A stretch of 64,000 nucleotides of DNA from a phage: the sequence record PV419677.1, one strand, 5' to 3'. Positions within the stretch are counted from its first letter, which is position 1; every line of letters starts with the position of its first letter. Position numbers and translations under genes: made by a program. Positions 1 through 64,000 of this stretch are shown one piece after another. The notes under the pieces are model-generated. The model was not told where the DNA came from, did no database searches, and saw only the letters and a program-made list of their open reading frames with translations.

Positions 1-27
1 AAAAAAGGGACCCGAAGGTCCCCTTTA
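1..27 (-). terminator. rho-independent terminator after gene 32
   Basis: minus-strand hairpin GGGACC-UUCG-GGUCCC followed by U-run directly downstream of the gp32 stop. Confidence 0.55.
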
Positions 28-29
28 TA

Positions 30-941
30 TTAAAGGCCAGCCAGAAGGTCGTCAAGACCATCATCGGAAGGCTCTGGAGCGCTTGGAGCAGTCGCAGTGC
101 GTTCAGACTTAGCAGGTTTGCTGGAAGTGAAGTCTTCCATATCTTTATCGAAATCGTCCAGGTCTGCGCCCAGTTTATCAGCTTGTGCGGCGGCTTTAGA
201 AGCAGCACCACCGAGAGCAGCCGTACCCATTACTTTAGAGAATTTCTTCTGATTCTCTTCAAAGGATTTAAACACCAGCAATTCATTCAGGTCAGACATT
301 TCGTCCCAAAGTTTTTTCTGGAATGCTTCATCATTGATACCAGCGATTTCAGACTGGTTCATGAATTTGGAATCATCGTAGTTTTTATAACCGGAAACCA
401 GTTTAGATTTCAGTACGAAGTTCGCACCTTCAAAAGGACAAGTTACATCAATAGCTGTTTCGCCCATGTCAACATCGACTTCAACCATCTGGTTAATTTT
501 ATCCATGATTTTCTTGCCGAAGCGATATTTGAATACTTGACCTTCGTTAGACGGAACAGCAGGGTCTTTAATGACCAGGATGTTAGCCCAGTAAGAAGTA
601 TTACGCTTCAGTTTACGATATTCGGATTCGTTTGTGTTGTACAGGTCATTCTTATTCATGTACGCACACACAGGACAGCTTTCATAGTCGCCGTGGGTAG
701 AAGTACAGTTTTCAATATACCATTGACCGCCATTTTTAAAGCCGTGGTTAACGAGCTTGATGAACGGAGATGGATTTTCTTCATTCTTGGAAGGCAGGAA
801 ACGAATAACCGCAGAGCCGACGCCATCAGTATCTTTCAGTTTCCATTCTTTTTTATCGTCAGAAGAGAAACCAGAACCACCTTTCAGAGCGTTAAGGGAA
901 GCAGCCAGGTCAGCAGGGTTACGACGTTTAAACATAGACAT
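30..941 (-). CDS. 32: single-stranded DNA-binding protein gp32
   Basis: 303 aa; matches recalled T4 gp32 (301 aa) along its length incl. acidic DDLDDLL C-terminus; synteny with 59/33/dsbA/rnh. Confidence 0.95.
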
Positions 942-999
942 ATGATTTTCCTTAGATTATTTGATTTTTAACAGTTGTTTTGATTACGTATTAATTATA

Positions 1000-1671
1000 T
1001 TACTTTTTATTTAAAGCGCATTTATCACGATGACGTTTTAAATGATTTATAGATGTTTCATATCCACATAAATCACAAATAGCTCTTGGTAATTTTTTAC
1101 CTTTAAACCCTTTGGGATGGATATTATCAGGGTTTGAGTAACGACGCTTAGCAGAATCACTAAGAGTTTTTATCACTTCATTACCTCTGATGTTATTTAT
1201 TTTATCATCTTTTTCATAAAAGCGATTTAGGCCTTCAGAAATTGATTTCTTATGCTCCATACTTTTTGGAACATCTTTTTGTGCTTCCGAAATACATTTA
1301 TTTGTATGTGCGGAATTTTTCATTCCATATCTTGGAGCACGTTCACCAGCACCACCGAATGCACCACGAGCCGTTGCTTTATTAAAGAATAGCGGGGATT
1401 TTGGTATATTATAATGGGCGTGGTACCACTCTTCCTCGTCCAAAACATCTTCGCAGACATCAAGTATTTTGATTGTCGGCTTTTCGAGTTGAATAGCTTC
1501 AAGAAAATCAGGTTGCTCACAGGAGGACCAATATTCTCTTCTTGACGTGTATTTCAAATCAATTATAACACCATTTTCAAAAGCACAATTATGCTTTGAC
1601 CCAATGTAAAAATAAGGAGGCGTTTTATTTTTCAGACGAGTTTCAAATGTAAACCAATACACAACATTCAA
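1000..1671 (-). CDS. GIY-YIG homing endonuclease, SegG-like (free-standing)
   Basis: 223 aa; N-terminal VVYWF...YFYIGSK resembles GIY-x10-YIG; located between 32 and 59 where T4 carries segG. Confidence 0.6.
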   Translation of the reverse strand: MNVVYWFTFETRLKNKTPPYFYIGSKHNCAFENGVIIDLKYTSRREYWSSCEQPDFLEAIQLEKPTIKILDVCEDVLDEEEWYHAHYNIPKSPLFFNKATARGAFGGAGERAPRYGMKNSAHTNKCISEAQKDVPKSMEHKKSISEGLNRFYEKDDKINNIRGNEVIKTLSDSAKRRYSNPDNIHPKGFKGKKLPRAICDLCGYETSINHLKRHRDKCALNKK

Positions 1672-2321
1672 AACTTACACCCTTTAACAGTCTCAATGAA
1701 CAATTTACGGGCTTCAAGAGAATCGATATTTAAGATTTTCTTATAAGCATTTAGTTTAGTTGAATACTTTTCCCAAACCAAGTCGTTAGTCTGTTCATCA
1801 TGTTTATTTATAATGCCTAAAAATGAATCAAGCAAACAAAACGTTTCAAATGAGATAACATTCGATTGGAGAAGTTTGAAAATATAACTTGTGTTTACTT
1901 TAGTATTATACTCGAAAATCTCTTGAAGCGATTTGACTTCGACTTTCTTACTGAAGTAATAGATATTCTTTATATCATCTTCGTATACTTGTTTAATTCT
2001 TTTAAGTCTGCCAATGTATTCTCGATAAAATATCAGAGCATCAGCATCGCTTATATCACCTATCCATGCATCCTGGTTCGCGACCAGGTTTGACATGAAT
2101 ATTAACGTTAATTCTTTGAGAGTGTACTTATCACTAAGCTTTTCGAAAAAATACTTATCGCGACGTTTTTGATAAGCACTATCGGAGATTCGCATGGTCC
2201 AGTTATATTTGATAATATCATAACGACCCGAAAAATGCTGTTTGATGGATAAGTACAGTTGATATACTGATTTACCATTTATGTATCGGTTGTTATTTGG
2301 AGGCATGCGAATCGTAATCAT
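1668..2321 (-). CDS. 59: helicase loader gp59
   Basis: 217 aa, same length as T4 gp59 and matches recalled sequence; stop/start overlap with upstream ORF. Confidence 0.9.
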   Translation of the reverse strand: MITIRMPPNNNRYINGKSVYQLYLSIKQHFSGRYDIIKYNWTMRISDSAYQKRRDKYFFEKLSDKYTLKELTLIFMSNLVANQDAWIGDISDADALIFYREYIGRLKRIKQVYEDDIKNIYYFSKKVEVKSLQEIFEYNTKVNTSYIFKLLQSNVISFETFCLLDSFLGIINKHDEQTNDLVWEKYSTKLNAYKKILNIDSLEARKLFIETVKGCKF

Positions 2322-2611
2322 AACAAAAAGTCCAGCGTATTAGTTTTCTGTGTACGAGACATACTCGGACGAAGCAGGTTATCATCATAGGCTTCGTTCA
2401 TAATCTTATCAATGATTCCCGCAGGAATGTATCGCGCAAAATTACCTTCAGGAATTCCACGTTCTTCCAACCAGGCAGTCGCAGCTTCCAGATAAGACAT
2501 TTCAGTTGACTCAACCATGGCTTCAATATCAAGCCCGTTTTGCTGCTTACTAATCGCCCCGGAAGGCGATTCAGTTTTCTGTGTATCGAAATTAACTAAA
2601 GAGGACATCAT
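2318..2611 (-). CDS. 33: late transcription co-activator gp33
   Basis: C-terminal ...LLRPSMSRTQKTNTLDFLL as in T4 gp33; start trimmed from track ORF to ATG at 2611 preceded by GGAG. Confidence 0.75.
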   Translation of the reverse strand: MMSSLVNFDTQKTESPSGAISKQQNGLDIEAMVESTEMSYLEAATAWLEERGIPEGNFARYIPAGIIDKIMNEAYDDNLLRPSMSRTQKTNTLDFLL

Positions 2612-2861
2612 AGAGCTCCACAGCTTCGGTTTTTTCATCTTCAAAACGTTCACGAGTGCCTTTATGATACAGACCGAGCTGTGTATTGAACATCTTACCG
2701 TCAACGCCTAATTCAGTTTTTGCCTTATCTTTAAGGTCTTTAATTTCGTCTGCATATGCTTCCATTTTTAATTTGGTATCGGAAGCAGCTTTAATCAGCT
2801 TGGCTAGTTCAGCGCCATGAGTATCAGGACAAAATTCAACTTTCACTTTTTTCTCTTTCAT
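2592..2861 (-). CDS. dsbA: dsDNA-binding protein DsbA
   Basis: 89 aa, same length as T4 DsbA; matches recalled sequence; position between rnh and 33. Confidence 0.8.
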   Translation of the reverse strand: MKEKKVKVEFCPDTHGAELAKLIKAASDTKLKMEAYADEIKDLKDKAKTELGVDGKMFNTQLGLYHKGTRERFEDEKTEAVELYDVLFS

Positions 2862-2869
2862 AATATACC

Positions 2870-3814
2870 TTAATAAAATTCAGCAATATTTGCAGTTAGT
2901 TTAGACAGACCAGACTTAACAAAGTAAGGATAAACTTTACTTTTGGCTGGGATAACGTAGTTATTATATCGTTCTAAGATTGAAGCGGATATTTCCGCTG
3001 GGATAAAGTCCATATCAATCAACAATTGGTTTTCACAGAATCTATTATATTGCTCTTCTGTTAAAAGCGTTTTCAAAACGTCATGGTCGTAATAATTGAG
3101 TGCAATTTGTTCAAGCTCAGCAGCGCGGGTCGGTGGGGTGCGTTCACCTTCTTCACGAGTGTAATAAAAATCACCACGAACCTTGATGCTTGACACGTTA
3201 TCTTTTTTGTCACCTTTAACAACCTTTGTCACGCAATCCATAAGAGCATCGCCTGATTTAGTTTTGACATATTTTTTCTGCATCGGTGACCATTGTTTTA
3301 CCCCAGGGAATTTATGCAACTGGGTAAAGTCGCCATCCGAAGAAACAACCATAACCGGATGTCCGAGACCAGTGAGCAATTTCGTTAATACTGCAATATG
3401 GTCGTCAGCCTCAATTTTATCCATATTCATCACGATGTAAGGCATATGTTTTTCCATTTCATCAATGATGATATGCATGGCAGCGTGTAGACCTTCCCAA
3501 TCAAATTGTGACTCTTCACGAGCTTTTGCACGGTTTTTCTTATAATAATAAGATTTCGTGCGTCGCCAATAACCATTCTTCGAATTATCAACACAAATAA
3601 TTGGGACTGTATAACCGAGCTTTTTAAACTGTACAATGTTTTTTCTGATAGAGTTCAGAACCAGATGTCTGGTCATTGCGGTTGTCACCTTAGGGAAGCC
3701 CGCGTCTTTACCGAATTCCTGGAAGGCTGCTGCCATGATGAGCTGACTAAAATCGAGTAACTGAAAACCATCTTTTTGACGGTCTTCTTCAGGGAGTAAA
3801 AAATCTAAATTCAT
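2870..3814 (-). CDS. rnh: RNase H / 5'-3' exonuclease
   Basis: 314 aa; motifs YYKKNRAKAREES, SSDGDFTQLH as in T4 RNase H (305 aa). Confidence 0.9.
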   Translation of the reverse strand: MNLDFLLPEEDRQKDGFQLLDFSQLIMAAAFQEFGKDAGFPKVTTAMTRHLVLNSIRKNIVQFKKLGYTVPIICVDNSKNGYWRRTKSYYYKKNRAKAREESQFDWEGLHAAMHIIIDEMEKHMPYIVMNMDKIEADDHIAVLTKLLTGLGHPVMVVSSDGDFTQLHKFPGVKQWSPMQKKYVKTKSGDALMDCVTKVVKGDKKDNVSSIKVRGDFYYTREEGERTPPTRAAELEQIALNYYDHDVLKTLLTEEQYNRFCENQLLIDMDFIPAEISASILERYNNYVIPAKSKVYPYFVKSGLSKLTANIAEFY

Positions 3815-3871
3815 ATGAACCTCTGTTCAATTAGTTGACTCGATTATATTAGCATAAAATTTTTAAAGCAA

Positions 3872-3879
3872 TATAAATA
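3872..3879 (+). promoter_or_regulatory. late promoter (TATAAATA) for gene 34
   Basis: exact TATAAATA about 30 nt upstream of gp34 ATG. Confidence 0.6.
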
Positions 3880-3909
3880 CACGTATACCAATCAATAAGG
3901 ATAAAGCAC

Positions 3910-6900
3910 ATGGCCGATATTTTAAAACCAGCATTCAGAGCAACATCCGGTCTCGATGCGGCTGGTGAGAAAGTCATTAATGTCGCGAAAGCTGATTTCT
4001 CAGTTTTGTCAGACGGCGTTAACGTAGACTTCTTTATAGAAGAAAACACAATTCAACAATATGATGCAACACGCGGATATAAGAAAGATTTTGCAGTTAT
4101 CTATGATAACCGTATTTGGGTTTCCCAACGTGAAATCGCAGAACCAGCTGGCCCATTTGTTCAGCAATATTGGACCGCAACCCGTACTGACCCGAAATGG
4201 GAAACTGTTGCATCACCAACTCGTCAGCTTAGCTCCGGGGAATTTATCGCAGTCGACTCAGCTGCAAGCTTTACCACATTTACATTGCCTCCGAACCCGA
4301 CTGATGGTGATACCATCGTTATTAAAGATATCGGCGGTAATACCGGTTATAATGAAATTAAAATCCAGTCAAGCAACGTGCCTGGCCAAGGTAACCAAAA
4401 GATTGTTCGCTTTGGTAATCAGTATTCAGAAGTTTTAATTACCAAACCATTCTCTTATAACATGCTTATCTTTTCAAACCGCTTATGGCAATTTTGGGAA
4501 GCAGGTAACGAAGAACGTGGTATCAGAGTAGAACCGTCGACCGGACGTTTCCATGCACAAGCTGGCGACTTTATTATGCGTCGTTATACAACTGGTGCAC
4601 CGATTACTTTCATTCTTCCTAAGTATGCAAACCAGGGTGATATTGTCAAATCTGTTGATATCGATGGCATGGGGCCAACGTTCCACCTGATGGTTGAAAC
4701 CTTTGACACCAGTTCCAGTCTTGGTAAAGCTGGCCAGCATCAAATGGAATTCCGTACCACAGGTGATGGTTTCTTCGTTTATGATGCTGCCGAAAAACTC
4801 TGGCATGTTTGGGACGGTGATTTTAAAACTCGTCTTCGTGTTATTCGCGACAGCGTTAAACTTTTACCAAACGAAAGTGTCATTGTATTTGGCGAAGATA
4901 ACTCAACTCCGGCAACGATTAATATCGATTTACCAACGGATGTTTTGCAAGGCGATATTGTTAAGATTGCGCTGAACTATCTCCGTAAATCGCAGACTGT
5001 TAATATAAGAGCTGCTGTCGGCGATAAGATTGCAACTGACATTAAATTGCTGCAATTCCCTAAACGTTCCGAGTATCCACCAGATACAACTTGGGTGATG
5101 GTTGATTCATTGACCTTTAATGGCAACATCAGTTATACTCCGGTTATTGAATTATCATATGCAGAAGATGCAGTGTCTGGAACAAGTTATTGGGTTGTCG
5201 CTCAGAACGTCCCGACTGTCGAACGAGTTGACTCATTAAATGATTCCACGCGTACACGTCTTGGTGTTATTGCTCTGGCAAACCAGACTCAGGCAAACGT
5301 TGACCATGAAAATAACCCAGAGAAAGAACTCGCAATTACACCTCAGACTTTAGCCAACCGTGTTGCTAAAGAGAACCAACGAGGCATTGCCAGAATCGCA
5401 ACGACTGCCCAAGTAAATCAGAACAGTGATTTTGCATTTGTTGATGATGTAATTATTTCTCCGAAAAAACTCAATGAACGTACGGCAACAGAAACGAGAC
5501 GTGGGCTCGCAGAACTCGCCACACAGCAAGAAACCGATGCGGGTGTAGATGATACCACAATTATAACTCCAAAGAAACTGCAAGCTCGCCAGGGCTCAGA
5601 ATCGCTATCCGGTATTGTAACTTACGTTTCAACGACTGGTGCAACTCCTGCTGCTTCGCGTGAATTAAATGGTACAAACGTTTATAATAAAAATACGGTT
5701 AATCTGGTTGTTTCTCCGAAAGCTCTTGACCAGTACAAAGCTACTTACACCCAGCAAGGCGCGGTTATTCTTGCGGTTGAAAGTGAAGTAATCGCTGGTA
5801 CTTCTCAATCTGGCTGGGCAAACGCAGTCGTTACTCCAGAAATGTTGCATCGCAAAACTGCTCTTGATTCCCGTATCGGTTTAATCGAGATTGCTACTCA
5901 AGTTGAAACAGATGCAGGAACCGATTATACCAGAGCTGTGACTCCTAAAACGTTAAATGACCGTAAAGCATCAGAAACGTTAACCGGCATAGCCGAGATT
6001 GCTACGCAATCAGAATTTGATACTGGAACTGATGATACTCGTATCTCAACTCCATTAAAAATTAAAAATAGATTTAATAATACTGCTCGTACTTCTGTTA
6101 ATGCATTAAGTGGTTTAGTAGAAACAGGGACGCTCTGGGACCATTATAGCCTGAATATTCTTGAAGCAAATGAGACTCAGCGTGGCACAGCAAGATTAGC
6201 AACTCAGGGTGAAGTCAATACTGGCACTGACGATAAAACAATCGTTACTCCGCTTAAATTGATGTCGAAAAAAGCCACTGAAAACGCCGAAGGTATTGTT
6301 CGCATCGCGACAAACGCAGAAGCAACAGCAGGCACATCAAAAGTCTTGGCCATTAGTCCGTCTGCGCTGAAATATATTGCCCAAACGGAAACAACTTGGG
6401 AAGCATCTGAAACACTGCGTGGATTTGTTCGTTTATCTTCCGGTGCAGCTACTTCGGCCGCAACTACAACGACGGGCGCGGGATTTACATATGAAAATGG
6501 TGTGTATACCCCGGACCCAAGTAAACTGGTTAGCTATGCGAAATCTGGATATGCAGTTTCGCCTTACGAATTAAACCGCGTATTGCAAAACTTCTTACCG
6601 ATAAATGCGATGGCTGTTAATGCTGAAAAACTGGATAACCTCGATTCGACCCAGTTTATTCGTCGTGATATTGCTCAGACTGTTGAAGGTGTATTAACCC
6701 TTACTAAGCAGACAAATATCTCTGCTCCGGTTGTATCGACGAGCACTGCGGTGTTTACTGATGTAACGGCTGGTACTTCGACGTTCGGAACTGTGAATGT
6801 TGTTAATGGAACTAACAAGTGGAAAATCACTGCTCCTTCCGCCGGAACAACAATGACTATTGGCGATACGACTAACGTATTGACATTAAACACCGCCTCG

Positions 6901-7866
6901 GGTAATGTTGCTGTATTGAACAACCTCAGCGCCGGAAACGATGTTCAAGCCAAAAATAATTATGTTCTAAATGGTCGTACTATCGCAACTACGACGGGTG
7001 AAGTTTCTGGTGCAACTTTGTCTCTGGGTGATAACTCACAGAATTTAGTGCTCAAAACTCTTGATGCGGGTAATATCATAGCAAATGGTGGTGGTGCATT
7101 TAAAGTTCTGACCGAGAAAAACGCAGTAGAAATTGTTGATAGAAACTTTGTTAACCAGGCTGGTGATACAATGTCTGGTGTACTCCGTGTAAATGCTCCG
7201 GTCCGTGTATTTGGTACAAAACCGAGTCTTATTGCACAAGCTCCGACTGCTGATACTGTTGGTTTCTGGTCTGTCGATATCAATGATGAACCGACTTATA
7301 GTCAGTTCCCTGGCTATTGGACAATGAAGTTAAAACGTCAAGTAAACATTGATACGGTTCAAACTAAACCTGCTGGGGTAACTGATGAAGTTTGGAATGC
7401 TTCTGGTTGGTTAACTGAAAACGGAACTTTTGCCTCGCCCGCTATTCGTTATCGTACTGATGATGGTACACTCGGTGATGAAGTATTAGGTAGCTCCGGG
7501 CAGAAACTGCGTGGAACCTGGTTTGACTATTCAGTTCGTGACAAACAAATTAAATATCCTGGTACATTGACTCAGTTTGGTAATACGCTGGATTCGTGCT
7601 ATCAAGATTGGGTTTGTTATCCAACTGAATTGAACGGTGGTACTATTCGTTATACTCGTACGTGGCAGAAAAATAAATCTGCATGGACGACTTTCGCAAT
7701 GGTTTATACCGCGGATAACCCTCCGTCTGCAGAGGATGTTGGTGCATTACCAGCCGATAACACAACGATGGGGAACTTAACCATTCTTGATTGGTTGCGT
7801 ATCGGTAACGTGCGTATCATCCCAGACCCGACCACTAAATCCGTTAAGTTTGAATGGATTGAATAA
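3910..7866 (+). CDS. 34: long tail fibre proximal subunit gp34
   Basis: 1318 aa (T4 1289 aa); long collinear match to recalled gp34 incl. repeated ...RRGIARIATTAQ... motifs. Confidence 0.95.
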   Translation: MADILKPAFRATSGLDAAGEKVINVAKADFSVLSDGVNVDFFIEENTIQQYDATRGYKKDFAVIYDNRIWVSQREIAEPAGPFVQQYWTATRTDPKWETVASPTRQLSSGEFIAVDSAASFTTFTLPPNPTDGDTIVIKDIGGNTGYNEIKIQSSNVPGQGNQKIVRFGNQYSEVLITKPFSYNMLIFSNRLWQFWEAGNEERGIRVEPSTGRFHAQAGDFIMRRYTTGAPITFILPKYANQGDIVKSVDIDGMGPTFHLMVETFDTSSSLGKAGQHQMEFRTTGDGFFVYDAAEKLWHVWDGDFKTRLRVIRDSVKLLPNESVIVFGEDNSTPATINIDLPTDVLQGDIVKIALNYLRKSQTVNIRAAVGDKIATDIKLLQFPKRSEYPPDTTWVMVDSLTFNGNISYTPVIELSYAEDAVSGTSYWVVAQNVPTVERVDSLNDSTRTRLGVIALANQTQANVDHENNPEKELAITPQTLANRVAKENQRGIARIATTAQVNQNSDFAFVDDVIISPKKLNERTATETRRGLAELATQQETDAGVDDTTIITPKKLQARQGSESLSGIVTYVSTTGATPAASRELNGTNVYNKNTVNLVVSPKALDQYKATYTQQGAVILAVESEVIAGTSQSGWANAVVTPEMLHRKTALDSRIGLIEIATQVETDAGTDYTRAVTPKTLNDRKASETLTGIAEIATQSEFDTGTDDTRISTPLKIKNRFNNTARTSVNALSGLVETGTLWDHYSLNILEANETQRGTARLATQGEVNTGTDDKTIVTPLKLMSKKATENAEGIVRIATNAEATAGTSKVLAISPSALKYIAQTETTWEASETLRGFVRLSSGAATSAATTTTGAGFTYENGVYTPDPSKLVSYAKSGYAVSPYELNRVLQNFLPINAMAVNAEKLDNLDSTQFIRRDIAQTVEGVLTLTKQTNISAPVVSTSTAVFTDVTAGTSTFGTVNVVNGTNKWKITAPSAGTTMTIGDTTNVLTLNTASGNVAVLNNLSAGNDVQAKNNYVLNGRTIATTTGEVSGATLSLGDNSQNLVLKTLDAGNIIANGGGAFKVLTEKNAVEIVDRNFVNQAGDTMSGVLRVNAPVRVFGTKPSLIAQAPTADTVGFWSVDINDEPTYSQFPGYWTMKLKRQVNIDTVQTKPAGVTDEVWNASGWLTENGTFASPAIRYRTDDGTLGDEVLGSSGQKLRGTWFDYSVRDKQIKYPGTLTQFGNTLDSCYQDWVCYPTELNGGTIRYTRTWQKNKSAWTTFAMVYTADNPPSAEDVGALPADNTTMGNLTILDWLRIGNVRIIPDPTTKSVKFEWIE

Positions 7867-7874
7867 GAGGTAAT

Positions 7875-9005
7875 ATGGAAAAATTTATGGCAGAGTTTGG
7901 ACAAGGATACGTCCAAACGCCAGTTATATCAGAAAATAATGCCGTTAAATTTAAAATGAGTATAGCAGGGAGCTGTACTCTTTCCACGGTGAAATCGTAT
8001 ATCAAATTTCAGGATGAACGAATTGGACCAACTACTTTTGGTAATGGTCTGACTCTATTGGAAATTGATACAACTACGAATAAAATTGTTAACACGAAAA
8101 ACTATTCATTAACTAGCACGCATGATGCAATCAGTCAGGCATTAATCACCTTTGTGGAATCTGTTCCAGCCGGAAGATTGATTGCTTTTATTTCTTCAGG
8201 GAAACTAAACGCATCACAGACATTAATTGATTGGTTCCGTAAATGTGGTTCAAGAGCATTCCCGGAGAAATGGCTGATTGATAAAGTTGATACATCGTAC
8301 TCGGCTTTTTACATAACCGGCCGGAATGTAATTGTTTCGGAGCATGTTAAGTATAATGACGGGAAGTTAGTTGAGGATGTTTCGACCCCGCTTGAAGTCA
8401 TTTATGATACCTTTAGTGATATAGGAGCAACAGGCTATCCTGTACGCATAACGGAAGACGAGAGCACGTATTCATCAACAGGTGATGGAACATCAACCAC
8501 AATTAAAAGGTTCCCCACAGAGGACCTGGTGACTCCTATGGATACCTATAACCTTTTACCTTTGGATGTGCTTTACTTGAAGTTTCAGATGTCATTTGAC
8601 GCAGCACTGAAAGCCGCCGGAACTGTAAGGACTTCGGTTCGATTCTTTAAAAGCCCCAGCACTTCACCGATATCAAATACAAACATCGATATTGCAGCAA
8701 ACGTTCCAGCCGGGGCTTGGGCGAGTTTCGAAAGATATGTCGAGATTCCACCAGGAGCTGATGGTTTTACAGTAGTAACATCAAGAACTGTAGCTACTGG
8801 AACAGGGTCAATACGTAATATTGTTATTGGTGAGATAACCAGAGGCGACTCGGCATTCAAACCAGCTGAATTTGGTGTCAATGGCATAAGGATGTCATAT
8901 GCAAACGATGCAACAAATACAGGTAATACAATTGTAACATTCCCGGATGCACAAGCTCCGAGAGCCGGCAAGATATATGCAGCCGAACTACGAGAAAAAC
9001 AATAG
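7875..9005 (+). CDS. 35: long tail fibre hinge connector gp35
   Basis: 376 aa (T4 372 aa); position directly after 34. Confidence 0.85.
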   Translation: MEKFMAEFGQGYVQTPVISENNAVKFKMSIAGSCTLSTVKSYIKFQDERIGPTTFGNGLTLLEIDTTTNKIVNTKNYSLTSTHDAISQALITFVESVPAGRLIAFISSGKLNASQTLIDWFRKCGSRAFPEKWLIDKVDTSYSAFYITGRNVIVSEHVKYNDGKLVEDVSTPLEVIYDTFSDIGATGYPVRITEDESTYSSTGDGTSTTIKRFPTEDLVTPMDTYNLLPLDVLYLKFQMSFDAALKAAGTVRTSVRFFKSPSTSPISNTNIDIAANVPAGAWASFERYVEIPPGADGFTVVTSRTVATGTGSIRNIVIGEITRGDSAFKPAEFGVNGIRMSYANDATNTGNTIVTFPDAQAPRAGKIYAAELREKQ

Positions 9006-9027
9006 GACTCTTCGGAGTCCTTTTTTC
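9005..9027 (+). terminator. rho-independent terminator after gene 35
   Basis: GGACTC-TTCG-GAGTCC hairpin followed by TTTTTT. Confidence 0.6.
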
Positions 9028-9029
9028 GT

Positions 9030-9037
9030 TATAAATA
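9030..9037 (+). promoter_or_regulatory. late promoter (TATAAATA) for genes 36-37
   Basis: TATAAATA about 35 nt upstream of gp36 ATG. Confidence 0.6.
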
Positions 9038-9072
9038 CAAAATATCATATGCCGGTTGAAGAGGACTTATAA

Positions 9073-9720
9073 ATGGCAGATTTAAAACTAGGCTCAACAG
9101 CCGGGGGTTCGGTCCTCTGGCACCAGGGTAATTTCCCATTAACACCAGTCAGTAATGACTTATATTTCAAAACTTATAAAATTTATTCCGAATATAACAA
9201 GCCACAAGCAGTCGATAACGATTTTGTTTCTAAAGCTCTAGGTGGTAATTATAAAGCAAATGTGTATTTCGAACAAGGCCTGGCATTTAACGATTCAAAT
9301 GGTTACGGGATTAAGTTAGGAGCGAGAACAGGCGGTACACCATTTACAGCATCTTTCCGTATTAAAGGACCATTCGGATTTGAGACTGAAACAGGAACAC
9401 CGTTCGTTATTTTTGACCCTGACGCTACGACGGGAGCAAAACGTCTTACTGTTATGGGTGATACGTTAGCTCGACAAATTTATGATGAAACAGGTCGTGT
9501 ATTTTCTCCAGGGAACACTCCATCAAAAGCTCAAGTCGGACTTGGTAATGTAACCAACCAACAACAGGTGGAACTAAATAATAGTACATTACAAACAATG
9601 ACAGGTAACTTGTCAGCACCTAATTTCTTCTCTAGGAACCCAGCATCAGACCCGGCCCATGTGCCTCGTTTTGACCAAATCGTTCTTAAAGACTCCGTAC
9701 AAGATTTTGGATATTATTAA
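9073..9720 (+). CDS. 36: long tail fibre distal connector gp36
   Basis: 215 aa (T4 221 aa); synteny 35-36-37. Confidence 0.85.
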   Translation: MADLKLGSTAGGSVLWHQGNFPLTPVSNDLYFKTYKIYSEYNKPQAVDNDFVSKALGGNYKANVYFEQGLAFNDSNGYGIKLGARTGGTPFTASFRIKGPFGFETETGTPFVIFDPDATTGAKRLTVMGDTLARQIYDETGRVFSPGNTPSKAQVGLGNVTNQQQVELNNSTLQTMTGNLSAPNFFSRNPASDPAHVPRFDQIVLKDSVQDFGYY

Positions 9721-9728
9721 GAGGCATT

Positions 9729-12700
9729 ATGGCTACTTTAAAACAAATACAATTTAAAAGAAGTAAGGTTGCCGGCGTTCGTCCGGCGCCAACAGTTCTT
9801 GCTGAAGGTGAACTGGCTATCAACCTGAAAGACCGCTTACTTTTTACTAAAGATGACACCGGCGCCATCATCGACCTTGGTTTTGCCAAAGGTGGTAATA
9901 TCGATGGTAATGTTATTCATAACGGTAATTACAATCAAACTGGTGATTATACCCTGAATGGTACTTTTACCCAAACTGGTGATTTTAATTTAACCGGCAT
10001 TGCTCGTGTAACTCGCGATATTATTGCCGCGGGTCAGATAATGACTGAAGGTGGTGAACTTATTTCTAAGAGTGCATCGACTTCGCATCTTCGTTTTTTT
10101 GATGGTGCATCACGCGAACGCGGTATTATCTTTTCTCCTAACAATGCGGGTTTGACAACTCAGGTAGTTAATATACGAGTGCAAGATTATGCCGCTGGTA
10201 GCGAAAGCACTTACGCGTTTTCAGGCAATGGTCAATTTACTTCACCTGAAGTATCAGCATGGAAATCTATTTCATCCCCACAAATTCTGACTGATAAAGT
10301 TATTACAAACGGGAAGAAGGCCGGCGATTATGATATCTATTCATTAGCAAATAATAATTCTAACACAGATAAAAATAATTTACGTGTTGTGCGTACTGAT
10401 GCAGCCGCCGCAATGCTCCATGAAATTTGTGAAAATAACGGTATCAGTTGGTATTCTGGTTCAACCCCTACTGATTATATGTTATCTTTTGCTTATTCAG
10501 GTGGTTTTCAAGCTGGGCATTCGATTGCAGTGGGTATGGAATCAGGGCCTATGACATATTCGGCCTTAGGTAAGGGTTCTATTGCTCTTGGTGATAATGA
10601 CACCGGGTTAAAATGGCATCAGGATGGATATTTCTTTAGCGTTAATAACGGCACAAAAACTTTCCTTTCTGGGCCGGCAGAAACCACCAGTCTTAGAAAA
10701 ATGGTTATGGGTTATTCTGTAAACGGTACCGATTTAACCACTCCTCCGTCAGAAAACTATGCTTTGGCTACTGTTGTTACTTACCATGATAATAACGCGT
10801 ATGGTGACGGTCAAACTCTTTTAGGTTATTATCAAGGCGGTAAATATCATCACTATTTCCGTGGTAAAGGTACAACAAACATTAACACCGCAGGTGGACT
10901 ATTAGTTACTCCAGGCAATATTGACGTGATTGGCGGTTTAATTAATATCAACGGTCGTAGTAATGCTTCAACCCTATTGTTTAGTAGCTATACGTCAGGT
11001 CAAAGCTCTGTCGATAATATGAATATACGTGTTTGGGGCGATACTTTTACTACTGTAGGTGGTACTCGCAAAAACGTAATGGAAATTTCTGACGCAACTA
11101 GTTGGATGAGCTATATTCAACGAACAACTGCAGGTAAAGTCGAATCTGTTATAAATGGCACCCAGATTGTTAATGAAAACTTGACAGTAGTAAAAAATGC
11201 TACATTTGATGGTACAATCAGCGCAGCCGGCGAAATCGCGACAAATGCTGTAAATGGTCTTCGTATTTGGAACAATGATTACGGTGCCATTTTTAGACGT
11301 TCAGAAGGAAGTCTTCATATTATTCCTACAGCATTTGGTGAAGGACAGAATGGTGATATCGGTCCACTTCGCCCGTTTAGTATGGCTTTAGATACCGGTA
11401 AAGTTACTATTCCAGATTTACAATCAAGTTACAATACGTTCGCAGCAAACGGCTATATTAAATTTACTGGACATGGTGCAGGTGCAGGCGGTTACGATAT
11501 TCAATATGCACAAGCAGCTCCTGTTTTCCAGGAAATCGATGATGATGCTGTAAGTAAATATTATCCTATTGTTAAACAGAAGTTTTTAAACAGTAAAGCT
11601 GTTTGGTCTTTAGGTACTGAAATTAATTCGGGAACATTTGTTTTACACCATATCAAAGAAGATGGTTCACAAGGCCATACATCAAGATTTAACGCTGATG
11701 GTACAGTTAACTTTCCGGATAACGTTCTGGTCGGCGGTGATATTAACACGAAAGGCGTGTTGACTTTTGACGCCGGACGTTTAGGATCACAAGATTATTT
11801 TAAATTTAACCATTTGGGTGATAGTAATAATGCTCGTGATAACATCATCCAGTTAGAAGATAGTCAAGGCGCTCATTTTTCCACTGAACGTACTTTAGCG
11901 ACAGGTGCAATTAAAACTCGTTTCTTTGGCGAAATATCCACTGATGGTACATTATACCTAAATCAGATGAATAATAGCTCTGAACGATTCTCTATTAATA
12001 ATTGGGGAAATTCAGAAGTTGGTCGCGCGGCAGTGATGGAAGTCAAAGATTCCAAAGGTTATCACTTCTATACGGAACGCAGGACAGATAACAGTTTGAA
12101 TTTTGATGTTGCTGGCAATTTTACTGCGCATGGACCTTCCGGAATAACCATCAAAAACTCTGCTGGCGCTCGCCACATCTGGTTTAAAGATAATAGCGAA
12201 TCGGAAAAGGCTGTTATCTGGGCTACAGATGAGGGTATTTTACATATACGAAATAATTATGGGGGTTCATTTAGTCATCACTTCCAGGGTGCAATGATTC
12301 TAGCGGGAGAGAGTGTTCCATATAATGGTGAATACGCTCTTATCCGTGGTAATATTTCCGGTGGTGCATGGTCAGACTGGCGTAACCGTCCGGCTGGATT
12401 GTTGGTAGACTGTCCGGACTCACGAAACCAAGCATATAACATTTGGAAAGCTACTCATTGGGGCGAACAGCACCTTGCGGCGATGGGTATTCATGCTGGC
12501 GGTGGTAATCCTCATGTTATATTGCATGTGGGTGGGAATGATTTTGGATTTGGATATAACGGTGATTTTGCTGCTAGTGCTGCTGTATATTGTAACGACG
12601 TTTATATTCGTTCTGACCGTCGTCTGAAAATTAATGTTGAAGACTACGAAGAGAATGCGGTGGATAAGGTAAATAAACTCAAAGTTAAAACCTATGATAA

Positions 12701-12965
12701 AGTTAAATCTCTTTCTGACCGCGAAGTTATCGGCCATGAGATTGGTATTATCGCACAGGATTTGCAAGAAGTATTACCGGAAGCTGTTAGCACTTCTAGT
12801 GTCGGATCTCAGGATAACCCAGAAGAAATTTTAACAATTTCAAACTCTGCTGTGAACGCGCTTTTAATTAAGGCCATTCAGGAAATGAGCGAAGAAATTA
12901 AAGAATTGAAAACGCCTCTCTTTACTAAAATTGCTCGCAAAATTAGTAAATATTTTAAATTCTAA
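9729..12965 (+). CDS. 37: long tail fibre distal subunit gp37 with C-terminal intramolecular chaperone domain
   Basis: 1078 aa; last ~115 aa carry SDRRLK...[17 protein letters not shown] motif typical of self-cleaving chaperone (peptidase S74-like) domains, as in T2-type gp37. Confidence 0.9.
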
Positions 12966-13000
12966 CAACAAGGGGGAAATGCCCCCTTTGGAGTATAATT

Positions 13001-13801
13001 ATGGCAGTAGTTGGAGTTCCTGGCTGGATTGGAAGTTCAGCCGTAAATGAAACAGGACAACGATGGATGAGTCAAGCGGCTGGTCAATTAAGATTAGGTG
13101 TTCCTTGCTGGATGAGTCAATTTGCAGGTCGCTCAAGAGAAATTATTCACACGCTTGGAGCAGACCACAACTTTAACGGGCAATGGTTCCGCGACCGTTG
13201 CTTTGAAGCCGGTAGTGCGCCTATTGTTTTTAATCTTACAGGTACATTAGTATCTTATACCCGTGATGTTCCATTGTTCTTTATGTATGGGGATACTCCA
13301 AACGAATATGTTCAATTGAATATTGGTGGTGGGGTTCATATATGGGGCCGAGGTGGTCAAGGTGGATGGACCCACTCGGGTGGCGATGGCAACGGGCAAT
13401 GGGGTGGAACTTGTATTGTAAATGATATTGGCGGTCGTTTAAGAATTAATAATGGTGGGGTTATCTGCGGCGGTGGCGGCGGCGGTGGCGGCATCGCTTA
13501 TCGTCCTCACTCTGGTGCAAACTGGCAAGATATTGGTGGCGGTGGAGGAAGACCATTTGGCCTAGGCGGCGGTGGTGGATATTCAGGTGGCGGAGCTTCT
13601 TTGGATGGTCCAGGAGGTGGTTATCAATACGGAAATGCCCACTCTGGTCATGGTGGGGATGCCGGCGGAGCAGGTCAGAATGCATGGTCTGACGGTGGTA
13701 AAGTTCTAAAAGTCGGCGCTGGAGGCGGCGCAGGAGCTGCTGTTGCTGGAAGTTCTCCTACTTGGCATAATACAGGTGTTATCTACGGTTCCTGGCTATA
13801 G
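13001..13801 (+). CDS. 38: T2-type tail fibre adhesin gp38 (Gly-rich motifs flanking variable segments)
   Basis: 266 aa; conserved N-terminus, then multiple poly-Gly blocks (GGGGGGGG, GGGGG) separated by short variable segments. Confidence 0.85.
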
Positions 13802-13812
13802 TGCATAAGCTC

Positions 13813-13820
13813 TATAAATA
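13813..13820 (+). promoter_or_regulatory. late promoter (TATAAATA) for gene t
   Basis: TATAAATA then AAGGAGA Shine-Dalgarno upstream of t. Confidence 0.6.
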
Positions 13821-13838
13821 TCTTTAAAGGAGAAAAGT

Positions 13839-14492
13839 ATGGAACCAAAAGTAGGAATATCAATACCCGACCTACTTTTTGGACTTCTTGATAGAATTTT
13901 TAAAGATAATGCGACCGGGAAAGTTGTTTTTTCCCGGGTACTAGTTATTGTTCTATTATTTTTAATGGCGGTAATCTGGTATAAAGGTGATGCACTTTTA
14001 GATGCGTACAGGGATGCTTCATATGCCTCATACACTGAAATGATAAGGCAAGACCAGGATAACAGATTTAAAATTGCAGCTATCGAGCAAATCCAGATAG
14101 TCCACTCGTCAAGTGGGGCAGACTTTACAGCAATATATTCTTTTAGACCAACTAACCTTAACTACTTTGTGGATATGGTGGGTTACGAGGGGATATTGCC
14201 TGATACAGTCGACGAAAAAAATTTAGGTGGGTTTCCAATAGATAAGACTTCAGCGGAATATTTGGCGGGGGTTAATGGTAATTATTTTGAATCCAGCGTG
14301 GAATCTGTATTCTTACCAACAAAGAAAAAAAGCAGCTTCACATATATGTTCAGCTGCCCATTCTTTAATTTGGAAAACGTTTATGCAGGCACAGTCTCAC
14401 TGTACTGGTATAAGCAAAAACCCGACCTTGGTTTTGATAGGCTTTCTTCTATGTGTGGACAAGCAGGTCGTACGCTCGGGCGTACACGTTAG
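13839..14492 (+). CDS. t: holin T
   Basis: 217 aa (T4 218 aa); LDRIFKDNATGKV..., YMFSCPFFNLENVYAGT match recalled T4 holin. Confidence 0.9.
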   Translation: MEPKVGISIPDLLFGLLDRIFKDNATGKVVFSRVLVIVLLFLMAVIWYKGDALLDAYRDASYASYTEMIRQDQDNRFKIAAIEQIQIVHSSSGADFTAIYSFRPTNLNYFVDMVGYEGILPDTVDEKNLGGFPIDKTSAEYLAGVNGNYFESSVESVFLPTKKKSSFTYMFSCPFFNLENVYAGTVSLYWYKQKPDLGFDRLSSMCGQAGRTLGRTR

Positions 14493-14764
14493 AATCCGGA
14501 GGTATACATCATAAGATAACGGTGTATATCTTCGAATCCTTCGTTAAATTGTTCAATGATTTGTTCAATTTCATCTTCAGATAAACTTTTAAACAATTTG
14601 TTAAACGATACATTGTTTAACTCATTCCCATTCTCATTTCTCAATCCCAACTCATTCAAAAACGCGATAAACACATCGCGCTTCATCGTAATATCTTCCC
14701 GGTCGGTTTTAATCAAAATTGAAGTTATAGTAACAATTTCAGAAACGATTTCAAATTTAGTCAT
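14489..14764 (-). CDS. asiA: anti-sigma70 factor AsiA
   Basis: 91 aa; EIVTITSILIK...FIAFLNE...EFNEGFE..YRYL matches recalled T4 AsiA (90 aa). Confidence 0.9.
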   Translation of the reverse strand: MTKFEIVSEIVTITSILIKTDREDITMKRDVFIAFLNELGLRNENGNELNNVSFNKLFKSLSEDEIEQIIEQFNEGFEDIHRYLMMYTSGF

Positions 14765-14822
14765 TTTAATTTACTCAAGTATTCAATAAGACATTCAATT
14801 ATTCAGTAAGGGTATTATACTA

Positions 14823-14987
14823 TTATTCCTCTGGGTTGTACACATGATTTTCCATCTGTACAACATATTCCTGATACATCTGTTCAACTGGTTCCTGGAA
14901 CTTAAAATCAGCTCCAAGGAATTCCTCAAAGCAAGCCTGTTCGTGCGTACGTTGACCGGTGATGGTGTTCTCTAAGTTATGACTCAT
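14823..14987 (-). CDS. hypothetical small protein (54 aa)
   Basis: ATG with AGGGA Shine-Dalgarno; below the 60-aa ORF-track cutoff; between asiA and arn. Confidence 0.35.
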   Translation of the reverse strand: MSHNLENTITGQRTHEQACFEEFLGADFKFQEPVEQMYQEYVVQMENHVYNPEE

Positions 14988-15076
14988 AATGATTCCCTTT
15001 GTGCTTCTGCTTACGTTTGGACTGCATTTTGGTTTTCTTCTTGTCCTTATGGACAGACGCCTTATTGAAATCGTGC

Positions 15077-15355
15077 TTAGCTACCAGATTGTTCATGCAA
15101 TTTCCTTAATTGATATTCAAGAGAACTGATAATTTCTTTATTAGTTGCAATATACATATCACGTAGGAAGGGTTTCAGACCTTCTCTAACTCTATACGTG
15201 TTATCACTAATATCCTTTATATATTCATGGTCTAAAGCATCCCAAGCCGGCTGGTTAACATAAGTTCCCCAGTTATCTTCCATCATAGTGTTCAGACGTT
15301 TGATATGATTGATATGGGTTTCGATTGCATCAATCTGGAGTTGTTTAAGGTTCAT
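15077..15355 (-). CDS. arn: possible anti-restriction nuclease Arn
   Basis: 92 aa, same length and genomic slot as T4 Arn; assignment by synteny only. Confidence 0.45.
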   Translation of the reverse strand: MNLKQLQIDAIETHINHIKRLNTMMEDNWGTYVNQPAWDALDHEYIKDISDNTYRVREGLKPFLRDMYIATNKEIISSLEYQLRKLHEQSGS

Positions 15356-15966
15356 TAATAAAGGTCCTCTGAATAAAGTTCTTTTTCACTACCGCCACGT
15401 TCAATACGCACCTGATTTGCATAAGTCGCAATAATCATTGCTTCTTCGCGGGTCCAGTAATTGCTGTACTGGTCAATGAATCCTTGATTATCACCACAAA
15501 CATGGTCTGACACAAGTTTATCACTTACTTGGTCAAGCACTTCTGCCATATCCTTGGAATAATGTCTGGCACCAGGAATAACCAGAGTCCCACCATCTTT
15601 TAACTTAAATCGGTTGGCGGCACATACAATCCGTCGCTGATATTTTTCATTGTTATTCCAATGCGCAATCTGCCAACAGATTTCCGGGACTTCTTCCAGA
15701 ATATCTTTTTCATCGCATGTGTATCCATGTGCTTTAAATTTTTCAGCGAGGCTTTTGGGGGTTTCACGCGATTCTGGTGCTGGTAACATTTCTAAACGAG
15801 TGATAAACGGATTCATTTCACAATTACCTTCTTCATTATATTCGGTGTAATCACCGTATGCATGTAATTTAGCAGCGAGACTTTCAGGAGTCTCCCGAGA
15901 AAGAGCTTTATCTAACAAGGCCATACGGTCTTTAAAGGATAATGCTTTACCTTTTAATGGATTCAT
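15355..15966 (-). CDS. hypothetical protein with internal tandem repeat
   Basis: 203 aa; two N-terminal repeats ([18 protein letters not shown] / [18 protein letters not shown]); C-terminal IVCAAN...[12 protein letters not shown] motif of unknown family. Confidence 0.6.
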
Positions 15967-16310
15967 TTGAAAATCACCTTATAACCGTTATCTTTAGCGA
16001 ATTCTTGAATTTTAGCGGCGGTTTCAATTAAATCACCTTTATAATAGGATGATAATTTAATATCAACTGTTTTGCCTTCGCCATACGAAGTTATATTCAC
16101 TTTTTCCGTAAAAATAAGCTCAAGAAATCGCAATAGCTGCATACCAAATTCAAGAGTAACATTATCAATCTGGAGGTTAAGTTGATAAGTTTTCTTAATA
16201 CCATTCACCAGGGCACAGCGCTCATCCCAATCATTACGTTGTTCTTCAATCAATTTAAGGGAATGACCTTCGCCATCCCAATTTAGTTCCATAGGAATCA
16301 TTTGAACCAA
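15963..16310 (-). CDS. hypothetical protein
   Basis: 115 aa; stop/start overlap with neighbours. Confidence 0.5.
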
Positions 16311-16630
16311 CCTTTAACACGTTGCCACAGACTTTTCTGTTGAGCTTTATTAACACCAATTGAGCGAATAACTGGTTGTGATTCCAGGTATTCTTTATAG
16401 TCAGCTTTATAGACTTCATATGCTGCTGGAACAAAGGCACCAATCGCCGCCATGAAGTTCTTGCGAGCACCAAATGGAGCTACTGCATCATCCTGGCGAT
16501 GGATAAGATACTGACCAGCTTTGACCTTGACAATAGTCCCAAGGTAAGCGCCATGATACCAAACATCCCAACCCTCTTGAGTAGGTTCTACGCAAGCACG
16601 CAATTCATTAACAATATTCAGCTTATTCAT
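16298..16630 (-). CDS. hypothetical protein
   Basis: 110 aa; in arn-motA interval. Confidence 0.5.
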   Translation of the reverse strand: MNKLNIVNELRACVEPTQEGWDVWYHGAYLGTIVKVKAGQYLIHRQDDAVAPFGARKNFMAAIGAFVPAAYEVYKADYKEYLESQPVIRSIGVNKAQQKSLWQRVKGWFK

Positions 16631-16637
16631 AATTTCC

Positions 16638-17246
16638 TCACTTTAAGATGTTAATAACATGTTGAATGTTTTCAGTTGACATATGATTGTCAATGTAGGT
16701 ATTCAATCCACCTACTTTAACGCTAAATCCCACGTCTGTAAACTGTTTTACTATCTTTTGTTCAGTATTATACGCATGCACACGAATCTGACCATCACGA
16801 CGTACATCAATCTGTTTTAATGTCTTGATACGCTTGAACTTCACAATCAGATTGCTGCGGTCTTCTGAAATGCTCTTAAAGTCAATACCAATAGACAACA
16901 ATTGCTCTTTGATATATTCTGCAGTCGCTTCCATTTCATCAGTAACGCCGCGTTTTGTTCTTGTCTTCTTCACTTCCAGAAGGTCAGGATTATTTTCATT
17001 TGCCCAAAGTTCAGCTGCGTCCAGAATAAGGTCAACACCTTTTTCCGTAACCATCAAACCATCACCAGAAGCTTCAACATAGTTGTTATTCAACAATGTC
17101 TGTACGCTATCAATTGATGTGTTCTGCTGGTCTAAAACAACCTCAGGACGCACGAAGTTGTTTTTATATACAAACACCAGAGCATTAACATCAGTCTCAT
17201 GTAGAGCGTTCTGGGAGCATTTAACGATATAATTTAGCTTGTTCAT
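16638..17246 (-). CDS. motA: middle transcription activator MotA
   Basis: 202 aa (T4 211 aa); position between arn cluster and gene 52; partial similarity to recalled MotA. Confidence 0.65.
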   Translation of the reverse strand: MNKLNYIVKCSQNALHETDVNALVFVYKNNFVRPEVVLDQQNTSIDSVQTLLNNNYVEASGDGLMVTEKGVDLILDAAELWANENNPDLLEVKKTRTKRGVTDEMEATAEYIKEQLLSIGIDFKSISEDRSNLIVKFKRIKTLKQIDVRRDGQIRVHAYNTEQKIVKQFTDVGFSVKVGGLNTYIDNHMSTENIQHVINILK

Positions 17247-17248
17247 AA

Positions 17249-17476
17249 TTATCCCTTAATAGATTTCATGTAATTTGATGCATATGATTGTACCACAGTA
17301 CGTTTCATATGGGAAGTAGAAACAATAACATCAATCGCTTGTTTACGTTCTTCTTTAGAATTCGCCAGTTTGAACATGTCAAAGTAATAATAGCAAGCTT
17401 CTTTATTAGATTTGAATTTAGCGTTAATGTATTCTTGACCTTCATTCTGTTGTGCAGTAAACATTTTATTCTCCAA
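17249..17476 (-). CDS. hypothetical protein
   Basis: 75 aa ORF directly upstream of motA. Confidence 0.45.
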   Translation of the reverse strand: MENKMFTAQQNEGQEYINAKFKSNKEACYYYFDMFKLANSKEERKQAIDVIVSTSHMKRTVVQSYASNYMKSIKG

Positions 17477-17480
17477 AGTT

Positions 17481-17548
17481 TTTTGTGATTCAGTTTGTAA
17501 CTCAGTATGGAATCATTATGCATCAGGTCAAGGGTCATGTACACTACT
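17481..17548 (-). promoter_or_regulatory. early promoter cassette (type B leader)
   Basis: minus strand GTGTACA -35, about 17 nt spacer, CATAAT -10, then conserved leader ...UUCCAUACUGAGUUAC; repeated at 21721, 35596, 43795. Confidence 0.5.
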
Positions 17549-17562
17549 TTTTTTAAAATATT

Positions 17563-17592
17563 TTAAAATAAAAAAGGACCCCGAAGGGTCCT
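17563..17592 (-). terminator. rho-independent terminator
   Basis: GGACCC-UUCG-GGGUCC hairpin plus U-run after small ORF downstream of gene 52. Confidence 0.6.
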
Positions 17593-17689
17593 AGTCTTTA
17601 TCTATCTTATTACCAATAAACATACCAACAATCACACCTGCGATTGCCGCAAAAATACAAAGCAATGCAAACTCAACTCCAAAACTCAT
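17591..17689 (-). CDS. small hydrophobic protein (32 aa)
   Basis: ATG overlaps gp52 TGA (ATGA); MSFGVEFALLCIFAAIAGVIVGMFIG single TM. Confidence 0.35.
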   Translation of the reverse strand: MSFGVEFALLCIFAAIAGVIVGMFIGNKIDKD

Positions 17690-19065
17690 AGAGCCTCCAA
17701 ATCATTAAGGTATTCAGTTTTAACATCAGTTGTCTTCCAGTACTCATGCTCAGCTTTCTTAGCCTTTGCTTCGTCTGCAAGCTTCTTGGCTTCATCAGAG
17801 GTCATATGGTAGATGTTCATCGCCACTAACTTCTCTGCATAATCGCCATATATTTCACTCGCCTGGAGTTCCTCAATCAACTTCTTACGAGGTTTTCCCT
17901 GGATAACAACCTTACCATCAATCACTTCTTTAATAAAGAAGACTTTTGCCCGGGCCAGTTTAAATGCCGCTTCAGTTTCTTTAATCTTACTGTCAATTCG
18001 CACTTGAACATAAGTCTTACGGACATCAACGAAATCGCGAATCAGGTCAAGCGTGTTGGTATATTCAGCCAATTTGCCTTTGTGATTAAGCACAGTTAAG
18101 TTCTGGGAGAGCTTCTCAATCAGACCAAAGTCTTTCATGATTTTCTCATGATTCTCTTCTTCGGTGCCATCCAACTTGTATTCTTTACGGAATTTAATCT
18201 TAAACCCAAAACCATGTTCACCGCAGTTATCTTTCCAGGTGATAAAACCTTTCTCTTCCAGCGGGTCCAGGATTTTACTTGTATATTTTTCCAGGTTCCA
18301 TTGGACCGGGATTTCAGTAATTTCCATTTGAGTCCGGGAAGTCATTTTGTACGTGCCATGAAGTTCATACTTACCAGGCTCTTCCAGCTCAACAACTTTA
18401 CCACGGAATTCTGGATATTTTACTTTCGGAGCAACCGGCTCACGACCTTCCACGATAGCTTTAACAGCTTCCTTGACGTCCTGGAACGAATGAGGAAGGA
18501 TATCAGTAGCAAAGCCAACAGCAATCCCAGAAGTGGCGTTAAGTAATACAGTAGGAATAACAGGAAGATAAAAAGCAGGAGGCTTATGTTCTTCATCAGG
18601 ATGGACCGGAGCATATTCTGTATCCTTAAACAAGTTGTAAAAGTTCTTTGAAACCCTTGCGAATACATAACGAGCCGATGATGCTTCTGGTACCATTCTG
18701 GAACCAAAGTTACCTTGCCCATCAAACATAGGATATTCATTTTTATATGTTGCAACCAGACCAGAAGTTGCTTCTTCCGCTGATGCTTCACCATGGTGAT
18801 AACCATAATCAGCTACGCCACCTGCGATGGATGCAACTTTATGGAATTTATTCTTATCACCACGCGCCAGGTCTAATGCTCTCGCCATAACAAATCTGTG
18901 AACTGGTTTAAAACCATCAATCATGTTTGGGATGGCACGACCTTCCACAGTGTAGATAGCATATGACAATGCTTCCACATCAATAATGTCTTTTAGACTG
19001 CGTGGGTTAAGGGTCCCCATGGAATCACTGAACTGTTTGGACATCATACTTAAAACGTCAGACAT
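17686..19065 (-). CDS. 52: DNA topoisomerase II medium subunit gp52
   Basis: 459 aa (T4 442 aa); GyrA-like N-terminus ...GFKPVHRFVMARALD... Confidence 0.9.
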   Translation of the reverse strand: MSDVLSMMSKQFSDSMGTLNPRSLKDIIDVEALSYAIYTVEGRAIPNMIDGFKPVHRFVMARALDLARGDKNKFHKVASIAGGVADYGYHHGEASAEEATSGLVATYKNEYPMFDGQGNFGSRMVPEASSARYVFARVSKNFYNLFKDTEYAPVHPDEEHKPPAFYLPVIPTVLLNATSGIAVGFATDILPHSFQDVKEAVKAIVEGREPVAPKVKYPEFRGKVVELEEPGKYELHGTYKMTSRTQMEITEIPVQWNLEKYTSKILDPLEEKGFITWKDNCGEHGFGFKIKFRKEYKLDGTEEENHEKIMKDFGLIEKLSQNLTVLNHKGKLAEYTNTLDLIRDFVDVRKTYVQVRIDSKIKETEAAFKLARAKVFFIKEVIDGKVVIQGKPRKKLIEELQASEIYGDYAEKLVAMNIYHMTSDEAKKLADEAKAKKAEHEYWKTTDVKTEYLNDLEAL

Positions 19066-19073
19066 ATATCACC

Positions 19074-19214
19074 TTACCAGATTAACGAATGTACTGCCAT
19101 TATAGCATCAGAAATAAAAAGCACAACCTGCACTAATGCAAACACAACTCCATAATAAAGCGCCACCAACAAAGTAGCAAGGGCTAACGAGTAGCCCAAG
19201 ATTTTCTTAATCAT
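19074..19214 (-). CDS. small hydrophobic protein (46 aa)
   Basis: ATGA overlap with upstream ORF; hydrophobic; ac/52.1 locus of T4. Confidence 0.35.
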   Translation of the reverse strand: MIKKILGYSLALATLLVALYYGVVFALVQVVLFISDAIMAVHSLIW

Positions 19215-19359
19215 TTTTATCCAATAATTTAAATAGTGTTAAAGTCGCTAATACACCTTGAGCTGTTGACTGCAGAAATACTGAAGTTTCTCCAGTTATT
19301 AATGTTCCAACAAATAAAAATGACCAACAGAAAAAAGCTACGCCATGAACAAATTTCAT
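19207..19359 (-). CDS. small hydrophobic protein (50 aa)
   Basis: ATG with GAGGA Shine-Dalgarno; hydrophobic; ac/stp locus. Confidence 0.4.
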   Translation of the reverse strand: MKFVHGVAFFCWSFLFVGTLITGETSVFLQSTAQGVLATLTLFKLLDKND

Positions 19360-19439
19360 ATTTTCCTCAAGGGCGTCCAAAGACGCCAGTTAATTTCAGA
19401 TTATAACGATGCCATTGCATCACGTGTTCATTATGGAAA

Positions 19440-19613
19440 TTACTCATATATACCACACATTTTGCATAAGCGTTCAAAACAGATATACCCACCACTAAAG
19501 CACATAGTAACAGCAACTTTATCATTAAATGGAGCACCAAATGCTATAAAGGCTCCTGTAATAACAAATAGTGCTAAAACAAATAGGTAACCCATTGTAA
19601 AGAAATGTCTCAT
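19440..19613 (-). CDS. small membrane protein (57 aa)
   Basis: ATG one nt after ndd stop; TM segment [19 protein letters not shown]. Confidence 0.35.
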
Positions 19614-19614
19614 A

Positions 19615-20064
19615 TTAATAGCTCTGCAGAATGAATTTAAAGTTATCAGCAAGCATGCGATTCATTTCTGAAAGGGTCTGGCAATCAGAACTATGTGAGC
19701 GAGTGAACGCCATCGCAATTTGACCTTTACCATAACCAGTTGTCAGAGGTTTCATTTTAGAAACTGGGACAAACAGGACTTCATAGATAACCCCATTGTT
19801 CGCCATTGTGCGAGACAGTTGAGAACGCTGTTTGCGGATGTGACTTAATACAGTGTCAAACCCTTGTTGTGAACGTTGGTTACCAACATAAAAACGTGCA
19901 GCAACAATACGTGATTCGCCTTCACCTTTAACCACGAAATAAAAACCTGGTTGAGTGATAGCTTCTTTAGTTGGGCGACCGGCAACATAATTACCATTAT
20001 GGATATAAGCAACAGTGGTAGCACCAGCATTCAGTACGTCACGACGGGTCATGTAAGTAGTCAT
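19615..20064 (-). CDS. ndd: nucleoid disruption protein Ndd
   Basis: 149 aa; [45 protein letters not shown] match recalled T4 Ndd (151 aa). Confidence 0.9.
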
Positions 20065-20095
20065 ATTAATTTCCTCAGTAAGTTAAAGTTTTGTG

Positions 20096-20138
20096 CTCCA
20101 GTGGGGTCATTATACTCTGACCCCAAGAGTTTGTACAC
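20096..20138 (-). promoter_or_regulatory. early promoter cassette (type A) upstream of ndd
   Basis: minus strand GTGTACA-N17-TATAAT; -10 lies in loop of inverted repeat GGGGTCA/TGACCCC; 44 bp identical to 31163..31202. Confidence 0.55.
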
Positions 20139-20482
20139 TATTTTTGTAGTTGTTCTAAAATAAATCCACTGGTGTAAAGGCTTGCATTATACAGACGGTC
20201 AAGAGACAACGAATCCAACCCATAAGCTTCACGAATTGCATTCACAACACTTTCATAACTTGTATAATAAACATCGCGATAATCGCGGTCCATAGTCATG
20301 CGGAACTTAATAAATTTATAGAAACCAGTTTCAGGGTCCTGATAGAATGCAAATTCAGCAGACATCAAATTTTTAAGGTTAACAGCTTTTGTGCCACCTG
20401 AATAACTTAAATCAAATGCTTCTGATATGCTAATTTGTTTAAAGAACATAATGTTGCGATTACCAAAAAATACTTTAGACAT
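20138..20482 (-). CDS. hypothetical protein
   Basis: 114 aa; ndd-rIIB variable region. Confidence 0.5.
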   Translation of the reverse strand: MSKVFFGNRNIMFFKQISISEAFDLSYSGGTKAVNLKNLMSAEFAFYQDPETGFYKFIKFRMTMDRDYRDVYYTSYESVVNAIREAYGLDSLSLDRLYNASLYTSGFILEQLQK

Positions 20483-20502
20483 AATATTTTCCTCAATTAA
20501 AT

Positions 20503-20540
20503 TTTATTATCCATGGGAACATTATACTCTGCTCCCAAGA
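20503..20540 (-). promoter_or_regulatory. early promoter cassette (type A)
   Basis: near-identical copy of the 20096 cassette (GTGTACAAACTCTTGGG..GAGTATAATG). Confidence 0.5.
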
Positions 20541-20549
20541 GTTTGTACA

Positions 20550-20795
20550 CTATTCTACATCTACCGCGTCATCCCACAAGTCAACTTCTTCTGATGATTC
20601 CATCAGTTCATCAACTGTGAAGCACTCAGTATTATTTTCAATTGCAAAACGCTTCTGATAAAAAGGATAATCCAAACAGTTTTCAGTGCGCACGGGGCGC
20701 TCGCTGTTATCCATTAAAGGCGAAATGCGAATCAGTTGTTGACCATTACCCAGGACAAATTTTTCACCAACTGCAATGTCTTTAAAAAGTTTCAT
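20550..20795 (-). CDS. hypothetical protein
   Basis: 81 aa; acidic C-terminus. Confidence 0.5.
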   Translation of the reverse strand: MKLFKDIAVGEKFVLGNGQQLIRISPLMDNSERPVRTENCLDYPFYQKRFAIENNTECFTVDELMESSEEVDLWDDAVDVE

Positions 20796-20998
20796 TGCTT
20801 AGCTCCATTCCAAATTACATCAACAACAGACTTCAAACCATTATCCTGGATTTGTGTGAACACTTCAGCAGCAATCCAGAGCTGGAAACCAATCATTGCA
20901 ATGGCACCAATGAAAATCAGGATAATCATCGCCACAATAAACTTGAACATAAAGTCAAAGCGACGATTGGATTTCTGAAATTTTGAATTGTAATTCAT
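20792..20998 (-). CDS. hypothetical membrane protein
   Basis: 68 aa from ATG at 20998 (GAGGA Shine-Dalgarno); track start at 21046 is a TTG codon; TM segment FIVAMIILIFIGAIAMIGF. Confidence 0.45.
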   Translation of the reverse strand: MNYNSKFQKSNRRFDFMFKFIVAMIILIFIGAIAMIGFQLWIAAEVFTQIQDNGLKSVVDVIWNGAKQ

Positions 20999-21008
20999 AA
21001 TATTATCC

Positions 21009-21125
21009 TCAAAAGAAATAGTTAAAGTAAACGCGCACATGGTCAATCATAAAAACAATTGGGAAAATGCTCAGAACAACAAACAGTACAAACATGTTCC
21101 AAATGGCTTTAAGTAACTTTTTCAT
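21009..21125 (-). CDS. small hydrophobic protein (38 aa)
   Basis: ATG with GGAG Shine-Dalgarno directly downstream of a promoter cassette; hydrophobic. Confidence 0.35.
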   Translation of the reverse strand: MKKLLKAIWNMFVLFVVLSIFPIVFMIDHVRVYFNYFF

Positions 21126-21132
21126 AATCATC

Positions 21133-21180
21133 TCCAGTAGTTGATAGGTTCATTATACTACAACCACTGGAGATGTACAC
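21133..21180 (-). promoter_or_regulatory. early promoter cassette (type A)
   Basis: GTGTACA-N16-TATAAT followed by leader AUCAACUACUGGAG. Confidence 0.5.
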
Positions 21181-21270
21181 TCTTTTATGCAAGTTTCATT
21201 AATAATAAACTAAAACAAACGCAAATTACTGGGATACACAGCATCCAGATAAGGCACCAGGTTTTGCTGC

Positions 21271-21537
21271 TCAAAATATCACCTCTTTTATTTCAATCAG
21301 ACCTCGGTACAATGCAGTGCGAAGGTCATAAAGAATATCTATGCCATCAACATTATCCAGTTTTCCATCAATAAGCTTTTTTAAATCTTCCTTTGATGCA
21401 ATCAATGGACGAAGAAATTTACAATCAGAAAGAGACAATTCTGTGGTAACATCATCACCATCACCTGACGCATCATACATAGCGGCAACAACCATACCTG
21501 TAACTTTGTGTTTGGCGTAGTATAATTTAATATCCAT
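21271..21537 (-). CDS. hypothetical protein
   Basis: 88 aa from ATG at 21537 with GAGGA Shine-Dalgarno. Confidence 0.45.
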   Translation of the reverse strand: MDIKLYYAKHKVTGMVVAAMYDASGDGDDVTTELSLSDCKFLRPLIASKEDLKKLIDGKLDNVDGIDILYDLRTALYRGLIEIKEVIF

Positions 21538-21547
21538 TTTATTTTCC

Positions 21548-21703
21548 TCATGCATAACGATTGTATGTATTTTTGCGACACGCGTAAAATTGACGCTCAG
21601 TAACTGCAAAACTTTTTCCACGTTGTTGCATTAATTTAAAAAATTCAGTAATATCGCCATTAACTTCAAGGTATAAAGTCATTGCATATTGAGCAGGTTT
21701 CAT
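21548..21703 (-). CDS. hypothetical small protein (51 aa)
   Basis: ATG with GGAGA Shine-Dalgarno just downstream of a type B cassette. Confidence 0.35.
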   Translation of the reverse strand: MKPAQYAMTLYLEVNGDITEFFKLMQQRGKSFAVTERQFYACRKNTYNRYA

Positions 21704-21720
21704 TTTATTCTCCAGTTGTT

Positions 21721-21770
21721 TGGTAACTCAGTATGGAATCATTATACATAGACTCCATACTGATGTACAC
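21721..21770 (-). promoter_or_regulatory. early promoter cassette (type B leader)
   Basis: GTGTACA -35 and TATAAT -10, conserved leader shared with 17481/35596/43795. Confidence 0.5.
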
Positions 21771-21780
21771 TACTTTTTAA

Positions 21781-22056
21781 TTAATTGTGCATTTGTTCTT
21801 TAACTTCTTTATATGCGCCAACTGCATTCACGACCCCAGTAAAATCTGCAGTCCCACGATAGAGATAGAAAGCGATTTCAGTCAGGTGGTAGACTTCAAA
21901 TTCTGAAAGATAAATGATAACGTCATAATAGGCAACTTGTCCCTGGACTTCGTTGAATACTACATCAAAAATTTCATGGGTTGGAAAATTGATGTTGTTG
22001 TTTTTGAGTGCTTGAATAAGAATTTGTTTGATGTTATTAGTAGTAACGTGTTCCAT
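21781..22056 (-). CDS. hypothetical protein
   Basis: 91 aa from ATG at 22056 with GAGGA Shine-Dalgarno. Confidence 0.45.
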   Translation of the reverse strand: MEHVTTNNIKQILIQALKNNNINFPTHEIFDVVFNEVQGQVAYYDVIIYLSEFEVYHLTEIAFYLYRGTADFTGVVNAVGAYKEVKEQMHN

Positions 22057-22059
22057 GAT

Positions 22060-22114
22060 AATGTCCTCATTTGTGTGTGAGGACATTATTACATGGTTGG
22101 TTCAGCTTGTAAAC
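22060..22114 (-). promoter_or_regulatory. early promoter
   Basis: minus strand GTTTACA -35, 16 nt spacer, TAATAAT -10. Confidence 0.45.
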
Positions 22115-22695
22115 CGGTGATAGGGAAATTTTTCTTCTGAACAAGAACGGAGGTACCAGCCATCCCCTTGTGACTTCTGCACAAGACCAGACTCAGGAAC
22201 GAAAGCGCCAGGTCCAGCAAGGAATTTTGGTTTAAATCTATAACCTTTGATAGTCTCTTTTACATCGAACATAATCATAAGGTCAGCAAGCTTGTGCTGC
22301 ATAAAAGGGCCAAGATTAACTCCGTAACCGTGTGGGTAATCGCCATGGCTGCCAGTGTGCACGGATATCCATTTGGAACCAGACTGATGGGTCTTGACTT
22401 CGATTCTTACCCCTTCCTTCGAAACTACATCAAATGCAAAGGAATAAGGATTATCGTAATCTTCATCGCCACCACATAAAAAACCGGAGGTCCATTTAGC
22501 AATAGCTTGTTCAGCCATTGTAGCCACCATACATCTTTGCATGACTTGCTCACGGTCCTGACCAGGGTCTTTACGCAATGAATACCTGGCAGTGTCTACA
22601 ATCTTTTGCAGGGATTCGGGGGTTAAGTCTTCTTTTGTATAAAGAAAGGAGGGCATCTTTTTCAGATGCTCCCATGTTTTACTCTTCTGAATCAT
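22102..22695 (-). CDS. putative PD-(D/E)xK-type nuclease (candidate denB-like)
   Basis: 197 aa; FAFDVV...RIEVKT resembles D...(D/E)xK nuclease core; lies near rIIB where T4 has denB; assignment tentative. Confidence 0.4.
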   Translation of the reverse strand: MIQKSKTWEHLKKMPSFLYTKEDLTPESLQKIVDTARYSLRKDPGQDREQVMQRCMVATMAEQAIAKWTSGFLCGGDEDYDNPYSFAFDVVSKEGVRIEVKTHQSGSKWISVHTGSHGDYPHGYGVNLGPFMQHKLADLMIMFDVKETIKGYRFKPKFLAGPGAFVPESGLVQKSQGDGWYLRSCSEEKFPYHRFTS

Positions 22696-22948
22696 CTTTT
22701 ACCTCATCGATACCGACGATTCCCCGGATATGAAGCTCGCCATAGTACAAACGGTCATTAGCATCAAATGTATCAGAATCCGGGTCAGGGAATTCCCCAA
22801 CAACTACTTCATCACATTCCAACCAGCCATAGTGAACATCACCTTCATGCTTGATGAGCTTACCACAGTAAACTATTCCCGCATAATGATGACCCCGGAG
22901 ATTTGAAACTTTGATGTCACGGTCTGACACATTGAAATGCTTAATCAT
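22679..22948 (-). CDS. hypothetical protein
   Basis: 89 aa. Confidence 0.45.
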   Translation of the reverse strand: MIKHFNVSDRDIKVSNLRGHHYAGIVYCGKLIKHEGDVHYGWLECDEVVVGEFPDPDSDTFDANDRLYYGELHIRGIVGIDEVKDDSEE

Positions 22949-22951
22949 AAT

Positions 22952-23161
22952 TTATTCACCAAAATAAGAGATACGAGTTGCCAGTACATGAGCATAAGCG
23001 CCCATCGCATCCAACTGGGCAATCAAAAGACCTTGTTGACGAGCATCGAGAGTTTCAAAAACTCCACCCTTAATAAACTCTTCAAGAGCATTAATTTTCA
23101 AAACCAGCTGGTCATATTCTTCAACTACACGTGCTTGGAAACCTAACATTTCTTTAGACAT
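22952..23161 (-). CDS. hypothetical protein
   Basis: 69 aa. Confidence 0.4.
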   Translation of the reverse strand: MSKEMLGFQARVVEEYDQLVLKINALEEFIKGGVFETLDARQQGLLIAQLDAMGAYAHVLATRISYFGE

Positions 23162-23645
23162 TGTGTTCTTCCATATATTTTAATCGAGCTTCATTTGCTT
23201 CTTCTGGAGTTGCAAAAGCTCCGACTTGAATTTGTTTTTTATTTCGCATAATAGTGGCTCGCCATGGTTTATTCAAAGCTCGTTTATCAAACGAGACTCC
23301 TTTAAATCCAGACTTGTTGTTATTATACGGGCGCTTATTTAAAGCATTCTCGCCTGGACTAACCCATCTGCAGTTATCGGGAGAGTACCCTTTATCGTTA
23401 TCTGTTCGGTCAAGTTGATGTTTGTCAGTGGGTCGTGGCCCCATATCTGTATAAAATCTTTCAAAATCATGCAGCCATTCATCGCAAACAGTGATACCCC
23501 GACCGCCATATCGAGAATAACTAATATGTGTTGGATTGCAACACCGAGCTTTCATGCCAATCCATACAATGTATTCAGGCGTGTGACCTAGCCCGTGGAC
23601 AATACCACGAGCCGAGCCATCTTTAGCAATTGTTTGTTTAATCAT
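23154..23645 (-). CDS. HNH homing endonuclease with AP2 DNA-binding domain
   Basis: 163 aa; HNH-like ...LDRTDNDKGYSPDNCRWVSPGENALNK; AP2-like SGFKGVSFDKRALNKPWRATI...AFATPEEANEAR. Confidence 0.7.
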   Translation of the reverse strand: MIKQTIAKDGSARGIVHGLGHTPEYIVWIGMKARCCNPTHISYSRYGGRGITVCDEWLHDFERFYTDMGPRPTDKHQLDRTDNDKGYSPDNCRWVSPGENALNKRPYNNNKSGFKGVSFDKRALNKPWRATIMRNKKQIQVGAFATPEEANEARLKYMEEHNV

Positions 23646-24615
23646 TGAAACGTTCGGTCACATCTTCAAGAACCAGGTAACCGCAAACCCTCATCTTACT
23701 ATCGGAATAATCCACCGGGATGCTTACAACATCACGCGGGTGAACTTTACAGGATACGATGCGCCCATCACCATGACCAAAACCGCTTCCGAGATAACCT
23801 TTAGAACAAACATGCAGCCCAGTTGAGCAGGTTTGTTCGTCATTGTCATTCACACGAGAGCGTGGCATTTTAACATATTTACCAGGACTGTTGTCGAATG
23901 TGTTTGAGTGACAATCTTTGTAGGTTGAACGAACCATTTTCCAGGCGATGAAATGACCATCTTCGGTGATTTCGATATCGTTCGCAACCAGGAAGTCAAA
24001 CAAACGTTGCACTGCTTTTTCACTCGGGTTTTCAAGGAGATTCTCGAGGAATGGCAGATAGAATTCAAAGTCTTCGCCATTTTGCATTGAATCAATGATA
24101 CGCGTAACCAGACCAGAGCGCAGTTCAATTCCCTGATAGAACAGGCTACCACCTTCAATACGCACATCGCCTTTCACATATTTTTGCACTGCAGCTTTGA
24201 TTGAGATAAACTCGATAGCATCATCAAAACGCGATTCTTTGAGCGCTTGGACAATATCATCAAAGTGCTTATGGTCTTTTGTTGCGTTCCAGACCGTACG
24301 GCCTTCAGTGATGGAAACGAATTTGCTTGATGCATTCCATACGATTTCCGGGCGGCTTCCGCCGATTGTATCAGTAACCGGGACTTCAACCGTTACTGTC
24401 ACCGGAGCATTAATCGCCACACCAACAGCTGCTTTCAGTGATGCAGAAATGGTTTTAGCTAATTTTGATTCTTTATCATTTTTCAAAACGCGGCGAATGG
24501 TGTCAACGGACACAGCAAAATATTCTGCCAATTCAGGCTGGGTATAATTGCCCGTTGAATACATCTGGACCACATCAGCTTGTTCGGCTTTAGACATACA
24601 TTTGATATTAAACAT
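23638..24615 (-). CDS. rIIB: rIIB protein
   Basis: 325 aa (T4 312 aa); adjacent to rIIA. Confidence 0.85.
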   Translation of the reverse strand: MFNIKCMSKAEQADVVQMYSTGNYTQPELAEYFAVSVDTIRRVLKNDKESKLAKTISASLKAAVGVAINAPVTVTVEVPVTDTIGGSRPEIVWNASSKFVSITEGRTVWNATKDHKHFDDIVQALKESRFDDAIEFISIKAAVQKYVKGDVRIEGGSLFYQGIELRSGLVTRIIDSMQNGEDFEFYLPFLENLLENPSEKAVQRLFDFLVANDIEITEDGHFIAWKMVRSTYKDCHSNTFDNSPGKYVKMPRSRVNDNDEQTCSTGLHVCSKGYLGSGFGHGDGRIVSCKVHPRDVVSIPVDYSDSKMRVCGYLVLEDVTERFND

Positions 24616-24616
24616 A

Positions 24617-26851
24617 TTATTCCTTATTGGCCGCTTCCACGGCCTTCATGATTTGAGCAACGTTCTGTACTTGTTCAGTTGACATGGCGTTACGGTTATA
24701 TAAAAAGTGTGAAACAATCGGGTGATTCTTTTCAAATTCAAAAACCATTTTATCGCTTGTTACCGAAGCGTTTTTGGTCAGGTCGTCATAAATCTTATTA
24801 CAAAGGACCAGAGTTTCCTGCATGGTCTTATCAACTGTTCCACTGTTATATGCGTTATAAGCAAAGAACTTATTGAACTGCATTAATTCGGCATAGTCAG
24901 TATTCACATCTTTCTGAACATCTTTTGCATAAAAATACTTGAACATAAAATTCAGTTCTGCATATTCAGACAGGATAGGAATATAATAACGCGAACGGCT
25001 TGAAGCGGCAATGTACTGGTCCGCATCAACCGCATCAATCAATTCCACATAACGATTGACTGCAGCTTCAATCAGACAATCACACTGCGCCAGCTTGGTA
25101 ATCTTTTTCTGAAGCTGTGGACGAATAACACAGAATTCATTGATTTCCAACAGGTTTGCCAGTTTACACAATGTCTGGGTCCCGAAGGTCGTGGTGCCAT
25201 ATTCTTGATTCAACGGGGAAATGCTACTGCGATTAATGAATACAGCATAACCATCGATTTCCTCTGCATCAGCTGCACATGTAAATTCTTCAACAGACTG
25301 CCATTTGCCATTAGTTTTAGTCCAACGAATCAATGATGGAGTCTTTGACTTAACGCGCGCTTTCGGGTCAGCAACCGGAATCCAGTCTTTTACAAGGGCG
25401 GTCAGTTCAGACGTACGATAGATATTAACTGTATCGCCTTTAAATCGTTCTTGAAGTTGAACCATCAGACGTGTTTGAATTTCGCTGGTTGGGTCAACGA
25501 ACAATAGACTACTACCTTGTACAGTCGGGACTTTACCAGATGCTTTGAGCTTTTTGGCTTTCGCGCTGGTGTCATATAGCATTGAACTGATACCACGAAT
25601 CATCGCAATTCGCCCTTTAGCATCGTCAATAACAATGTTCAAGGTATTATTCTGAATACCAAACATGCTCGTCAGGCTTGCAGTATTCGTGTTCGAGCTT
25701 GAGTTACGCAGACGTTTCAGACGGGTAGTGCTATAGATATCATAGACAACCCCGGCATTAATAAGGTCTTTGTCCAGCTCGAACATTTCATACATCTGGT
25801 TAAAGGTCAATTGCGATTTCGTAAATTTCGTTTCAGCATTACGAGCTTTCAGAAAATTACGAGCTTCATAACTCAGACTCTGTAATTCGCGATACGTGTG
25901 GCGGATACATTCTGATTCCTGCCATTTCTTACAATCATCTTCCATGACTTTCTTATCAAGGGATTCAATACGTTCAACGATATTTGCGACCGTACGTTTA
26001 TCCAGTGATAATGCTTCGCGAGAAGGTGCAATATCCAACGAACCCATCGGGAACTTAATAAAGACAACATCATTTTTGGCGGTCATCCAGGTTTTCTTTG
26101 TATAACCGTCAGCAATTGGATAAACAATTCCACCGTAAATTGCATAAAGACCATAACGTTCTGGGCTGCTATAATCAATACGCTCTGGAGCATAATAATC
26201 ATCAAATTCCGGGAAATAATTAATTTCGCCTACGCCTTGTACTTCAGCCAGTCCAGCAAATGGGCGCATGATATATGCAATCTCGTGGCGGAACTTACCA
26301 AAATCATTACTATCAACCGGGACAACAACTTCAATCCCTGTGCGGTCGCCAGGTTTCATTGGTTCGCTAAAGGTTGGCTTAATCTGTGGACCATCACCAT
26401 CCATATAAGCGACATAACCATTAACTTGACCATCATGATACGAAATCAGGCTAAACGTCTCTGTATAACTGAACGGAGATTTAGAACCCAGACCAAAGCC
26501 ACCAATAAAATCATTGGATTCAGCCTTGGATGATGCAAAGAAACTGTTATACAGACCTGGGGTATTTTCATCACCACGAATCTGGAAATCACTCATACCT
26601 GGGCCAAAGTCACGACACACAAAGCGTGGGTCCAGTTCACCAGGAGCTTGAACAATGAATTTATCCTGACAACCATTGAGCATATGAGCATCAATCATAT
26701 TGGTAATCAGCTCACGAACAACCGCACGCACCTTATTTGTATAAAGGTCACTGGTCAGAATCTTAAACACCTTTGGAGATGCCTGGATTGTGAATGCTGA
26801 TGCCTTGGCACCATTACCAAGGATTGTTTCCTTTTCAGTTTCTAAAATCAT
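24617..26851 (-). CDS. rIIA: rIIA protein (GHKL ATPase-like N-terminus)
   Basis: 744 aa (T4 725 aa); N-terminus MILETEKETILGNG...RELITNMIDAH matches recalled rIIA. Confidence 0.9.
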   Translation of the reverse strand: MILETEKETILGNGAKASAFTIQASPKVFKILTSDLYTNKVRAVVRELITNMIDAHMLNGCQDKFIVQAPGELDPRFVCRDFGPGMSDFQIRGDENTPGLYNSFFASSKAESNDFIGGFGLGSKSPFSYTETFSLISYHDGQVNGYVAYMDGDGPQIKPTFSEPMKPGDRTGIEVVVPVDSNDFGKFRHEIAYIMRPFAGLAEVQGVGEINYFPEFDDYYAPERIDYSSPERYGLYAIYGGIVYPIADGYTKKTWMTAKNDVVFIKFPMGSLDIAPSREALSLDKRTVANIVERIESLDKKVMEDDCKKWQESECIRHTYRELQSLSYEARNFLKARNAETKFTKSQLTFNQMYEMFELDKDLINAGVVYDIYSTTRLKRLRNSSSNTNTASLTSMFGIQNNTLNIVIDDAKGRIAMIRGISSMLYDTSAKAKKLKASGKVPTVQGSSLLFVDPTSEIQTRLMVQLQERFKGDTVNIYRTSELTALVKDWIPVADPKARVKSKTPSLIRWTKTNGKWQSVEEFTCAADAEEIDGYAVFINRSSISPLNQEYGTTTFGTQTLCKLANLLEINEFCVIRPQLQKKITKLAQCDCLIEAAVNRYVELIDAVDADQYIAASSRSRYYIPILSEYAELNFMFKYFYAKDVQKDVNTDYAELMQFNKFFAYNAYNSGTVDKTMQETLVLCNKIYDDLTKNASVTSDKMVFEFEKNHPIVSHFLYNRNAMSTEQVQNVAQIMKAVEAANKE

Positions 26852-26858
26852 GTTTTTC

Positions 26859-27068
26859 TCACTTTATGTTACGTTTGATTAATTCTGCAACTTCAAGAAG
26901 TTCATCCTTTGTTGCGGTGTCTGAAGCTATTTTAATACGGATTTCTTTGAAGCGTTCTTTAAACTCTTCAGCTTCTCTTATATCAAAAAATCGTTGGATA
27001 ACACGGTATTCTTTATGGACAGCTTTATCAAACAGTTCCATATTAACTTTGAAGTTTGTCATTTCCAA
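26859..27068 (-). CDS. hypothetical protein
   Basis: 69 aa. Confidence 0.45.
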   Translation of the reverse strand: MEMTNFKVNMELFDKAVHKEYRVIQRFFDIREAEEFKERFKEIRIKIASDTATKDELLEVAELIKRNIK

Positions 27069-27327
27069 TCTCCTGCAATATTTTTCTCATACTACGCATG
27101 GTAGCTTTATGTTCTTGGCCATGGTATATCAATGCAAGGAGTGCTTCAATTCGCTCCTCAGGAACCTTCTGGCCAGCCTTAATGCTCATGGCTGATGCTC
27201 TTACAGCCAACAAGTAACTTCGCTTCCTGTCGCTATCTGGGAGCTCCTGTACCTTCCTCAGACCTGCTTCCATAATACAACGTGCAACATTCTGCAGATT
27301 AACTAAACTTCCGTCAGACATAATCAT
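27043..27327 (-). CDS. hypothetical protein
   Basis: 94 aa. Confidence 0.45.
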   Translation of the reverse strand: MIMSDGSLVNLQNVARCIMEAGLRKVQELPDSDRKRSYLLAVRASAMSIKAGQKVPEERIEALLALIYHGQEHKATMRSMRKILQEIGNDKLQS

Positions 27328-27373
27328 ATGTTCACCTCAAGGATATCTTAACGCAATTTTTGTGGCTTGTACA

Positions 27374-27398
27374 TAATAAAAAAGGACCCGAAGGTCCT
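27374..27398 (-). terminator. rho-independent terminator
   Basis: GGACC-UUCG-GGUCC hairpin plus U-run after the 50-aa ORF stop. Confidence 0.55.
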
Positions 27399-27403
27399 TT
27401 TGG

Positions 27404-27556
27404 CTACTCAACTTTATAGACTTGCCCATATGCGGTATAGTATTCGCCATCCCAAGTCTCGCACATAATGGTGACAAAGGATGCAAACAGAGGTTTAGTA
27501 TCGGCCCACAGATAACCGTATTCGCCATTTGACAACGTAACCCACCACTTTTTCAT
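27404..27556 (-). CDS. hypothetical small protein (50 aa)
   Basis: ATG with AGGAGA Shine-Dalgarno; protein-like composition; overlapping track ORF 27337..27528 is another frame and runs through the terminator. Confidence 0.4.
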   Translation of the reverse strand: MKKWWVTLSNGEYGYLWADTKPLFASFVTIMCETWDGEYYTAYGQVYKVE

Positions 27557-27574
27557 GGACTTCTCCTATAAGAC

Positions 27575-27590
27575 GGGAGAATATTCTCCC
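27575..27590. promoter_or_regulatory. perfect 16-bp palindrome GGGAGAATATTCTCCC
   Basis: sits between gp39 stop and the next ORF; could be RNA hairpin or protein-binding site. Confidence 0.4.
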
Positions 27591-27598
27591 ACATCTAT

Positions 27599-29431
27599 TT
27601 ATAGTGTTGCATTCATCCAATCTTTACGCTGCTGGGAATCTTTACCGAAGAGCATTTCGAACAGTTCTTTCCAGTTGTCGGGCAATTGAACAACTTCGAA
27701 TACCGGTTCGAGCAATACGCGTTTGTACTCGGCATCTTCCAGAGAACCAAGTCCCTTTATATATCTGATAGTATGCTTCGGAAGTTTATCCTTAGCTTCT
27801 TCATAATCAGGAAGAGAATAGAACCATTCTTGTTTATCTTTGAGCTGCGCAATAATAACAGGAGTTTTCACAAAGCGAATTCGTCCTTCATGGAACAGCT
27901 CTGGCCAGTTACTGAAAAACGCCAATAACGATGGATAGATACTACCAACACCATCCACATCCGCATCTGTCATGATAGCAATGTTTCGGTAATTCATATT
28001 CTCGGCCGGTTGTCCAATCGTTAAACCAGTAATCGCACACACATCAAAGGCTTCGGCGTTCTTCATAACGTCAACAGCTTTCAGACCCCATGTGTTTTTG
28101 AACTTACCACGTAACGGATAAGCACCTTGCAATTCACGGTCGCGAACCTTGATAAATGGCCCGGTTGCAGAATCACCTTCGGTCAGGAATAGAGTCGTTT
28201 CCAGCTTATCATTGCCCCATTCGTTGGCCTTGATATGCTTTTGCACCTTGGCCTTTGAAGCTTTCTTATTCGCCTTGGTCTCTGCTGCTTTCTCTGCAGC
28301 CAATTTACGGGCTAATGCAGCTTCAACAATCGGCATAATCAGCGGTTCATTTTTCAGAATAGCTTGCGCGATTTTCTTGGCATCAATCTTAATGTGATTT
28401 CGAATTTCACCAGCTGGAGAAGTCAGTCGCTCCTTAGTCTGGGAATCAAATCGCATGTTGCTCATATCGCGGATGAACATAAGCATGGTGAGGCATTCTT
28501 TAACTCGTGCCTTGGTCACCTCGATGCCTTTATATTTGCGCTTAATGGCCGGCTGAAGGTGTTCACAGATATCATCCATAACACATTCAACGTGGTGTCC
28601 ACCATTCTTTGTATGAATGTTGTTGACATAAGTCAGCTGTCGAAAACCGTCCGGGCTAGTCGTAAAGGCCATCGATACTGTATCCGTTTCCTGGATAACA
28701 ACTTCGGTTCCGAATTGCTTGGCGAACTTCTTGAAATTGCCATCAACCTTTTTACCATTAAAGGTAAACTGAATATCCGGATAAACAACCGCAAGAGTCT
28801 GCAGACGGTCCAATGTAATATCCAGATAAATCTGGGACAGGCTATTTTCTTCAAAGTGACTGAAGTCCGGAACAAAAATAACAGTTGTACCTTTACCCTT
28901 AGATTTCTTGGTAGACCAACCTTTGTTTTCCATACCATTGGAGCAGTTAACGGTGATTTCATTTGTGCCGTCGGCAGTAATCCCGGTGAACAATACAGAG
29001 AAAATATTAGTCAGAGAAGACCCGACGCCATTCATCCCGCCAGTTTTACGTTCAGCATCATCACCGAAGTTACCACCTGCTTTTGGAATAGTCCATGCTG
29101 CAACAGGGCCAGGGATTTGTTCACCGTTTTGGTCTGTAACCATTGCTTGTGGAATACCACGGCCATTATCAGAAACCGAAATCTGATTATCTTTAATTTG
29201 GACATCAATTTTATTGGCAAATTTAAAACTGGTGCGAATTGCTTCATCAACAGAGTTATCGATAATTTCATCAATCAGTTTTACAATACCAGGAACATAG
29301 CTTACGGACTTATATTCACCAAACAAGAATCGCTCATGCGCTTCATTTGAACTGGAACCAATATACATCCCGGAACGTTTTTTGATATGCTCGACGTCCG
29401 AGAGTACTTTAATTTCATTATTAATCATCAT
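27599..29431 (-). CDS. 39: DNA topoisomerase II large subunit gp39 (unsplit, includes gene-60 equivalent)
   Basis: 610 aa; GyrB-like ATPase N-terminus; single ORF rather than T4's 39 + 60. Confidence 0.9.
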   Translation of the reverse strand: MMINNEIKVLSDVEHIKKRSGMYIGSSSNEAHERFLFGEYKSVSYVPGIVKLIDEIIDNSVDEAIRTSFKFANKIDVQIKDNQISVSDNGRGIPQAMVTDQNGEQIPGPVAAWTIPKAGGNFGDDAERKTGGMNGVGSSLTNIFSVLFTGITADGTNEITVNCSNGMENKGWSTKKSKGKGTTVIFVPDFSHFEENSLSQIYLDITLDRLQTLAVVYPDIQFTFNGKKVDGNFKKFAKQFGTEVVIQETDTVSMAFTTSPDGFRQLTYVNNIHTKNGGHHVECVMDDICEHLQPAIKRKYKGIEVTKARVKECLTMLMFIRDMSNMRFDSQTKERLTSPAGEIRNHIKIDAKKIAQAILKNEPLIMPIVEAALARKLAAEKAAETKANKKASKAKVQKHIKANEWGNDKLETTLFLTEGDSATGPFIKVRDRELQGAYPLRGKFKNTWGLKAVDVMKNAEAFDVCAITGLTIGQPAENMNYRNIAIMTDADVDGVGSIYPSLLAFFSNWPELFHEGRIRFVKTPVIIAQLKDKQEWFYSLPDYEEAKDKLPKHTIRYIKGLGSLEDAEYKRVLLEPVFEVVQLPDNWKELFEMLFGKDSQQRKDWMNATL

Positions 29432-29471
29432 CTTTCCTCTTGTGTATGGAGGTATTATAAGTCACATATTT

Positions 29472-29495
29472 TAAAGCAAAAAGGCCCGAAGGCCT
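29472..29495 (-). terminator. rho-independent terminator
   Basis: GGCC-UUCG-GGCC hairpin plus U-run downstream of lipoprotein gene. Confidence 0.5.
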
Positions 29496-29755
29496 TATTC
29501 AAATCGGATGGTACTGTTCTTGAATAGCAAACCAGAACAAACAGTTCCTTCAACTTTCTTACCAGTTGGGCCCACGGCCGTAAAGCCTGTATGTTGGAAA
29601 TCATCTTTACCGCAAGAGAACCAATTATATCCGGTGATTTGGATTTGCTCATAGCCGTTTGCATCTAATACACGAATGGCGTTATCTGCATCAGTACAAC
29701 CAGCTAATGAAACCGCCAGCACCAGCGCGGCAATAGAACGATTAATGTATTTCAT
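29495..29755 (-). CDS. putative lipoprotein
   Basis: 86 aa; signal peptide with lipobox LAGC. Confidence 0.6.
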   Translation of the reverse strand: MKYINRSIAALVLAVSLAGCTDADNAIRVLDANGYEQIQITGYNWFSCGKDDFQHTGFTAVGPTGKKVEGTVCSGLLFKNSTIRFE

Positions 29756-29761
29756 AATTTC

Positions 29762-29938
29762 TCACTTAGTCAGCAGGTCGTAAAAACCGCCATTAACATG
29801 TTTAGGGGCCGAGACTAACCGAACAGCCAGCCGATGGCAATCAGGACAAACATCATTATCTCTTTCAGAGATTTTCTTGATTTTTTCGTATTCTTTCGCG
29901 CAGTCATCAGATTGGCATTTGTAATCATAAAGTGGCAT
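29762..29938 (-). CDS. FmdB-like zinc-ribbon protein (58 aa)
   Basis: MPLYDYKC...C(17)...CPDC with N-terminus like FmdB family MPIYEYxC; AAGGA Shine-Dalgarno; below ORF-track cutoff. Confidence 0.45.
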   Translation of the reverse strand: MPLYDYKCQSDDCAKEYEKIKKISERDNDVCPDCHRLAVRLVSAPKHVNGGFYDLLTK

Positions 29939-29939
29939 G

Positions 29940-30311
29940 TTATTCCTTAAAGTGTGCTTTCAACATCTGGTAAACGGTCCAGGCTTCGGAGTTATTAGAG
30001 ATGGTGATTTTAGTCAAAGGGAATTCGCTTGGCTCAGATGGAGCCGCGTCTTCGCATTCATCTTCAGTATCGTCATCTTTTTCTTCTTCAAAGAAATGGA
30101 ATTCATCTTCCTTTATGAATAGGCTCACAAATTCACCAGTTGATAATTCCATTTTATACACATCACCATCTTCAATTCTGACTGGTCTAAATCCCTCGCC
30201 ATTGATTATAGCATTGGCTATATTATCATTATCTGTGCATAACAAACGGAATCTGCTTTCAGCAACATTATCTTTAAAATAATACCACTTATCAGTTTCA
30301 AATTTAGACAT
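29940..30311 (-). CDS. hypothetical acidic protein
   Basis: 123 aa from ATG at 30311 (AAGGAG Shine-Dalgarno); acidic stretch EEEKDDDTEDECEDAAPSEPSE. Confidence 0.5.
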   Translation of the reverse strand: MSKFETDKWYYFKDNVAESRFRLLCTDNDNIANAIINGEGFRPVRIEDGDVYKMELSTGEFVSLFIKEDEFHFFEEEKDDDTEDECEDAAPSEPSEFPLTKITISNNSEAWTVYQMLKAHFKE

Positions 30312-30528
30312 TATAAATCTCCTTCCAAAAATCCGTACCATTTTCTGATTCTTCGCGGAACAACGCATAACTAGGTAATTTTGCGTCTTTGTCTGCATAC
30401 ACATAAATGATATCAGTGGTGCAAAGAAATTCATTGATGTTTTTCTTCACAATCACTTTATCACTTTCGGCAGTGTCCCAAAACTCTTCAGCGGTCAGGG
30501 AAGTGGTCACACAATCTGCATTAAACAT
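30304..30528 (-). CDS. hypothetical protein
   Basis: 74 aa; GAGGAGA Shine-Dalgarno. Confidence 0.5.
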   Translation of the reverse strand: MFNADCVTTSLTAEEFWDTAESDKVIVKKNINEFLCTTDIIYVYADKDAKLPSYALFREESENGTDFWKEIYNV

Positions 30529-30576
30529 AATATTCTCCTCATTGATAGGGCAAAATTACCCTATCATTTTTATAAT

Positions 30577-31131
30577 TTAGGCAAAATGGATATCAGCATA
30601 CTCAACGATAAAGCTCTCAGGAACAACCTTAAAGGTTCCAAGGAACACGATATTATACAGTTTGACACCTTCTTCAACCCACTGGTCTGTGATGTAACCA
30701 GACATGCTAGTGGTTTCATAAGTCGGACCATACATGCAATTGTATTCAAACGGTTTAGGTGAAACAAAAAAGACACCTTTGCCCAATTTCCATTTAAAAT
30801 CAACCCCAACATGAGACTGGTCAATGGTTTCAACGTCTTGAGCAATTACGCCACGGATATCATTGCTTTCGCACACATATCCATCATGGGATTCAACTTC
30901 CTCAGACACAGGAGCGATATATCCAGTAAATTCGGTTGATTCCAGGAATTTAGGATGCACATAAGCCAATTGAGTTTCAGTCTGACCATTTTTAGGAATG
31001 ATACGCACTTTAACTTCTTTAATTCCACCTACTAAATTAGTGCGAAGACCCACAACCTCAACAAAACGACCAGCAGCTTTAGAACGAGATTCTTTAGAAA
31101 CACGTACAATATCACCAGCTTCAACTTTCAT
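30577..31131 (-). CDS. hypothetical protein, paralog of 31211..31966 (shared C-terminal domain)
   Basis: 184 aa; C-terminus YITDQWVEEGVKLYNIVFLGTFKVVPESFIVEY aligns with GWVTDQWIEDGVELLNVVHAGEFTVVPRSMVVE. Confidence 0.6.
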   Translation of the reverse strand: MKVEAGDIVRVSKESRSKAAGRFVEVVGLRTNLVGGIKEVKVRIIPKNGQTETQLAYVHPKFLESTEFTGYIAPVSEEVESHDGYVCESNDIRGVIAQDVETIDQSHVGVDFKWKLGKGVFFVSPKPFEYNCMYGPTYETTSMSGYITDQWVEEGVKLYNIVFLGTFKVVPESFIVEYADIHFA

Positions 31132-31162
31132 AATTTTCTCTCTTGGTTAATAAGTTTATTCT

Positions 31163-31202
31163 CCAGTGGGGTCATTATACTCTGACCCCAAGAGTTTGTA
31201 CA
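31163..31202 (-). promoter_or_regulatory. early promoter cassette (type A)
   Basis: 44 bp identical to 20096..20138. Confidence 0.55.
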
Positions 31203-31210
31203 CTTTAAAT

Positions 31211-31966
31211 TTAATTAAAAATTTCAACAACCATAGAACGTGGTACAACAGTAAATTCACCAGCATGGACAACGTTCAGGAGTTCAACACCATCTTCAAT
31301 CCACTGGTCTGTTACCCAACCACAAATGGAACTATTAAATGGGCGTTTGATTTGAACTGGTTTGCATAACAAGTCAATAGGGTCACCCAGTTCGCTAACT
31401 TCTTCCAGCAGTACAGATTCACGCGGATAAAGGATAGCTTCAAGATTGTCACCTGATTCATTGACCGCAGTAAATTCAAAGATGCTTTGGTGATTGTGGT
31501 ACTTAACTGTTTTAACGGTAAATGGAGCAAATCCAAAAATACCTTTCAGTACCCGCCACCCGGCATGCATTGCAACAGTCTTTCCAAACTGACTGGCATC
31601 TTCAATAAGCTGATAGGTTTTACCAACTTTGATAGGAGTTTCTTCAACTTCCTTGAAGAGCTCAATCTCAGCTTCATAAACAATAATTTTTTCTACTTCA
31701 TTAGTATCAAGGCGACGTGCATGCAGAATATATGCGTTATAAAACCAGTTACTTTTTACAAAAGTTTCAACAATAAATTCACCTTCACCTAAAGCATCAG
31801 CCAGAGTATTATACCCAGAAATCATAGCTGCGTTTTGAGTAATAGGTTTAACCAGATGATAAGTTTTGTTAATTTCAATAGTCATATTTTGTTTCTCAAG
31901 TTTTAATGGTTTAATTGGGCGAACATACATACTTACAACATCAAAGTCAATAAATTCTGGTTTCAT
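31211..31966 (-). CDS. hypothetical protein, paralog of 30577..31131
   Basis: 251 aa; shares C-terminal domain with neighbour. Confidence 0.6.
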   Translation of the reverse strand: MKPEFIDFDVVSMYVRPIKPLKLEKQNMTIEINKTYHLVKPITQNAAMISGYNTLADALGEGEFIVETFVKSNWFYNAYILHARRLDTNEVEKIIVYEAEIELFKEVEETPIKVGKTYQLIEDASQFGKTVAMHAGWRVLKGIFGFAPFTVKTVKYHNHQSIFEFTAVNESGDNLEAILYPRESVLLEEVSELGDPIDLLCKPVQIKRPFNSSICGWVTDQWIEDGVELLNVVHAGEFTVVPRSMVVEIFN

Positions 31967-32223
31967 TATGCAACCTTATTGAACATCGCCAGTTGGTTAG
32001 GTTGTACAACCATAATTTCACGACGACCTTTTGCGTTTGACACGTTCAAGTAGATACCTTTGTTCATGTCTGTTTCTTTATCATATACCGCAATTTTATT
32101 GACAGTAAAGATTTTACCACGAATATTTGCAAATGCACATTCAAACGCTTCAGTCAGACCTGCTTCAGCAGCTTGAAGAGCAGACATTTCATATTGTTGG
32201 CCAATTTCAAAAGAAGTAATCAT
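31966..32223 (-). CDS. hypothetical protein
   Basis: 85 aa from ATG at 32223; upstream in-frame residues are translated leader. Confidence 0.45.
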   Translation of the reverse strand: MITSFEIGQQYEMSALQAAEAGLTEAFECAFANIRGKIFTVNKIAVYDKETDMNKGIYLNVSNAKGRREIMVVQPNQLAMFNKVA

Positions 32224-32229
32224 TTTGTT

Positions 32230-32285
32230 ATCCTCATCAGTAGTTGATGAGGTGATTATGTCTCTTTCCATTGGCCTTGTACACT
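32230..32285 (-). promoter_or_regulatory. early promoter cassette (type A) with leader stem-loop
   Basis: GTGTACA -35; leader CCUCAUCA-ACUAC-UGAUGAGG hairpin sequesters Shine-Dalgarno. Confidence 0.5.
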
Positions 32286-32290
32286 ACTTT

Positions 32291-32974
32291 TTATCGTTTT
32301 TTCGGTAAAGATAACGGGTCTGCATCTTCTTCGGAAGGAACTTCATCCAAACCAAGAGCATAGCGCTGGGCATACTTAAGCATCAAAATATCTTTCGCGC
32401 AGTCATGCACCGAATCGTGCGCCACAAATCCGTCTAAAGTCCCCTTCGGTAATGGAGTTTCACACATCTTACGGACGAGTGACAGGGCTTCGATTGCTGT
32501 TCTGATATCTCGCTGGTTCCAGAATACAACCGGCTCCAGGCCATAGGTATTCAATTCACGCTCGGGAATACCCTCATTGCGCTGTAGGTCACGGATAAGG
32601 TCAACAAACAACGGGAAGTCAAAAGACATTCCACGACACCACATAAGGCTTTCGTATTTGTTAATTCCATTACCATTCAGATAATCAATTGCCTGTTGGA
32701 TACCGGTCAGAGTATCAACATCTTGCGCAGAAGGAGCCAAGTTAACACGGGCTTCTGCTGATTGCTTTTTCCACCAACCCATGGTTGTTGTATCGAACAG
32801 ACGCTTACCTTTTTGGTATTCAAGGCTAAACTTGATACGTTTGCCGCGATTAACCAGGGTTTCGAATGATTCCACAATAACAGGGTCAGATTCGAATGTA
32901 ATCAGGGCCAGGTCAATAACGGCTCCCTTCGAGCCGTTTCCCAGAGTTTCAAAGTCAATAATAGCATCAATCAT
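32291..32974 (-). CDS. dexA: exonuclease A (DnaQ-like 3'-5' exonuclease)
   Basis: 227 aa, same length as T4 DexA; MIDAIIDFETLG exo motif I; synteny next to dda. Confidence 0.8.
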   Translation of the reverse strand: MIDAIIDFETLGNGSKGAVIDLALITFESDPVIVESFETLVNRGKRIKFSLEYQKGKRLFDTTTMGWWKKQSAEARVNLAPSAQDVDTLTGIQQAIDYLNGNGINKYESLMWCRGMSFDFPLFVDLIRDLQRNEGIPERELNTYGLEPVVFWNQRDIRTAIEALSLVRKMCETPLPKGTLDGFVAHDSVHDCAKDILMLKYAQRYALGLDEVPSEEDADPLSLPKKR

Positions 32975-33206
32975 CGCACATCTCTTTTAATTTTTGAATT
33001 TCACCAGCAACATAGTCGGAGATAAAAATCCCTGGCTCTTCATTGTTAAAATATTCAATCGCGGCCATACGTTTCCGAATAAGATTCAGTTCCAGCAAAA
33101 CGTAATTACCCTGCACGACGATAGTCGGATTATCTTCGAAAAATTCAACCGCGTCCTGAATACCATAGATAAGATTATCTAAATCTTCTTTATGTACTTT
33201 ATACAT
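32967..33206 (-). CDS. hypothetical protein
   Basis: about 80 aa; start uncertain (track ORF begins at 33242). Confidence 0.35.
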   Translation of the reverse strand: MYKVHKEDLDNLIYGIQDAVEFFEDNPTIVVQGNYVLLELNLIRKRMAAIEYFNNEEPGIFISDYVAGEIQKLKEMCDD

Positions 33207-34527
33207 AATATGCGTCGTACCTCGCTCGTGTGATTCCAACATAAGCCAACTGGCTCGCTAATGAAGCTTCGGCCATATGGATGCATGGAGTATAGATGAA
33301 TGCTTTGTCCACTGAAACGCCTTGGGCCTTGTGGATTGTACTGACCGGAAGAGCACGGACTTTCAAGAAGGTCCTGCGCGCTTTCCAGAAGTCTTTCCAC
33401 TCTGGACGTTTACCAGCGGCTTTCATCTGTTTGTATGTGTCAGCAACTTTCGCCAGATATGCCTGGAATTTTGGTTGCTGGTCTTCTGGTAAAACTTTAA
33501 TGCGGTCAACCTGATATTCTTCATCTTCATCAATTGACTCAACTTCCAGGTCCCAGTAATTAATCACTAACTGGTGCGATTCGCCTTTACAACGGAGAAT
33601 GGTGGAAGTGTATTTGCAATCCTTGATGCGAACCAACTGACCATTATTAAAAATGGTTTCGCTGAATTTCTTACCTTCAAATTCCAGCTCTTTCATGTGC
33701 GGCTCTTGCATAACCAGGACTTCATACGGTAAAAATGCTTTATCCGTTTCATAGAGCTTGCGACGAATAATATTGTTCAGTTTTTCAACTGATTTATTCG
33801 TGTATGCATACATCCTGTTTTCCATCAACATATCAGCATCTTTTACAATACTGAAATAGTTTACCAGGAAATCCTTTAAAGCGGTTTGTGAGGTGAAACC
33901 TTGCACGCCATGACCTTCATACATACAGTCACGGAACCAGCCGCCATTGCGAATTTCTGTCGCCACTTCAATGATAGGAGCATTGCTTCGCATGACCTCA
34001 GTCAGATGAATCTGTTTGAACTTAGGATGCGTAAAGAACGGGCTTATCTTTTGCTGTGTGCTTCCCGGGTCAACTGGCTGCAGCTGGTGCATATCACCAA
34101 TTCCAAGAATAGTGCACCATTTAGGAACAGAGTTAAGAATAATCTTAAACAGAGACCCGTCATACATACTTGCTTCATCACAAACCAGAACATTGCATTT
34201 TGACATGTCAGGCATTTCGCGCTGTTCAAAAACGTTTTGGTCTTCATATGTCGTTGGGTTAATCTTCAAGATACTATGGATTGTATTCGCTGTTTGACCA
34301 GACAATTTAGATAAAACTTTTTTCGCCTGGTGAGTTGGTGCAGCAAGCACAATTCCCATAACTCCATTACGCACTAAGTGGTCAATGACAAATTTTGTCA
34401 GAGTGGTCTTACCTGTGCCAGCTGGACCATTCAGAGTGATACATTCCCCTGAACGTCGCTGAATAGCTTCAGTAATATAATCAAAAGCTTCTTTTTGTCC
34501 TGTGTTCAAGTCTTCAAATTTAATCAT
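33199..34527 (-). CDS. dda: Dda DNA helicase
   Basis: 442 aa (T4 439 aa); Walker A GPAGTGKTTL; long match to recalled Dda. Confidence 0.9.
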   Translation of the reverse strand: MIKFEDLNTGQKEAFDYITEAIQRRSGECITLNGPAGTGKTTLTKFVIDHLVRNGVMGIVLAAPTHQAKKVLSKLSGQTANTIHSILKINPTTYEDQNVFEQREMPDMSKCNVLVCDEASMYDGSLFKIILNSVPKWCTILGIGDMHQLQPVDPGSTQQKISPFFTHPKFKQIHLTEVMRSNAPIIEVATEIRNGGWFRDCMYEGHGVQGFTSQTALKDFLVNYFSIVKDADMLMENRMYAYTNKSVEKLNNIIRRKLYETDKAFLPYEVLVMQEPHMKELEFEGKKFSETIFNNGQLVRIKDCKYTSTILRCKGESHQLVINYWDLEVESIDEDEEYQVDRIKVLPEDQQPKFQAYLAKVADTYKQMKAAGKRPEWKDFWKARRTFLKVRALPVSTIHKAQGVSVDKAFIYTPCIHMAEASLASQLAYVGITRARYDAYYV

Positions 34528-34823
34528 GCCAATTTTACTCGCTTAACATATAAAGTATCTAAAATTAATTTCAATTCTCGTGCGTGTTCTTCAGTAGGAA
34601 AAACAGTTTTTGTTTCCCACTTATCAAACCACCATTTTCTAGGTGTGCATACTGTTTCAATACGTCCCATGCGTAAATAGCGCCTTGTAGTATATGAATA
34701 GTTGGCAAGTTCATATTCTGCGCCCACTTTTGTGGTGTATAAGGTAACCTTTCCATCATACTCCAATGGGTGTTCAAAACCATCTTTATCTTTGTGGACC
34801 AGCACATATGCGTAGTACATCAC
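34524..34823 (-). CDS. hypothetical protein
   Basis: 99 aa; stop/start overlap with dda. Confidence 0.5.
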   Translation of the reverse strand: MMYYAYVLVHKDKDGFEHPLEYDGKVTLYTTKVGAEYELANYSYTTRRYLRMGRIETVCTPRKWWFDKWETKTVFPTEEHARELKLILDTLYVKRVKLA

Positions 34824-34824
34824 A

Positions 34825-35571
34825 TTAACCTCTAATCAGTTTAAAAATTGACGCGTTCAAAGGCAGACCACGTTTCAGTTTTAATTTACCAATAAAACCA
34901 ATCTTCTCAAAACGCTCAAGACCTTGAATGATTTTATCATAGCAATCAAAAAGCGTTTCAGCATTAGTTAATTTCTTGGTAACTTTCCAGTCATTACCTT
35001 TGAGCAAGACGTTCAATTTAGTAAGCTCATGACCTTCCGCAATACGGGAACCATCAATGCGAGCCTTCAGAGCAACCATTTTTAATTGGTTTTCTTTGGA
35101 CTGCTCTGATTTACTCATTTGAGCATAATGCTTAACGCGATTCTCACGTTTGTGTTGGATGTTCTTGATATGGGTATATGACTTTTTAATCTGTTCCCAT
35201 TTCTCTGCAGACAGATTTAACTTTTCAATCTTCTTGACAGATGGACGAGCAATTTTTACAGCAACATCATCACGACGTTGTTTAAGCTCATCCAGGGACC
35301 AATCAGAACGCATAGTGTTGTATTTCTTTTTAACAGGAATAACATTACCTTTGATATAACCAATGTCATTGTTAAAACGCTCTAATGATAGCTTCTCACC
35401 TTCAATAGAGTTATTAAATGTTTCACCAGAATAAGCACAAACTTTTTGGTCAAGAATGTTAACCAGGTAATTGAAATCCAGGTTAAAGTCCTTGCCACGA
35501 CGTTTAGCAGAAGCTTGAGTGTGTTCCAGGCGACGTTTAACTTTCAGCGTTTTGGTTTTTGATAAAGTCAT
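34825..35571 (-). CDS. hypothetical basic protein (possible Srd by position)
   Basis: 248 aa; lysine-rich; position equals T4 srd; no sequence-level confirmation. Confidence 0.5.
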   Translation of the reverse strand: MTLSKTKTLKVKRRLEHTQASAKRRGKDFNLDFNYLVNILDQKVCAYSGETFNNSIEGEKLSLERFNNDIGYIKGNVIPVKKKYNTMRSDWSLDELKQRRDDVAVKIARPSVKKIEKLNLSAEKWEQIKKSYTHIKNIQHKRENRVKHYAQMSKSEQSKENQLKMVALKARIDGSRIAEGHELTKLNVLLKGNDWKVTKKLTNAETLFDCYDKIIQGLERFEKIGFIGKLKLKRGLPLNASIFKLIRG

Positions 35572-35595
35572 GATATTTTTCTCATCTTACGGACG

Positions 35596-35648
35596 ATTTG
35601 GTAACTCAGTATGGATTCATTATACACCATCCATTAGGTGTGTACACT
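35596..35648 (-). promoter_or_regulatory. early promoter cassette (type B leader)
   Basis: GTGTACA -35, TATAAT -10, conserved type B leader. Confidence 0.5.
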
Positions 35649-35706
35649 ACTTTTTCGCCTTTAACGCTTTTATTTTTACTGTGTATAATGGTTCTAAGGT
35701 CTTTGG

Positions 35707-36321
35707 TTAGTTCAAAACAGTCAAATGCCAAACAGTATACAGGTTATTCAATGGGTGTGTTTCAATCAAGTCTACGCGGAGCGTAGTCCCAGCGGGAAAC
35801 ATAAACTCATCTTCATCATTAACCAGGTGCAAGTTTGACTTCCTGGTTGCTTCTGGATATGCACCATTGAACTCTTCAGGAGGAGCACCACAAATCATTT
35901 TGAAGATTGCTTCCTGATAGTTATACGCATATGGTGCATTGTTTATGCAGAAAATATTCCTTGTTCCATAGAAACTGTATGATGCGAAATTTCTTGCAAC
36001 CTGCCAGTCCCTGGAAAAACTCATTACACGATTGAATTCAATTGTTGCCCCAACATATCTTAAATCTTCCAGGTATTCCATAGTTTTCTTTGATATACCA
36101 CGGAACAACGCCGCTGGCGGGGCAGTATTCAGATTGTTGCGGATAATCCTGGACAAGTCTTCTTGAATCAGGTCAGGTTTATTTTCCATACACTGCCAGA
36201 GTACTGATTGCTCATTATCTGTATAAAGAGCATCAATCTCCGCTTGACATTGGTTACGAAAAGACTCACTAGAAGCGGCGGTGTCAATAATTCCATTCAA
36301 AACGTCATCAGTGTATAGCAT
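35707..36321 (-). CDS. ADP-ribosyltransferase, ModA/ModB family
   Basis: 204 aa from ATG at 36321; R-S-E triad candidates (LFRG, SFSRD, DEDEF). Confidence 0.6.
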   Translation of the reverse strand: MLYTDDVLNGIIDTAASSESFRNQCQAEIDALYTDNEQSVLWQCMENKPDLIQEDLSRIIRNNLNTAPPAALFRGISKKTMEYLEDLRYVGATIEFNRVMSFSRDWQVARNFASYSFYGTRNIFCINNAPYAYNYQEAIFKMICGAPPEEFNGAYPEATRKSNLHLVNDEDEFMFPAGTTLRVDLIETHPLNNLYTVWHLTVLN

Positions 36322-36329
36322 TTTATTAT

Positions 36330-36382
36330 CCTCATCAGTAGTTGATAGGAACATCTTAACGTGTCTTATTGTTCTTGTACAC
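36330..36382 (-). promoter_or_regulatory. early promoter cassette (type A)
   Basis: GTGTACA-N17-TAAGAT and AUCAACUACUGAUGAGGA leader. Confidence 0.5.
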
Positions 36383-36926
36383 AGTCAAGAACATAATAAT
36401 CATCAATAAATCCAGCATCAACTACCACGAATTTCTGGTCAACTGGAACAAACCATTCAAGCTCGGAATCAATCATGTCCATGTATTCTTCACGCCTTAA
36501 TGTAGCTGCCCGGTCGGAACCAGAAGCTGTATTGAAGAATTCAAGTGGAACATCAAGTGCGATTTTGCGCATCGCATCATGGTAACAAAAAGCTTTGGTC
36601 TGATTCAATCTGACGATAGTCCTAGTCACATATTCCATTGCAGCAAAATCCCTGGCAATACCATAGTCTTCTGTAAAGGAGGTTATCCGTCCAAATTCAA
36701 AAGGTTGCATTGATTCTTTTGCTTCATCTAACAAATCAATCTCTTGCTGGGTTACTCCGCGCCACAAGACTGTATCGGGTATAGACAACCTTGACTTGAT
36801 GATTGAGTTGACATTTGAATGCAAGGTCTTATCAACCTTTGATGTGCGGCATTCAAATAATGAAGCTATCTCCATTTCACTAAATTTTAACTGGTTGGGT
36901 TCGGTATCAGATTTGATGATGTTCAT
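36366..36926 (-). CDS. ADP-ribosyltransferase, ModA/ModB family
   Basis: 186 aa; LWRG, SFTED, ELEWF triad candidates; tandem with second ADP-ribosyltransferase as in T4 modB-modA. Confidence 0.6.
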   Translation of the reverse strand: MNIIKSDTEPNQLKFSEMEIASLFECRTSKVDKTLHSNVNSIIKSRLSIPDTVLWRGVTQQEIDLLDEAKESMQPFEFGRITSFTEDYGIARDFAAMEYVTRTIVRLNQTKAFCYHDAMRKIALDVPLEFFNTASGSDRAATLRREEYMDMIDSELEWFVPVDQKFVVVDAGFIDDYYVLDCVQEQ

Positions 36927-36982
36927 AATGGTCTCTCTGTTGTAAGAAAGACCATTATGACATTAGGAGGGGAGTAAGTAAA

Positions 36983-37231
36983 CTACTTAAATACTCCAAG
37001 TGGAACGCCAAAGACTGCAATGTCTACGGCCATACCAATCGGAGATTGATATGATGGAGATTGATATGATGAGTAAGAACTTTTCGATTTTATCGGGGTT
37101 TCGACTTTAATTGTCTCGGATTCAGTCTTAAGCCTTTGTAAACGATTAATTTTTTGTTGCTCGATTTCCTTATGAGCATGTTTACGGTCGATATCCAGCG
37201 CCGATGTGGGAATATTTGTTAACCAGTTCAT
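36983..37231 (-). CDS. hypothetical protein with Ser/Tyr-rich repeat
   Basis: 82 aa from ATG at 37231 (ATGA overlap with upstream ORF); SSYSSYQSPSYQSP repeat. Confidence 0.4.
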   Translation of the reverse strand: MNWLTNIPTSALDIDRKHAHKEIEQQKINRLQRLKTESETIKVETPIKSKSSYSSYQSPSYQSPIGMAVDIAVFGVPLGVFK

Positions 37232-37407
37232 TGTTTCACCCATGGTGCCCATGGAGGTGGGTCGTCGTAATATGAGGCCAGGTCGCGTAGAACTTCCAAG
37301 GGGAGGCTAAAACCGTGCTTCTGTATAATCGCATCAAGTTCGTCAACTAGGTCCACACGGGCTTCCGTAGGAGCTTTAGGCTCTTCAAAAAGTTCAAATA
37401 AATCCAT
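37228..37407 (-). CDS. hypothetical small acidic protein (59 aa)
   Basis: ATG overlaps stop of upstream ORF (TAATG); stop overlaps next ATG. Confidence 0.35.
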   Translation of the reverse strand: MDLFELFEEPKAPTEARVDLVDELDAIIQKHGFSLPLEVLRDLASYYDDPPPWAPWVKQ

Positions 37408-37889
37408 TAGTATCCACCGATAGGGCCGTAACCATACATACGAGCGCGCATCTTAGTATCGTGCAGAGCTTCTTCTGTTAAAGTAAAGCGCAGACCAATA
37501 TCAAAGTGTTTCCAAATCTGACGTTCAACTTCAGCAAGGTCTTCAGGTGCAGAAATCAGATATGTGCGACCTTTAAGTCGTTCAGTGGCCATTTTATCTC
37601 TATCTTTATAGAAAATGGTATCTTCGCCATAAAGGTCCGGGTGGCGATAGCCTTTGATGTGTAGAGCTTCGGAAACAGTAAACGGACACCCTTCGGCAAC
37701 ATCAACGTTTTTTCTATGAAATACCTTCAGCATAACGTTTTCTGGCATCGTCAGGTTCATTAATTTTGTTTCCAACTCAGTAACTGAATCCATGCCATTA
37801 TATGGCAAGATAAGACAGGCTGTTGCATCGTAAGGACGTGTCTGTCCAGCGGAATCACGGACATAGAATTCTAATTCATATACTTTCAT
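37407..37889 (-). CDS. hypothetical protein (possible Mrh by position)
   Basis: 160 aa vs T4 Mrh 161 aa, same slot between modB and soc; synteny only. Confidence 0.5.
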
Positions 37890-38035
37890 AATGATTTCCT
37901 CTTACCGACTAATGGACCATCAGGAACTTTATTTTCCTTGATGTACTTTTCGTTTTCTTCCATCATTTTACTGCCAATTTTCAAAAGCAAATCCAGTGCT
38001 TCTTTTGCTCGGCGTTCAGCATCTTCTTGTGTCAT
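37886..38035 (-). CDS. hypothetical small protein (49 aa)
   Basis: ATGA overlaps on both sides with track ORFs at 38032 and 37889. Confidence 0.35.
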
Positions 38036-38226
38036 GATTTATCTCCGTAGATATCACGCATCAGTTTAAGCGCTGCTCGTTCAGTCTTCTTTTCCTGCAT
38101 GGCTTTAAGCCCGTTAACGGCCCATTCTTCGGCTTCGCGCTGCATTTCTTCCTCGGCTCTGGCCACCCAGGAATCATCAATCCCTGGAGTAACCAACCAA
38201 TCTTTAAGCCAACTTGTAATTCTCAT
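38032..38226 (-). CDS. hypothetical protein
   Basis: 64 aa. Confidence 0.4.
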
Positions 38227-38568
38227 TTAATCACACGAGCTGGAAGACGAATCACAGCTTCCCGAATCATAGGAGGAATAAGACGAATCACCGGTCCACG
38301 AACTAACTGCGGCGGCGGTGACCACAATCGAAGTAGTATCGATACTACTTTGCGCTTGGGCTCTTTGTTCTTGCAGTCGAGTTAAACGTTTTTGTAAGTC
38401 TTCTTCTGACATTGTAGAATATAGGTCTTTTGATTTCGATTTGACCACTTCTTCCATCATGCCATCACCCATGTAAGCATATTCTCTTAGCTTAACATCC
38501 GGCAGGCTAACCGGAACCACACCCTCGTTTGGTTTGGTCTTGAACAAATTTTTGAGCCAACTAATCAT
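38227..38568 (-). CDS. hypothetical protein with Ser-rich C-terminus
   Basis: 113 aa; C-terminal SSYSSYDSGSCDSSSSSCD. Confidence 0.45.
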   Translation of the reverse strand: MISWLKNLFKTKPNEGVVPVSLPDVKLREYAYMGDGMMEEVVKSKSKDLYSTMSEEDLQKRLTRLQEQRAQAQSSIDTTSIVVTAAAVSSWTGDSSYSSYDSGSCDSSSSSCD

Positions 38569-38762
38569 AGGAAACCTCGTTTAAATTCAACTTGACCATC
38601 ATCATAACGGATTTCAATATTGAATTCTAAAGAGTCATCGTCATGCATCATGAATGAATGTACGATAACTTCATCAAACACACCCAATCCGTACTTAAAA
38701 TGGACATCATGGGCAATAATTTCATCTAAAGTTTTGTTTGGTTTAATCCAACGGTTTAACAT
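38565..38762 (-). CDS. hypothetical protein
   Basis: 65 aa. Confidence 0.4.
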   Translation of the reverse strand: MLNRWIKPNKTLDEIIAHDVHFKYGLGVFDEVIVHSFMMHDDDSLEFNIEIRYDDGQVEFKRGFL

Positions 38763-38804
38763 AGTATTCTCCTCTGTAATTGAAATAATTATACCGCTTC
38801 TATT

Positions 38805-38835
38805 AAAAGCAAAAAGGGAACCCGAAGGTTCCCTA
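38805..38835 (-). terminator. rho-independent terminator after soc
   Basis: GGGAACC-UUCG-GGUUCCC hairpin plus U-run. Confidence 0.6.
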
Positions 38836-38838
38836 TAA

Positions 38839-39072
38839 TTAAACTACTGGGGTAGGCGTAAACATCGCCGCGTTCTTAGTTCGCCAATCAGCTGCACTAG
38901 ACGCTACGGTGACATAAGCGGCCTTTTCGGAAGGAAAAGTCTGATAGTGTGCATTCGCAATACGATGCTCATTTGAATAGATTTCAAACGGAACAGATAC
39001 TTCAACACCTTTAACTTCTTTACCTTCACCAGCTGGATGCGTAAAGGTTTTGATATTAACGAAACCACCCAT
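38839..39072 (-). CDS. soc: small outer capsid protein Soc
   Basis: 77 aa; VNIKTF...HYQTFPSEKAAY matches recalled T4 Soc (80 aa). Confidence 0.85.
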   Translation of the reverse strand: MGGFVNIKTFTHPAGEGKEVKGVEVSVPFEIYSNEHRIANAHYQTFPSEKAAYVTVASSAADWRTKNAAMFTPTPVV

Positions 39073-39103
39073 AATTAACTCCTTTGTTGTTTAATTACGG
39101 GTG

Positions 39104-39111
39104 TATTTATA
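39104..39111 (-). promoter_or_regulatory. late promoter (TATAAATA) for soc
   Basis: minus strand TATAAATA about 30 nt upstream of soc ATG. Confidence 0.55.
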
Positions 39112-39113
39112 AC

Positions 39114-39650
39114 TTAATAACCCCGGTCCTGACGAGCGAAGTTTTCAGCATTTTTCAGGTAATACAGTTTAAAGATTTCTTCTGCTGACAGACCAAGACC
39201 ATGGAACATGTTCAGAACAAAGTGCAGGATGTCAATCATCTCAAATTTAATTTCGAGCTGGTCTTCAGGAGACAACTCATCAATACGACGATTACGGAAT
39301 TCAGCATGTTGGGCTTTCCACGGTTTCCAACAACTTGAGGCTGCTTTCTCGCCATTAGACATACCCCCGAGAGAAGTCAGAAGTTCACGGAATTCATCAT
39401 CGACATAATCTTTCTGGTTGCGAAGCCATGCAACAACATCACCTGCAGTAGCCAATTCATCTGGATGTGAGTTATATTCAGGTTTTTCGGTAGCCAGACG
39501 AACTTGCAATGATTTCTGCATATCAAGCATAATCTGCAGCGGGTCAATACCTTTTGTAATTGCATTGTCATAAGCCAGAGCAGCTTTATCAACGCCAGCA
39601 ATCAGTTGTGAACATTCATTAAAATGAGCCATTATATTTTTCCTTATCAA
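39114..39650 (-). CDS. 56: dCTP pyrophosphatase gp56 (MazG-like)
   Basis: 178 aa; position between soc and 61; C-terminal ...FHFVLNMF..GL..EEIFKLYYLKN..NFARQDRGY as recalled for T4 gp56. Confidence 0.7.
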   Translation of the reverse strand: MIRKNIMAHFNECSQLIAGVDKAALAYDNAITKGIDPLQIMLDMQKSLQVRLATEKPEYNSHPDELATAGDVVAWLRNQKDYVDDEFRELLTSLGGMSNGEKAASSCWKPWKAQHAEFRNRRIDELSPEDQLEIKFEMIDILHFVLNMFHGLGLSAEEIFKLYYLKNAENFARQDRGY

Positions 39651-39717
39651 TTCATGTTATTTTGTATGTTAATTATATCATATTGGTTTGAAGCATAAAT
39701 ACACGGAAGGGGGATAT

Positions 39718-39915
39718 ATGCTCAAACTATCTAGTCTAATTCAAGCCATCAAAGGCAGTCGTAAGCGAACGATTCTGGTCCTTTCGATACTCTGTTTAGT
39801 TCTACTCTGGAACTTCGTTGTTGCCCCTGTTGCATTGACACATGGTGTTATATTACCAGTCATTGCACTCGAATCAGTTGTAGATATTTTACTGGCATTA
39901 ATCGGCCTTATATAG
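39718..39915 (+). CDS. hypothetical membrane protein (65 aa)
   Basis: plus-strand ORF from ATG at 39718 with GGAAGGGGG Shine-Dalgarno; two hydrophobic segments; opposite to flanking genes. Confidence 0.4.
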   Translation: MLKLSSLIQAIKGSRKRTILVLSILCLVLLWNFVVAPVALTHGVILPVIALESVVDILLALIGLI

Positions 39916-40033
39916 ATGGAATAATGTGAATATTATTCCATCGGATTTGGAAATTAACCAGTAAGAAAGACAAGAAACATCATGGGCTTTTTAGCTCTTG
40001 ATGTTTTTCTGCGGAACTTACCGGAATTCCTTC

Positions 40034-41062
40034 CTAAACTTTTGCGTACTTCGAAAGTCGCATTCTCGCCATCAACCCTTGAGCAACGTTATCGGCCATA
40101 TATGATTCGATTTGTTCAGGGGTTGCGCCCTCCGATTTAACCATCTCATTTATGTCTTTCGTATGCCATGGTGCATTGTCCCAGAACATAACGGCTTCAC
40201 CCGCTTCAACGAGCTTCTTCATACGTTTAATCGTATCCGGATGTCTTGGCTCGTTGTCCATTACCCATACTCGGGTTTCAGCATAAGGAACGGCTTCCAA
40301 TGCTAATGTTCCACCAGTTATCGCAATGCTGTTAGGGATAAACAAACTATCAATCGGACCTTCCATTACCCACACGCGCTTGCGCTCATCAATCTTGTCT
40401 ACGCCATAGACTTTGGAAGCTTCTGGGTGAGCTTTGATTGTGATATATTTTTGTGGTGCATCTTTGCGAAGAGCTCGTCCTTGGAAAGATTCGATTTCTT
40501 TTTTGCCGTTGAAGATAGGAATAACCAAGCGTGGTTCATTCGTTTCATTCTTATACGTCCCAGGATTAACGGAGTTAACTAATGCAGGCCATTTGTTTGT
40601 AAACCATAACCGGTTCCAAACATTGCTCGGAATACACCGACTTTTTACATACTTAACTATCGGATGCTCTTCTGGTAAAGTATCAATTCTTTCACAAAAA
40701 GCAAGCTCTTCAATAACCGGAGTTTTTTCTGGTTCTTTCGGAGCTTCTGCAACTTCATTACGTTGTCGACCGAAGGCATTCTCCTTATACTTCTCAACCA
40801 TATATTCCCGGTGCAAATCCGGCTCAAACTCTTTTATGTATTTGCTTATATGCGTGGAGTAGTCACAGTTAAAACATTTCACGTAAACCGCACCATCAGA
40901 CGGATTGGTATACGCCCAGAATCGAGCCTTGTGCGAATCTTTCTGGGAGTCACCACAAACCTTGCAACGACAGTTTGCCTTAAATGTGCTCCCGGTGACT
41001 TCTCTATAACGTGGTTGATACGATAAAGCTCTGACTGCAAATTCTCTATCAATATATGACAT
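40034..41062 (-). CDS. 61: DNA primase gp61
   Basis: 342 aa, same length as T4 gp61; zinc ribbon CRCKVCGD...CFNCDY; long collinear match. Confidence 0.9.
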   Translation of the reverse strand: MSYIDREFAVRALSYQPRYREVTGSTFKANCRCKVCGDSQKDSHKARFWAYTNPSDGAVYVKCFNCDYSTHISKYIKEFEPDLHREYMVEKYKENAFGRQRNEVAEAPKEPEKTPVIEELAFCERIDTLPEEHPIVKYVKSRCIPSNVWNRLWFTNKWPALVNSVNPGTYKNETNEPRLVIPIFNGKKEIESFQGRALRKDAPQKYITIKAHPEASKVYGVDKIDERKRVWVMEGPIDSLFIPNSIAITGGTLALEAVPYAETRVWVMDNEPRHPDTIKRMKKLVEAGEAVMFWDNAPWHTKDINEMVKSEGATPEQIESYMADNVAQGLMARMRLSKYAKV

Positions 41063-41281
41063 AGTTTCCTCATTTCAATGCCCCCGAAGGACCATTATAC
41101 TGTAGGTTTATCGTCTTTATTCTTACGCTTTTTTGATGGGATTTGTTCAGGGCCTTTATTGACAACTGCCCCGGAAGTGGTACCTGTTGCGATATTAGTT
41201 GGGTTTCCACCTGCATCACCGGCAACCATATCTTCGTTGATAAAATCTTTGAATGTTTTCATAACACCCCCTTTCCGCTAT

Positions 41282-41473
41282 TTATACAACGAAGATAGCT
41301 TTATCACCATTTGCATCAGTCACTTCATAAGTGTCTTCATGATACAACGGAATAATCCAGGTAACACCATCATCAGCGATAACATGGATTGCTTCTTGGT
41401 CTTGCGACACGATTTCATATTCTTCAAAAATCTGGAAGACCGAAATCTTAGAGCCCGTACACATTGCAGTCAT
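41282..41473 (-). CDS. hypothetical protein
   Basis: 63 aa. Confidence 0.4.
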   Translation of the reverse strand: MTAMCTGSKISVFQIFEEYEIVSQDQEAIHVIADDGVTWIIPLYHEDTYEVTDANGDKAIFVV

Positions 41474-41474
41474 A

Positions 41475-41843
41475 TTAACCTCGCTTCATGAAAGCATTAA
41501 AAATCTGGTCATCAATATCAGTAGGCGGTTCTTGAGATTTAACCCAGCCAGCATCCAGAATGTCATTTGCTTCAGTAGATAGCATGACCCCAATTTCAGG
41601 ATTTCCGGTTATCCACGCTGCACAATCGCGTACATTCTTTTTATCAAATGGATAGCCACGAGTATCTTCATAAGGCCCATTCATTACCATAAATGAGCGA
41701 GCCTTTATGATAACGCCATCTTTAACAATAATATAACCAATCGCCTGATTATAACGAGGCTCGCGGAATTCATAATGAGCATTACCATCATTATTTTTAA
41801 CTAATTCAAAATTCAGATAAGACAAATCGCTTTGAATATACAT
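41475..41843 (-). CDS. hypothetical protein (shares C-terminal DDQIFNAFMKR with next ORF)
   Basis: 122 aa. Confidence 0.5.
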   Translation of the reverse strand: MYIQSDLSYLNFELVKNNDGNAHYEFREPRYNQAIGYIIVKDGVIIKARSFMVMNGPYEDTRGYPFDKKNVRDCAAWITGNPEIGVMLSTEANDILDAGWVKSQEPPTDIDDQIFNAFMKRG

Positions 41844-41844
41844 A

Positions 41845-42282
41845 TTAATCTCGCTTCATAAAGGCATTAAAAATTTGGTCGTCAACTGAATATACAGGGG
41901 TTTCCAGAAGTTTCAAAAGACTGTTTTTAATGTACTTACCCGGGATACCCATATTAACAATACTGTCATTCAATTCATTGTTAGGATTGATGTCTTTAAA
42001 TTCAAACCCATCAAATTCAACCTTGTCAGGAATACCATCAGCGAAAAAATAAACCAATTGGTGCATTGTATTGCATGAAAATAATTTAGACTTGACTGCA
42101 ATAAGTTCTTGCCAATGGTTTAATTCTTTGTTAAGAAGCTTATGAGCAAACGTAATTCTATCATCACTATCAACAAGAAAATAACCCAGGTATTGAATTT
42201 CGTCGCTCCAAAACACCCGGTATGCCTGTGCATTTGGATTTTTACAGCGAAGTTTTTTGATAACTAAATTTCTGTTAATCAT
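41845..42282 (-). CDS. hypothetical protein (shares C-terminal DDQIFNAFMKR with previous ORF)
   Basis: 145 aa from ATG at 42282 (AGGTG Shine-Dalgarno) just after sp stop. Confidence 0.5.
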   Translation of the reverse strand: MINRNLVIKKLRCKNPNAQAYRVFWSDEIQYLGYFLVDSDDRITFAHKLLNKELNHWQELIAVKSKLFSCNTMHQLVYFFADGIPDKVEFDGFEFKDINPNNELNDSIVNMGIPGKYIKNSLLKLLETPVYSVDDQIFNAFMKRD

Positions 42283-42283
42283 T

Positions 42284-42577
42284 TTATTCACCTGTAACCC
42301 ATTGAACAATTTTGCTATTGTCAAATGAAGCATCGCAATACAGAACATAGTTATACTGCATAACGTCACCAGAAGTCAATTGGTCAGATACTTCTTTAAC
42401 CATATCAGGGTGGTCACGTTTAGTTATGTTCATGATATCAGCATAAATCTGATGTTCAACATCAGTCTGGTCGGCAGTCATAGACCACTCACAAAGGTCT
42501 TTATCAAGTCCAGCAGTAACTGGAGCTGTACCACATGATGCTACGGTAAGAATTGCCGCGATTAATAACTTTTTCAT
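42284..42577 (-). CDS. sp: Spackle periplasmic protein (superinfection exclusion)
   Basis: 97 aa, same length as T4 Sp; signal peptide; DKDLCEWSMTADQT...VMQYNYVLYCD matches recalled Sp. Confidence 0.85.
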   Translation of the reverse strand: MKKLLIAAILTVASCGTAPVTAGLDKDLCEWSMTADQTDVEHQIYADIMNITKRDHPDMVKEVSDQLTSGDVMQYNYVLYCDASFDNSKIVQWVTGE

Positions 42578-42580
42578 TTC

Positions 42581-42635
42581 AATCTCCTCAGTAGTTGATA
42601 GGGATAATATACAGCATTACCCCTTTGTTGTACAC
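42581..42635 (-). promoter_or_regulatory. early promoter cassette (type A) upstream of sp
   Basis: GTGTACA-N17-TATATT; leader AUCAACUACUGAGGAG. Confidence 0.5.
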
Positions 42636-42874
42636 TATTTTAATGCATCTTCCAGATAAATTTTGCGGAATTTGCGTTTTGTCTGACGAATCTGACGCTT
42701 GGTAGGTTTCACAGGAAATTCGAAGAACTCTACGTATTCTTGTTCATAATCATTGTGGCCGACTGAAAGAACTAGTTCCCAGCTGCTTACGGTGCGTTGG
42801 ATAAACATATTATGCTTACCAAAAGATTTATTCCAAAAAGAACTAGGGGTAGGTTTCATTAATGTGATATTCAT
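42635..42874 (-). CDS. hypothetical protein
   Basis: 79 aa. Confidence 0.45.
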   Translation of the reverse strand: MNITLMKPTPSSFWNKSFGKHNMFIQRTVSSWELVLSVGHNDYEQEYVEFFEFPVKPTKRQIRQTKRKFRKIYLEDALK

Positions 42875-43081
42875 TTAAATTTCCTCAATGCGGCGGGCAT
42901 CATATTCAAAAACTTTATTGTCATTAACAAAGGCTTTAACCAGCGCATTATTCACTTCTGCATACTGCACTGTAACCCATTCAATCATATTTTGGTCACT
43001 AACATCCAGCGCGGTTTCTTTGGTAAACATATTACCATTTTCAAACCAACCAATAAATACTACGTTTTCTAATTTATACAT
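42875..43081 (-). CDS. dmd: Dmd antitoxin (discriminator of mRNA degradation)
   Basis: 68 aa; VVFIGWFENGNMFTKE...QYAEVNNALVKAF matches recalled T4 Dmd (60 aa). Confidence 0.8.
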   Translation of the reverse strand: MYKLENVVFIGWFENGNMFTKETALDVSDQNMIEWVTVQYAEVNNALVKAFVNDNKVFEYDARRIEEI

Positions 43082-43399
43082 TTAGATTTCCTCGCAGAAG
43101 GCCCAGGCAGCGTGATAAACTGTTGCGCCTTTAGTATCATTTAAACAAACCACGTCAACCGGTGCAATCACACGATAAAGACGGGGTTCTCCTCCATATG
43201 AGCGGGCTGCTCTTCCTGCATAGATACGGGCCAAACCAATATCTTCAGTAAAAAACACACGCCCTAAATTTTTCTTGCGCCCAACTTCTGACAGAACACC
43301 AGTTGCATCAGGAGGGCAAAGCATATTTTGGATTCCAGCATTAGAGCTTGAGCCATGATAATAAACTTTGTATTCCGCCTTGCAATCAATAGTTTTCAT
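43082..43399 (-). CDS. hypothetical protein
   Basis: 105 aa; Gly/Arg-rich; no T4 counterpart recalled between dmd and 41. Confidence 0.5.
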   Translation of the reverse strand: MKTIDCKAEYKVYYHGSSSNAGIQNMLCPPDATGVLSEVGRKKNLGRVFFTEDIGLARIYAGRAARSYGGEPRLYRVIAPVDVVCLNDTKGATVYHAAWAFCEEI

Positions 43400-43415
43400 T
43401 TTATTCTCCAGTAGT

Positions 43416-43462
43416 TGATAGAGTCATTATAACATAAGAAAAAGGGGCTGTAAGCCCCTTTG
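43416..43462 (-). promoter_or_regulatory. hairpin plus early promoter
   Basis: AGGGGC-UUACA-GCCCCU hairpin with U-run then TATAAT and AUCAACUACUGGAG leader. Confidence 0.45.
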
Positions 43463-43467
43463 TTCAC

Positions 43468-43770
43468 TTACGCCAACTCATAGTTGTGCATAGTCAGACA
43501 ACGAATTTTCCCAGTAGTTGGGTGCATAACAGTCACACTAATTGTGTAATCATCACACACGTTAACAAAAGGTTCAGCGATAACATATACTGCCCCACCC
43601 GCCAACAGGTATTCACGAAGAGAGCTGCGAACAGATGAAGGTTGAACATCGCTTTTGAGCTTTATTAATTTACCAGTTTGAATGCCTGATGCGATAAGAG
43701 CAGCACAGTTTTCATCACGGCGAGCGAATTGTCCAAAATAGTAACGATTCATGTCGGTTTGATTAAACAT
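43468..43770 (-). CDS. hypothetical protein
   Basis: 100 aa; no T4 counterpart recalled between dmd and 41. Confidence 0.5.
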   Translation of the reverse strand: MFNQTDMNRYYFGQFARRDENCAALIASGIQTGKLIKLKSDVQPSSVRSSLREYLLAGGAVYVIAEPFVNVCDDYTISVTVMHPTTGKIRCLTMHNYELA

Positions 43771-43794
43771 ATGGTTTTCCTTTTAACAGTTGGT

Positions 43795-43852
43795 TTATTG
43801 TGTAACTCAGTATGGAATCATTATGTCCTAAGACAAGGGGCTTGTACACCCC
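43795..43852 (-). promoter_or_regulatory. early promoter cassette (type B leader)
   Basis: -35 GTGTACA sits in loop of AAGGGG/CCCCUU hairpin. Confidence 0.5.
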
Positions 43853-43866
43853 TTTTTAAAAATATT

Positions 43867-45306
43867 TTAAAATTTCATTTGAGCAGCAAGGTCATCCAGG
43901 TCGCTCCTGTTGACCCTGGTTTGTCGATTCATTTCGGCCTGGCGATTCATCTCACCGGTGGCTTCTTTAACCGTAGGGCCTTGTTTAGGAGCCGAATCAT
44001 CATCAACCTCATACCAGCGCTGATTACCTTTCTTAACACCCATCTTGAATTTATTATAGTAGTTCTTATCACCATAACGAGACTTAAGCTGTTTGATTAA
44101 CTGCAGCCCCATTTGAGCGAATTCTTCGGTCTCAACAACACCCAACATAAAGTCAGCCGTGTGAGCAATACCAAAGGATTCTGCAATGTCAGCCATATCA
44201 ATCTCGGCTGCAACGTTAGCGCCCCTGGTTGTCTGCGCTGCAGTCCACAAGACCACATTTTTCTCAACTGCCAACCCACGAAGTTCTTCTGCAACCATCT
44301 TAATCAGACCGTAACTGTTTTCGGTAAACGTTTTCAGTCTTGAGCTTGCACAGATTGCCAGGTAGTCAACAATAATCACATCCGGTACAAACCCTTGCTT
44401 CAGTTTGTATTCGTTCAGTAATGCACGGAAAGTATCCGCATGAGCACCACCAGTTGGATATTGTTTTATCTTCAGAGTCCCAAGAGTCCCGGAAGCACGC
44501 CATTTTTCCATCTTAGCTTTATATTCTGCCCATGATATATGACCTTCATCAATATCATCCAGAGACACATCCAGCAAGTTGGCATCAATACGTTTGGCAC
44601 ATACTTCTTCGGCCATTTCCATGCTTATATAAAGAACGTTATGACCAGTCTGAAGATAGTCAGCCGCTAACGAACAAAGTCCTAGAGATTTCCCGACGTT
44701 TGTCCCGGCCAGTAAAACGTTCTCTGTACCATACTCAACTCCACCCTTCGTGATTTTATTCAGGATGTTAATGCGGAACGGAACCTTTTTCGATTTGTTC
44801 AGATAAGTCTGGAATCGAGCTTCGTAATCGTTTAACCAGTCATGGCCCAGGGCAGAGTCAAAACAGATAGATAATGCATCACGCATGATATCAGGGATAG
44901 CACCAATATCCGGGATTCGTTTATCACGTTTATCTTTCGGAAGTTCGGCATTGCTCTGGATTTCGATAATCCTGGATGTAGCATTGAACATCGCAGACTT
45001 CTGTACATACTTCTCGGTTTCTCTAACCAACCATTCCTGGTCTTCTGGAGTATCGGCCAAGACTCCTAAGAGTTTCTTGGTGCCTTCATATTCAACTTCA
45101 GAAAGGTCAGAACTGTCGAGCGCGATATCAAGTGCAGTCTTAGTTGGCACCGCCTGATATTCTTTTACGTGTTCGTTAATCGTATTAAAAAGGGTCTTCG
45201 CTGGACCCTTTTCAAAATATGTGCTATTCAGATATGGCCAGACTTTAACAAAATATTCCTTGTTAAAGAGCAGCTGGGATAAAATAGTTTCTACCACTTC
45301 CACCAC
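43867..45306 (-). CDS. 41: replicative DNA helicase gp41
   Basis: 479 aa (T4 475 aa); DnaB-like; Walker A GTNVGKS. Confidence 0.9.
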   Translation of the reverse strand: MVEVVETILSQLLFNKEYFVKVWPYLNSTYFEKGPAKTLFNTINEHVKEYQAVPTKTALDIALDSSDLSEVEYEGTKKLLGVLADTPEDQEWLVRETEKYVQKSAMFNATSRIIEIQSNAELPKDKRDKRIPDIGAIPDIMRDALSICFDSALGHDWLNDYEARFQTYLNKSKKVPFRINILNKITKGGVEYGTENVLLAGTNVGKSLGLCSLAADYLQTGHNVLYISMEMAEEVCAKRIDANLLDVSLDDIDEGHISWAEYKAKMEKWRASGTLGTLKIKQYPTGGAHADTFRALLNEYKLKQGFVPDVIIVDYLAICASSRLKTFTENSYGLIKMVAEELRGLAVEKNVVLWTAAQTTRGANVAAEIDMADIAESFGIAHTADFMLGVVETEEFAQMGLQLIKQLKSRYGDKNYYNKFKMGVKKGNQRWYEVDDDSAPKQGPTVKEATGEMNRQAEMNRQTRVNRSDLDDLAAQMKF

Positions 45307-45635
45307 CTCTTTTTCATTTTAATCTTATCAATTTCATCTTGTATTTGCATTGTAACACACTTTTCTACATGCACTGCAAGCTCCGCTTTGCGGTCTTCAG
45401 AAGGGGTGCCGAAATCAACTGAAACTTTTCCCGATGGTTCAATTTTAATTCCGGTTACGTACACAATGTGATTGGACCCATCAGGGAGTGATAACAGAAT
45501 TTCCTGCCGTACAGTTCCCATGGATTGCCGGATAATCTCCAAACTTTTTTCGTAGTAAGGTACAGAAGGAGCCTTAGCTCCCTCCGCATCTTTCTCGAAA
45601 TTATCTAAATCAGATAAATCGATATCATTCATCAA
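45291..45635 (-). CDS. 40: probable head vertex assembly protein gp40
   Basis: 114 aa; position between 41 and uvsX; C-terminal KKRWWKW membrane-association-like tail. Confidence 0.55.
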   Translation of the reverse strand: MMNDIDLSDLDNFEKDAEGAKAPSVPYYEKSLEIIRQSMGTVRQEILLSLPDGSNHIVYVTGIKIEPSGKVSVDFGTPSEDRKAELAVHVEKCVTMQIQDEIDKIKMKKRWWKW

Positions 45636-46803
45636 GGTCTTCCATCATATCTAAATCGTTTTCGATATCTGCCGCAGATGGTTTTGCCTTACCTTCGGGA
45701 GCAGAGTATTTTTCAACCTTGGAGGCAATAAGCGCATCAACCTCGGCGTCAACAACAGCATTGCTATCGATTGCACCCAGCTGGTAATGTCGTTTGATTG
45801 CATCACGGAAAGGTTCGTGCTTGAACAACGGACCCCAGAATTCGGTACAGTTAGTATCTTTTGCACGCCATGATTTTTCTTCGCGGACCATTTCACCGGT
45901 CTCAACATCAAGATATTCACGGTTATACCAACCAACTTTCGGTTTCACCACAAATCCGATTTCCATTGCCATATCAAGCAGGCCAGAATACGGGTCAATA
46001 CCCCCATCGAATTTTACATCAATGAAGAATTTACTTTTCTCTTTGACCATACGAGATTTTTCGGCGTTCAGAACAAATTGGAAACCTTCAAGTTCTTTAC
46101 CGGTTTCTTTAATCTGGCGTTTGCCGATAATGAATACGGTGTCCGCAGAATACATAACACCTGTACCACCGGTCATAACGGTTTTGCTGTACATCTCAAT
46201 CGTCTCGATTGTATGGTTAACCGCGACACAAGGAATATCCTTGATACTAAAATATGGGGTAACAATACGGAACAGAGATTTCAGGGATTTAGCACGAGTC
46301 ATATCACCAACGACTTTTTCGTTCATCGCATCTTCTGTTTCTTTTTTCGACGCCATGTTACCGATTGAGTCAATAAAGATAATGACTTTTTCACCGCGCT
46401 CAATTGCTTCAAGCTGGTTAACCATATCAACTTTCAATTGTTCAACCGACTGGATTGGTGTGTGGATAACACGCTCCGGGTCTACTTTCATTGCACGCAG
46501 ATAGGCCTCTGTGATACCAAATTCTGAATCGTAGAACAAACAGATTGCGTCGGGGTATTTGTTCATATATGCAGAGACCATCGTTAAACCCATATTGGAT
46601 TTAAAGTGTTTTGACGGACCAGCAAAAATAGTCAAACCTGACTGCATACCACCATCTAGTGCACCGCTGATTGCAATGTTCAGCATCGGGATTTTTGTAC
46701 GAACTACATCTTTATCATTAAAGAACTTGGACTTGGTAAGAGTCGCGGTCATTTTGGATGTAGAAGCTTTAATCAAACGGGATTTCAAATCTGCAATAGA
46801 CAT
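45625..46803 (-). CDS. uvsX: UvsX recombinase (RecA-like)
   Basis: 392 aa (T4 391 aa); Walker A GPSKHFKS; long collinear match. Confidence 0.9.
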   Translation of the reverse strand: MSIADLKSRLIKASTSKMTATLTKSKFFNDKDVVRTKIPMLNIAISGALDGGMQSGLTIFAGPSKHFKSNMGLTMVSAYMNKYPDAICLFYDSEFGITEAYLRAMKVDPERVIHTPIQSVEQLKVDMVNQLEAIERGEKVIIFIDSIGNMASKKETEDAMNEKVVGDMTRAKSLKSLFRIVTPYFSIKDIPCVAVNHTIETIEMYSKTVMTGGTGVMYSADTVFIIGKRQIKETGKELEGFQFVLNAEKSRMVKEKSKFFIDVKFDGGIDPYSGLLDMAMEIGFVVKPKVGWYNREYLDVETGEMVREEKSWRAKDTNCTEFWGPLFKHEPFRDAIKRHYQLGAIDSNAVVDAEVDALIASKVEKYSAPEGKAKPSAADIENDLDMMEDLDE

Positions 46804-46888
46804 TCATTTTTTCCATAGGCACCATTATATTTTTCTCACAGGTTTAAGATAGGATAATTATATCACTGTATTTTTAGAGCAATTAATG

Positions 46889-47392
46889 TTAGTTAATACC
46901 TTGGCGTGCTTTCTCTTTAGCTACACATTTATTAATATAGCTCAGACGGTTTTGAGCAGAACGCTGATACATATCACGATACTCATTAGCTTTTGGAGAA
47001 CCAGCCTCTGCTGCCTGATAAGCTTCCGCGCGCATGATGTTTATCTGCATATTGATGTATGACATGCAGACCTGTGAAATCTGGTTAACAGTATCCAGGT
47101 CATTTTGGCGCTTGGTTTCTGCTTCCAGTTTAGCAATGATTTCGTCATGCTTCGCAGCTTGTTCGCGTTTGTACTCAATTTCACGTTGAGCATATTTCGC
47201 GCAGTTATTTCCACATTGATTGTTGTCGCGTTTGTAGATAAGTCCAGTACCACCTTTGAAATCAAAGGAACCATTATGCACCTGACGGTCTGCAGCAATT
47301 CGCGCTTTACCAATCTCATTGGCATTAACAACATCGCCCTGGTAAGCACAACCAGATAGCAGCATAACAGCTGCGATAGCTAACTTTTTCAT
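46889..47392 (-). CDS. putative lipoprotein
   Basis: 167 aa from ATG at 47392 (GAGGA Shine-Dalgarno); signal peptide with lipobox LSGC; occupies T4 beta-gt/42 slot. Confidence 0.6.
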   Translation of the reverse strand: MKKLAIAAVMLLSGCAYQGDVVNANEIGKARIAADRQVHNGSFDFKGGTGLIYKRDNNQCGNNCAKYAQREIEYKREQAAKHDEIIAKLEAETKRQNDLDTVNQISQVCMSYINMQINIMRAEAYQAAEAGSPKANEYRDMYQRSAQNRLSYINKCVAKEKARQGIN

Positions 47393-47402
47393 TGTATTTT
47401 CC

Positions 47403-47546
47403 TCAATTAAAACATTCATAGCGGGCTTGGAGTCCCAAAAATATCCAACCCAAAATTAAAGTTGGAGTCATATGTGGAGTCATTATTGCCCAATAGATTG
47501 ACATACTAAAAAATGCAATCAGTACAATAATTGTAATTATCTTCAT
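47403..47546 (-). CDS. small membrane protein (47 aa)
   Basis: ATG overlaps imm stop (ATGA); hydrophobic. Confidence 0.35.
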   Translation of the reverse strand: MKIITIIVLIAFFSMSIYWAIMTPHMTPTLILGWIFLGLQARYECFN

Positions 47547-47785
47547 TTGGTTTCCTTGATGATAATTACATGTGCATTTGATTTACGCTCAGCAACGAGT
47601 GCCCAGATAAATGCAATAAACCATCCGACCATTGTCCAACCTAACAGGAGGTTAACAAAGAAGATTCCGCAATTACTTTTGGTTCCTCGCAGTAGCGCGA
47701 TAATCCACGGCAGAAAATATGCCAGTGCAGCCAGGAAGAAAGAACCAGCACCAAGAACAACAGTACCTGCAATTAATGTTTCCAT
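47543..47785 (-). CDS. imm: superinfection immunity protein Imm
   Basis: 80 aa; two TM segments with YFLPWIIA...LLLGWTMVGWFIAFIWAL signature of Imm family. Confidence 0.8.
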   Translation of the reverse strand: METLIAGTVVLGAGSFFLAALAYFLPWIIALLRGTKSNCGIFFVNLLLGWTMVGWFIAFIWALVAERKSNAHVIIIKETK

Positions 47786-47805
47786 TTTAATATCCTTAAT
47801 TTAAT

Positions 47806-47856
47806 CATCAGTAGTTGATGGAGTAATCATACGGCAATCCTTTGCTGTTGTAAACA
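47806..47856 (-). promoter_or_regulatory. early promoter upstream of imm
   Basis: GTTTACA-N17-TATGAT and AUCAACUACUGAUGA leader. Confidence 0.5.
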
Positions 47857-47857
47857 C

Positions 47858-48864
47858 TTAAAAATCAAACATATCAAAAAGAGATGCTTTTTTCTCGTAA
47901 TCAACCTTAGCTGCTTCAGAGAACCCTGTTAACGGTTTGACAAAAGTCTTCTGGAACAGTGTGTTGTAGTCCATCCACTGCAAGACTTGGTCACGGATTT
48001 CAATCGGGAGTTCAATCCCAGATGGCCATGCAATCACGGTTTCACCAAACGGGTTGCCGACTTTAAGAGGAAGTACATACACCTTTTCCCCTTCCATGAT
48101 TTGTGGAACAGTCTTCAGACCTTTAGTTGCACGCATATATGCAAGCACACCTTTGATATGAGCCGGGCACTTAAATCCAGGGAAACCACCCTCATTATAT
48201 TTCTGAATGTTGTTAACCGATGATACACCTGCGATGGTCATGTAGTTAAGCTCATTAAATTCCTTATTGAATTCCTTGAAGTATGTCTGCAGAGATTCTT
48301 CACCTTCTTGCAGCATGCGACGGATACATTCTTTCAGAGCTTTCTGACATGCTTTTGGTGTGCTCGACTTTTGAGTTTCCAGACCCATGATTTTCAGTTT
48401 CGGAACAGCATATCGTGTGCCTTCCATATCGTACACATTCAGAGCATAACGCTTCTTCGCTGTCCAGAATCCACCAACACCTTTAGAACCAAGCGGAGGA
48501 CATGCAATCGCTTCACGGTCCATAAACATAAGGTGCTGTTTGTTGTTCATGTATTCAGCCAGTTCACGGAAAGCTTTATCGATTGCCGGTTCCAGACGGT
48601 CTTTCGCAAACTTGTCCATGAAGTCAACCAGGTGGTTTGTATCGCGGAATTTCGATTCGCCACCAACCTTTTTAATCAGGTTATCGCACTGGATATAAAT
48701 GGAGTCAGTATCGCCATAGAATACATATGTTTCACCACTTGTACCACAAACACTATCAAAATATTCGTTAACTTTACGCTCAATCCACTGCAATGCAAGT
48801 TGTCCGAAAGATGTAATCGCGGTTGCATTTCGCAGGTCAAAGTAACGGAACCAGATATTTCCCA
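47858..48864 (-). CDS. 43: DNA polymerase gp43, subunit 43B exon 2 (motif C YGDTDS to C-terminus)
   Basis: frame begins GNIWFRYFDLRNATAI..., contains YGDTDS; collinear with T4 gp43 residues about 560-898. Confidence 0.8.
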
Positions 48865-49095
48865 CAATTTTGTTCAGTTGAAGTCGTTAATTTCAACCCG
48901 GAATTATATCCAGCTGCATGTTGCCATGCAGAGCAGACTATATCATCATCTTTCGATGCCATGCGCTTCCAGCCACTTGGCTGTACTCCTTTCGGATAGT
49001 CGTTGCACGTTCCTATAATAGGCTTCGCTCAGGATTGTCTCATAGAGATGTCCCCTGAATTCACATGGTTTAAAGTGCGCCGGAATACTTGGTTA
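48865..49095 (-). mobile_element. candidate ORF-less group I self-splicing intron in gene 43
   Basis: 231 nt between ...CYGA/L and GNIW...; P1 (exon GUGCGU : intron GCGCAC, U.G at splice site), P7 (GACUA / UAGUC within GAUAUAGUC), GNRA hairpin, terminal G; splicing restores frame. Confidence 0.55.
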
Positions 49096-49267
49096 ACGCA
49101 CCATAACAACTGTTGATAAGCAATTTGCGGTTAATCTGTGCAGTATTTGCCGCAATTTCTGCCATTTGCGAATTATGCAAATGACTTTCCAAATCCGCCC
49201 TTGATAATGTTTTTAAATATGCAATTTGCGAATCATCAAAATCTATATTATAATCAATATTCATCAT
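49096..49267 (-). CDS. 43: DNA polymerase gp43, subunit 43B exon 1 (motif B region)
   Basis: MMNIDYN...NRKLLINSCYGA matches T4 gp43 around KILINSLYGALG; ATG overlaps stop of the homing endonuclease gene. Confidence 0.7.
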
Positions 49268-50082
49268 TTATTCCTACAGTTATCAAAATGCCAACGTTTC
49301 ATGCCTGCTAATATACCTTCTTTTCCACAATGTGGACAAACTGCTTTAACCTCTTTTGCTTGTTTCCAATATTCCTTTCTGGCATCAGAAATAGCTTGAT
49401 TGTGTTCATCTGAATTTTTGTGTCCCAATCTGGTTTTAACGATATCTGGATTTTTAGCAACACGTTCTTTCATAAACTCAGATTTCGCTGCACGCATTTC
49501 TGGTGTCCAGGCATCGGAGCATTTTTGTTTGTGGTCGTCGGATATAGTTCCATTTTTCAGCACAGACTCATTGTTCTTATAATGTTCAATTAAACTTTGT
49601 GAACGTTTTTGACAAGTTTCTACCGAGTGTTTTGTTCCAGTATTTTTAATTGAGGCGATTTTAAAATTATCAATTGAAATTTTATTGTAATAATCTGGAT
49701 TTTGGGCCCGGGTATATTTGATACTATCGGAAACCTTTTTGGCAACTACTGGATTATGCATCGCATTTGGTAAATTTAAAGAATTGACATAATCCCACCC
49801 ACCTTTACCACCTGGGGTTAAATTATATGTGTCAGTACGTGTGATAAATTCATTATCAACTAATTTGGCTTCAAGTGCATATGCATCATCTTCGTTATCA
49901 AATTCAGCAATGATTGATTTGACCAGGTTATGCTTGCCATATTTTTCTTTCGCAGCTTTCACAATGGGACCCGAACCCAGATAATCATCCAACAAATTAT
50001 AAGATTCACATTTATGAACTCCAATGTAAATCTTATCGTTCACTAAATTTTTAATTTGATAAACAGTGTATACATTTTTCAT
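49264..50082 (-). CDS. GIY-YIG homing endonuclease inserted in gene 43
   Basis: 272 aa; VYTVYQIKNLVNDKIYIGV GIY-YIG motif, NLTPGGKGG, C-terminal zinc finger CPHCGKEGILAGMKRWHFDNC. Confidence 0.8.
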   Translation of the reverse strand: MKNVYTVYQIKNLVNDKIYIGVHKCESYNLLDDYLGSGPIVKAAKEKYGKHNLVKSIIAEFDNEDDAYALEAKLVDNEFITRTDTYNLTPGGKGGWDYVNSLNLPNAMHNPVVAKKVSDSIKYTRAQNPDYYNKISIDNFKIASIKNTGTKHSVETCQKRSQSLIEHYKNNESVLKNGTISDDHKQKCSDAWTPEMRAAKSEFMKERVAKNPDIVKTRLGHKNSDEHNQAISDARKEYWKQAKEVKAVCPHCGKEGILAGMKRWHFDNCRNK

Positions 50083-50094
50083 AATGTCTCCTTA

Positions 50095-50135
50095 ATTTAA
50101 AAATATTTTAGCGCGCTTCCTTGCGCTTGTACAAC
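50095..50135 (-). promoter_or_regulatory. promoter-like element for homing endonuclease gene
   Basis: minus strand GTTGTACA...TAAAAT then GGAGA Shine-Dalgarno inside 53-nt spacer between 43A stop and endonuclease ATG. Confidence 0.35.
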
Positions 50136-51659
50136 TTAAAGATGGTTTAAAAGGTCTTTAATCAATTCACTATTACGTTGTGCCGCCAACATCTTTTTCT
50201 TTTCGGTTTTTCGTTGATTAAAAACTTTCTCAACTTCTGTCGGAATAATACCTGCAACATCTTTAAAATACATCATGCCATTTGGAGCACAACTAAATGT
50301 ATCAGATGGACGGTCAGCAGTTCCTGCGATGTATTCATACATCGGCGCAGGAGCAAATGAACCGGCAATCGTTTCTGGACTGATGTTAATCTGTCGGATG
50401 ATGCTCGGATACAGAGATGTCAAGTCACAGCTCATAACGTATTTGTATGCGTTCGGAATCGGTTCCTTAACAAATGCACCAGGGAATGATTGACGAACAT
50501 GCGATTTGGTTTCCGGAATGACTTTGTTTTGAGTCTTCAGGCTGTTAAAGATAATCGCATCCCAAGTTTTGATTGGGCTGAATACAGACTGAATCTGCAT
50601 TTTTGCGTAATAACCCATTGACTGGCTAAGGTTAATAAACTGGCGCTTACGGTCAATCTGTACAACACGATAAACATCGATGATGTTATAAGAAATATAC
50701 CGTTGGTGATTTGATTCACGCAGTTTAGAAATCGGACCATCATACGGGAGTTTACCAACACCCAGCTCAGATTCCGCAACATAATCCAACGAATAAGACG
50801 GTTGGTTTGTGAAGCTGAACTTTTTATACAGGTCCAGATAATCCAGAACAGAGATACCCAGAATCTGAATGATTTCTTGTTCTTCACCAAAGCCGTTGTT
50901 AATTACTTTAACTTTTGTACGACGATGTGGGCTCAGACGTTTTGCTGTGGCTTCACCAAATACATTTTTAAGGCGGTTGTAGATATACGGAATATCAAAC
51001 TTCTCGATGTTCCAACCAGTTAACATAACCGGAGTTTTCTCGTTCCAGAATACCAAATACTGCTGGAGCATTTCTTCTTCTGAATCGAAAGCCATATAAA
51101 CAATTTTTTCCAGGATTTCTTCAGGGACTTCATCGCCGCCATCTTCTTGCAGCTTGGCAGCAATATCAATAGACCATTGCTCCACAGTGGCGTATGGTGA
51201 GCTCAAAAGGTCAAAGACATAGAATTTATCGTCTACCGAATCATAGTGCGTCAGGGCATCAATAGGGTGACGTGCTTCAGACGGCTCAGGGAACCCATCC
51301 GGAGATGTCACCTCGATATCGAAGTTAGCCACACGGATTTTACTTGAATCGTATTTGATTTCGTGTGGATAACGGTCGGACAAGTATGCGAGTTTAAAGT
51401 CATCCATACCCATAGCTTCGAGACCCATGTCATTCATTCGCTTCATCCACTGGGATGCATCACGCATGGAATCGAATTCTTTTTTCACACAACCTTTATT
51501 ATAGATGTCTGTATACTTTGCAGCCTGGTCTTCGCGAGCATGCATAAACAAGCATGGAGCATAAGGGATTTCACGAACACGTTCATGACCATTCTTGTCA
51601 ATGTATCGTTCAAGCAGATTGTCACCGATTTGTTCGATAGTTAAATAAAATTCTTGCAT
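50136..51659 (-). CDS. 43: DNA polymerase gp43, subunit 43A (exonuclease and palm motif A)
   Basis: 507 aa; collinear with T4 gp43 N-terminal about 510 residues incl. FDIEVT, SLYPSIIRQ; ends with stop before the motif B region. Confidence 0.9.
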   Translation of the reverse strand: MQEFYLTIEQIGDNLLERYIDKNGHERVREIPYAPCLFMHAREDQAAKYTDIYNKGCVKKEFDSMRDASQWMKRMNDMGLEAMGMDDFKLAYLSDRYPHEIKYDSSKIRVANFDIEVTSPDGFPEPSEARHPIDALTHYDSVDDKFYVFDLLSSPYATVEQWSIDIAAKLQEDGGDEVPEEILEKIVYMAFDSEEEMLQQYLVFWNEKTPVMLTGWNIEKFDIPYIYNRLKNVFGEATAKRLSPHRRTKVKVINNGFGEEQEIIQILGISVLDYLDLYKKFSFTNQPSYSLDYVAESELGVGKLPYDGPISKLRESNHQRYISYNIIDVYRVVQIDRKRQFINLSQSMGYYAKMQIQSVFSPIKTWDAIIFNSLKTQNKVIPETKSHVRQSFPGAFVKEPIPNAYKYVMSCDLTSLYPSIIRQINISPETIAGSFAPAPMYEYIAGTADRPSDTFSCAPNGMMYFKDVAGIIPTEVEKVFNQRKTEKKKMLAAQRNSELIKDLLNHL

Positions 51660-51720
51660 TTGGTTTCCTTTATAGTCGAGTGATTGACTTTTGTTTTATG
51701 ACTTGATGTTATTATACTAC

Positions 51721-51742
51721 AAAAGGGACCGAAGTCCCTTTG
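51721..51742 (-). terminator. putative terminator hairpin
   Basis: GGGAC-UUCG-GUCCC hairpin with short U-run upstream of gene 43. Confidence 0.4.
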
Positions 51743-51744
51743 CT

Positions 51745-51972
51745 TTAAATTTCTATTGTACGTCGTTCGATGGTTGGATTACCCTTTTCATCTTTAGTTC
51801 TAACCATAGCCTGGAAGACTCTCTGTCCAGGATGCAATAATTTCTTGAGTTCCTTTTGAAATTCTATTTGAAGTTCTTCGGAAAGGTCAAAAATAGTTTG
51901 ATTTGGGGAAAGTCCATATATTTCTTTAAGGCGTTCGCATGTTTCAATTTCATGCTTCATATCAATTACCAA
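51745..51972 (-). CDS. hypothetical protein
   Basis: 75 aa between regA and 43. Confidence 0.45.
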   Translation of the reverse strand: MVIDMKHEIETCERLKEIYGLSPNQTIFDLSEELQIEFQKELKKLLHPGQRVFQAMVRTKDEKGNPTIERRTIEI

Positions 51973-52330
51973 TTGTGTATTTGGCTACAAGCTTCCAGTC
52001 GTCTTTTTGTTTAAAGGAGATAACACGGAAGTTGTTTGTTACTGCGAACAATTCATTATGCTCTTCTTCTTTGATAGTGATTAAGCCCCAGTCTTCGAGC
52101 AGTTGAGCAATGGAATCACGGCGCTGATAGTCTTCACCATCAATATCCACCTGGCGACCATCCATGCGCAGCATTTCTTTGAAGTGAACAATATAATAAC
52201 GGCCTTGCTTCTGGAGGATGTGGCAGCTCTGGTACAGCACACGGTCTTTATTATTTGCGATGCCCATACGGGTCAGAGTTTCTTTAACTTTCAGGAAGTC
52301 TTCAGGTTGCTTTAATGTAATTTCAATCAT
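51962..52330 (-). CDS. regA: translational repressor RegA
   Basis: 122 aa, same length as T4 RegA; near-identical to recalled sequence. Confidence 0.9.
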   Translation of the reverse strand: MIEITLKQPEDFLKVKETLTRMGIANNKDRVLYQSCHILQKQGRYYIVHFKEMLRMDGRQVDIDGEDYQRRDSIAQLLEDWGLITIKEEEHNELFAVTNNFRVISFKQKDDWKLVAKYTIGN

Positions 52331-52331
52331 T

Positions 52332-52910
52332 TTACCATTCCAATATTTGTTTTTTAATTTCTTTTTGTTCTTTCACATTACTGGTAACGGTCTTTAAGAA
52401 TTCATCCGTCACCAGACCTTTTGTCTTTTTCAAAACATCTTTAAGACTACCTTTGGCTTTCAATGTTTCCATATACATCAAAGCATCATCTGCATTAATT
52501 GTATAATATTTCATTAAAAGCTTTAACACAAGCTGGACGCTGACTACATCCGGCTCAGCCTTCGCCCATTTACCATAACGCTTGCCTTGCGGAACTGCAT
52601 GCAGCAAATAATTATAATGCTGTTGGTCTGTTAACCCGGAACCGATTAAGTTCATCACGTTTACCTGCATGATGCAATCGACATGTTGGCTCAACGCGTT
52701 TTCCAACCAGAATTTATTGTAGTTTTCCGATTGAATCAGGTTCCGTGGTTTTTTGCTAACGGTTATGTCATTAAGAATCGCAAACAATTCATTTTCTGCT
52801 TTCTCTTTGTATGAATCGGACAATTCCTGAATTTTGTTAAAGTCGCGTGATTTCCACGCAACCTCATGTTCGTTTAATTGAACGTCATCACCAAAGAGAC
52901 TTACAGCCAT
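52332..52910 (-). CDS. 62: clamp loader small subunit gp62
   Basis: 192 aa (T4 187 aa); synteny regA-62-44. Confidence 0.85.
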   Translation of the reverse strand: MAVSLFGDDVQLNEHEVAWKSRDFNKIQELSDSYKEKAENELFAILNDITVSKKPRNLIQSENYNKFWLENALSQHVDCIMQVNVMNLIGSGLTDQQHYNYLLHAVPQGKRYGKWAKAEPDVVSVQLVLKLLMKYYTINADDALMYMETLKAKGSLKDVLKKTKGLVTDEFLKTVTSNVKEQKEIKKQILEW

Positions 52911-53893
52911 TTCATTTCCCCAGCCAGTTGAGCAAACAGATAAGTCAAGTGAACTTCGGTATTGGCCGCAATGCCATGGTACTGATTATTCTCACCTACA
53001 ATCTCATACATGCGGATGATACTTGCACCAGTCAGTTTGCCATACATTTCATCAGCCAGCTTTGCAATGAAGCTTGAATAATCATTTGCATGCTTAGGAG
53101 CCAGACCACGGAGAACTTTAAAGTTACGGTCCTTAAGGGCATCAATCACATCATCAATTGGCGTGCGATTGTTTGTCACGATACTCAGAATACCAGAATC
53201 GATAACACCCTTTGCAGAGTAACGGTCAAGCTCGTTAATTGTCTTACGCAGGTCCGGGAAGTTATGCTTAACCAGAGCAGCAACAACTTTCAGGTCTTCG
53301 ATTTCAACGCCTTCGTTTTTACATATCGCAACCGCACGATGAATCATCTCTTTCATCATAGTAGTCTGGTCAGCTGGAGTTGCTTCACCAAACTTAATTA
53401 CGCGACAACGAGACTGCAACGGAGTAATGATGCCATCGATATTGTTCGCGGTCATAATGATTGAACAGTTGCTCGAATAAGCTTCCATAAAGCTACGGAG
53501 GTGTCGTTGTGATTCTGCCAGACCTGCACGGTCGAACTCATCGATAACAATTACCTTACGGCGACCTTCGATTGATTTGGATGATGCAAAGCGAGTCAAT
53601 TCATTACGCACAAAGTCAATTCGGCAATCGGAGCCGTTAACAAACAGCATATCAGAATTCGTATCTGCGCACATAGCTTTTGCAACTGTTGTCTTACCAG
53701 TACCAGGGGAACTACTGACCAGAATCAAGTTAGGAATCAAACCTTTTTTAACAATCGCCTCTAATGTTTCTTTATCGTGAGCCGGGAGAATACACTCTGA
53801 TAATGTACCTGGGCGGTATTTTTGTTCCCACATGAAGTCGGATTCGTTGACTGTCAAACCGTTAATTACTGTTGCCATTATTATTTTCCTCAT
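52901..53893 (-). CDS. 44: clamp loader large subunit gp44 (AAA+)
   Basis: 330 aa (T4 319 aa); Walker A SPGTGKTT. Confidence 0.9.
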   Translation of the reverse strand: MRKIIMATVINGLTVNESDFMWEQKYRPGTLSECILPAHDKETLEAIVKKGLIPNLILVSSSPGTGKTTVAKAMCADTNSDMLFVNGSDCRIDFVRNELTRFASSKSIEGRRKVIVIDEFDRAGLAESQRHLRSFMEAYSSNCSIIMTANNIDGIITPLQSRCRVIKFGEATPADQTTMMKEMIHRAVAICKNEGVEIEDLKVVAALVKHNFPDLRKTINELDRYSAKGVIDSGILSIVTNNRTPIDDVIDALKDRNFKVLRGLAPKHANDYSSFIAKLADEMYGKLTGASIIRMYEIVGENNQYHGIAANTEVHLTYLFAQLAGEMKWL

Positions 53894-54440
53894 TAAATTT
53901 TTTAACTATTTTATTCAATTCATTGGCTGAATAATTATACCCATAGTTCCGCAAAAGCGTACTGAACTTACCGCGCTTTGGTTTATCCAGCTCTATCCAA
54001 ATTTTTAACAGTTCATCATAGTGATTCCAAACTTCAGAACGCTGCCATAACGAACAATTCAATTTATGTGTTTTACTAAATGTTCGAGATACACCAGTAC
54101 GTGATTCAGACATTTGTCTACGAGTTTCTTCTGTATGAAAATCAACTCCACCATTACCGCCTGGATGAACATTAACACATTTATTTCCATATTCAATAAG
54201 ACCTTTGGCAACAATCAAAGATTCATAGTGTTTAGCTTCTTTGAAAGTTTTTACTTCTTTAATAATTTTTGTATCGAATAACCAAAGCCCAGGAATTAAA
54301 TCATTTTCTTTTCGACAAGCTTTAATAAACGTTCCACTGCCGTGATATTCTTCACCGGTCAAACGATGTCTACCAAAATAATGATAAACATCGTTTGATG
54401 CAGTATTTGTTATTTTTGTATGATAACAAATGTATGACAT
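53862..54440 (-). CDS. putative GIY-YIG (Seg-like) homing endonuclease between 45 and 44
   Basis: 192 aa from ATG at 54440 (GGAGA Shine-Dalgarno); SYICYH...VYHYFG and VHPGGNGG resemble Seg-family motifs; overlaps gp44 start by 32 nt. Confidence 0.5.
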   Translation of the reverse strand: MSYICYHTKITNTASNDVYHYFGRHRLTGEEYHGSGTFIKACRKENDLIPGLWLFDTKIIKEVKTFKEAKHYESLIVAKGLIEYGNKCVNVHPGGNGGVDFHTEETRRQMSESRTGVSRTFSKTHKLNCSLWQRSEVWNHYDELLKIWIELDKPKRGKFSTLLRNYGYNYSANELNKIVKKFNEENNNGNSN

Positions 54441-54471
54441 TTTATTCTCCATGGGGCCGAAGCCCCATTTA

Positions 54472-55167
54472 TTAATCTTGGAATTCGTGGCTAGAGCCTT
54501 GTTCCATCGCAATCACATAGCTTGCTTGTGTGCCTTCAAACTTCGTAGCAAATTTATCATCTTTCGCCCAAAGCATAACACGGTAATCAGCCGGAATCAT
54601 TTTCATGTTCAGTTTGTTAATGATAAATTTAAACGCTGCATCGCCTTCGTAGTCGCCACATACCAGGGAATACAATGGACGTGCTAATTCTTTATCTTCG
54701 AGCTGGTTATAACCATGGATAACAATCTTACCGTCTTTGTTGGTGATTGCAAAGGTGTCCAGAGACAAACCACCAGCCACACGCAGAAGCTGCTGCAGGT
54801 CACTACCTTTCAGGTCGAAAATAACCTTAGCTACCGGGAAAGGAATCTTTTTAGCAGGGAACACGATAGTGCTCGGGTCTGCAGCTGGCCAGTGAATCGT
54901 TGAACGTTGGTCTTTGATAATGATGTTTGATGCGTCTTCAGCCAGAGATACTTCAGCTTGGTCAGTTACCAGGCCCAGGATACTTAAGAAGCCGTTCAGG
55001 TCATAAATCGCAGCTTCAAAGTCAATTGTATCATTGATTTCGGCTTCGCCATATGACGCTCCAGTTACGGAACGAGTCAGGATGGTATTACCTGGCTTAA
55101 GCATAATGCCAGAGTAAATGGAAGTAAAGTTTTTCAATACCGCGATTGTGTCCTTTGAGAATTTCAT
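54472..55167 (-). CDS. 45: sliding clamp gp45
   Basis: 231 aa (T4 228 aa); N-terminus MKFSKDTIAVLKNF...IYDLNGFL matches recalled gp45. Confidence 0.9.
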   Translation of the reverse strand: MKFSKDTIAVLKNFTSIYSGIMLKPGNTILTRSVTGASYGEAEINDTIDFEAAIYDLNGFLSILGLVTDQAEVSLAEDASNIIIKDQRSTIHWPAADPSTIVFPAKKIPFPVAKVIFDLKGSDLQQLLRVAGGLSLDTFAITNKDGKIVIHGYNQLEDKELARPLYSLVCGDYEGDAAFKFIINKLNMKMIPADYRVMLWAKDDKFATKFEGTQASYVIAMEQGSSHEFQD

Positions 55168-55232
55168 GTAATTACCTTTTATTCAATATTCAGTTAATGA
55201 GAATTAATTATACAACGTTTATTAACGTGCAG

Positions 55233-55658
55233 TTAAGCAATAACTGTCATTTGTTTGCGGATAGCTTCCGGAAGAGATTCAATATACTCTGGAAGTTGCG
55301 CAGCAATAATAGAACCAGCTTGCACCAGATGGTCGTCAGAGTTAACGCAATAATCATCTTCAAGACGTTCGGAACCGTCACGGTCGATAACCAGTTTAGC
55401 ACCAGCAGCCAGTGAATCGTTGTAGTGATTGCGCATCAGTTCAATCCACTTATCAGATACATCAGCATCGATAACACCATACAACATGAATTTAACTTCT
55501 TGAGGAAGTGATTTCAAACGGGTGGCAGATACTTCATCACACGCCAGGACCCAGGATTTACGGATGCGGTTTTGGTTATGTGGGTTAGCGTCAGTGCGGA
55601 TGGTTTTAACTTGGATATCTTTAGCAGTTACGTTGTTCATAATATTCTCTCTATTCAA
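55233..55658 (-). CDS. rpbA: probable RNA polymerase-binding protein RpbA
   Basis: 141 aa; position directly downstream of 45 as in T4; synteny-based. Confidence 0.5.
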   Translation of the reverse strand: MNRENIMNNVTAKDIQVKTIRTDANPHNQNRIRKSWVLACDEVSATRLKSLPQEVKFMLYGVIDADVSDKWIELMRNHYNDSLAAGAKLVIDRDGSERLEDDYCVNSDDHLVQAGSIIAAQLPEYIESLPEAIRKQMTVIA

Positions 55659-55663
55659 TTCAA

Positions 55664-55882
55664 TTAATCAAAGTATTCATATGCGAACCAGGCATTGTGT
55701 CTGTTCGCGATTATTTTAACATATTCTTCACCGAAAGCGTTTTGCAAGTCACGTTCAGTGACAAGGTGTTCATCTTTCGAAAAGGTATTAACTAACACAT
55801 ACCGTTTAATTTCAGGGACAGCCAGTAAATGCTGCCCGGTTAAAAAATTGCTCATAAATAATATTATCCGTTGCAGTATCAA
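55664..55882 (-). CDS. hypothetical protein
   Basis: 72 aa. Confidence 0.4.
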   Translation of the reverse strand: MILQRIILFMSNFLTGQHLLAVPEIKRYVLVNTFSKDEHLVTERDLQNAFGEEYVKIIANRHNAWFAYEYFD

Positions 55883-55895
55883 ACAAGGGTCTGAT

Positions 55896-56612
55896 ATGAA
55901 TTATAACATCATTTACCAAAAGCTTATTAGCAGAGCATTGAATCGCAAATTAACCACATACTCTGAAAGCCATCACATTATACCCCGTTGTATGGGTGGG
56001 GCTGACGACGCTTCAAATCTTGTTGATTTAACTCCCGAGGAACATTTCGTTTGCCATCAACTGTTGGTCAAAATGCATCCAAATAACGCTTCTTTGGTCT
56101 ATGCCGCGCGCATGATGACAGTTTCTGCACCAAATGCCGACAGAAGCAAAAATAAATTATTTGGATGGCTTCGTCGTAAAAACTTGGAAGCTCAACAAAA
56201 TAAAATTTTCTCCGATGAAACCAGAAAGAAAATGTCAGAATCCGCCAAATTAAAACCGAGAGTCGAATGTCCACACTGTGGAAAAACCGGTCTCGCTGGC
56301 AATATGAATCGTTGGCATTTTGATAACTGTTCCAAAGGTCCAAACAAGGTTGTTCATACTATTCCGGAAAAGCAAAAGCAAAAAATTTCAGTAGGTTTAA
56401 AACAAGCTAAACATGAAATTTTAAATTGTGAATTTTGCGGGCTTGAAGGTAAAAAGTGTGTTATATCCACTCACCGACAATTCTGCAAATCCAATCCAAA
56501 CCGGAAGAAAAAGGTGGACCCCAAAATTCAGTGTCCACACTGTAATGTAGTCAGTACGCCAGCTAATATGAAACGTTGGCATTTTGATAACTGCAAAATG
56601 AAGCCTCAATAA
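55896..56612 (+). CDS. HNH homing endonuclease with two C-terminal zinc fingers (mob-like)
   Basis: 238 aa from ATG at 55896; HNH core SHHIIPRCMGG...NLVDLTPEEHFVCH; two CPHCG...RWHFDNC fingers; plus strand amid minus-strand genes. Confidence 0.75.
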   Translation: MNYNIIYQKLISRALNRKLTTYSESHHIIPRCMGGADDASNLVDLTPEEHFVCHQLLVKMHPNNASLVYAARMMTVSAPNADRSKNKLFGWLRRKNLEAQQNKIFSDETRKKMSESAKLKPRVECPHCGKTGLAGNMNRWHFDNCSKGPNKVVHTIPEKQKQKISVGLKQAKHEILNCEFCGLEGKKCVISTHRQFCKSNPNRKKKVDPKIQCPHCNVVSTPANMKRWHFDNCKMKPQ

Positions 56613-56617
56613 GAGGC

Positions 56618-58312
56618 TCATTCCAGAACAGTAAATCGACCGACTTTTTTCATTTGAAGATGCTGTCCATATGCTTCTGGGTCATGGTCTCGGTGACTGA
56701 TGATAAACACGTTTTGACCTTCCAATTTATTGATAATTGCCTGGATAGCTTTGATGCCTTCGGCGTCAGTGGCTGAATCCATGACCTCATCCAGAATCAA
56801 CGTACTAATTTGCACACCAGATACTTTCGCAGCAATATCGCGCCATGTAAACAGCAATGCAATATCTATACGAGCTTTTTCACCCTGGCTAAATGATGCA
56901 TAGCTAAAGTCTTCACGTCCACGAGATTTAATCGTTTCGTTGAACTCTTCATCTAACGTAAAGCTATAATCAGCTTCCATAACTTTAAGATAAGCGTTTA
57001 TCTGCTTATTAAAGATAGGAATATATTTCTTAATAATCGCGCCCTTAATACCAGAATCTTTCAACATATCCGTTAGGATACCACGTTGATATTTTTCCAT
57101 CACAAGGTCGGATTTCTGTTTGACTATTTTATCAAGCTGGTCTTGGAGCATTTTAATGTCTGCTGCATGGTCAATGAATTCCGACTTGGCTTGCTCGATT
57201 AATGCTTTAACCTTTTTAGCTTTTTCGACAGTCTGGACTAAGGTTTGTTTCTTAGTTTGAATGTCTTGAGCTATTGTACGCTGGTTTTGTCTTGCCTTGG
57301 TATACGCATCAAATTGCTCCTGAACAACATTCTGGCGAGCTTTATGCTTATCAGCCGAAGCATTACATTCTTCAATCTTTGACTCAATCCTGGCGACAAT
57401 AGGGTCTCCTGGATGCAACTGACTGGCACAGGTCTGACAACAACCACCTTTCTCGTACAGACCAACAACCTTTCGATAATCGTCAATCTTCGACTTAATC
57501 AGGAATGATTCTTGCTTTAACTTCGTGAGTTCATGCTCAGGGTCTTCTCCCAAGATTATCTCGGTCAGTCTTGTCGTTGCTTCTTCGATAGTTGTCTTGA
57601 TTCCACGTGCTTCTGTGGCAAGTTCATCATACATCGTTTGCAGTCGCAACAGATTATCGCCTGACAATTTTCTTTGACGGTCTTCGTTGTCCTGATAGAT
57701 TTTAATCTGTTGAACAATACCATCATGCTGCACATCCATCACCTGGATTTGGCTATTGACTTCGCGGATAAGAGATTTGTTCAACTTATCCATATCGGCC
57801 AGTACAGAAACCTCTAAAAGGTCTTCGACAAGCTTTCTTCTGGCAGGAGTGGATAGGCCCATAAAAGGGGTATATCCAGCTGTGCCGAGTACGACAATTT
57901 GTTTGAAACTGGCGTATGACATTCCGATAAGCTGTTCAAATTCCGCTTGGAAGTCTTTACTGCTGGCAGATTCATCAAGACGTTTACCGCCACAAGAGAT
58001 TTCAAAAACATTGGGTTTTTGCCCGCGTTTGATATAGTATTCTTTTCCATCATATTCCATCCACAATTCAACGAGCATATCTTTTTTGTTGCTCGAGTTA
58101 ATCAGCTGACCTTTCTTTACATCACGGAAAGGCTTACCGAACATAGCAAAGGTAACCGCTTCAAGGAACGTAGATTTACCTGCGCCATTCTTGCCGGTGA
58201 CCAGAGTTTTCTGAACTTTATCCAGTTCAACAGTAATCGGTTGAGCACCAACCGACATAATATTTTTATAGATAACTTTCTTAAGCTTAAAAGTCTTCAT
58301 CGTAATAAGCAT
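56618..58312 (-). CDS. 46: recombination endonuclease subunit gp46 (Rad50-like)
   Basis: 564 aa (T4 560 aa); Walker A GKNGAGKST. Confidence 0.9.
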   Translation of the reverse strand: MLITMKTFKLKKVIYKNIMSVGAQPITVELDKVQKTLVTGKNGAGKSTFLEAVTFAMFGKPFRDVKKGQLINSSNKKDMLVELWMEYDGKEYYIKRGQKPNVFEISCGGKRLDESASSKDFQAEFEQLIGMSYASFKQIVVLGTAGYTPFMGLSTPARRKLVEDLLEVSVLADMDKLNKSLIREVNSQIQVMDVQHDGIVQQIKIYQDNEDRQRKLSGDNLLRLQTMYDELATEARGIKTTIEEATTRLTEIILGEDPEHELTKLKQESFLIKSKIDDYRKVVGLYEKGGCCQTCASQLHPGDPIVARIESKIEECNASADKHKARQNVVQEQFDAYTKARQNQRTIAQDIQTKKQTLVQTVEKAKKVKALIEQAKSEFIDHAADIKMLQDQLDKIVKQKSDLVMEKYQRGILTDMLKDSGIKGAIIKKYIPIFNKQINAYLKVMEADYSFTLDEEFNETIKSRGREDFSYASFSQGEKARIDIALLFTWRDIAAKVSGVQISTLILDEVMDSATDAEGIKAIQAIINKLEGQNVFIISHRDHDPEAYGQHLQMKKVGRFTVLE

Positions 58313-58550
58313 CCTTGATGCATGATTCAGCCATATGAATTAATGTCTCTGGAGTATCATCTTCCATTACATTAAAACTAAATTCTACGGCCCAATCGGT
58401 GACTACATAGACTTTGATAAGTTGACCGGTTTCCCGGTCAGTGATAGCTTCAAACCAATACTTAATAGTATTTGGTTGATTATCGTCGTCAACCACATCA
58501 CATTCGCGGATATGTTCAAGCCCCGCTTCATTAAAATCATAAAGTCTCAC
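58287..58550 (-). CDS. hypothetical protein
   Basis: 87 aa between 47 and 46. Confidence 0.45.
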   Translation of the reverse strand: MRLYDFNEAGLEHIRECDVVDDDNQPNTIKYWFEAITDRETGQLIKVYVVTDWAVEFSFNVMEDDTPETLIHMAESCIKDAYYDEDF

Positions 58551-59566
58551 GGTTGCACCTCAAGATATAATTTGTTGGCCAATGCTTTAAGAGCTTTTGA
58601 TTCTTTCTCATTGGTGTCAGGTAATGCATCAATATATTCTGCCATCATATCAGTTAAGCGTTTTATGTCTAACTCTTCTTCGGAGTCAGTCGTATCAACA
58701 CTGTTATCAACCTTATTGACAACACGCAATTCATGTACACGCTTTTCTAATTCAGATTCGAACTTGGTCAGGTCTTTATCGACTTTTTCTACAATAACAC
58801 GGACTGATAAGTCTTTGAAGTCGTCGTAGTTAATAGTTTCGTTTGGATAGAAAATCTTCCGATGCCAGGTGGTTTCATTCGGAATAAATTTCATCTCTTC
58901 GGTTTCTGTATCAAATTCCCAGAATCCGCGCGGGTCATTCTCATCACCTGCTGTTAATGTCCATGGTGTCCCGATGTACTTAACGTTTGCAGCTTCTGAA
59001 ATGGTATGAAAGTGACCAGACCAAACTTGCTTGTACTTCTTAAGGAAATCAGGCTCAAGCCCGTGGGATTTCAATCCTTTATAGAAATAAAACCCGGTTA
59101 ATTCCCAGTGACCGATGCAATATTCAGCCCCAGAAGTTTTGATGTGTTGATGAATGTCAGTTGCGTTCTCGTCGCACATCCATGGAATCATATCAATCTG
59201 GCAACCGTCAAAATCAACAGTCGTTGGCTTATCATAGATTTTAACATGGTCATACTTATTCAGGAGTTCAGTGATAGCATTAGGATGAATCTTATTCTTC
59301 AGATTCATGTCATGGTTCCCGACTATCGTGTGCATAGTAATTCCTGCTTCACGAAGGAGTTCCATAATCTCACGGCTGAATTCCATTGTCTTATGCGTTA
59401 CGGCCTTACGGACGTCAAAAATATCACCATATTGAATCCAGACTTTAATCCCATTCGCTTTGGAATATGCAATCGCCTGTAAAATACCATCGCGTTGAAT
59501 GTTTTGAGCCCATGGGTCGTCAGCTTTGACACCCAAGTGCCAATCACCTAAATTTAAAATTTTCAT
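58547..59566 (-). CDS. 47: recombination endonuclease subunit gp47 (Mre11-like)
   Basis: 339 aa from ATG at 59566, same length as T4 gp47; phosphoesterase motifs LGDWHLG, GNHD. Confidence 0.9.
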   Translation of the reverse strand: MKILNLGDWHLGVKADDPWAQNIQRDGILQAIAYSKANGIKVWIQYGDIFDVRKAVTHKTMEFSREIMELLREAGITMHTIVGNHDMNLKNKIHPNAITELLNKYDHVKIYDKPTTVDFDGCQIDMIPWMCDENATDIHQHIKTSGAEYCIGHWELTGFYFYKGLKSHGLEPDFLKKYKQVWSGHFHTISEAANVKYIGTPWTLTAGDENDPRGFWEFDTETEEMKFIPNETTWHRKIFYPNETINYDDFKDLSVRVIVEKVDKDLTKFESELEKRVHELRVVNKVDNSVDTTDSEEELDIKRLTDMMAEYIDALPDTNEKESKALKALANKLYLEVQP

Positions 59567-59706
59567 AAGCCAAGCGCCGTTATCGCAGTGCAAAATAAAA
59601 TTATTGAAATGAACCCGTCAGGAGTAGAAAAGAATCCTATCCAACAAGCTCGTGTGAATGTGTAGAATGCCATGAATAACACGACATATCCTAAAAATAA
59701 TTCCAT
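59563..59706 (-). CDS. small membrane protein (47 aa)
   Basis: GAGGAGA Shine-Dalgarno; stop overlaps gp47 ATG (ATGA); hydrophobic. Confidence 0.4.
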   Translation of the reverse strand: MELFLGYVVLFMAFYTFTRACWIGFFSTPDGFISIILFCTAITALGL

Positions 59707-59751
59707 ATGTTCTCCTCAGTTGGTTCATTTTATCATCCCGAATATAAAGCA

Positions 59752-59783
59752 AAAAGGAAGCACTAGGCTTCCTTTCCAATTAA
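59752..59783 (-). terminator. putative rho-independent terminator
   Basis: AAGGAAGC-CUAGU-GCUUCCUU hairpin plus U-rich tail overlapping end of 57-aa ORF. Confidence 0.45.
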
Positions 59784-59936
59784 TACACCGTACAGAGGTT
59801 CGTGAGAAGACCTGAACTTGATAGGCTTATAGGTAATAGTACCTTCATTTTCTGCTTTAATGCGAGCGGCTTCAAATTGAAGTATCATCTCATTTTTGTC
59901 AGATTTAATCTTATCAAAATCCGTCGAATTCGTCAT
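59763..59936 (-). CDS. hypothetical small protein (57 aa)
   Basis: ATG with AAGAGG Shine-Dalgarno; in T4 alpha-gt slot. Confidence 0.35.
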   Translation of the reverse strand: MTNSTDFDKIKSDKNEMILQFEAARIKAENEGTITYKPIKFRSSHEPLYGVLIGKEA

Positions 59937-60017
59937 TCATAAAACCTCTTAAACTTTTTCGTATTCGTCATGCATAAGCTTAAAAATCCGGGTGTTCGTC
60001 TTCAAAGCAACCGATAT

Positions 60018-60218
60018 TCATCGCTGCCACCATTTCTTAAGTTGATGTGAATCCACCCAAACCTTGGCCACGGGCTCAATCTGAAAAATACCATCAGAAT
60101 ACTGCCCAACCATTTTATATTCGGTTTCAGTCTGCTTGATACAGATATTACCATATGAGCGAAGTCTGAAAGCGGCTCCAACAAGAAGCCGTTTAAAAGG
60201 TTTATTTACTAATGCCAT
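60018..60218 (-). CDS. hypothetical protein
   Basis: 66 aa; alternative frame ORF 60002..60184 also possible. Confidence 0.3.
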   Translation of the reverse strand: MALVNKPFKRLLVGAAFRLRSYGNICIKQTETEYKMVGQYSDGIFQIEPVAKVWVDSHQLKKWWQR

Positions 60219-60513
60219 TTACGATTTCCCAAATTTGTTTGCGAGTAGTTTCCCACATCAACTTAATCAGGTCTTCCGTAACTGGTTGGCGGTAAATTCC
60301 ACGCAGTTTAACTAAAGCATATTTGTATGCTTCAAAATTGTTTTCCAGCACTGCCCCTTGAGCATGCTTATTCAGTCGTGCAATTTCACGAGCATTCTTT
60401 TTCAGAATCTTTGCTGCTTGACTCTGTGCTTCGAGTGCGTTCGCTTCTTCGAGACGTTCCTGTGCTTCTTCAATCTGCTTATCGGTCAGTTGAGAAATAT
60501 CTGGAGCTTGCAT
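60202..60513 (-). CDS. hypothetical protein
   Basis: 103 aa, helical composition. Confidence 0.45.
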   Translation of the reverse strand: MQAPDISQLTDKQIEEAQERLEEANALEAQSQAAKILKKNAREIARLNKHAQGAVLENNFEAYKYALVKLRGIYRQPVTEDLIKLMWETTRKQIWEIVNGISK

Positions 60514-60514
60514 A

Positions 60515-60766
60515 TTAATCCTTGGGAGTTAACTCAATTGTAAAATATAGATTAGCATTATCCACATGATAACGGTAATCAACGTTATTATCCGGTGAAG
60601 TAAATTCCAGATTCCGGACGTTTAAAGGGTCGATATCAATTGGAAGACCTTTTATGTCTCGCAGATAAAGTTTAATGAAATATGGGAGCGCAGTAAAGTC
60701 TTCCTCGATTTTATCTAAAAAATCGGTAATATCAAATTGATGTTCCATATAAAAAATCCAAATCAC
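60515..60766 (-). CDS. hypothetical protein
   Basis: 83 aa. Confidence 0.4.
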
Positions 60767-61289
60767 CTTCTTTATCTTTGGCGCTCTTATCAGACCCTGG
60801 CGCTTTAACTAAAGAGGATTCGTACTGTGTCATTTTGTCATAGATGTCCTGGATAAATGTTTCATCAGCCAGAGCCACCATATCGTCGTCACGTGAATCA
60901 TACACGTTGTGAACGAAGTAGCTATATTTCTTTGCCATTTCTTTACGTTCTTTTTTGATACGCTGAACGAAAGCATTGAAGCAAGCCATTGTTATGTAAG
61001 CATGTGGATTATCGTATTTTGTTTCGTCGAAGTTATGAAGACCTTTTATTGCGGCCTCAATTCCGTCTGCAATCATTTCTTGCTTCCAGGATTGGGTATA
61101 TCCGGAGAAGTTGAAACGTTTGCTAAGACCTTCGGCTATAAGCATAATTGCCAGACCAATAACATCGTTCTGGCGAATAATTTTATTCGGGTCGGTGTTC
61201 GCATTCAGCTTCTGTTTCCACTCCGAAATAGCTTTCAGAAGCTCTTTATTATTTACATAGTTATTCTTGGTTAATTTAATTTCGTTCAT
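60732..61289 (-). CDS. 55: late sigma factor gp55
   Basis: 185 aa, same length as T4 gp55; near-identical central region ...[29 protein letters not shown]... Confidence 0.95.
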
Positions 61290-61337
61290 ATCGCCTCACT
61301 TAGTATATTAATATTATATCGTCCTTGATATAAAGCG

Positions 61338-61604
61338 TTAGCGAAGTAAACAGTAAGCCTGGAAGACCTTCTCCATAATTGCCTTAAATTCGTGGATGTC
61401 AATATAAGGGATAACCTCCGCATCACTAATGAATTCCATCAAACGGTCATGCTCGTTGCGGTATTGTCCTTCATTCAGCATACCGATATGGGACTCCCAA
61501 GAGCCATACCCTTCTGCATGCGGGAAGAATGTTATTTTCATGAATTCATCCACCCAAAATGTTCCCAGGTCCTGGATGGATATCATTGTATGATTGATGT
61601 GCAT
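61338..61604 (-). CDS. hypothetical protein
   Basis: 88 aa. Confidence 0.45.
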   Translation of the reverse strand: MHINHTMISIQDLGTFWVDEFMKITFFPHAEGYGSWESHIGMLNEGQYRNEHDRLMEFISDAEVIPYIDIHEFKAIMEKVFQAYCLLR

Positions 61605-61870
61605 CAGTATACCATCTGGGCAGCTTCTAAAACATCATCAAGCTTATCAAACTGGTCAACATAATCAATCCCACCAACTTCATCTTTAGCATACAACCAA
61701 TACTGATGGAATTCATATTCAATAATAAAGTGGTCGCCTTCAATCTGGAGGACACCAACATCATTAAATTGAACTGCATAACCCGTCAAGCGGACATCAT
61801 TCAGGAGTTCTTCTTTCATAGTAATCATTTCCAGGTTTTTCTCATAATGAGAGAGTTTAATTTTAATCAT
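61604..61870 (-). CDS. hypothetical protein
   Basis: 88 aa. Confidence 0.45.
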   Translation of the reverse strand: MIKIKLSHYEKNLEMITMKEELLNDVRLTGYAVQFNDVGVLQIEGDHFIIEYEFHQYWLYAKDEVGGIDYVDQFDKLDDVLEAAQMVY

Positions 61871-62126
61871 TTAAGTAGTCCAGGAATTCGTCTAATGTCA
61901 TGCCTTCCGCCCAAGCTTCCCAAGCATCGATTTTGGTGTACTTGGTTTTAGTACACATAGGATAGATTCTGAATTCATATCCCATTGAAATGAAATAATT
62001 TAAAGTCCTTTGTAAATAGTAACCTTGACTAATTTTATGAGCTCGGCGAATTCCATTAGCATACGTATGTTTGTATGATACTATTACCGCAACACCTTCA
62101 GGTAATTCAATAGCAGGACACATCAT
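61863..62126 (-). CDS. hypothetical protein
   Basis: 87 aa. Confidence 0.45.
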   Translation of the reverse strand: MMCPAIELPEGVAVIVSYKHTYANGIRRAHKISQGYYLQRTLNYFISMGYEFRIYPMCTKTKYTKIDAWEAWAEGMTLDEFLDYLND

Positions 62127-62449
62127 TTCGCACCCTTAATAATTTTCAGGTCAACAAAACCTTTCTTGCGCTGGGACTTCATACGCTTGATAGCTTTATC
62201 AGAAACTTCTTTGTTTTCACGCAGAAGCGGCAGACCAAACGCTACTACATCAAATTCATTCAGGATATACTGGACAAGGCTTTCACGAATACGCGCTTTA
62301 CCCATTGTCTGACCTTCTGCAATAATCAGTTTCTGTACATCGCCTTCCCACTGGTCCAGAATCTCAGGGGTAACAAAACCAGATTTCATCAGAGTGTTAA
62401 CTTTAGCAAATGCGAAATTAGCGATGATGTTAGTGATAGATGCAGTCAT
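62123..62449 (-). CDS. hypothetical protein
   Basis: 108 aa. Confidence 0.45.
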   Translation of the reverse strand: MTASITNIIANFAFAKVNTLMKSGFVTPEILDQWEGDVQKLIIAEGQTMGKARIRESLVQYILNEFDVVAFGLPLLRENKEVSDKAIKRMKSQRKKGFVDLKIIKGAK

Positions 62450-62521
62450 GATATATTCCTCAGTCTCATTAAATTAAAATTTTATTATCCTGGGGTCATT
62501 ATACCATGACCCCGTTGGTTT

Positions 62522-62719
62522 TTACTGCGCTTTAGCGCCTTTCCAGCCTTCATACATCATTGCAACGGACAAAAGCAGTGCGCCTTCGCATGCTGCGTAC
62601 TTATTATTCCAAAACCAGTTCAGAAAAACTTCATCCTCAATGCCAGAGTGTTTCATGTTCTGAAAAAATTTGGCACGTTCTTCTGCAATACGTTGTGACA
62701 ATTTAGATTGTGGATTCAT
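62522..62719 (-). CDS. hypothetical protein
   Basis: 65 aa from internal ATG; longer track ORF overlaps upstream gene. Confidence 0.35.
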   Translation of the reverse strand: MNPQSKLSQRIAEERAKFFQNMKHSGIEDEVFLNWFWNNKYAACEGALLLSVAMMYEGWKGAKAQ

Positions 62720-62726
62720 ATTTTCC

Positions 62727-63020
62727 TCAGCTATAGTAATAACAGATATTAGCTTTACGTTTGGCTGTTCGATGTGAAGTATTGTAATCCGGTTCGTCAT
62801 CCATGTAAACATCCTTTTTCAGCTTTCTCACTTCCCCGCGAGCAATTCGGTTCTGTTCGTTTTTAACTTCAGAAGAAATACCACCCATACGCTTCCATTT
62901 GTCTGAACGGAAGATATTTTCTTCAACTAAATCCTGACTTACGCCGTCTGGTGCTTTACGACGTCCGGAATAATAAAAATCTTTTACAGACAATTCTTTG
63001 CGACGAATAGTTTTACCCAT
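62727..63020 (-). CDS. hypothetical basic protein
   Basis: 97 aa; GAGGT Shine-Dalgarno; Lys/Arg-rich. Confidence 0.45.
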   Translation of the reverse strand: MGKTIRRKELSVKDFYYSGRRKAPDGVSQDLVEENIFRSDKWKRMGGISSEVKNEQNRIARGEVRKLKKDVYMDDEPDYNTSHRTAKRKANICYYYS

Positions 63021-63022
63021 AG

Positions 63023-63277
63023 TTACCTCAACAGTTTGTATCCAATAAGATTTTTAATGTACTGGATATCTTTGACATCCAAATCCAACTTAAGGTCTTT
63101 CAGACGGTCACCCAGGGTCAAAAAGGTTACATGCTTCCAATTCTTCACTGGGCAGCAATAAGTCTTAGGACCATTTGCAATTTCAATATTCTTATCAGTG
63201 ACGGTGAGAAAAATTAGGCGCTCATCATCCAGATTAAGGGTAATGATATTTTTCATTGAGTGTAATTTCAGGTTCAT
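63023..63277 (-). CDS. hypothetical protein
   Basis: 84 aa. Confidence 0.4.
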   Translation of the reverse strand: MNLKLHSMKNIITLNLDDERLIFLTVTDKNIEIANGPKTYCCPVKNWKHVTFLTLGDRLKDLKLDLDVKDIQYIKNLIGYKLLR

Positions 63278-63450
63278 AATTTAATTTCCTTAGCTATCGA
63301 ACAAAACACTCCACGGTCACAAATCATTTTAATACCAAGGTCAATTATGGTATACCACACATCCAGGCTAGATATTTCAGTTACTAAAACAGCTTTGCCG
63401 TTGATTGAATAATACTGGTTGACTTTAATTTCTTTATCATTGATAGTCAT
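63274..63450 (-). CDS. hypothetical protein
   Basis: 58 aa from ATG after conserved leader; upstream in-frame residues are translated leader. Confidence 0.35.
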   Translation of the reverse strand: MTINDKEIKVNQYYSINGKAVLVTEISSLDVWYTIIDLGIKMICDRGVFCSIAKEIKL

Positions 63451-63461
63451 TTTGTTTTCCT

Positions 63462-63512
63462 CATCAGTAGTTGATGGGATAATGATACACCGTTCAAAGG
63501 GGCTTGTACACC
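63462..63512 (-). promoter_or_regulatory. early promoter cassette (type A) with hairpins
   Basis: -35 GTGTACA in loop of AAAGGGG/CCCCUUU hairpin; leader CCUCAUCA-ACUAC-UGAUGGG. Confidence 0.5.
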
Positions 63513-63517
63513 CCTTT

Positions 63518-63835
63518 TTAATCTTCAATTAAGTCCTGGTCATACCCCAGGGATATCAGTTTTGTTTTAAAGGCAGGAATATTTGTCATTTTTTCATCAT
63601 TGACAAAAATCACTGGGTAACGAATGTTAAGGGTAGGATATCCAGCACGCTTAGCCAAAGACACGATTAAAGGTCTGTCATAAGCGATTTCAGAGCCTTG
63701 TTTGTTAAGGACTGAATAGAATGTATAAGGAAGGTTTAAGGAGCCCAGAAGGCTCCTGACGTGCATACAACCAGGGCATCGACCGACTTCTTCGGGGATA
63801 CCATAGATTTCAATCTTAGTCGAGTTTTGGCCCAC
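63518..63835 (-). CDS. glutaredoxin/thioredoxin-like protein (NrdC/NrdH family)
   Basis: 105 aa; CPGC active-site motif near N-terminus; apparent GTG start. Confidence 0.5.
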   Translation of the reverse strand: MGQNSTKIEIYGIPEEVGRCPGCMHVRSLLGSLNLPYTFYSVLNKQGSEIAYDRPLIVSLAKRAGYPTLNIRYPVIFVNDEKMTNIPAFKTKLISLGYDQDLIED

Positions 63836-64000
63836 AGGAAATCACTCCTTGGTAGTTCCAGGTTTTAATAACTTCTTCATCGTTGGCGGTTGCATACGGG
63901 ACATAAATCTGAATAAGGAAACCTGTGTCATCGAAAGAGAAATAAACCGTCGGTTTGATTCCATGAATCTCAGATAGAGCATAGATATCTTTAAGGTCTT
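63815..64000 (-). CDS. hypothetical protein, 5'-truncated at window edge
   Basis: open frame from window end to TAA at 63815..63817; protein-like composition. Confidence 0.3.

Follow-up and report, generated by a model that had tools for sequence, protein, structure and literature searches.

Organization of the gene 43 locus

The window analyzed here, a 64,000-nt stretch of phage DNA (sequence record PV419677.1) from a Gaprivervirus-like coliphage, carries an interrupted DNA polymerase gene 43 on its minus strand, the parts of which are listed in Table 1. The first cistron, 43A, encodes the N-terminal portion of a PolB-type DNA polymerase, with Pfam matches to DNA_pol_B_exo1 (4e-26) and DNA_pol_B (3e-14), and shares 98% amino acid identity with residues 1-506 of the gp43 of Escherichia phage EAWsc9 (Gaprivervirus). 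The nearest deposited relatives, of which EAWsc9 is an example, are 96-97% identical to the window and encode a single, uninterrupted gp43 of 904 aa. In the window, 43A is followed by an untranslated spacer, by a free-standing gene for a Seg-like GIY-YIG homing endonuclease and by a second polymerase cistron, 43B, whose two exons flank a predicted ORF-less group I intron lying 172 nt downstream of the endonuclease gene. The termini created by the split of the polymerase (43A ends in ...AAQRNSELIKDLLNHL and 43B begins with MMNIDYNIDFDD...) were aligned with the corresponding ends in Escherichia phage vB_EcoM_G2285 and Aeromonas salmonicida phage 25 (phage 25 below), and the sequence AGGA is found 4 nt upstream of the ATG of 43B.

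Table 1. Coordinates of the gene 43 features, the predicted intron elements and the transferred block in the window.
Feature	Coordinates	Strand	Description
Cistron 43A, N-terminal PolB-type DNA polymerase	50136..51659	-	507 aa; exonuclease domain and start of polymerase domain
Untranslated spacer, 43A to endonuclease gene	50083..50135	-	53 nt; AAGGAG 6 nt upstream of ATG
Seg-like GIY-YIG homing endonuclease gene, free-standing	49264..50082	-	272 aa
43B exon 1	49096..49267	-	172 nt (57 codons + 1 nt); ends in ...INSCYGA + U of Leu codon
Predicted group I intron, ORF-less, subgroup IA type	48865..49095	-	231 nt
43B exon 2	47858..48864	-	1007 nt, stop counted
65-aa ORF	49070..49267	-	exon 1 plus gap residues; from the ORF list
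335-aa ORF, C-terminal polymerase	47858..48865	-	from the ORF list; Pfam family B DNA polymerase
Transferred block	48846..50252	-	43A tail, spacer, endonuclease gene, exon 1, intron, <=19 nt of exon 2
P1	49102-49096 with 49080-49074	-	GGUGCGU / GCGCACU, U.G at splice site
P3	49068-49062 with 48965-48959	-	
P4	49058-49053 with 49034-49029	-	
P5	49048-49045 with 49041-49038	-	
P6	49028-49026 with 49007-49005	-	
P6a	49022-49012	-	
P7	49001-48997 with 48940-48936	-	GACUA / UAGUC
P7.1	48996-48987	-	UCC-GAAA-GGA
P7.2	48983-48970	-	CAGCC-AAGU-GGCUG
P8	48958-48947	-	
P9	48931-48914	-	GCAA tetraloop
P9.1	48913-48898	-	
P9.2	48897-48877	-	
P10	48864-48860 with 49085-49081	-	exon 2 UGGGA with intron
Terminal G (omega G)	48865	-	

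The endonuclease gives a marginal match to the Pfam GIY-YIG family (PF01541; 23.0 bits against a cut-off of 22.6, residues 5-76), presents the residues VYQI...KIYIGV, followed later by E (YALEAK) and N (YNLTPGG), and has homologues annotated as GIY-YIG or Seg-like. Over its full length, it shares 62.5% amino acid identity with the endonuclease of G2285, 45.6% with that of phiAS4 and 39.5% with that of phage 25, all of which are encoded at the same position in gene 43. The stop codon of the endonuclease gene overlaps the start codon of 43B in the sequence ATGA (window 49264-49267), suggesting that translation of gp43B is coupled to that of the endonuclease gene. In G2285 this overlap amounts to one base (endonuclease gene 2885-3706, 43B from 3706), and in phiAS4 and phage 25 a gap of 2 nt separates the endonuclease gene from 43B. 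A very stable hairpin has been reported upstream of the phage 25 endonuclease gene, seg43(25), whereas a search for its counterpart upstream of the endonuclease gene in the window returned only a 5-bp stem that was not significant (z -0.74). The T4 late-promoter motif TATAAATA was not found near the cassette.

Boundaries of the interruption in 43B

The initial annotation had proposed that the polymerase frame is broken after ...NRKLLINSCYGA and resumes with GNIWFRYFDLRNATA in the ORF at 48865..47858, and that joining 49096 to 48864 produces a stop-free 43B of 392 aa, next to a 43A of 507 aa; both proposals were borne out. Read without splicing, the frame of the 65-aa ORF continues from ...NRKLLINSCYGA into eight residues encoded by the gap and terminates at a UAA (49072..49070), and the 335-aa ORF opens at 48865 with (V)GNIWFRYFDLRNATA. 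Removal of the 231 nt joins GCGU to UGGGA and restores ...LLINSCYGALGNIWFRYFDL..., as in the uninterrupted gp43 of EAWsc9. In the predicted spliced RNA, ...UAUGGUGCGU is followed directly by UGGGAAAUAUC..., and the peptide SCYGALGNIWFR spans the splice junction of the 392-aa gp43B. The intron-less insertion site of the EAWsc9 type reads ...TGTTATGGCGCTCTGGGTAATATC..., also given as ...AACAGTTGTTATGGCGCTCTGGGTAATATCTGG....

DNA homology between EAWsc9 and the window ends at 49098 and is back at 48864, from which point exon 2 shows 98.1% DNA identity starting at base 1. Furthermore, alignment with the intron-less gene 43 of relatives, which the initial annotation had put forward as a check, revealed that the spliced protein is gap-free over the junction and that the proposed splice sites are exact. 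The limits of EAWsc9 homology and the gap-free spliced alignment thus assign the intron to 49095..48865. Moving both splice sites by 1 nt would generate the same mRNA, and only the choice made here combines an exon ending in U with an intron ending in G. The insertion point falls between nucleotides 1 and 2 of the Leu codon in YGA-L-GN, inside polymerase motif B (KxxxNSxYG-A/L-GN, with the slash marking the insertion point). As claimed from the first inspection of the sequence, the intron contains no ORF, and an in-frame UAA lies at 49072-49070.

Covariance-model match and predicted intron fold

The covariance-model scan called for by the initial annotation was strongly positive and supports its reading of the interruption as a group I intron. 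Rfam family RF00028 (Intron_gpI), whose gathering score is 50, matched with 81.4 bits, the E-value being 2.7e-20 when the region was scanned and 3.9e-19 when the search took in the whole window. The match extends over the full model (1-253), is the sole Rfam family match in the 64 kb and outscores that of the phage 25 intron, an intron on record as self-splicing, which reaches 64.2 bits. Its coordinates (49127..48914) depart from those of the intron because the model places the variable P1 into the exon and omits the P9.1 and P9.2 hairpins and the 3' tail. No other intron or structured RNA was detected with Rfam over 47500..52000 (E-values up to 1) or, at the gathering score, over the whole window.

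A second intron was also considered as the cause of the break between 43A and 43B, and was rejected on the lack of any further Rfam match in 47500..52000; the break is read as a true cistron split, like that of phage 25.

The unconstrained minimum free energy fold of the intron (-73.2 kcal/mol, z -2.4) yields P3, P4, P5, P6, P6a, P7.1, P7.2, P8, P9, P9.1 and P9.2, together with a P10-like pairing, and the addition of P1 and the P3/P7 pseudoknot generates a complete P1-P10 group I model with 71 pairs. The group I hallmarks listed at the outset could all be located: GUGCGU (49101..49096) pairs with GCGCAC at intron nucleotides 16-21, placing the U.G pair of P1 at the splice site, and the sequence also contains the GACUA and UAGUC halves of P7, the element GAUAUAGUC, a GCAA tetraloop (in P9) and the terminal G. 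The P1 and P7 pairings noted there fit the complete fold, with compensatory changes in homologous introns. The core P3-P8, with the P3/P7 pseudoknot and the J8/7-P7 element (GAUAUAGUC), is complete. The presence of P7.1 and P7.2 hairpins between P7 and the 3' strand of P3 places the intron in subgroup IA; the narrower IA2 label is the annotation of a homologue, the GenBank record of phage 25 describing its 43B as 'split by group IA2 intron'.

Covariation was analyzed in six gene 43 introns (window, G2285, PSD2002, phiAS4, phage 25 and Aes508), using as controls pairing partners slid by 1-3 columns and 500 shuffles. Standard pairs occupy 91.3% of the cells in the six introns, compared to 35-46% with slid partners, and 20 pairs are doubly changed, compared to 2-3 with slid partners; none of the 500 shuffles matched the observed values. 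P3 and P7.2 are paired in 100% of cases, with 3 and 2 doubly changed pairs, respectively, and compensatory changes are seen in P6a, P7.2, P9 and P9.2. P4 and P7 are also 100% paired, and they provide zero covariation evidence because they are invariant across the six introns. P1 covaries with the exon, two of its pairs having switched in the phiAS4 lineage (UA to AU, GC to UA), and its U.G pair is invariant in all six.

The automatic alignment gives 48% pairing for P10, a value affected by a mis-registration of one column at the 3' end; checked sequence by sequence, P10 comprises five consecutive pairs in each of the six introns, with compensatory differences among them, and an A at exon 2 position +5 that is specific to the window is matched by a U of the guide region. 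The terminal G is found in all six introns, each of which presents an in-frame UAA inside its first 26 nt, and the window intron is gene-free.

Related cassettes and other states of gene 43

The same intron was identified at the same site in the Escherichia phages G2285 and PSD2002 and in the Aeromonas phages phiAS4, Aes508, Aes5xx and phage 25. The gene 43 layout of the phage 25 type (43A, endonuclease and intron-split 43B) was described by Petrov, Ratnayaka and Karam (2010, J Mol Biol 395:457), who are reported to have shown experimentally that the phage 25 intron splices itself and that the endonuclease cleaves 43B sites free of the intron. The GenBank record of phage 25 annotates 43A, a GIY-YIG endonuclease and a 43B with a group IA2 intron. 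Phage 25, phiAS4 and Aes508 share with the window the order of the parts (43A, spacer, GIY-YIG gene, exon 1, ORF-less intron, exon 2), the insertion point in the Leu codon of YGA-L-GN and the split point of the polymerase. In the phage 25 and phiAS4 copies, the endonuclease is 39.5-45.6% identical to that of the window at the amino acid level and the intron about 71% identical at the nucleotide level. The two groups differ in host lineage, the phage 25 group consisting of Aeromonas Tulanevirus members, and in intron length: the window intron measures 231 nt, compared to 347 nt in phage 25 and 278 nt in phiAS4, and is without the long P6 and P7.1 extensions. The window intron is one part of a three-part cassette, together with the GIY-YIG endonuclease gene and the 43A/43B split, and this kind of element is already known: it is a gene 43 cassette of the phage 25 type, here in a coliphage lineage.

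According to reviews, the phage 25 intron (Intron 25.g43B) is a fourth group I intron in T4-related phages; it contains no endonuclease gene, and the prediction is that it relies on the free-standing endonuclease, named seg43(25). The same reviews state that gp43A and gp43B of phage 25 co-purify with polymerase activity, and they class the phage 25 case as collaborative homing, with an endonuclease targeting the insertion site.

Two deposited coliphages present variants of this arrangement. Escherichia phage G2285 (MK327933, Mosigvirus) harbors the same three-part cassette, with an intron 89.6% and an endonuclease 62.5% identical to those of the window; it belongs to another genus, and its cassette is a diverged variant rather than the donor of the window copy. 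The G2285 record states that its submitters were 'unable to determine intron/exon boundaries', which we assigned by homology (L001:1309-5110): 43A at 1309-2829 (506 aa), the endonuclease gene at 2885-3706, and 43B with exon 1 at 3706-3874, the intron at 3875-4106 and exon 2 at 4107-5110. Escherichia phage PSD2002 (OK335775, Dhakavirus) carries the same-site intron (89.1% identical to that of the window) but, unlike the window, has neither a 43A/43B split nor an endonuclease gene. Its record (L003:1793-4734) lists two separate 'DNA polymerase' CDSs and does not annotate the intron. These CDSs are the exons of one gene; the group I intron between them measures 230 nt (L003 3501-3730) and scores 75.9 bits with Rfam, and splicing would generate a gp43 of 903 aa. 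The cassette is found on Gaprivervirus-like backbones (the window) and in diverged form in Mosigvirus, and the intron alone in Dhakavirus. A literature search for discussion of the coliphage intron, as found in G2285, returned nothing relevant.

Among metagenomic contigs with distant endonuclease homologues, two (L011 and L012) contain the endonuclease gene and exon 1 together with the first part of the intron, and one (L010) combines the split and the endonuclease gene with an uninterrupted 43B. A further T4-like contig (L009:4859-4890; ENA ERZ27315649 k141_205687) carries 43A and a 48% identical endonuclease gene without an intron, and an additional 11 nt (GCGTGACCCGG) interrupt its 43B frame at precisely the position where the intron is inserted elsewhere; there, stop and start codons overlap in the sequence GTGA and a 325-aa ORF begins. 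These 11 nt could be an error of assembly, the scar of repair or intron loss, or a second point, in motif B, at which the polymerase is split; since the frame is broken there in the absence of the intron, a split at the motif B site might be tolerated in some phage.

The 43B of Aes508 (JN377894, L006:3310-5798) contains, in addition to its intron, an annotated split intein with an inserted ORF encoding a VSR-like endonuclease domain. The co-occurrence of an intron and a split intein in this 43B indicates that gene 43 is a hotspot for several kinds of mobile elements.

The window intron also resembles the td, nrdB and nrdD (sunY) introns of T4, which are likewise group I introns with P7.1/P7.2 in DNA metabolism genes of a T4-type phage, and which present an early in-frame stop past the 5' splice site. 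In contrast, the T4 introns contain endonuclease genes (I-TevI, II and III), whereas the window intron has none and is much shorter. Collaborative homing systems comparable to the one considered here comprise the DNA polymerase intron and free-standing endonuclease of T3/T7-like phages (Bonocora and Shub 2009), the psbA intron of cyanophage S-PM2 with F-CphI (Zeng et al. 2009) and the terminase intron of ICP1 with a T5orf172 gene (Barth et al. 2023). These three systems differ from the gene 43 cassette in that they involve other host genes or polymerase families and other endonuclease families, and no endonuclease-linked gene split.

Lateral transfer of the cassette

The cassette variant of the window is not present in the deposited phage collection, where the best match to its endonuclease is the 62.5% identical protein; an identical endonuclease protein is encoded on six contigs from run and metagenome assemblies. 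Two of these six cassette-bearing contigs (L007/L008) were used as the comparison strain. Relative to this strain, the block at 50252..48846 contains 3 mismatches in 1407 nt, compared to 114 differences in 2395 nt (4.8%), nearly all of them silent, in the gene 43 flanks (Poisson P 4e-25). Along the locus, identity to the window rises from 93.0% in the upstream genes and 95.7% in 43A to 100% in the 43A tail, 98.1% in the spacer, 99.8% in the endonuclease gene and 100% in both 43B exon 1 and the intron, and falls to 94.3% in the first 300 nt of exon 2. The comparison of the window with the intron-less EAWsc9 shows dense divergence from 50232 to 48860.

The combination of a near-identical block with diverged flanks indicates that the whole cassette, together with the polymerase-coding termini that flank the split, was transferred as one unit between backbones differing by about 5%; this 1.4-kb block clearly bears the marks of a recent lateral passage among related coliphages. 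These sequence comparisons show that the intron and the endonuclease gene were co-transferred in one block, which does not in itself identify the initiator of the transfer. Transfer as one unit is as expected under collaborative homing, and the right edge of the block, located 5-19 nt past the intron insertion site, sits where donor-templated repair of a double-strand break at that site would leave it. The block could also have been exchanged between the two backbones by ordinary recombination, without homing initiated by the endonuclease. A different pattern is seen between G2285 and PSD2002, whose introns are 96.5% identical and whose exons are 71-85% identical; this likeness fits short conversion tracts carrying the intron alone.

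Directly downstream of gene 43, the region at 46891-47857 shows 74.7% identity to L007 and 98.5% identity to EAWsc9, and contains small membrane-protein-like ORFs, including a homologue of Imm-type superinfection immunity proteins. This region is a second, independent mosaic boundary beside the polymerase gene.

Proposed mechanism and alternative explanations

The analysis shows the fold and its covariation, the exact boundaries, the homology of every part to the phage 25 cassette and the en-bloc transfer. It is very probable, judging from the sequence and the modeled structure, that 49095..48865 is a functional ORF-less group I intron whose self-splicing yields a 392-aa gp43B. The transcript would fold into the P1-P9 core, and an external guanosine would attack the bond that follows the U (window 49096) of the U.G pair in P1. 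The internal guide sequence would hold the freed exon while P10 positions exon 2, and ligation of the exons after the terminal G (48865) would then produce the mRNA for gp43B. Homology and structure suggest that this protein would assemble with the 507-aa gp43A into an active polymerase. We propose with lower confidence that the adjacent endonuclease drives the spread of the intron by collaborative homing. Its probable targets are gene 43 alleles without the intron, cut at the insertion site or close to it, and repair off a cassette-bearing genome would copy all three parts (intron, endonuclease gene and split) at once.

The main alternative is a decayed intron that no longer splices, with a polymerase made in three pieces (43A, a 65-aa fragment whose last residues are encoded by the intron, and a 335-aa polypeptide starting at GTG 48865). 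The 65-aa and 335-aa ORFs are both mechanically present, and the metagenomic contig whose 43B frame is broken by 11 nt and a GTGA overlap at the same, intron-less site implies that a three-piece polymerase may exist somewhere. For the window, we nevertheless deem this explanation highly improbable. All of the core helices are intact, the phage 25 intron has the lower Rfam score of the two, a strain with flanks about 5% divergent carries a 100% identical copy of the intron, and P1 and P10 have stayed complementary to the exons of this phage, including the pairing of the window-specific A (+5) with U. Moreover, no Shine-Dalgarno sequence lies upstream of GTG 48865 and the break falls within catalytic motif B, making the production of separate 65-aa and 335-aa polypeptides unlikely. 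Nor can we lend any appreciable credence to the gap being an assembly or sequencing artefact, or a case of translational bypassing like that of T4 gene 60, in favor of which there is only the reading-frame gap itself. Both are refuted by the presence of the same cassette on six contigs from independent samples and by the match of the gap to a high-scoring structured RNA (RF00028), and the homologues in deposited isolate genomes also argue against an artefact. To our knowledge, 231 nt far exceeds all known bypass lengths.

A functional, self-splicing intron is also compatible with an adjacent endonuclease that plays no role in its spread, the block having been exchanged by ordinary homologous recombination during co-infection. 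The elements do occur apart, with the intron alone in PSD2002 and the endonuclease and split without the intron in one metagenomic contig (L010). We consider an endonuclease without such a role unlikely, although less so than a non-splicing intron. On its right side the block ends 5-19 nt past the insertion site, as a double-strand break there predicts, the three-part arrangement has been kept from Aeromonas to Escherichia phages despite endonuclease identities of 40-46%, and the reviews class phage 25 as collaborative homing by an endonuclease aimed at the insertion site. A broader claim, to which we assign an even chance, is that the 1.4-kb block is a currently active composite mobile element in natural populations of Escherichia T4-like phages, sharing ancestry with the phage 25 cassette.

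Implications

With regard to annotation, the 65-aa and 335-aa ORFs should be replaced by a single 392-aa gp43B, join(49267..49096, 48864..47858) on the minus strand, and the same repair applies to the G2285 and PSD2002 records. To a kind of element already known, the present analysis adds exact boundaries and clear sequence evidence for the movement of the cassette as a unit. The window phage and its relatives constitute a natural series of four states of gene 43: uninterrupted, with the intron only, with the split and endonuclease only, and with the full cassette. Given these four states and the sharply bounded tract, easily grown coliphages could serve to test the mobilization of an ORF-less intron by a free-standing endonuclease, and equally to ask how an essential polymerase tolerates splitting.

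A 2010 review considered that convincing evidence was lacking for crossing between host-genus clusters of T4-related phages. If the block is indeed an active composite element, it would provide population-level evidence for collaborative homing in nature, and it would mean that such cassettes cross between these clusters and that every transfer turns an intact polymerase gene into a split one.

Follow-up and report, generated by a model that had tools for sequence, protein, structure and literature searches.

Gene 43, the gene for the DNA polymerase of this T4-like E. coli phage, carried by the window (the whole stretch of 64,000 nt analysed, sequence record PV419677.1), is confirmed to be two genes divided by a selfish cassette (Table 1). 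The upstream cistron, 43A, encodes the N-terminal portion of a family-B DNA polymerase, i.e., the exonuclease domain, part of the palm and the first fingers helix, and matches the Pfam families DNA_pol_B_exo1 (4e-26) and DNA_pol_B (3e-14). The downstream cistron, 43B, is itself interrupted by a group I intron and encodes 392 aa in its predicted spliced form. The two cistrons lie in different frames with 868 nt between them, and their products add up to 899 aa (507 + 392). As the contiguous gene of relatives encodes 904 aa, there is no space for an intein. A preliminary description, made from the letters and open reading frames of the window, had proposed this split, with a 43A stop at 50136 and an endonuclease TGA overlapping the start of 43B. 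Both signals are where it placed them: the TGA at 49266-49264 overlaps the 43B ATG at 49267-49265 (ATGA), and an AGGA lies 4 nt 5' of this ATG.

Table 1. Features of the divided gene 43 and its surroundings in the window.
Feature	Coordinates	Strand	Description
43A cistron	50136..51659	-	ORF, 507 aa; TAA at 50138-50136
Imported 3' tail of 43A	50136..50208	-	last ~24 codons; diverges from contiguous relatives
Spacer	50083..50135	-	53 nt, between the 43A stop and the endonuclease ATG
Free-standing Seg-type GIY-YIG homing endonuclease gene	49264..50082	-	272 aa
43B exon 1	49096..49267	-	57 codons + 1 nt; second fingers helix to motif B (…QINRKLLINSCYGA-L)
ORF-less group I intron	48865..49095	-	231 nt; in the motif B Leu codon (YGAL|GN), phase 1
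43B exon 2	47858..48864	-	palm and thumb; 98% nt identity to EAWsc9
Nearly invariant tract	48807..50338	-	1532 nt; cassette plus ~200 nt upstream and 58 nt downstream

The break falls at the tip of the fingers, at about residues 506-514 of RB69 gp43, where the polymerases of Aeromonas phage 25 and phage 44RR are broken as well. Both the end of 43A (…LLNHL) and the start of 43B (MMNIDY) align to fingers residues. The earlier estimate that about 13 fingers residues had been replaced is roughly right: ~12-13 residues of the contiguous proteins (RB69 gp43 ~504-516) are exchanged for seven (NHL / MMNI), a net loss of 5 aa relative to the closest contiguous relative and of 6 relative to RB69. The sequence on either side of the break is not native. 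Compared with gene 43 of phage EAWsc9, which is contiguous, the nucleotide identity of 43A is 97% down to 50208, then drops to ~80% over the tail, which is common to TH15, the other split allele (96.7% identical). Likewise, the first 33 aa of 43B exon 1 share 36% identity with the native contiguous sequence, compared with 70% with TH15 and 52% with G2285, another split allele; exon 1 therefore arrived with the cassette. Identity to EAWsc9 resumes in exon 2, at 98%, starting no more than a few bases from the splice site. Between the E. coli and the Aeromonas split alleles, exon 1 displays weak similarity (24-36% over 33 aa), and the YL(K/N)(T/S)LS..(D/E)L motif that they share is no more than a hint of its common descent in the two groups.

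The gene lying in the split had been described as a 272-aa GIY-YIG endonuclease, an assignment upheld by the ORF itself, by a match to the Pfam GIY-YIG domain (PF01541) that is barely above threshold (23 bits for a cut-off of 22.6), and by a match to PHROG 314 'homing endonuclease' (E 2.7e-47). The GIY…YIG motifs, at VYQI(8)…IYIG(19-21), and the catalytic Glu and Asn, E71 and N87, do not vary across the aligned family and align to I-TevI (1MK0); Y8, Y19 and G21 are among the conserved residues. The region of the catalytic R27 of I-TevI aligns with gaps and without a clear counterpart; in its stead the family shows H23, which is invariant, and a Y34-G36-G38 motif. The C-terminus carries a zinc-finger-like CxxC...H..C motif. 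The GC content of the gene is 0.32-0.35 versus 0.40-0.46 in its flanks. Its product is 39.5% identical over 99% of its length to that of Aeromonas phage 25 (tblastn, E 3e-54), and its identity to the endonucleases between other 43A and 43B genes is 45.6% for phiAS4 and Aes508 and 62.5% for G2285. A search of IMG/VR with the endonuclease alignment returned 80 loci, which were scanned for a polymerase motif on the strand carrying the endonuclease match. The motif was found at only 2 of them, one being phage 25 itself and the other equal to L014, an uncultured phage considered below, so the wider Seg family resides mostly elsewhere in genomes.

The spacer ahead of the endonuclease gene had been credited with promoter-like and Shine-Dalgarno signals. 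Its length and its Shine-Dalgarno sequence (AAGGAG, 50093-50088, 5 nt ahead of the ATG at 50082) stand. The sigma-70-like site (TGTACA at 50133-50128, 17 nt, then TAAAAT at 50110-50105; 9/12 matches) is present too, but taken alone it does not exceed chance, 13 such sites having been found in the region for 6.6 expected. It gains weight only because a sense-strand site occupies the corresponding position in three other spacers, those of G2285, phage 25 and 44RR. In all four spacers the site scores 9-10/12 and begins at or just after the 43A stop, and the three others (44-55 nt) have the layout of the window, in which the promoter-like site encloses a hairpin and the Shine-Dalgarno sequence comes next. 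The GC hairpin of the window (50127-50110) is short and weak (5 bp, z-score -0.75), whereas that of phage 25 is strong (9-10 bp). Inspection of the spacer by eye revealed no T4 late promoter (TATAAATA) within two mismatches.

The adjacent ORF-less intron, also noticed in the preliminary description, is real. It scores 81.4 bits against Rfam RF00028 (Intron_gpI; E 3e-20, gathering score 50), its fold has a z-score of -3.2, and 17 of the 57 predicted pairs, P1 included, display compensatory changes in an alignment of the introns of the window, G2285, PSD2002, phiAS4 and phage 25. P1 is formed by GUGCGU and GCGCAC and includes a U.G pair at U49096; the intron ends with the G at 48865. Placing the last base of exon 1 at 49096 gives the single junction that fits the U.G pair, the terminal G and the reading frame, so that a spliced 43B message would read GCGT-TGGGAAAT across 49096/48864. 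The insertion site, conserved in all T4-like phages, is identical in the five introns aligned, and the window shares its junction, GCGT|…G|TGGG, without any change with G2285, PSD2002 and phage 25. Intron identity between phages amounts to 89-90% where that of their polymerase exons is only 67-75%.

Comparison with the contiguous gene 43 of relatives, which had been suggested as a check, places the insertion at the fingers tip, the gene being uninterrupted in most of them. The close relatives (Gaprivervirus, flanks 95-97% identical) carry a single 904-aa gene 43. Phage records matching the flanks at 95-99% number 24, and all but TH15 of the 26 records listed at 93-97% identity have a match span of ~2.8 kb, a length that fits an uninterrupted gene; that of EAWsc9 was checked directly and is contiguous (904 aa). 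The best flank matches in the phage collection reach 96-97%, and the insert is covered solely by Escherichia phage vB_EcoM_G2285 (Mosigvirus, MK327933), the only record there in which the cassette is complete, with 43A, a spacer of 55 nt, a gene for a 273-aa endonuclease, 43B exon 1 and an intron of 232 nt (89% identity). G2285 differs from the window in that it belongs to another phage genus, its cassette is 70% identical overall and its 43A tail resembles native sequence; in its annotation the gene was not resolved ('unable to determine intron/exon boundaries'). Partial alleles were found as well. TH15 is split at the same place by a different endonuclease gene and lacks the intron, while PSD2002 has the intron and no endonuclease gene; the cassette parts can thus exist apart. 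Phage 44RR has the same split without any endonuclease gene.

Metagenomes provide closer matches to the cassette. Contigs from four other samples carry an identical endonuclease gene, stop and spacer, and three of them include flanking polymerase sequence. Over the 1532 nt from 50338 to 48807, two of these contigs (L010 and L012) show no difference from the window and the third (L011) shows 6, while their polymerase flanks differ by 3.7-6.3%, a contrast with Poisson probabilities of 1e-25 to 2e-33. Since L010 and L012 share flank variants, three distinct polymerase backgrounds are represented rather than four or five. The downstream edge of the tract falls 4-58 nt beyond the intron, and both the intron and the endonuclease gene are always inside. 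The tract thus behaves as a unit of recent lateral transfer. Its uniformity indicates that spacer, endonuclease gene, exon 1 and intron spread recently as a single unit, and the cassette of the window is a new example that is apparently still spreading. The suggestion, made when the locus was first described, that endonuclease gene and intron form a collaborative-homing arrangement gains support from this joint inheritance of the block in diverged polymerase backgrounds.

The arrangement is not without precedent, having been described in 2010 in Aeromonas salmonicida phage 25; the window holds a new member of this known kind. Phage 25 (seg43(25), intron 25.g43B), phiAS4, Aes508 and related phages have the same order of parts, and the annotation of phage 25 gives 43A, a homing endonuclease and 43B, the last split by a group IA2 intron. 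Work by Petrov, Ratnayaka and Karam (J Mol Biol, 2010) reportedly established that the phage 25 intron self-splices and that the endonuclease cuts intron-less 43B DNA. Phage 25 and the window share the 43A stop, a short spacer with a hairpin and a promoter-like site, a GIY-YIG gene abutting the 43B start and, at one and the same phase-1 site in the motif B Leu codon, a group I intron that contains no ORF; the two endonucleases are full-length homologues, the zinc-finger-like C-terminal motif included. They differ in host and phage genus (E. coli Gaprivervirus for the window, Aeromonas Tulanevirus for phage 25), in endonuclease sequence (only 40-46% identity to the Aeromonas enzymes), in intron length (231 versus 347 nt) and in the endonuclease stop and 43B start, which overlap in the window and are 2 nt apart in phage 25. 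The split polymerase products of phage 25 are reported to co-purify and to be active as polymerase (PMC2988022, citing Petrov, Ratnayaka and Karam), and by homology a polymerase made as two polypeptides is well supported for the window.

Other systems share parts of this plan. T4 carries the mobA/gene 60 element, reportedly the subject of a study by Bonocora et al. in 2011. This element, located between gene 39 and gene 60 with a 50-nt translational bypass (Manning and Atkins, bioRxiv 10.1101/2022.08.31.505936), has the same building plan as the cassette. In both, an essential replication gene is divided by a stop, an endonuclease gene and a restart, next to which a replacement homology region, 67-81% identical to parental DNA and a few residues shorter, precedes a target-interrupting element, and the insert ends right after. 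The T4 element differs by its HNH-type endonuclease, its topoisomerase gene target and its use of a ribosomal bypass cassette instead of an intron. Collaborative or trans homing, in which a free-standing endonuclease mobilises an endonuclease-less intron, is known for T4 mobE and the nrdB intron (PMC2790892) and for the cyanophage psbA endonuclease F-CphI, with the model of Bonocora and Shub (2009), both according to the summary in PMC2988022. As in the window, an endonuclease gene adjoins an endonuclease-less intron within a conserved stretch of an essential gene and the two are inherited jointly, but in those systems the endonuclease gene lies between genes, whereas here it lies within the same host gene and splits it. 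The mobE insertion in nrdA of Aeromonas phage Aeh1 (PMC3045599) also turns an essential enzyme gene into two cistrons with reassembling products, although that endonuclease is HNH-type, the gene encodes ribonucleotide reductase and there is no intron.

Taken with their homology to phage 25, the observed anatomy of the locus, the covarying intron structure and the joint inheritance of the block in diverged backgrounds lead us to consider it highly probable that a composite selfish cassette was copied into gene 43, leaving a working split polymerase and spreading collaboratively. The recipient would have been the gene 43 of a Gaprivervirus-like E. coli phage, and the copied insert would comprise, in order, a new stop for the upstream half, the spacer with its promoter-like site and ribosome-binding site, the Seg-type GIY-YIG gene, the restart, ~170 nt of replacement sequence and the intron. 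Gp43A would be translated from the upstream message and the endonuclease by means of its own AAGGAG, while 43B would initiate at the ATGA overlap, through coupling with endonuclease translation or by way of the nearby upstream AGGA. The intron would excise itself, restoring the motif B codons, and gp43A and gp43B would then pair non-covalently; as the break is at the fingers tip, the two long fingers helices would be supplied one by each piece. During mixed infections, the intron-less gene 43 of the partner would be cut by the endonuclease at or near the highly conserved intron-insertion site, and repair, with the genome that bears the cassette as template, would transfer the spacer, the endonuclease gene, exon 1 and the intron together. 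The genome carrying the cassette would itself be protected because the intron interrupts the target. Splicing, separate polypeptides, the formation and activity of a two-subunit complex, and endonuclease activity are extrapolated here from a homologue of only 40% identity, and the position of the cleavage site is a prediction. The sequence holds nothing that speaks against this account.

The alternative that survives best, although unlikely, is that these elements are now mere passengers, the endonuclease being inactive or cutting elsewhere (e.g., at the fingers tip, where it is itself inserted) and the intron being linked to it only by proximity. Many free-standing Seg enzymes cut close to their own insertion site, and the TH15 and PSD2002 alleles each hold one element in the absence of the other. 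However, the fingers tip is poorly conserved and hence a poor target, unlike the intron site, and the invariant tract always holds both parts and ends shortly past the intron. Uncultured relatives with related endonucleases have another element at the same codon boundary, and the intron of phage 25 was itself predicted to rely on the free-standing endonuclease for its mobility (PMC2993671, citing Petrov, Ratnayaka and Karam).

Much less likely is that the endonuclease gene lies within a larger or second intron, or that RNA is spliced across it, yielding one contiguous polymerase. The endonuclease genes of T4 td, nrdB and nrdD do sit within group I introns (PMC2988022), and such an intron is found only 172 nt downstream. 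Yet the ORF is flanked by just 53 nt upstream and none downstream, as already argued in the preliminary description, whose reading of the gene as free-standing we retain. The sequence separating it from the intron is polymerase-coding exon 1, collinear with contiguous homologues, and a permissive Rfam scan of 47000-52500 detected no second intron-like RNA at E<=1. Moreover, proper translation signals are present at the end of 43A and the start of 43B, and 44RR has the same split with no endonuclease gene.

Rejoining of the two halves by a split intein, through protein trans-splicing as in 'fractured genes', is hardly credible. Free-standing endonuclease genes flanked by split inteins are known in metagenomes (PMC2677866), and the Aes508 polymerase is annotated as intein-containing; here, the total of 899 aa holds no surplus sequence, the residues bordering the break align to the fingers on both sides, and no Pfam match to a Hint/intein domain was obtained. 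That the split arose in assembly or sequencing, or that the genome is defective and the gene a dead pseudogene, can be dismissed with similar assurance: one stop codon could be an error and the gene of the related G2285 was left unresolved by its annotators, but contigs from four other samples have the same stop, 43A tail, spacer and endonuclease gene, which rules out a sequencing error as the source of the stop, every ORF is intact, the flank differences are spaced in multiples of three in what looks like a third-codon-position pattern, and the cultured, viable phages G2285 and 25 have the same architecture.

In uncultured relatives with related endonucleases, an 11-nt stop-containing gap replaces the intron at the same codon boundary. 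We found this insertion in at least four diverged uncultured T4-like phages (L014, L015, L101 and L102) with the same split, in which a related endonuclease gene, or a remnant of one, is located; 3 of the 7 matches to the 11-nt pattern in metagenomes were false positives. The geometry is fixed, with a sense codon, a stop codon, 5 nt and then a synonymous or identical codon, past which conserved polymerase sequence continues in the new frame. A ribosomal hop over 8 nt would be the simplest way to decode it. A -1 frameshift is a possible alternative, since the corresponding frame stays open in the four types and would lengthen the product by 4 aa, but there is no slippery heptamer. Re-initiation is unlikely in L015 and L101 because no ATG, GTG or TTG precedes the conserved residues. 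We tentatively raise the idea, which we hold to be a minority prospect, that the cassette is one form of an active modular 'endonuclease plus target-site interrupter' resembling T4 mobA/gene 60, with an exchangeable interrupter, i.e., the intron here and the 11-nt insertion elsewhere. If the hop is true, gene 43 would hold a second natural translational-bypass system, related by descent to the intron-based one.

A composite selfish element first described in phages of a fish pathogen is thus also present in T4-like phages of E. coli, in at least two genera. The exact junctions allow correct annotation of such loci, where current pipelines give two or three 'DNA polymerase' fragments or leave the genes unresolved. 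Together, E. coli phages offer an allelic series for gene 43, from the contiguous gene of most relatives through PSD2002 and TH15 to the full cassette of the window and G2285, with which collaborative homing, endonuclease replacement and the tolerance of the polymerase to splitting may be studied by simple phage crosses in a model host.

Genes in this region of the window are all encoded on the minus strand. The 43A product contains the exonuclease and polymerase domains of family-B polymerases (Pfam) and is followed by a short spacer, the endonuclease gene and 43B. The endonuclease scores 23 bits against the Pfam GIY-YIG model (cut-off 22.6) and matches PHROG 314 'homing endonuclease' with E 2.7e-47. 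Its TGA (49266-49264) shares bases with the 43B ATG (49267-49265), from which 57 polymerase codons, ending in …QINRKLLINSCYGA, make up exon 1. A preliminary description had reported gene 43 as split over 49096-50135 by a spacer with a Shine-Dalgarno signal and a GIY-YIG endonuclease gene whose stop overlaps the 43B start; this observation, including the 53-nt and 272-aa lengths, is confirmed, and the interval corresponds exactly to spacer, endonuclease gene and 43B exon 1. The promoter-like signal also placed in the spacer is present (TGTACA-17-TAAAAT, 9/12) but alone is not above chance, and the hairpin in this spacer is weak. The spacers of coliphage G2285, Aeromonas phage 25 and phage 44RR each contain a sense-strand sigma-70-like site (9-10/12) that begins at or just past the 43A stop and encloses a hairpin, with a Shine-Dalgarno sequence following, while chance would give about 0.2-0.7 promoter-like sites of this kind per 150 nt, both strands counted; the same layout thus recurs in relatives and is conserved, while the sequence is not.

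Features of gene 43 in the window and in related loci (slashes mark splice junctions)
Feature	Position	Strand	Details
43A	51659..50136	-	ORF, 507 aa; TAA at 50138-50136
Spacer	50135-50083	-	53 nt; AAGGAG 5 nt ahead of ATG at 50082
Endonuclease gene	50082 to 49264	-	ORF, 272 aa
Group I intron	49095-48865	-	231 nt; bounded by the only qualifying junction
43B exon 2	48864 to 47858	-	polymerase coding restarts at GNIWFRYFDLRNA…
G2285 gene 43 (L001)	1309-5110		43A 1309-2829; endonuclease gene 2885-3706; 43B start 3706; resolved by analogy
G2285 intron			232 nt, junction GCGT/…G/TGGG; exon 2 end 5110; resolved by analogy
Uncultured type 1 (L014 = L020)	L014 4865-4887		GCG TGA CCCGG GCT; endonuclease 48% identical over full length
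Uncultured type 2 (L015 = L016)	L015 4806-4828		GGA TAG CCAAA GGT; endonuclease 52% identical over N-terminal half
Uncultured type 3 (L101 = L103, L104, L106)	L101 1131-1147		GGT TAA CTACT GGT; endonuclease 39% identical over 165 aa
Uncultured type 4 (L102)	L102 7389-7405		GGC TGA ATAAA GGA; endonuclease remnant without catalytic domain

The Rfam group I intron model matches 49127-48914 (81.4 bits, E 3e-20; gathering score 50), and no second intron-like RNA was detected in 47000-52500 (Rfam scan, E up to 1). A weak match to the frnS sRNA at 47440-47575 (minus strand; 24 bits, E 0.66; gathering score 60), overlying ORFs for small membrane proteins downstream of gene 43, is almost certainly due to chance. 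Just one junction preserves the frame while also placing a U.G pair at the 5' splice site and a G at the end of the intron; it has exon 1 ending at U49096 and exon 2 starting at 48864. The predicted spliced reading, GCG T/TG GGA AAT (A-L-G-N), gives a 43B product of 392 aa, and in P1 the exon's GUGCGU is base-paired to GCGCAC of the intron. Alignment of the introns of the window, G2285, PSD2002, phiAS4 and phage 25 yielded a consensus fold of 57 pairs, 17 of which show compensatory double changes, two of them in P1; the motif GCGT/…G/TGGG is identical in four of the five phages. The introns of the window, G2285 and PSD2002 are 89-90% identical, while their polymerase exons share only 67-75%. 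The intron core also finds 70-80% nucleotide matches in unannotated or intron-like stretches within unrelated genes of very different phages, including a Klebsiella phage DnaB-like helicase gene, the RNA polymerase beta subunit gene of Pseudomonas 201phi2-1, the DSS3_VP1 terminase gene and crAss-like cr116_1, which suggests that related small ORF-less introns may form a widely travelling family.

Most relatives have a contiguous gene 43. Gaprivervirus phages, among them SP18, VR20 and EAWsc9, share 95-97% identity with the flanks, and the match spans about 2.8 kb in these relatives, consistent with one uninterrupted gene; that of EAWsc9, inspected directly, is contiguous and encodes 904 aa, against 899 aa for the 43A and 43B products together. 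Identity to EAWsc9 is 97% down to 50208, collapses over the cassette and is 98% again at 48866, no more than a few bases from the 3' splice site; the insert therefore supplied the last ~24 codons of 43A and the whole of exon 1. The first 33 residues of exon 1 have 36% amino acid identity to the native sequence, and exon 1 shares 70% and 52% with two other split alleles. About 12-13 fingers-tip residues of the contiguous proteins are replaced by NHL-stop / MMNI, in line with the earlier estimate of about 13 fingers residues. In RB69 gp43 numbering this break corresponds to residues 506-514 or so, and the intron lies directly after motif B (K560…Y567-G568-A569-L570).

Endonuclease homologues were sought by tblastn, and those listed are full length and lie between 43A and 43B: E. 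coli Mosigvirus vB_EcoM_G2285 (62.5% identity), phiAS4 and Aes508 (45.6%) and Aeromonas phage 25 (39.5%, E 3e-54), in which 43B is annotated as 'split by group IA2 intron' after 43A and a homing endonuclease. Two reviews treat this system, each with reference to Petrov, Ratnayaka and Karam (J Mol Biol 2010). In phage 25, according to PMC2988022, seg43(25) is associated with the gene 43 split, and the 43A and 43B products co-purify and are active as a polymerase; PMC2993671 describes the intron as having no endonuclease of its own and the free-standing one as predicted to serve its mobility. Phage 44RR has the same split with merely a 49-nt spacer in between. Petrov, Ratnayaka and Karam reportedly showed self-splicing of the phage 25 intron and cleavage by the endonuclease of 43B sites that lack it. 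A literature search returned no paper describing an E. coli version of the cassette. The window is a new example, in an E. coli Gaprivervirus, of the kind described in 2010 in phage 25, and this analogy supports the interpretation first offered, including a polymerase that would be made as two polypeptides. The T4 mobA/gene 60 element, as described by Manning and Atkins (bioRxiv 10.1101/2022.08.31.505936), is made up of a stop and C-terminal extension, an endonuclease, a restart with N-terminal extension, a homologous replacement region that is 2-7 aa shorter than the parental sequence and shares 67-81% of its DNA, and a bypass cassette that prevents self-cleavage, the insert terminating at the landing codon. 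The window cassette follows this plan, with a presumably self-splicing intron where the T4 element has its bypass.

Contigs from four other samples encode exactly the same 272-aa endonuclease in an identical context, and three of them reach flanking polymerase sequence. Relative to the window, L010 and L012 have no differences in 50338-48807 (1532 nt) and L011 has six, with flank divergences of 4.1%, 3.7% and 6.3% (Poisson P 4e-28, 1e-25 and 2e-33, respectively). As L010 and L012 have flank variants in common, window and contigs represent three distinct polymerase backgrounds. The longest perfect run in L011, 50133-48861, extends nearly exactly from spacer to intron; the fourth contig, L013, stops inside the tract (7 differences in 1371 nt) and has no flank for comparison. 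Flank differences are spaced by multiples of three, resembling a third-codon-position pattern, and GC content is 0.32-0.35 in the endonuclease region vs 0.40-0.46 in the flanks. Tract identity within diverged flanks, intron conservation above that of the exons and the GC contrast argue for joint recent lateral spread, and indicate that spacer, endonuclease, exon 1 and intron moved as a unit. The downstream edge of the tract, always 4-58 nt beyond the intron, is consistent with a break close to where the intron is inserted.

Four rival explanations were weighed. That endonuclease and intron are merely linked passengers, the enzyme being inactive or cutting elsewhere, is the likeliest of the four, though we consider it improbable. 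Location of the endonuclease gene inside a larger intron is excluded by the scant non-coding sequence around its ORF, as already argued in the preliminary description, and further by the intervening polymerase-coding exon and by the Rfam scan of 47000-52500, which shows no second intron. A split intein rejoining 43A and 43B is excluded, since the length leaves no room and Pfam detects no intein domain. An artefact or pseudogene, including a stop created by sequencing error, is ruled out by the independent contigs with the identical endonuclease in the same context and by the same architecture in cultured phages G2285 and 25.

E. coli phages present an allelic series. Dhakavirus PSD2002 (OK335775; L006 2544-2746) has only the intron, 90% identical and at the same site, in an unsplit gene 43 without endonuclease gene; its record annotates two separate 'DNA polymerase' CDSs. 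The close Gaprivervirus relative TH15 (MT446392; L007 2055-2753; unannotated record) is split at the codon used in the window, with a 43A tail 96.7% identical but neither spacer nor intron. Its endonuclease, a different GIY-YIG protein of 232 aa that overlaps the 43A end, is 44% identical to that of the window in the catalytic domain only, the C-terminal half being unrelated, and its gene is unique within the phage collection. The full cassette is found in the window and in G2285 (MK327933), whose annotators left gene 43 open ('unable to determine intron/exon boundaries'). Elsewhere in the window, a second Seg-like homing endonuclease ORF (53862-54512, minus strand; 216 aa; PHROG 314 match with E 5e-17) occupies the junction of genes 45 and 44, overlapping both; 34 close relatives match, and among the matches listed only two VR20 records cover it, six others being without about 535 bp there.

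Diverged uncultured T4-like phages of four types carry a related endonuclease, or in type 4 a remnant of one, in the same 43A/43B split. None has room for an intron, and no Rfam intron was found in the two loci scanned (L014, L015). All four instead contain an 11-nt stop-containing insertion at the codon boundary (motif-B Leu/Gly) that holds the intron in the window. Its geometry is constant and its sequence variable: a sense codon is followed by a stop, then by 5 nt and a codon synonymous with or identical to the first, past which the conserved (G/A)N.YFR..D resumes in a new frame. Types 1 and 2 were recovered in two assemblies each and type 3 in several metagenomes. The insertion may be dealt with by a short ribosomal hop, by a -1 shift or by a three-piece polymerase. 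Evidence against re-initiation comes from two of the four types, which lack an ATG, GTG or TTG ahead of the conserved residues. Four residues would be inserted by a -1 shift, and a slippery site is absent. Judged from sequence, the simplest reading would be a short hop, and the insertion is reminiscent of the bypass cassette in T4 mobA/gene 60. Its position supports the interrupted motif-B boundary as the target of this GIY-YIG endonuclease family. What the window adds is population evidence that the parts of the cassette move together; the 11-nt insertion of the uncultured phages is possibly more novel than the cassette itself.

Follow-up and report, generated by a model that had tools for sequence, protein, structure and literature searches.

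A putative Seg-type homing endonuclease gene at the 45/44 junction, and four further endonuclease genes, in 64 kb of a T4-like Gaprivervirus

Five endonuclease genes in a T4-like backbone

The window, i.e., the whole stretch of 64,000 nucleotides analyzed here (sequence record PV419677.1), belongs to a T4-like Gaprivervirus (Straboviridae). Its top megablast matches are vB_YenM_P8 (hereafter P8), MN01, VR20, and SP18, at 95-97% identity, and no single megablast record covers it over its full length. The order of genes on the minus strand is T4-like: 32, segG-like, 59 ... rIIB, rIIA ... uvsX ... 43, regA, 62, 44, 45, rpbA, 45.2, 46, 47. In a local blastn comparison with SP18, we identified four window-specific inserts (23150-23651, 48865-50154, 53894-54440, and 55847-56619), each of which holds one candidate endonuclease gene; other window-specific inserts, at 21297-21697 and 42642-42898, contain small ORFs only, in which no nuclease motif is visible. 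The initial annotation had counted five homing endonuclease genes in the window, and this count stands: all five ORFs lie at or very near the positions first assigned to them (Table 1), and each of the five proteins has its match in a PHROG homing-endonuclease family (E-values between 5e-17 and 1.6e-67). When all 462 ORFs of the window were scanned locally with HMMs and phmmer, no additional endonuclease gene came up.

Table 1. Endonuclease genes of the window, their neighbors, and the associated sequence features
Feature	Position	Strand	Remarks
SegG-like homing endonuclease gene, between 32 and 59	1000..1671	-	PHROG 7504, E=1.4e-48; position of SP18 segG
HNH-AP2 homing endonuclease gene, between denB.1 and rIIB	23154..23645	-	PHROG 374, E=7.9e-59
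43B exon 2	47858..48864	-	SP18 homology resumes exactly at 48864
Group I intron without ORF	48865..49095	-	231 nt; Rfam RF00028, 81.4 bits, E=3.9e-19
43B exon 1	49096..49267	-	Predicted spliced product collinear with SP18 gp43
Gene-43 GIY-YIG homing endonuclease gene, free-standing, seg43(25) homolog	49264..50082	-	PHROG 314, E=2.7e-47; Pfam GIY-YIG
Cistron 43A, N-terminal part of DNA polymerase	50136..51659	-	507 aa
Gene 44 (clamp-loader subunit), downstream neighbor	52901..53878	-	
Putative Seg-like GIY-YIG homing endonuclease gene, free-standing (45/44 junction)	53862..54440	-	192 aa, start M-S-Y-I-C-Y-H
Native gene-44 translation-initiation region (ATGAGGAAAATAATAATG...)	53862..53893	-	Identical in empty-site SP18 and P8
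Insert carrying the junction gene	53894..54440	-	Alignment and local blastn gap; 547 bp, missing in SP18 and P8
GGAG Shine-Dalgarno sequence	54446..54449	-	5 nt upstream of the junction-gene ATG (54438..54440)
Stable hairpin GGGGC-UUCG-GCCCC	54451..54468	-	Just past the gene 45 stop; also in empty-site genomes
Gene 45 (sliding clamp), upstream neighbor	54472..55167	-	Pfam families matched in contig L020
Left flank of the HNH insert, covering the 5' end of 45.2 and sequence upstream of it	55800..55865	.	12 differences fixed according to HNH presence
MobE-like HNH homing endonuclease gene	55896..56612	+	238 aa; PHROG 655, E=1.6e-67; converges on gene 46
Gene 46 3' end, HNH-linked haplotype, candidate co-conversion tract and target region	56619..56840	-	43 fixed differences

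The gene to which most of this work is devoted had been described as a Seg-like candidate lying between genes 45 and 44 and overlapping the start of the latter. We found this arrangement as described, the overlap with gene 44 amounting to 17 nt (53862..53878). In a four-way alignment, the insert takes the place of about 15 bp of the 45-44 spacer; the VR20 copy of the insert is 99% identical and annotated as 'hypothetical protein', and the SP18 and P8 sites are empty. The insert does not bring its own stop codon, so that the ORF continues through the native ribosome-binding site and start of gene 44 and ends 14 nt inside this gene (stop at 53862-53864, ATG of gene 44 at 53876-53878). The native initiation region of gene 44 thereby supplies the endonuclease ORF with its stop and its last 10 codons.

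At its other end, the junction gene starts directly 3' of the gene-45 hairpin, which is not a classical terminator because its sense strand is devoid of a U-tract. We rejected the idea that this hairpin masks the ribosome-binding site of the junction gene, as it is extended by marginal pairing only. A second in-frame ATG upstream of the gene (54450..54452) falls inside the hairpin stem. No T4 late promoter (TATAAATA) was found near the junction gene, the HNH gene, or the gene-43 endonuclease gene, and the segG-like gene is preceded by one at a distance of 134 nt. The scan for sigma-70 promoters and terminators around the junction gene returned no more sites than in shuffled sequence.

The protein encoded at the 45/44 junction

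The junction protein is not seen as a nuclease by the usual curated models. Indeed, Pfam gave only a sub-threshold match to NUMOD3 (E=0.009), PF01541 (GIY-YIG) and PF19835 (SegE_GIY-YIG) being unmatched, and NCBIfam gave no match; nor did Foldseek or the searches of the PDB by sequence and by profile. On the other hand, the protein matches PHROG 314 (E=5e-17), resembles the Pfam-positive gene-43 GIY-YIG enzyme across the catalytic region (BLASTP, E=6e-5), and is remotely similar to SegA (28%) and SegE (26%) by tblastn. A word-indexed search retrieved 3 relatives of the protein and an exhaustive HMMER search retrieved 69, of which 44 were aligned. In this alignment, Y6, Y21, G23, Y32, G34, G36, and N90 never vary, and E73 hardly does (kept in at least 90% of the 44 relatives); position 24 is an R in the window protein and a K in the consensus and in most relatives. 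We take the catalytic residues to correspond to Y6, Y17, R27, E75, and N90 of I-TevI, a mapping made by position only, and R24 is in the same way assigned only by position as the counterpart of I-TevI R27. Among the 44 relatives, 7 match Pfam GIY-YIG (PF01541), 4 match PF19835, and 23 match NUMOD3.

The GIY-YIG fold (strand-strand-helix-strand-helix) is predicted with high confidence in the protein, the best structural match of the model is I-TevI, and the C-terminal helices of the predicted structure match helix-turn-helix domains. The protein can be divided into a GIY-YIG nuclease (about residues 1-95), a linker with the weak NUMOD3 match, and a C-terminal helix-turn-helix domain. Taken together, the fold, the conserved residues, and the helix-turn-helix match argue for the architecture of I-TevI and of the T4 Seg proteins (SegA-SegG), i.e., an N-terminal GIY-YIG nuclease, a linker, and a C-terminal DNA-binding domain of the helix-turn-helix type. 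HMM confirmation of the nuclease domains, to which the initial annotation had looked, came only in part: for the junction ORF, the curated Pfam and NCBIfam models failed while PHROG 314, the similarity to the gene-43 enzyme, and the conserved residues spoke in its favor, and for the HNH gene, PHROG 655 gave a match while Pfam HNH stayed below cutoff (E=0.011). The two nuclease assignments are thus supported at the level of sequence, that of the junction ORF only beyond standard domain searches.

Like the T4 Seg genes, the junction gene is free-standing in a spacer between conserved genes and is patchy among relatives. It differs from them in that it occupies a junction held by no named Seg, in that its protein diverges too far to be recognized by the Pfam GIY-YIG and SegE_GIY-YIG models and has no zinc finger visible in its sequence, and in that the ORF, having no stop codon of its own, ends inside gene 44. 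To our knowledge, T4 itself has no Seg gene at the 45/44 junction.

This is not a chance ORF, because homologs are present at the same junction in two genera and because dN/dS is 0.07 over the whole gene (dS 0.81) when the window gene is compared with the metagenomic allele L019. Indeed, Dhakavirus phages (e.g., MX01 and Bp7) carry homologs at this junction with 55-64% identity, the weakest of which (55%), in vB_EcoM_005, is truncated and fused in frame to gene 44. This truncated copy fits the cycle of gain, decay, and loss of such elements. Every database copy of the gene that we examined is annotated as 'hypothetical protein'; the junction family, so labeled in all these phage records, may henceforth carry the annotation of GIY-YIG homing endonuclease.

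The four other endonuclease genes

In SP18, gp43 is a single protein of 904 aa. The initial annotation had reported a GIY-YIG endonuclease in gene 43 of the window; its GIY-YIG nature is upheld by PHROG 314 and Pfam (23.0 bits for a cutoff of 22.6), but the gene does not lie within 43. It is free-standing between cistrons 43A and 43B, beside a group I intron that carries no ORF. The spacer between 43A and the endonuclease gene, 53 nt long, shows no significant structure (z = -0.75). With its stop codon, the endonuclease gene overlaps the start of 43B (ATGA). The 5' splice site of the intron lies just after a U that pairs with G in P1 (GGUGCGU vs GCGCAC), and the last base of the intron is a G. 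The predicted splicing of the window 43B would restore ...NSCYGAL^GNIWFRY... (the caret marking the junction), collinear with SP18. At both ends of the intron, the junction sequences (TATGGTGCGT^TAA... and ...TG^TGGG) do not differ between the window, Mosigvirus G2285, and Aeromonas phage 25, and three stems present compensatory changes across the three introns.

The cassette was found in no Gaprivervirus of our collection. Phage 25 is annotated with 43A, a GIY-YIG endonuclease, and a 43B split by a group IA2 intron. The likeness extends to the order of the parts (43A, then a free-standing GIY-YIG gene preceded by a short untranslated spacer, then 43B with an ORF-less group I intron), to the homologous start of 43B, and to the intron site and P1 pairing, which are the same. 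On the contrary, the phages differ, ours being an E. coli Gaprivervirus and phage 25 an Aeromonas Tulanevirus; the window endonuclease is only 39.5% identical to that of phage 25; the window spacer is devoid of a stable hairpin; and the window intron is shorter because two peripheral insertions are missing. The closest relative of the window cassette is that of the E. coli phage G2285, in which the endonuclease is 62.5% identical and the intron is at the identical site, and whose annotation leaves the cassette unresolved. This composite element, already known, has here a new host, and the window supplies a second case of the phage-25 polymerase cassette in an E. coli phage. The seg43(25) enzyme is active on intron-free 43B (Petrov, Ratnayaka, and Karam 2010, as summarized in PMC2988022 and PMC2993671); according to the same two summaries, the phage 25 intron self-splices, gp43A and gp43B make up an active polymerase, and seg43(25) is predicted to mobilize the intron, itself devoid of an endonuclease. 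On this model, the gene-43 endonuclease of the window most likely cuts intron-less 43B at NS(C/L)YGAL^GN and would so mobilize the neighboring intron.

The MobE-like HNH gene was first described as lying on the opposite strand between rpbA and 46. The strand and the position beside gene 46 are correct, but the gene is not directly next to rpbA, as 45.2 (55664..55855) intervenes; it sits between 45.2 and the gene 46 stop (56618). We found HNH homologs in six records (most of the query, 95-99% identity), and Klebsiella T4-like phages likewise carry homologs beside gene 46. The HH..N..H motif of the protein aligns with the HNH of McrA, and H26, H27, N41, H50, and H54 are invariant across 51 homologs; in the predicted structure, residues 24-27 and 42-45 form strands and residues 47-60 a helix, and the C-terminal half consists of three C2HC zinc fingers. 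As for T4-type MobE, the HNH N-terminal domain of which is represented with 46% identity (RB3 MobE, 105 residues), the gene is free-standing, located by an essential gene, and linked to what looks like a co-converted flank. It differs from MobE in its location, between 45.2 and 46 on the opposite strand vs nrdA/nrdB, and in its three C2HC fingers, which are common to the gene-43 GIY-YIG enzyme. A MotA-box middle promoter upstream of the HNH gene was considered and rejected for its wrong spacing.

The carriers of the HNH gene were compared with the non-carriers among 13 Gaprivervirus genomes (6 with the gene, 7 without). A divergent haplotype at the end of gene 46 is present in 6/6 carriers and 0/7 non-carriers and extends over about 220 bp (56619-56840), i.e., about the last 70 codons of the gene. 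Between the Walker B and H-loop motifs, the two gp46 C-terminal haplotypes are distinguished by 12 residues and by 28 codons that differ synonymously. A second block of linked differences was observed in the left flank of the insert (Table 1), and no fixed difference between the 6 carriers and the 7 non-carriers was found elsewhere in 54500-57400. This haplotype looks like a co-conversion tract left by homing, which suggests that the HNH target lies inside this stretch of gene 46. The enzyme most likely cuts in the last ~220 bp of the gene and would bring along the resistant, divergent gene-46 end. This linkage, seen at the level of the population, is the strongest evidence of mobility for the HNH gene.

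The two remaining genes agree with their first description. The segG-like gene, supported by PHROG 7504 and by its position, occupies the same place as SP18 segG and has a different C-terminal half; the same allele is present in TH15 and VR7. Pfam and NCBIfam found no nuclease domain in its protein, and its assignment to the GIY-YIG class, a putative one, rests on PHROG families and position. The HNH-AP2 gene, supported by PHROG 374, is present in five relatives and missing from many. As in the HNH-AP2 endonucleases of RB16, RB43, RB49, and JSE, an HNH nuclease is followed by an AP2-like DNA-binding domain, a category given for T4 relatives in PMC2993671 (Table 5); the window gene differs from these in its AP2 match, which is below the Pfam cutoff (E=2e-4), and in its denB.1/rIIB location, which is specific to some Gapriverviruses.

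Homing and its alternatives

Each element is found in a different subset of relatives, and near-identical genomes differ in their contents. VR20 carries the junction gene and has neither the HNH gene nor the split gene 43; the 27-kb contig L020 carries an identical junction gene, again without the HNH gene and the split gene 43; and P8 carries only the HNH gene. From these differences, we conclude that the elements assort independently. The junction is empty in SP18, P8, and 10 other relatives. The junction gene has a history separate from that of the backbone, since the L019 allele is about 84% identical to that of the window (14-16% different) within gene 45/44 flanks that are 96-97% identical. 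Around the junction gene, no carrier-specific haplotype was detected in 13 Gaprivervirus genomes (two full carriers); within about 1 kb, only the junction itself separates carriers from non-carriers, and this gene thus shows no natural trace of co-conversion. If a carrier has to resist cleavage by its own enzyme, the target probably extends across the point of insertion, which we infer from two carriers.

The best explanation as a whole, to which we give a probability of about 0.85, is that the junction ORF is an intact, functional, free-standing Seg-type GIY-YIG homing endonuclease gene in the 45/44 spacer. Having no recognizable promoter of its own, the gene would be transcribed by read-through from gene 45, and would be translated from the GGAG site directly after the gene-45 hairpin. 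During co-infection with a relative that does not carry the gene, the enzyme would bind through its C-terminal helix-turn-helix domain and cut both strands at the empty 45/44 junction or close to it. The recombination-repair machinery of the phage (UvsX, gp46/47) would then mend the break from the gene-carrying genome, copying the endonuclease gene in, and the remaining four endonuclease genes would act likewise. We infer every step from translation onward, cleavage and homing included; the homing mechanism itself is established knowledge (PMC2988022, PMC2993671), and placement beside conserved replication genes is a known habit of such elements (PMC2988022).

Several other readings can be weighed against this one or added to it. 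It is conceivable, at odds clearly below even, that the main reason for keeping the nucleases is their use as weapons against co-infecting relatives, by marker or partial exclusion, and that their spread is a by-product. Such a role would add to homing and is in line with the clustering of the genes beside replisome and recombination genes that are indispensable to a competitor, and with the contribution of at least three endonucleases of such genes to the partial exclusion of T2 by T4 (PMC2993671). However, the sequence offers no distinction between this role and ordinary homing, the biochemistry being identical.

A more speculative proposal, which we hold to be rather doubtful, makes the 45/44 enzyme the founder of an unnamed Seg lineage, with a site spanning the gene-45 hairpin and the gene-44 initiation region, and couples its translation to clamp-loader expression and to RegA control. 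In T4, the RegA operator lies in the gene-44 translation-initiation region. Since the endonuclease frame passes through the ribosome-binding site and start of gene 44, the coupling to clamp-loader expression would, on this proposal, be mechanical. The same proposal brings in the gene-43 cassette: being common to Aeromonas, Mosigvirus, and Gaprivervirus phages, it would, if the proposal is true, mean that homing endonucleases have moved replisome segments across T4-like genera. In 2010, no convincing evidence was seen of intron-borne homing endonuclease genes moving between such clusters (PMC2993671).

The reading of the junction ORF as a functional homing endonuclease gene also has to be set against that of a decaying or nuclease-dead relic, or of a domesticated DNA-binding protein, which no longer homes and is kept because its deletion would harm the overlapped initiation region of gene 44. 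The curated nuclease HMMs do miss the protein, decay does occur in the family, as the vB_EcoM_005 copy attests, and the gene is rare in Gapriverviruses (1 of the 12 compared database genomes). We nevertheless judge a relic to be very improbable: the dN/dS of 0.07 holds across the whole gene, the 44 relatives show no or almost no variation at the catalytic Tyr, Tyr-Gly, Glu, and Asn, the nuclease fold is predicted with high confidence, and the two alleles of 84% identity in near-identical backbones point to recent movement. Least probable of all is an ancestral gene lost by precise deletion in most lineages without active homing, which would account for the indistinguishable flanks of carriers and non-carriers and for the occupation of the same junction in both Gaprivervirus and Dhakavirus, but which does not predict an L019 allele 14-16% different within flanks 3-4% different, would need the same ~15-bp spacer to be restored at each loss, and sits badly with five endonuclease genes that assort independently among near-identical genomes.

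With five endonuclease genes in 64 kb, the window has a load of 0.078 per kb, vs 0.089 per kb in T4 (15 in 169 kb), a phage that has itself been called an outlier in this respect (PMC2988022). In the census of 2010, T4 has 15 such genes, T6 11, RB3 8, JSE 7, most genomes at most 2, and JS98 and RB69 none (PMC2993671, Table 5). In this stretch, the count of the window exceeds that of any database Gaprivervirus examined, SP18 having one. The load, which had been termed unusually high, is thus so relative to most T4 relatives, and is about T4's own density.

In conclusion, the combination of elements is new and unusually rich, every kind of element in it is already known, and the current understanding of these elements is unchanged. 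The window brings together five independently assorting elements within one replication module and offers, in the gene-46 end linked to the HNH gene, a clear candidate for a natural co-conversion tract. It should thus be useful for studying the part of homing endonucleases in the building of mosaic genomes and in the exclusion of competitors.

DNA-binding modules and a late-promoter consensus

The C2HC zinc-finger module CPHCG...RWHFDNC, present three times in the HNH endonuclease, is found once more at the C-terminus of the GIY-YIG enzyme of the gene-43 cassette (BLASTP E=4e-11), and the segG-like protein terminates in a related finger. Different nuclease families thus have DNA-binding modules in common within one genome. 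When the segG-like protein is compared with SegG of the related Gaprivervirus SP18, its N-terminal half is 87% identical and its C-terminal, DNA-binding half is unrelated at the DNA level, which looks like a domain swap. TH15 and VR7 have the same segG-like allele as the window. A T4 late-promoter consensus precedes this gene; none was found near the other four endonuclease genes in the window.

Features of the window discussed in the text
Feature	Coordinates	Strand	Remarks
segG-like gene	1000..1671	-
C-terminal half of segG-like gene	1000..1363	-
T4 late-promoter consensus TATAAATA	1805..1812	-	within gene 59; lies upstream of segG-like gene by 134 nt
Blocks without SP18 similarity	6337..7543 and 9926..13797		large; long tail-fibre genes (34 and 37/38)
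Insert relative to SP18	21297..21697		small ORFs only, function unassigned
Insert relative to SP18	42642..42898		small ORFs only, function unassigned
Group I intron	48865..49095	-	231 nt, without ORF; within cistron 43B at polymerase motif NSCYGAL|GN
43A end and whole 43B exon 1	49096..50154	-	no blastn similarity to SP18 polymerase
GIY-YIG gene of gene-43 cassette	49264..50082	-
HNH endonuclease gene	55896..56612	+

The gene-43 cassette and other differences from SP18

The stretch that covers the end of 43A and 43B exon 1 corresponds to about 204 bp in SP18. It encodes the homologous polymerase segment but has no resemblance to SP18 at the blastn level; the cassette evidently brought in foreign polymerase sequence. 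The intron that interrupts 43B lies at the same site in Aeromonas phage 25 and at an identical position in the E. coli phage G2285; the initial annotation did not mention it.

In the two inserts, which hold ORFs of 116 aa and 79 aa, no nuclease motif is visible in the small ORFs. The dissimilar tail-fibre blocks are expected host-range variation.

Candidate endonuclease sites in relatives

In Escherichia phage vB_EcoM_005 (MK295203; L007 1204..2640), a homologue of the Seg-like endonuclease located between genes 45 and 44 lacks the C-terminal DNA-binding part and is joined in frame to gene 44, the whole being annotated as one 478-aa "clamp loader". The fusion represents a copy in decay, or else it arose as an artefact of assembly. 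Escherichia virus TH15 (MT446392; L011 2008..2895) carries between rpbA and gene 45 a third, distinct ORF of 295 aa, with N-terminal motifs that appear GIY-YIG-like by eye. If this ORF is an endonuclease, the 46/45.2, rpbA/45 and 45/44 junctions would all serve as endonuclease insertion sites in the genus.
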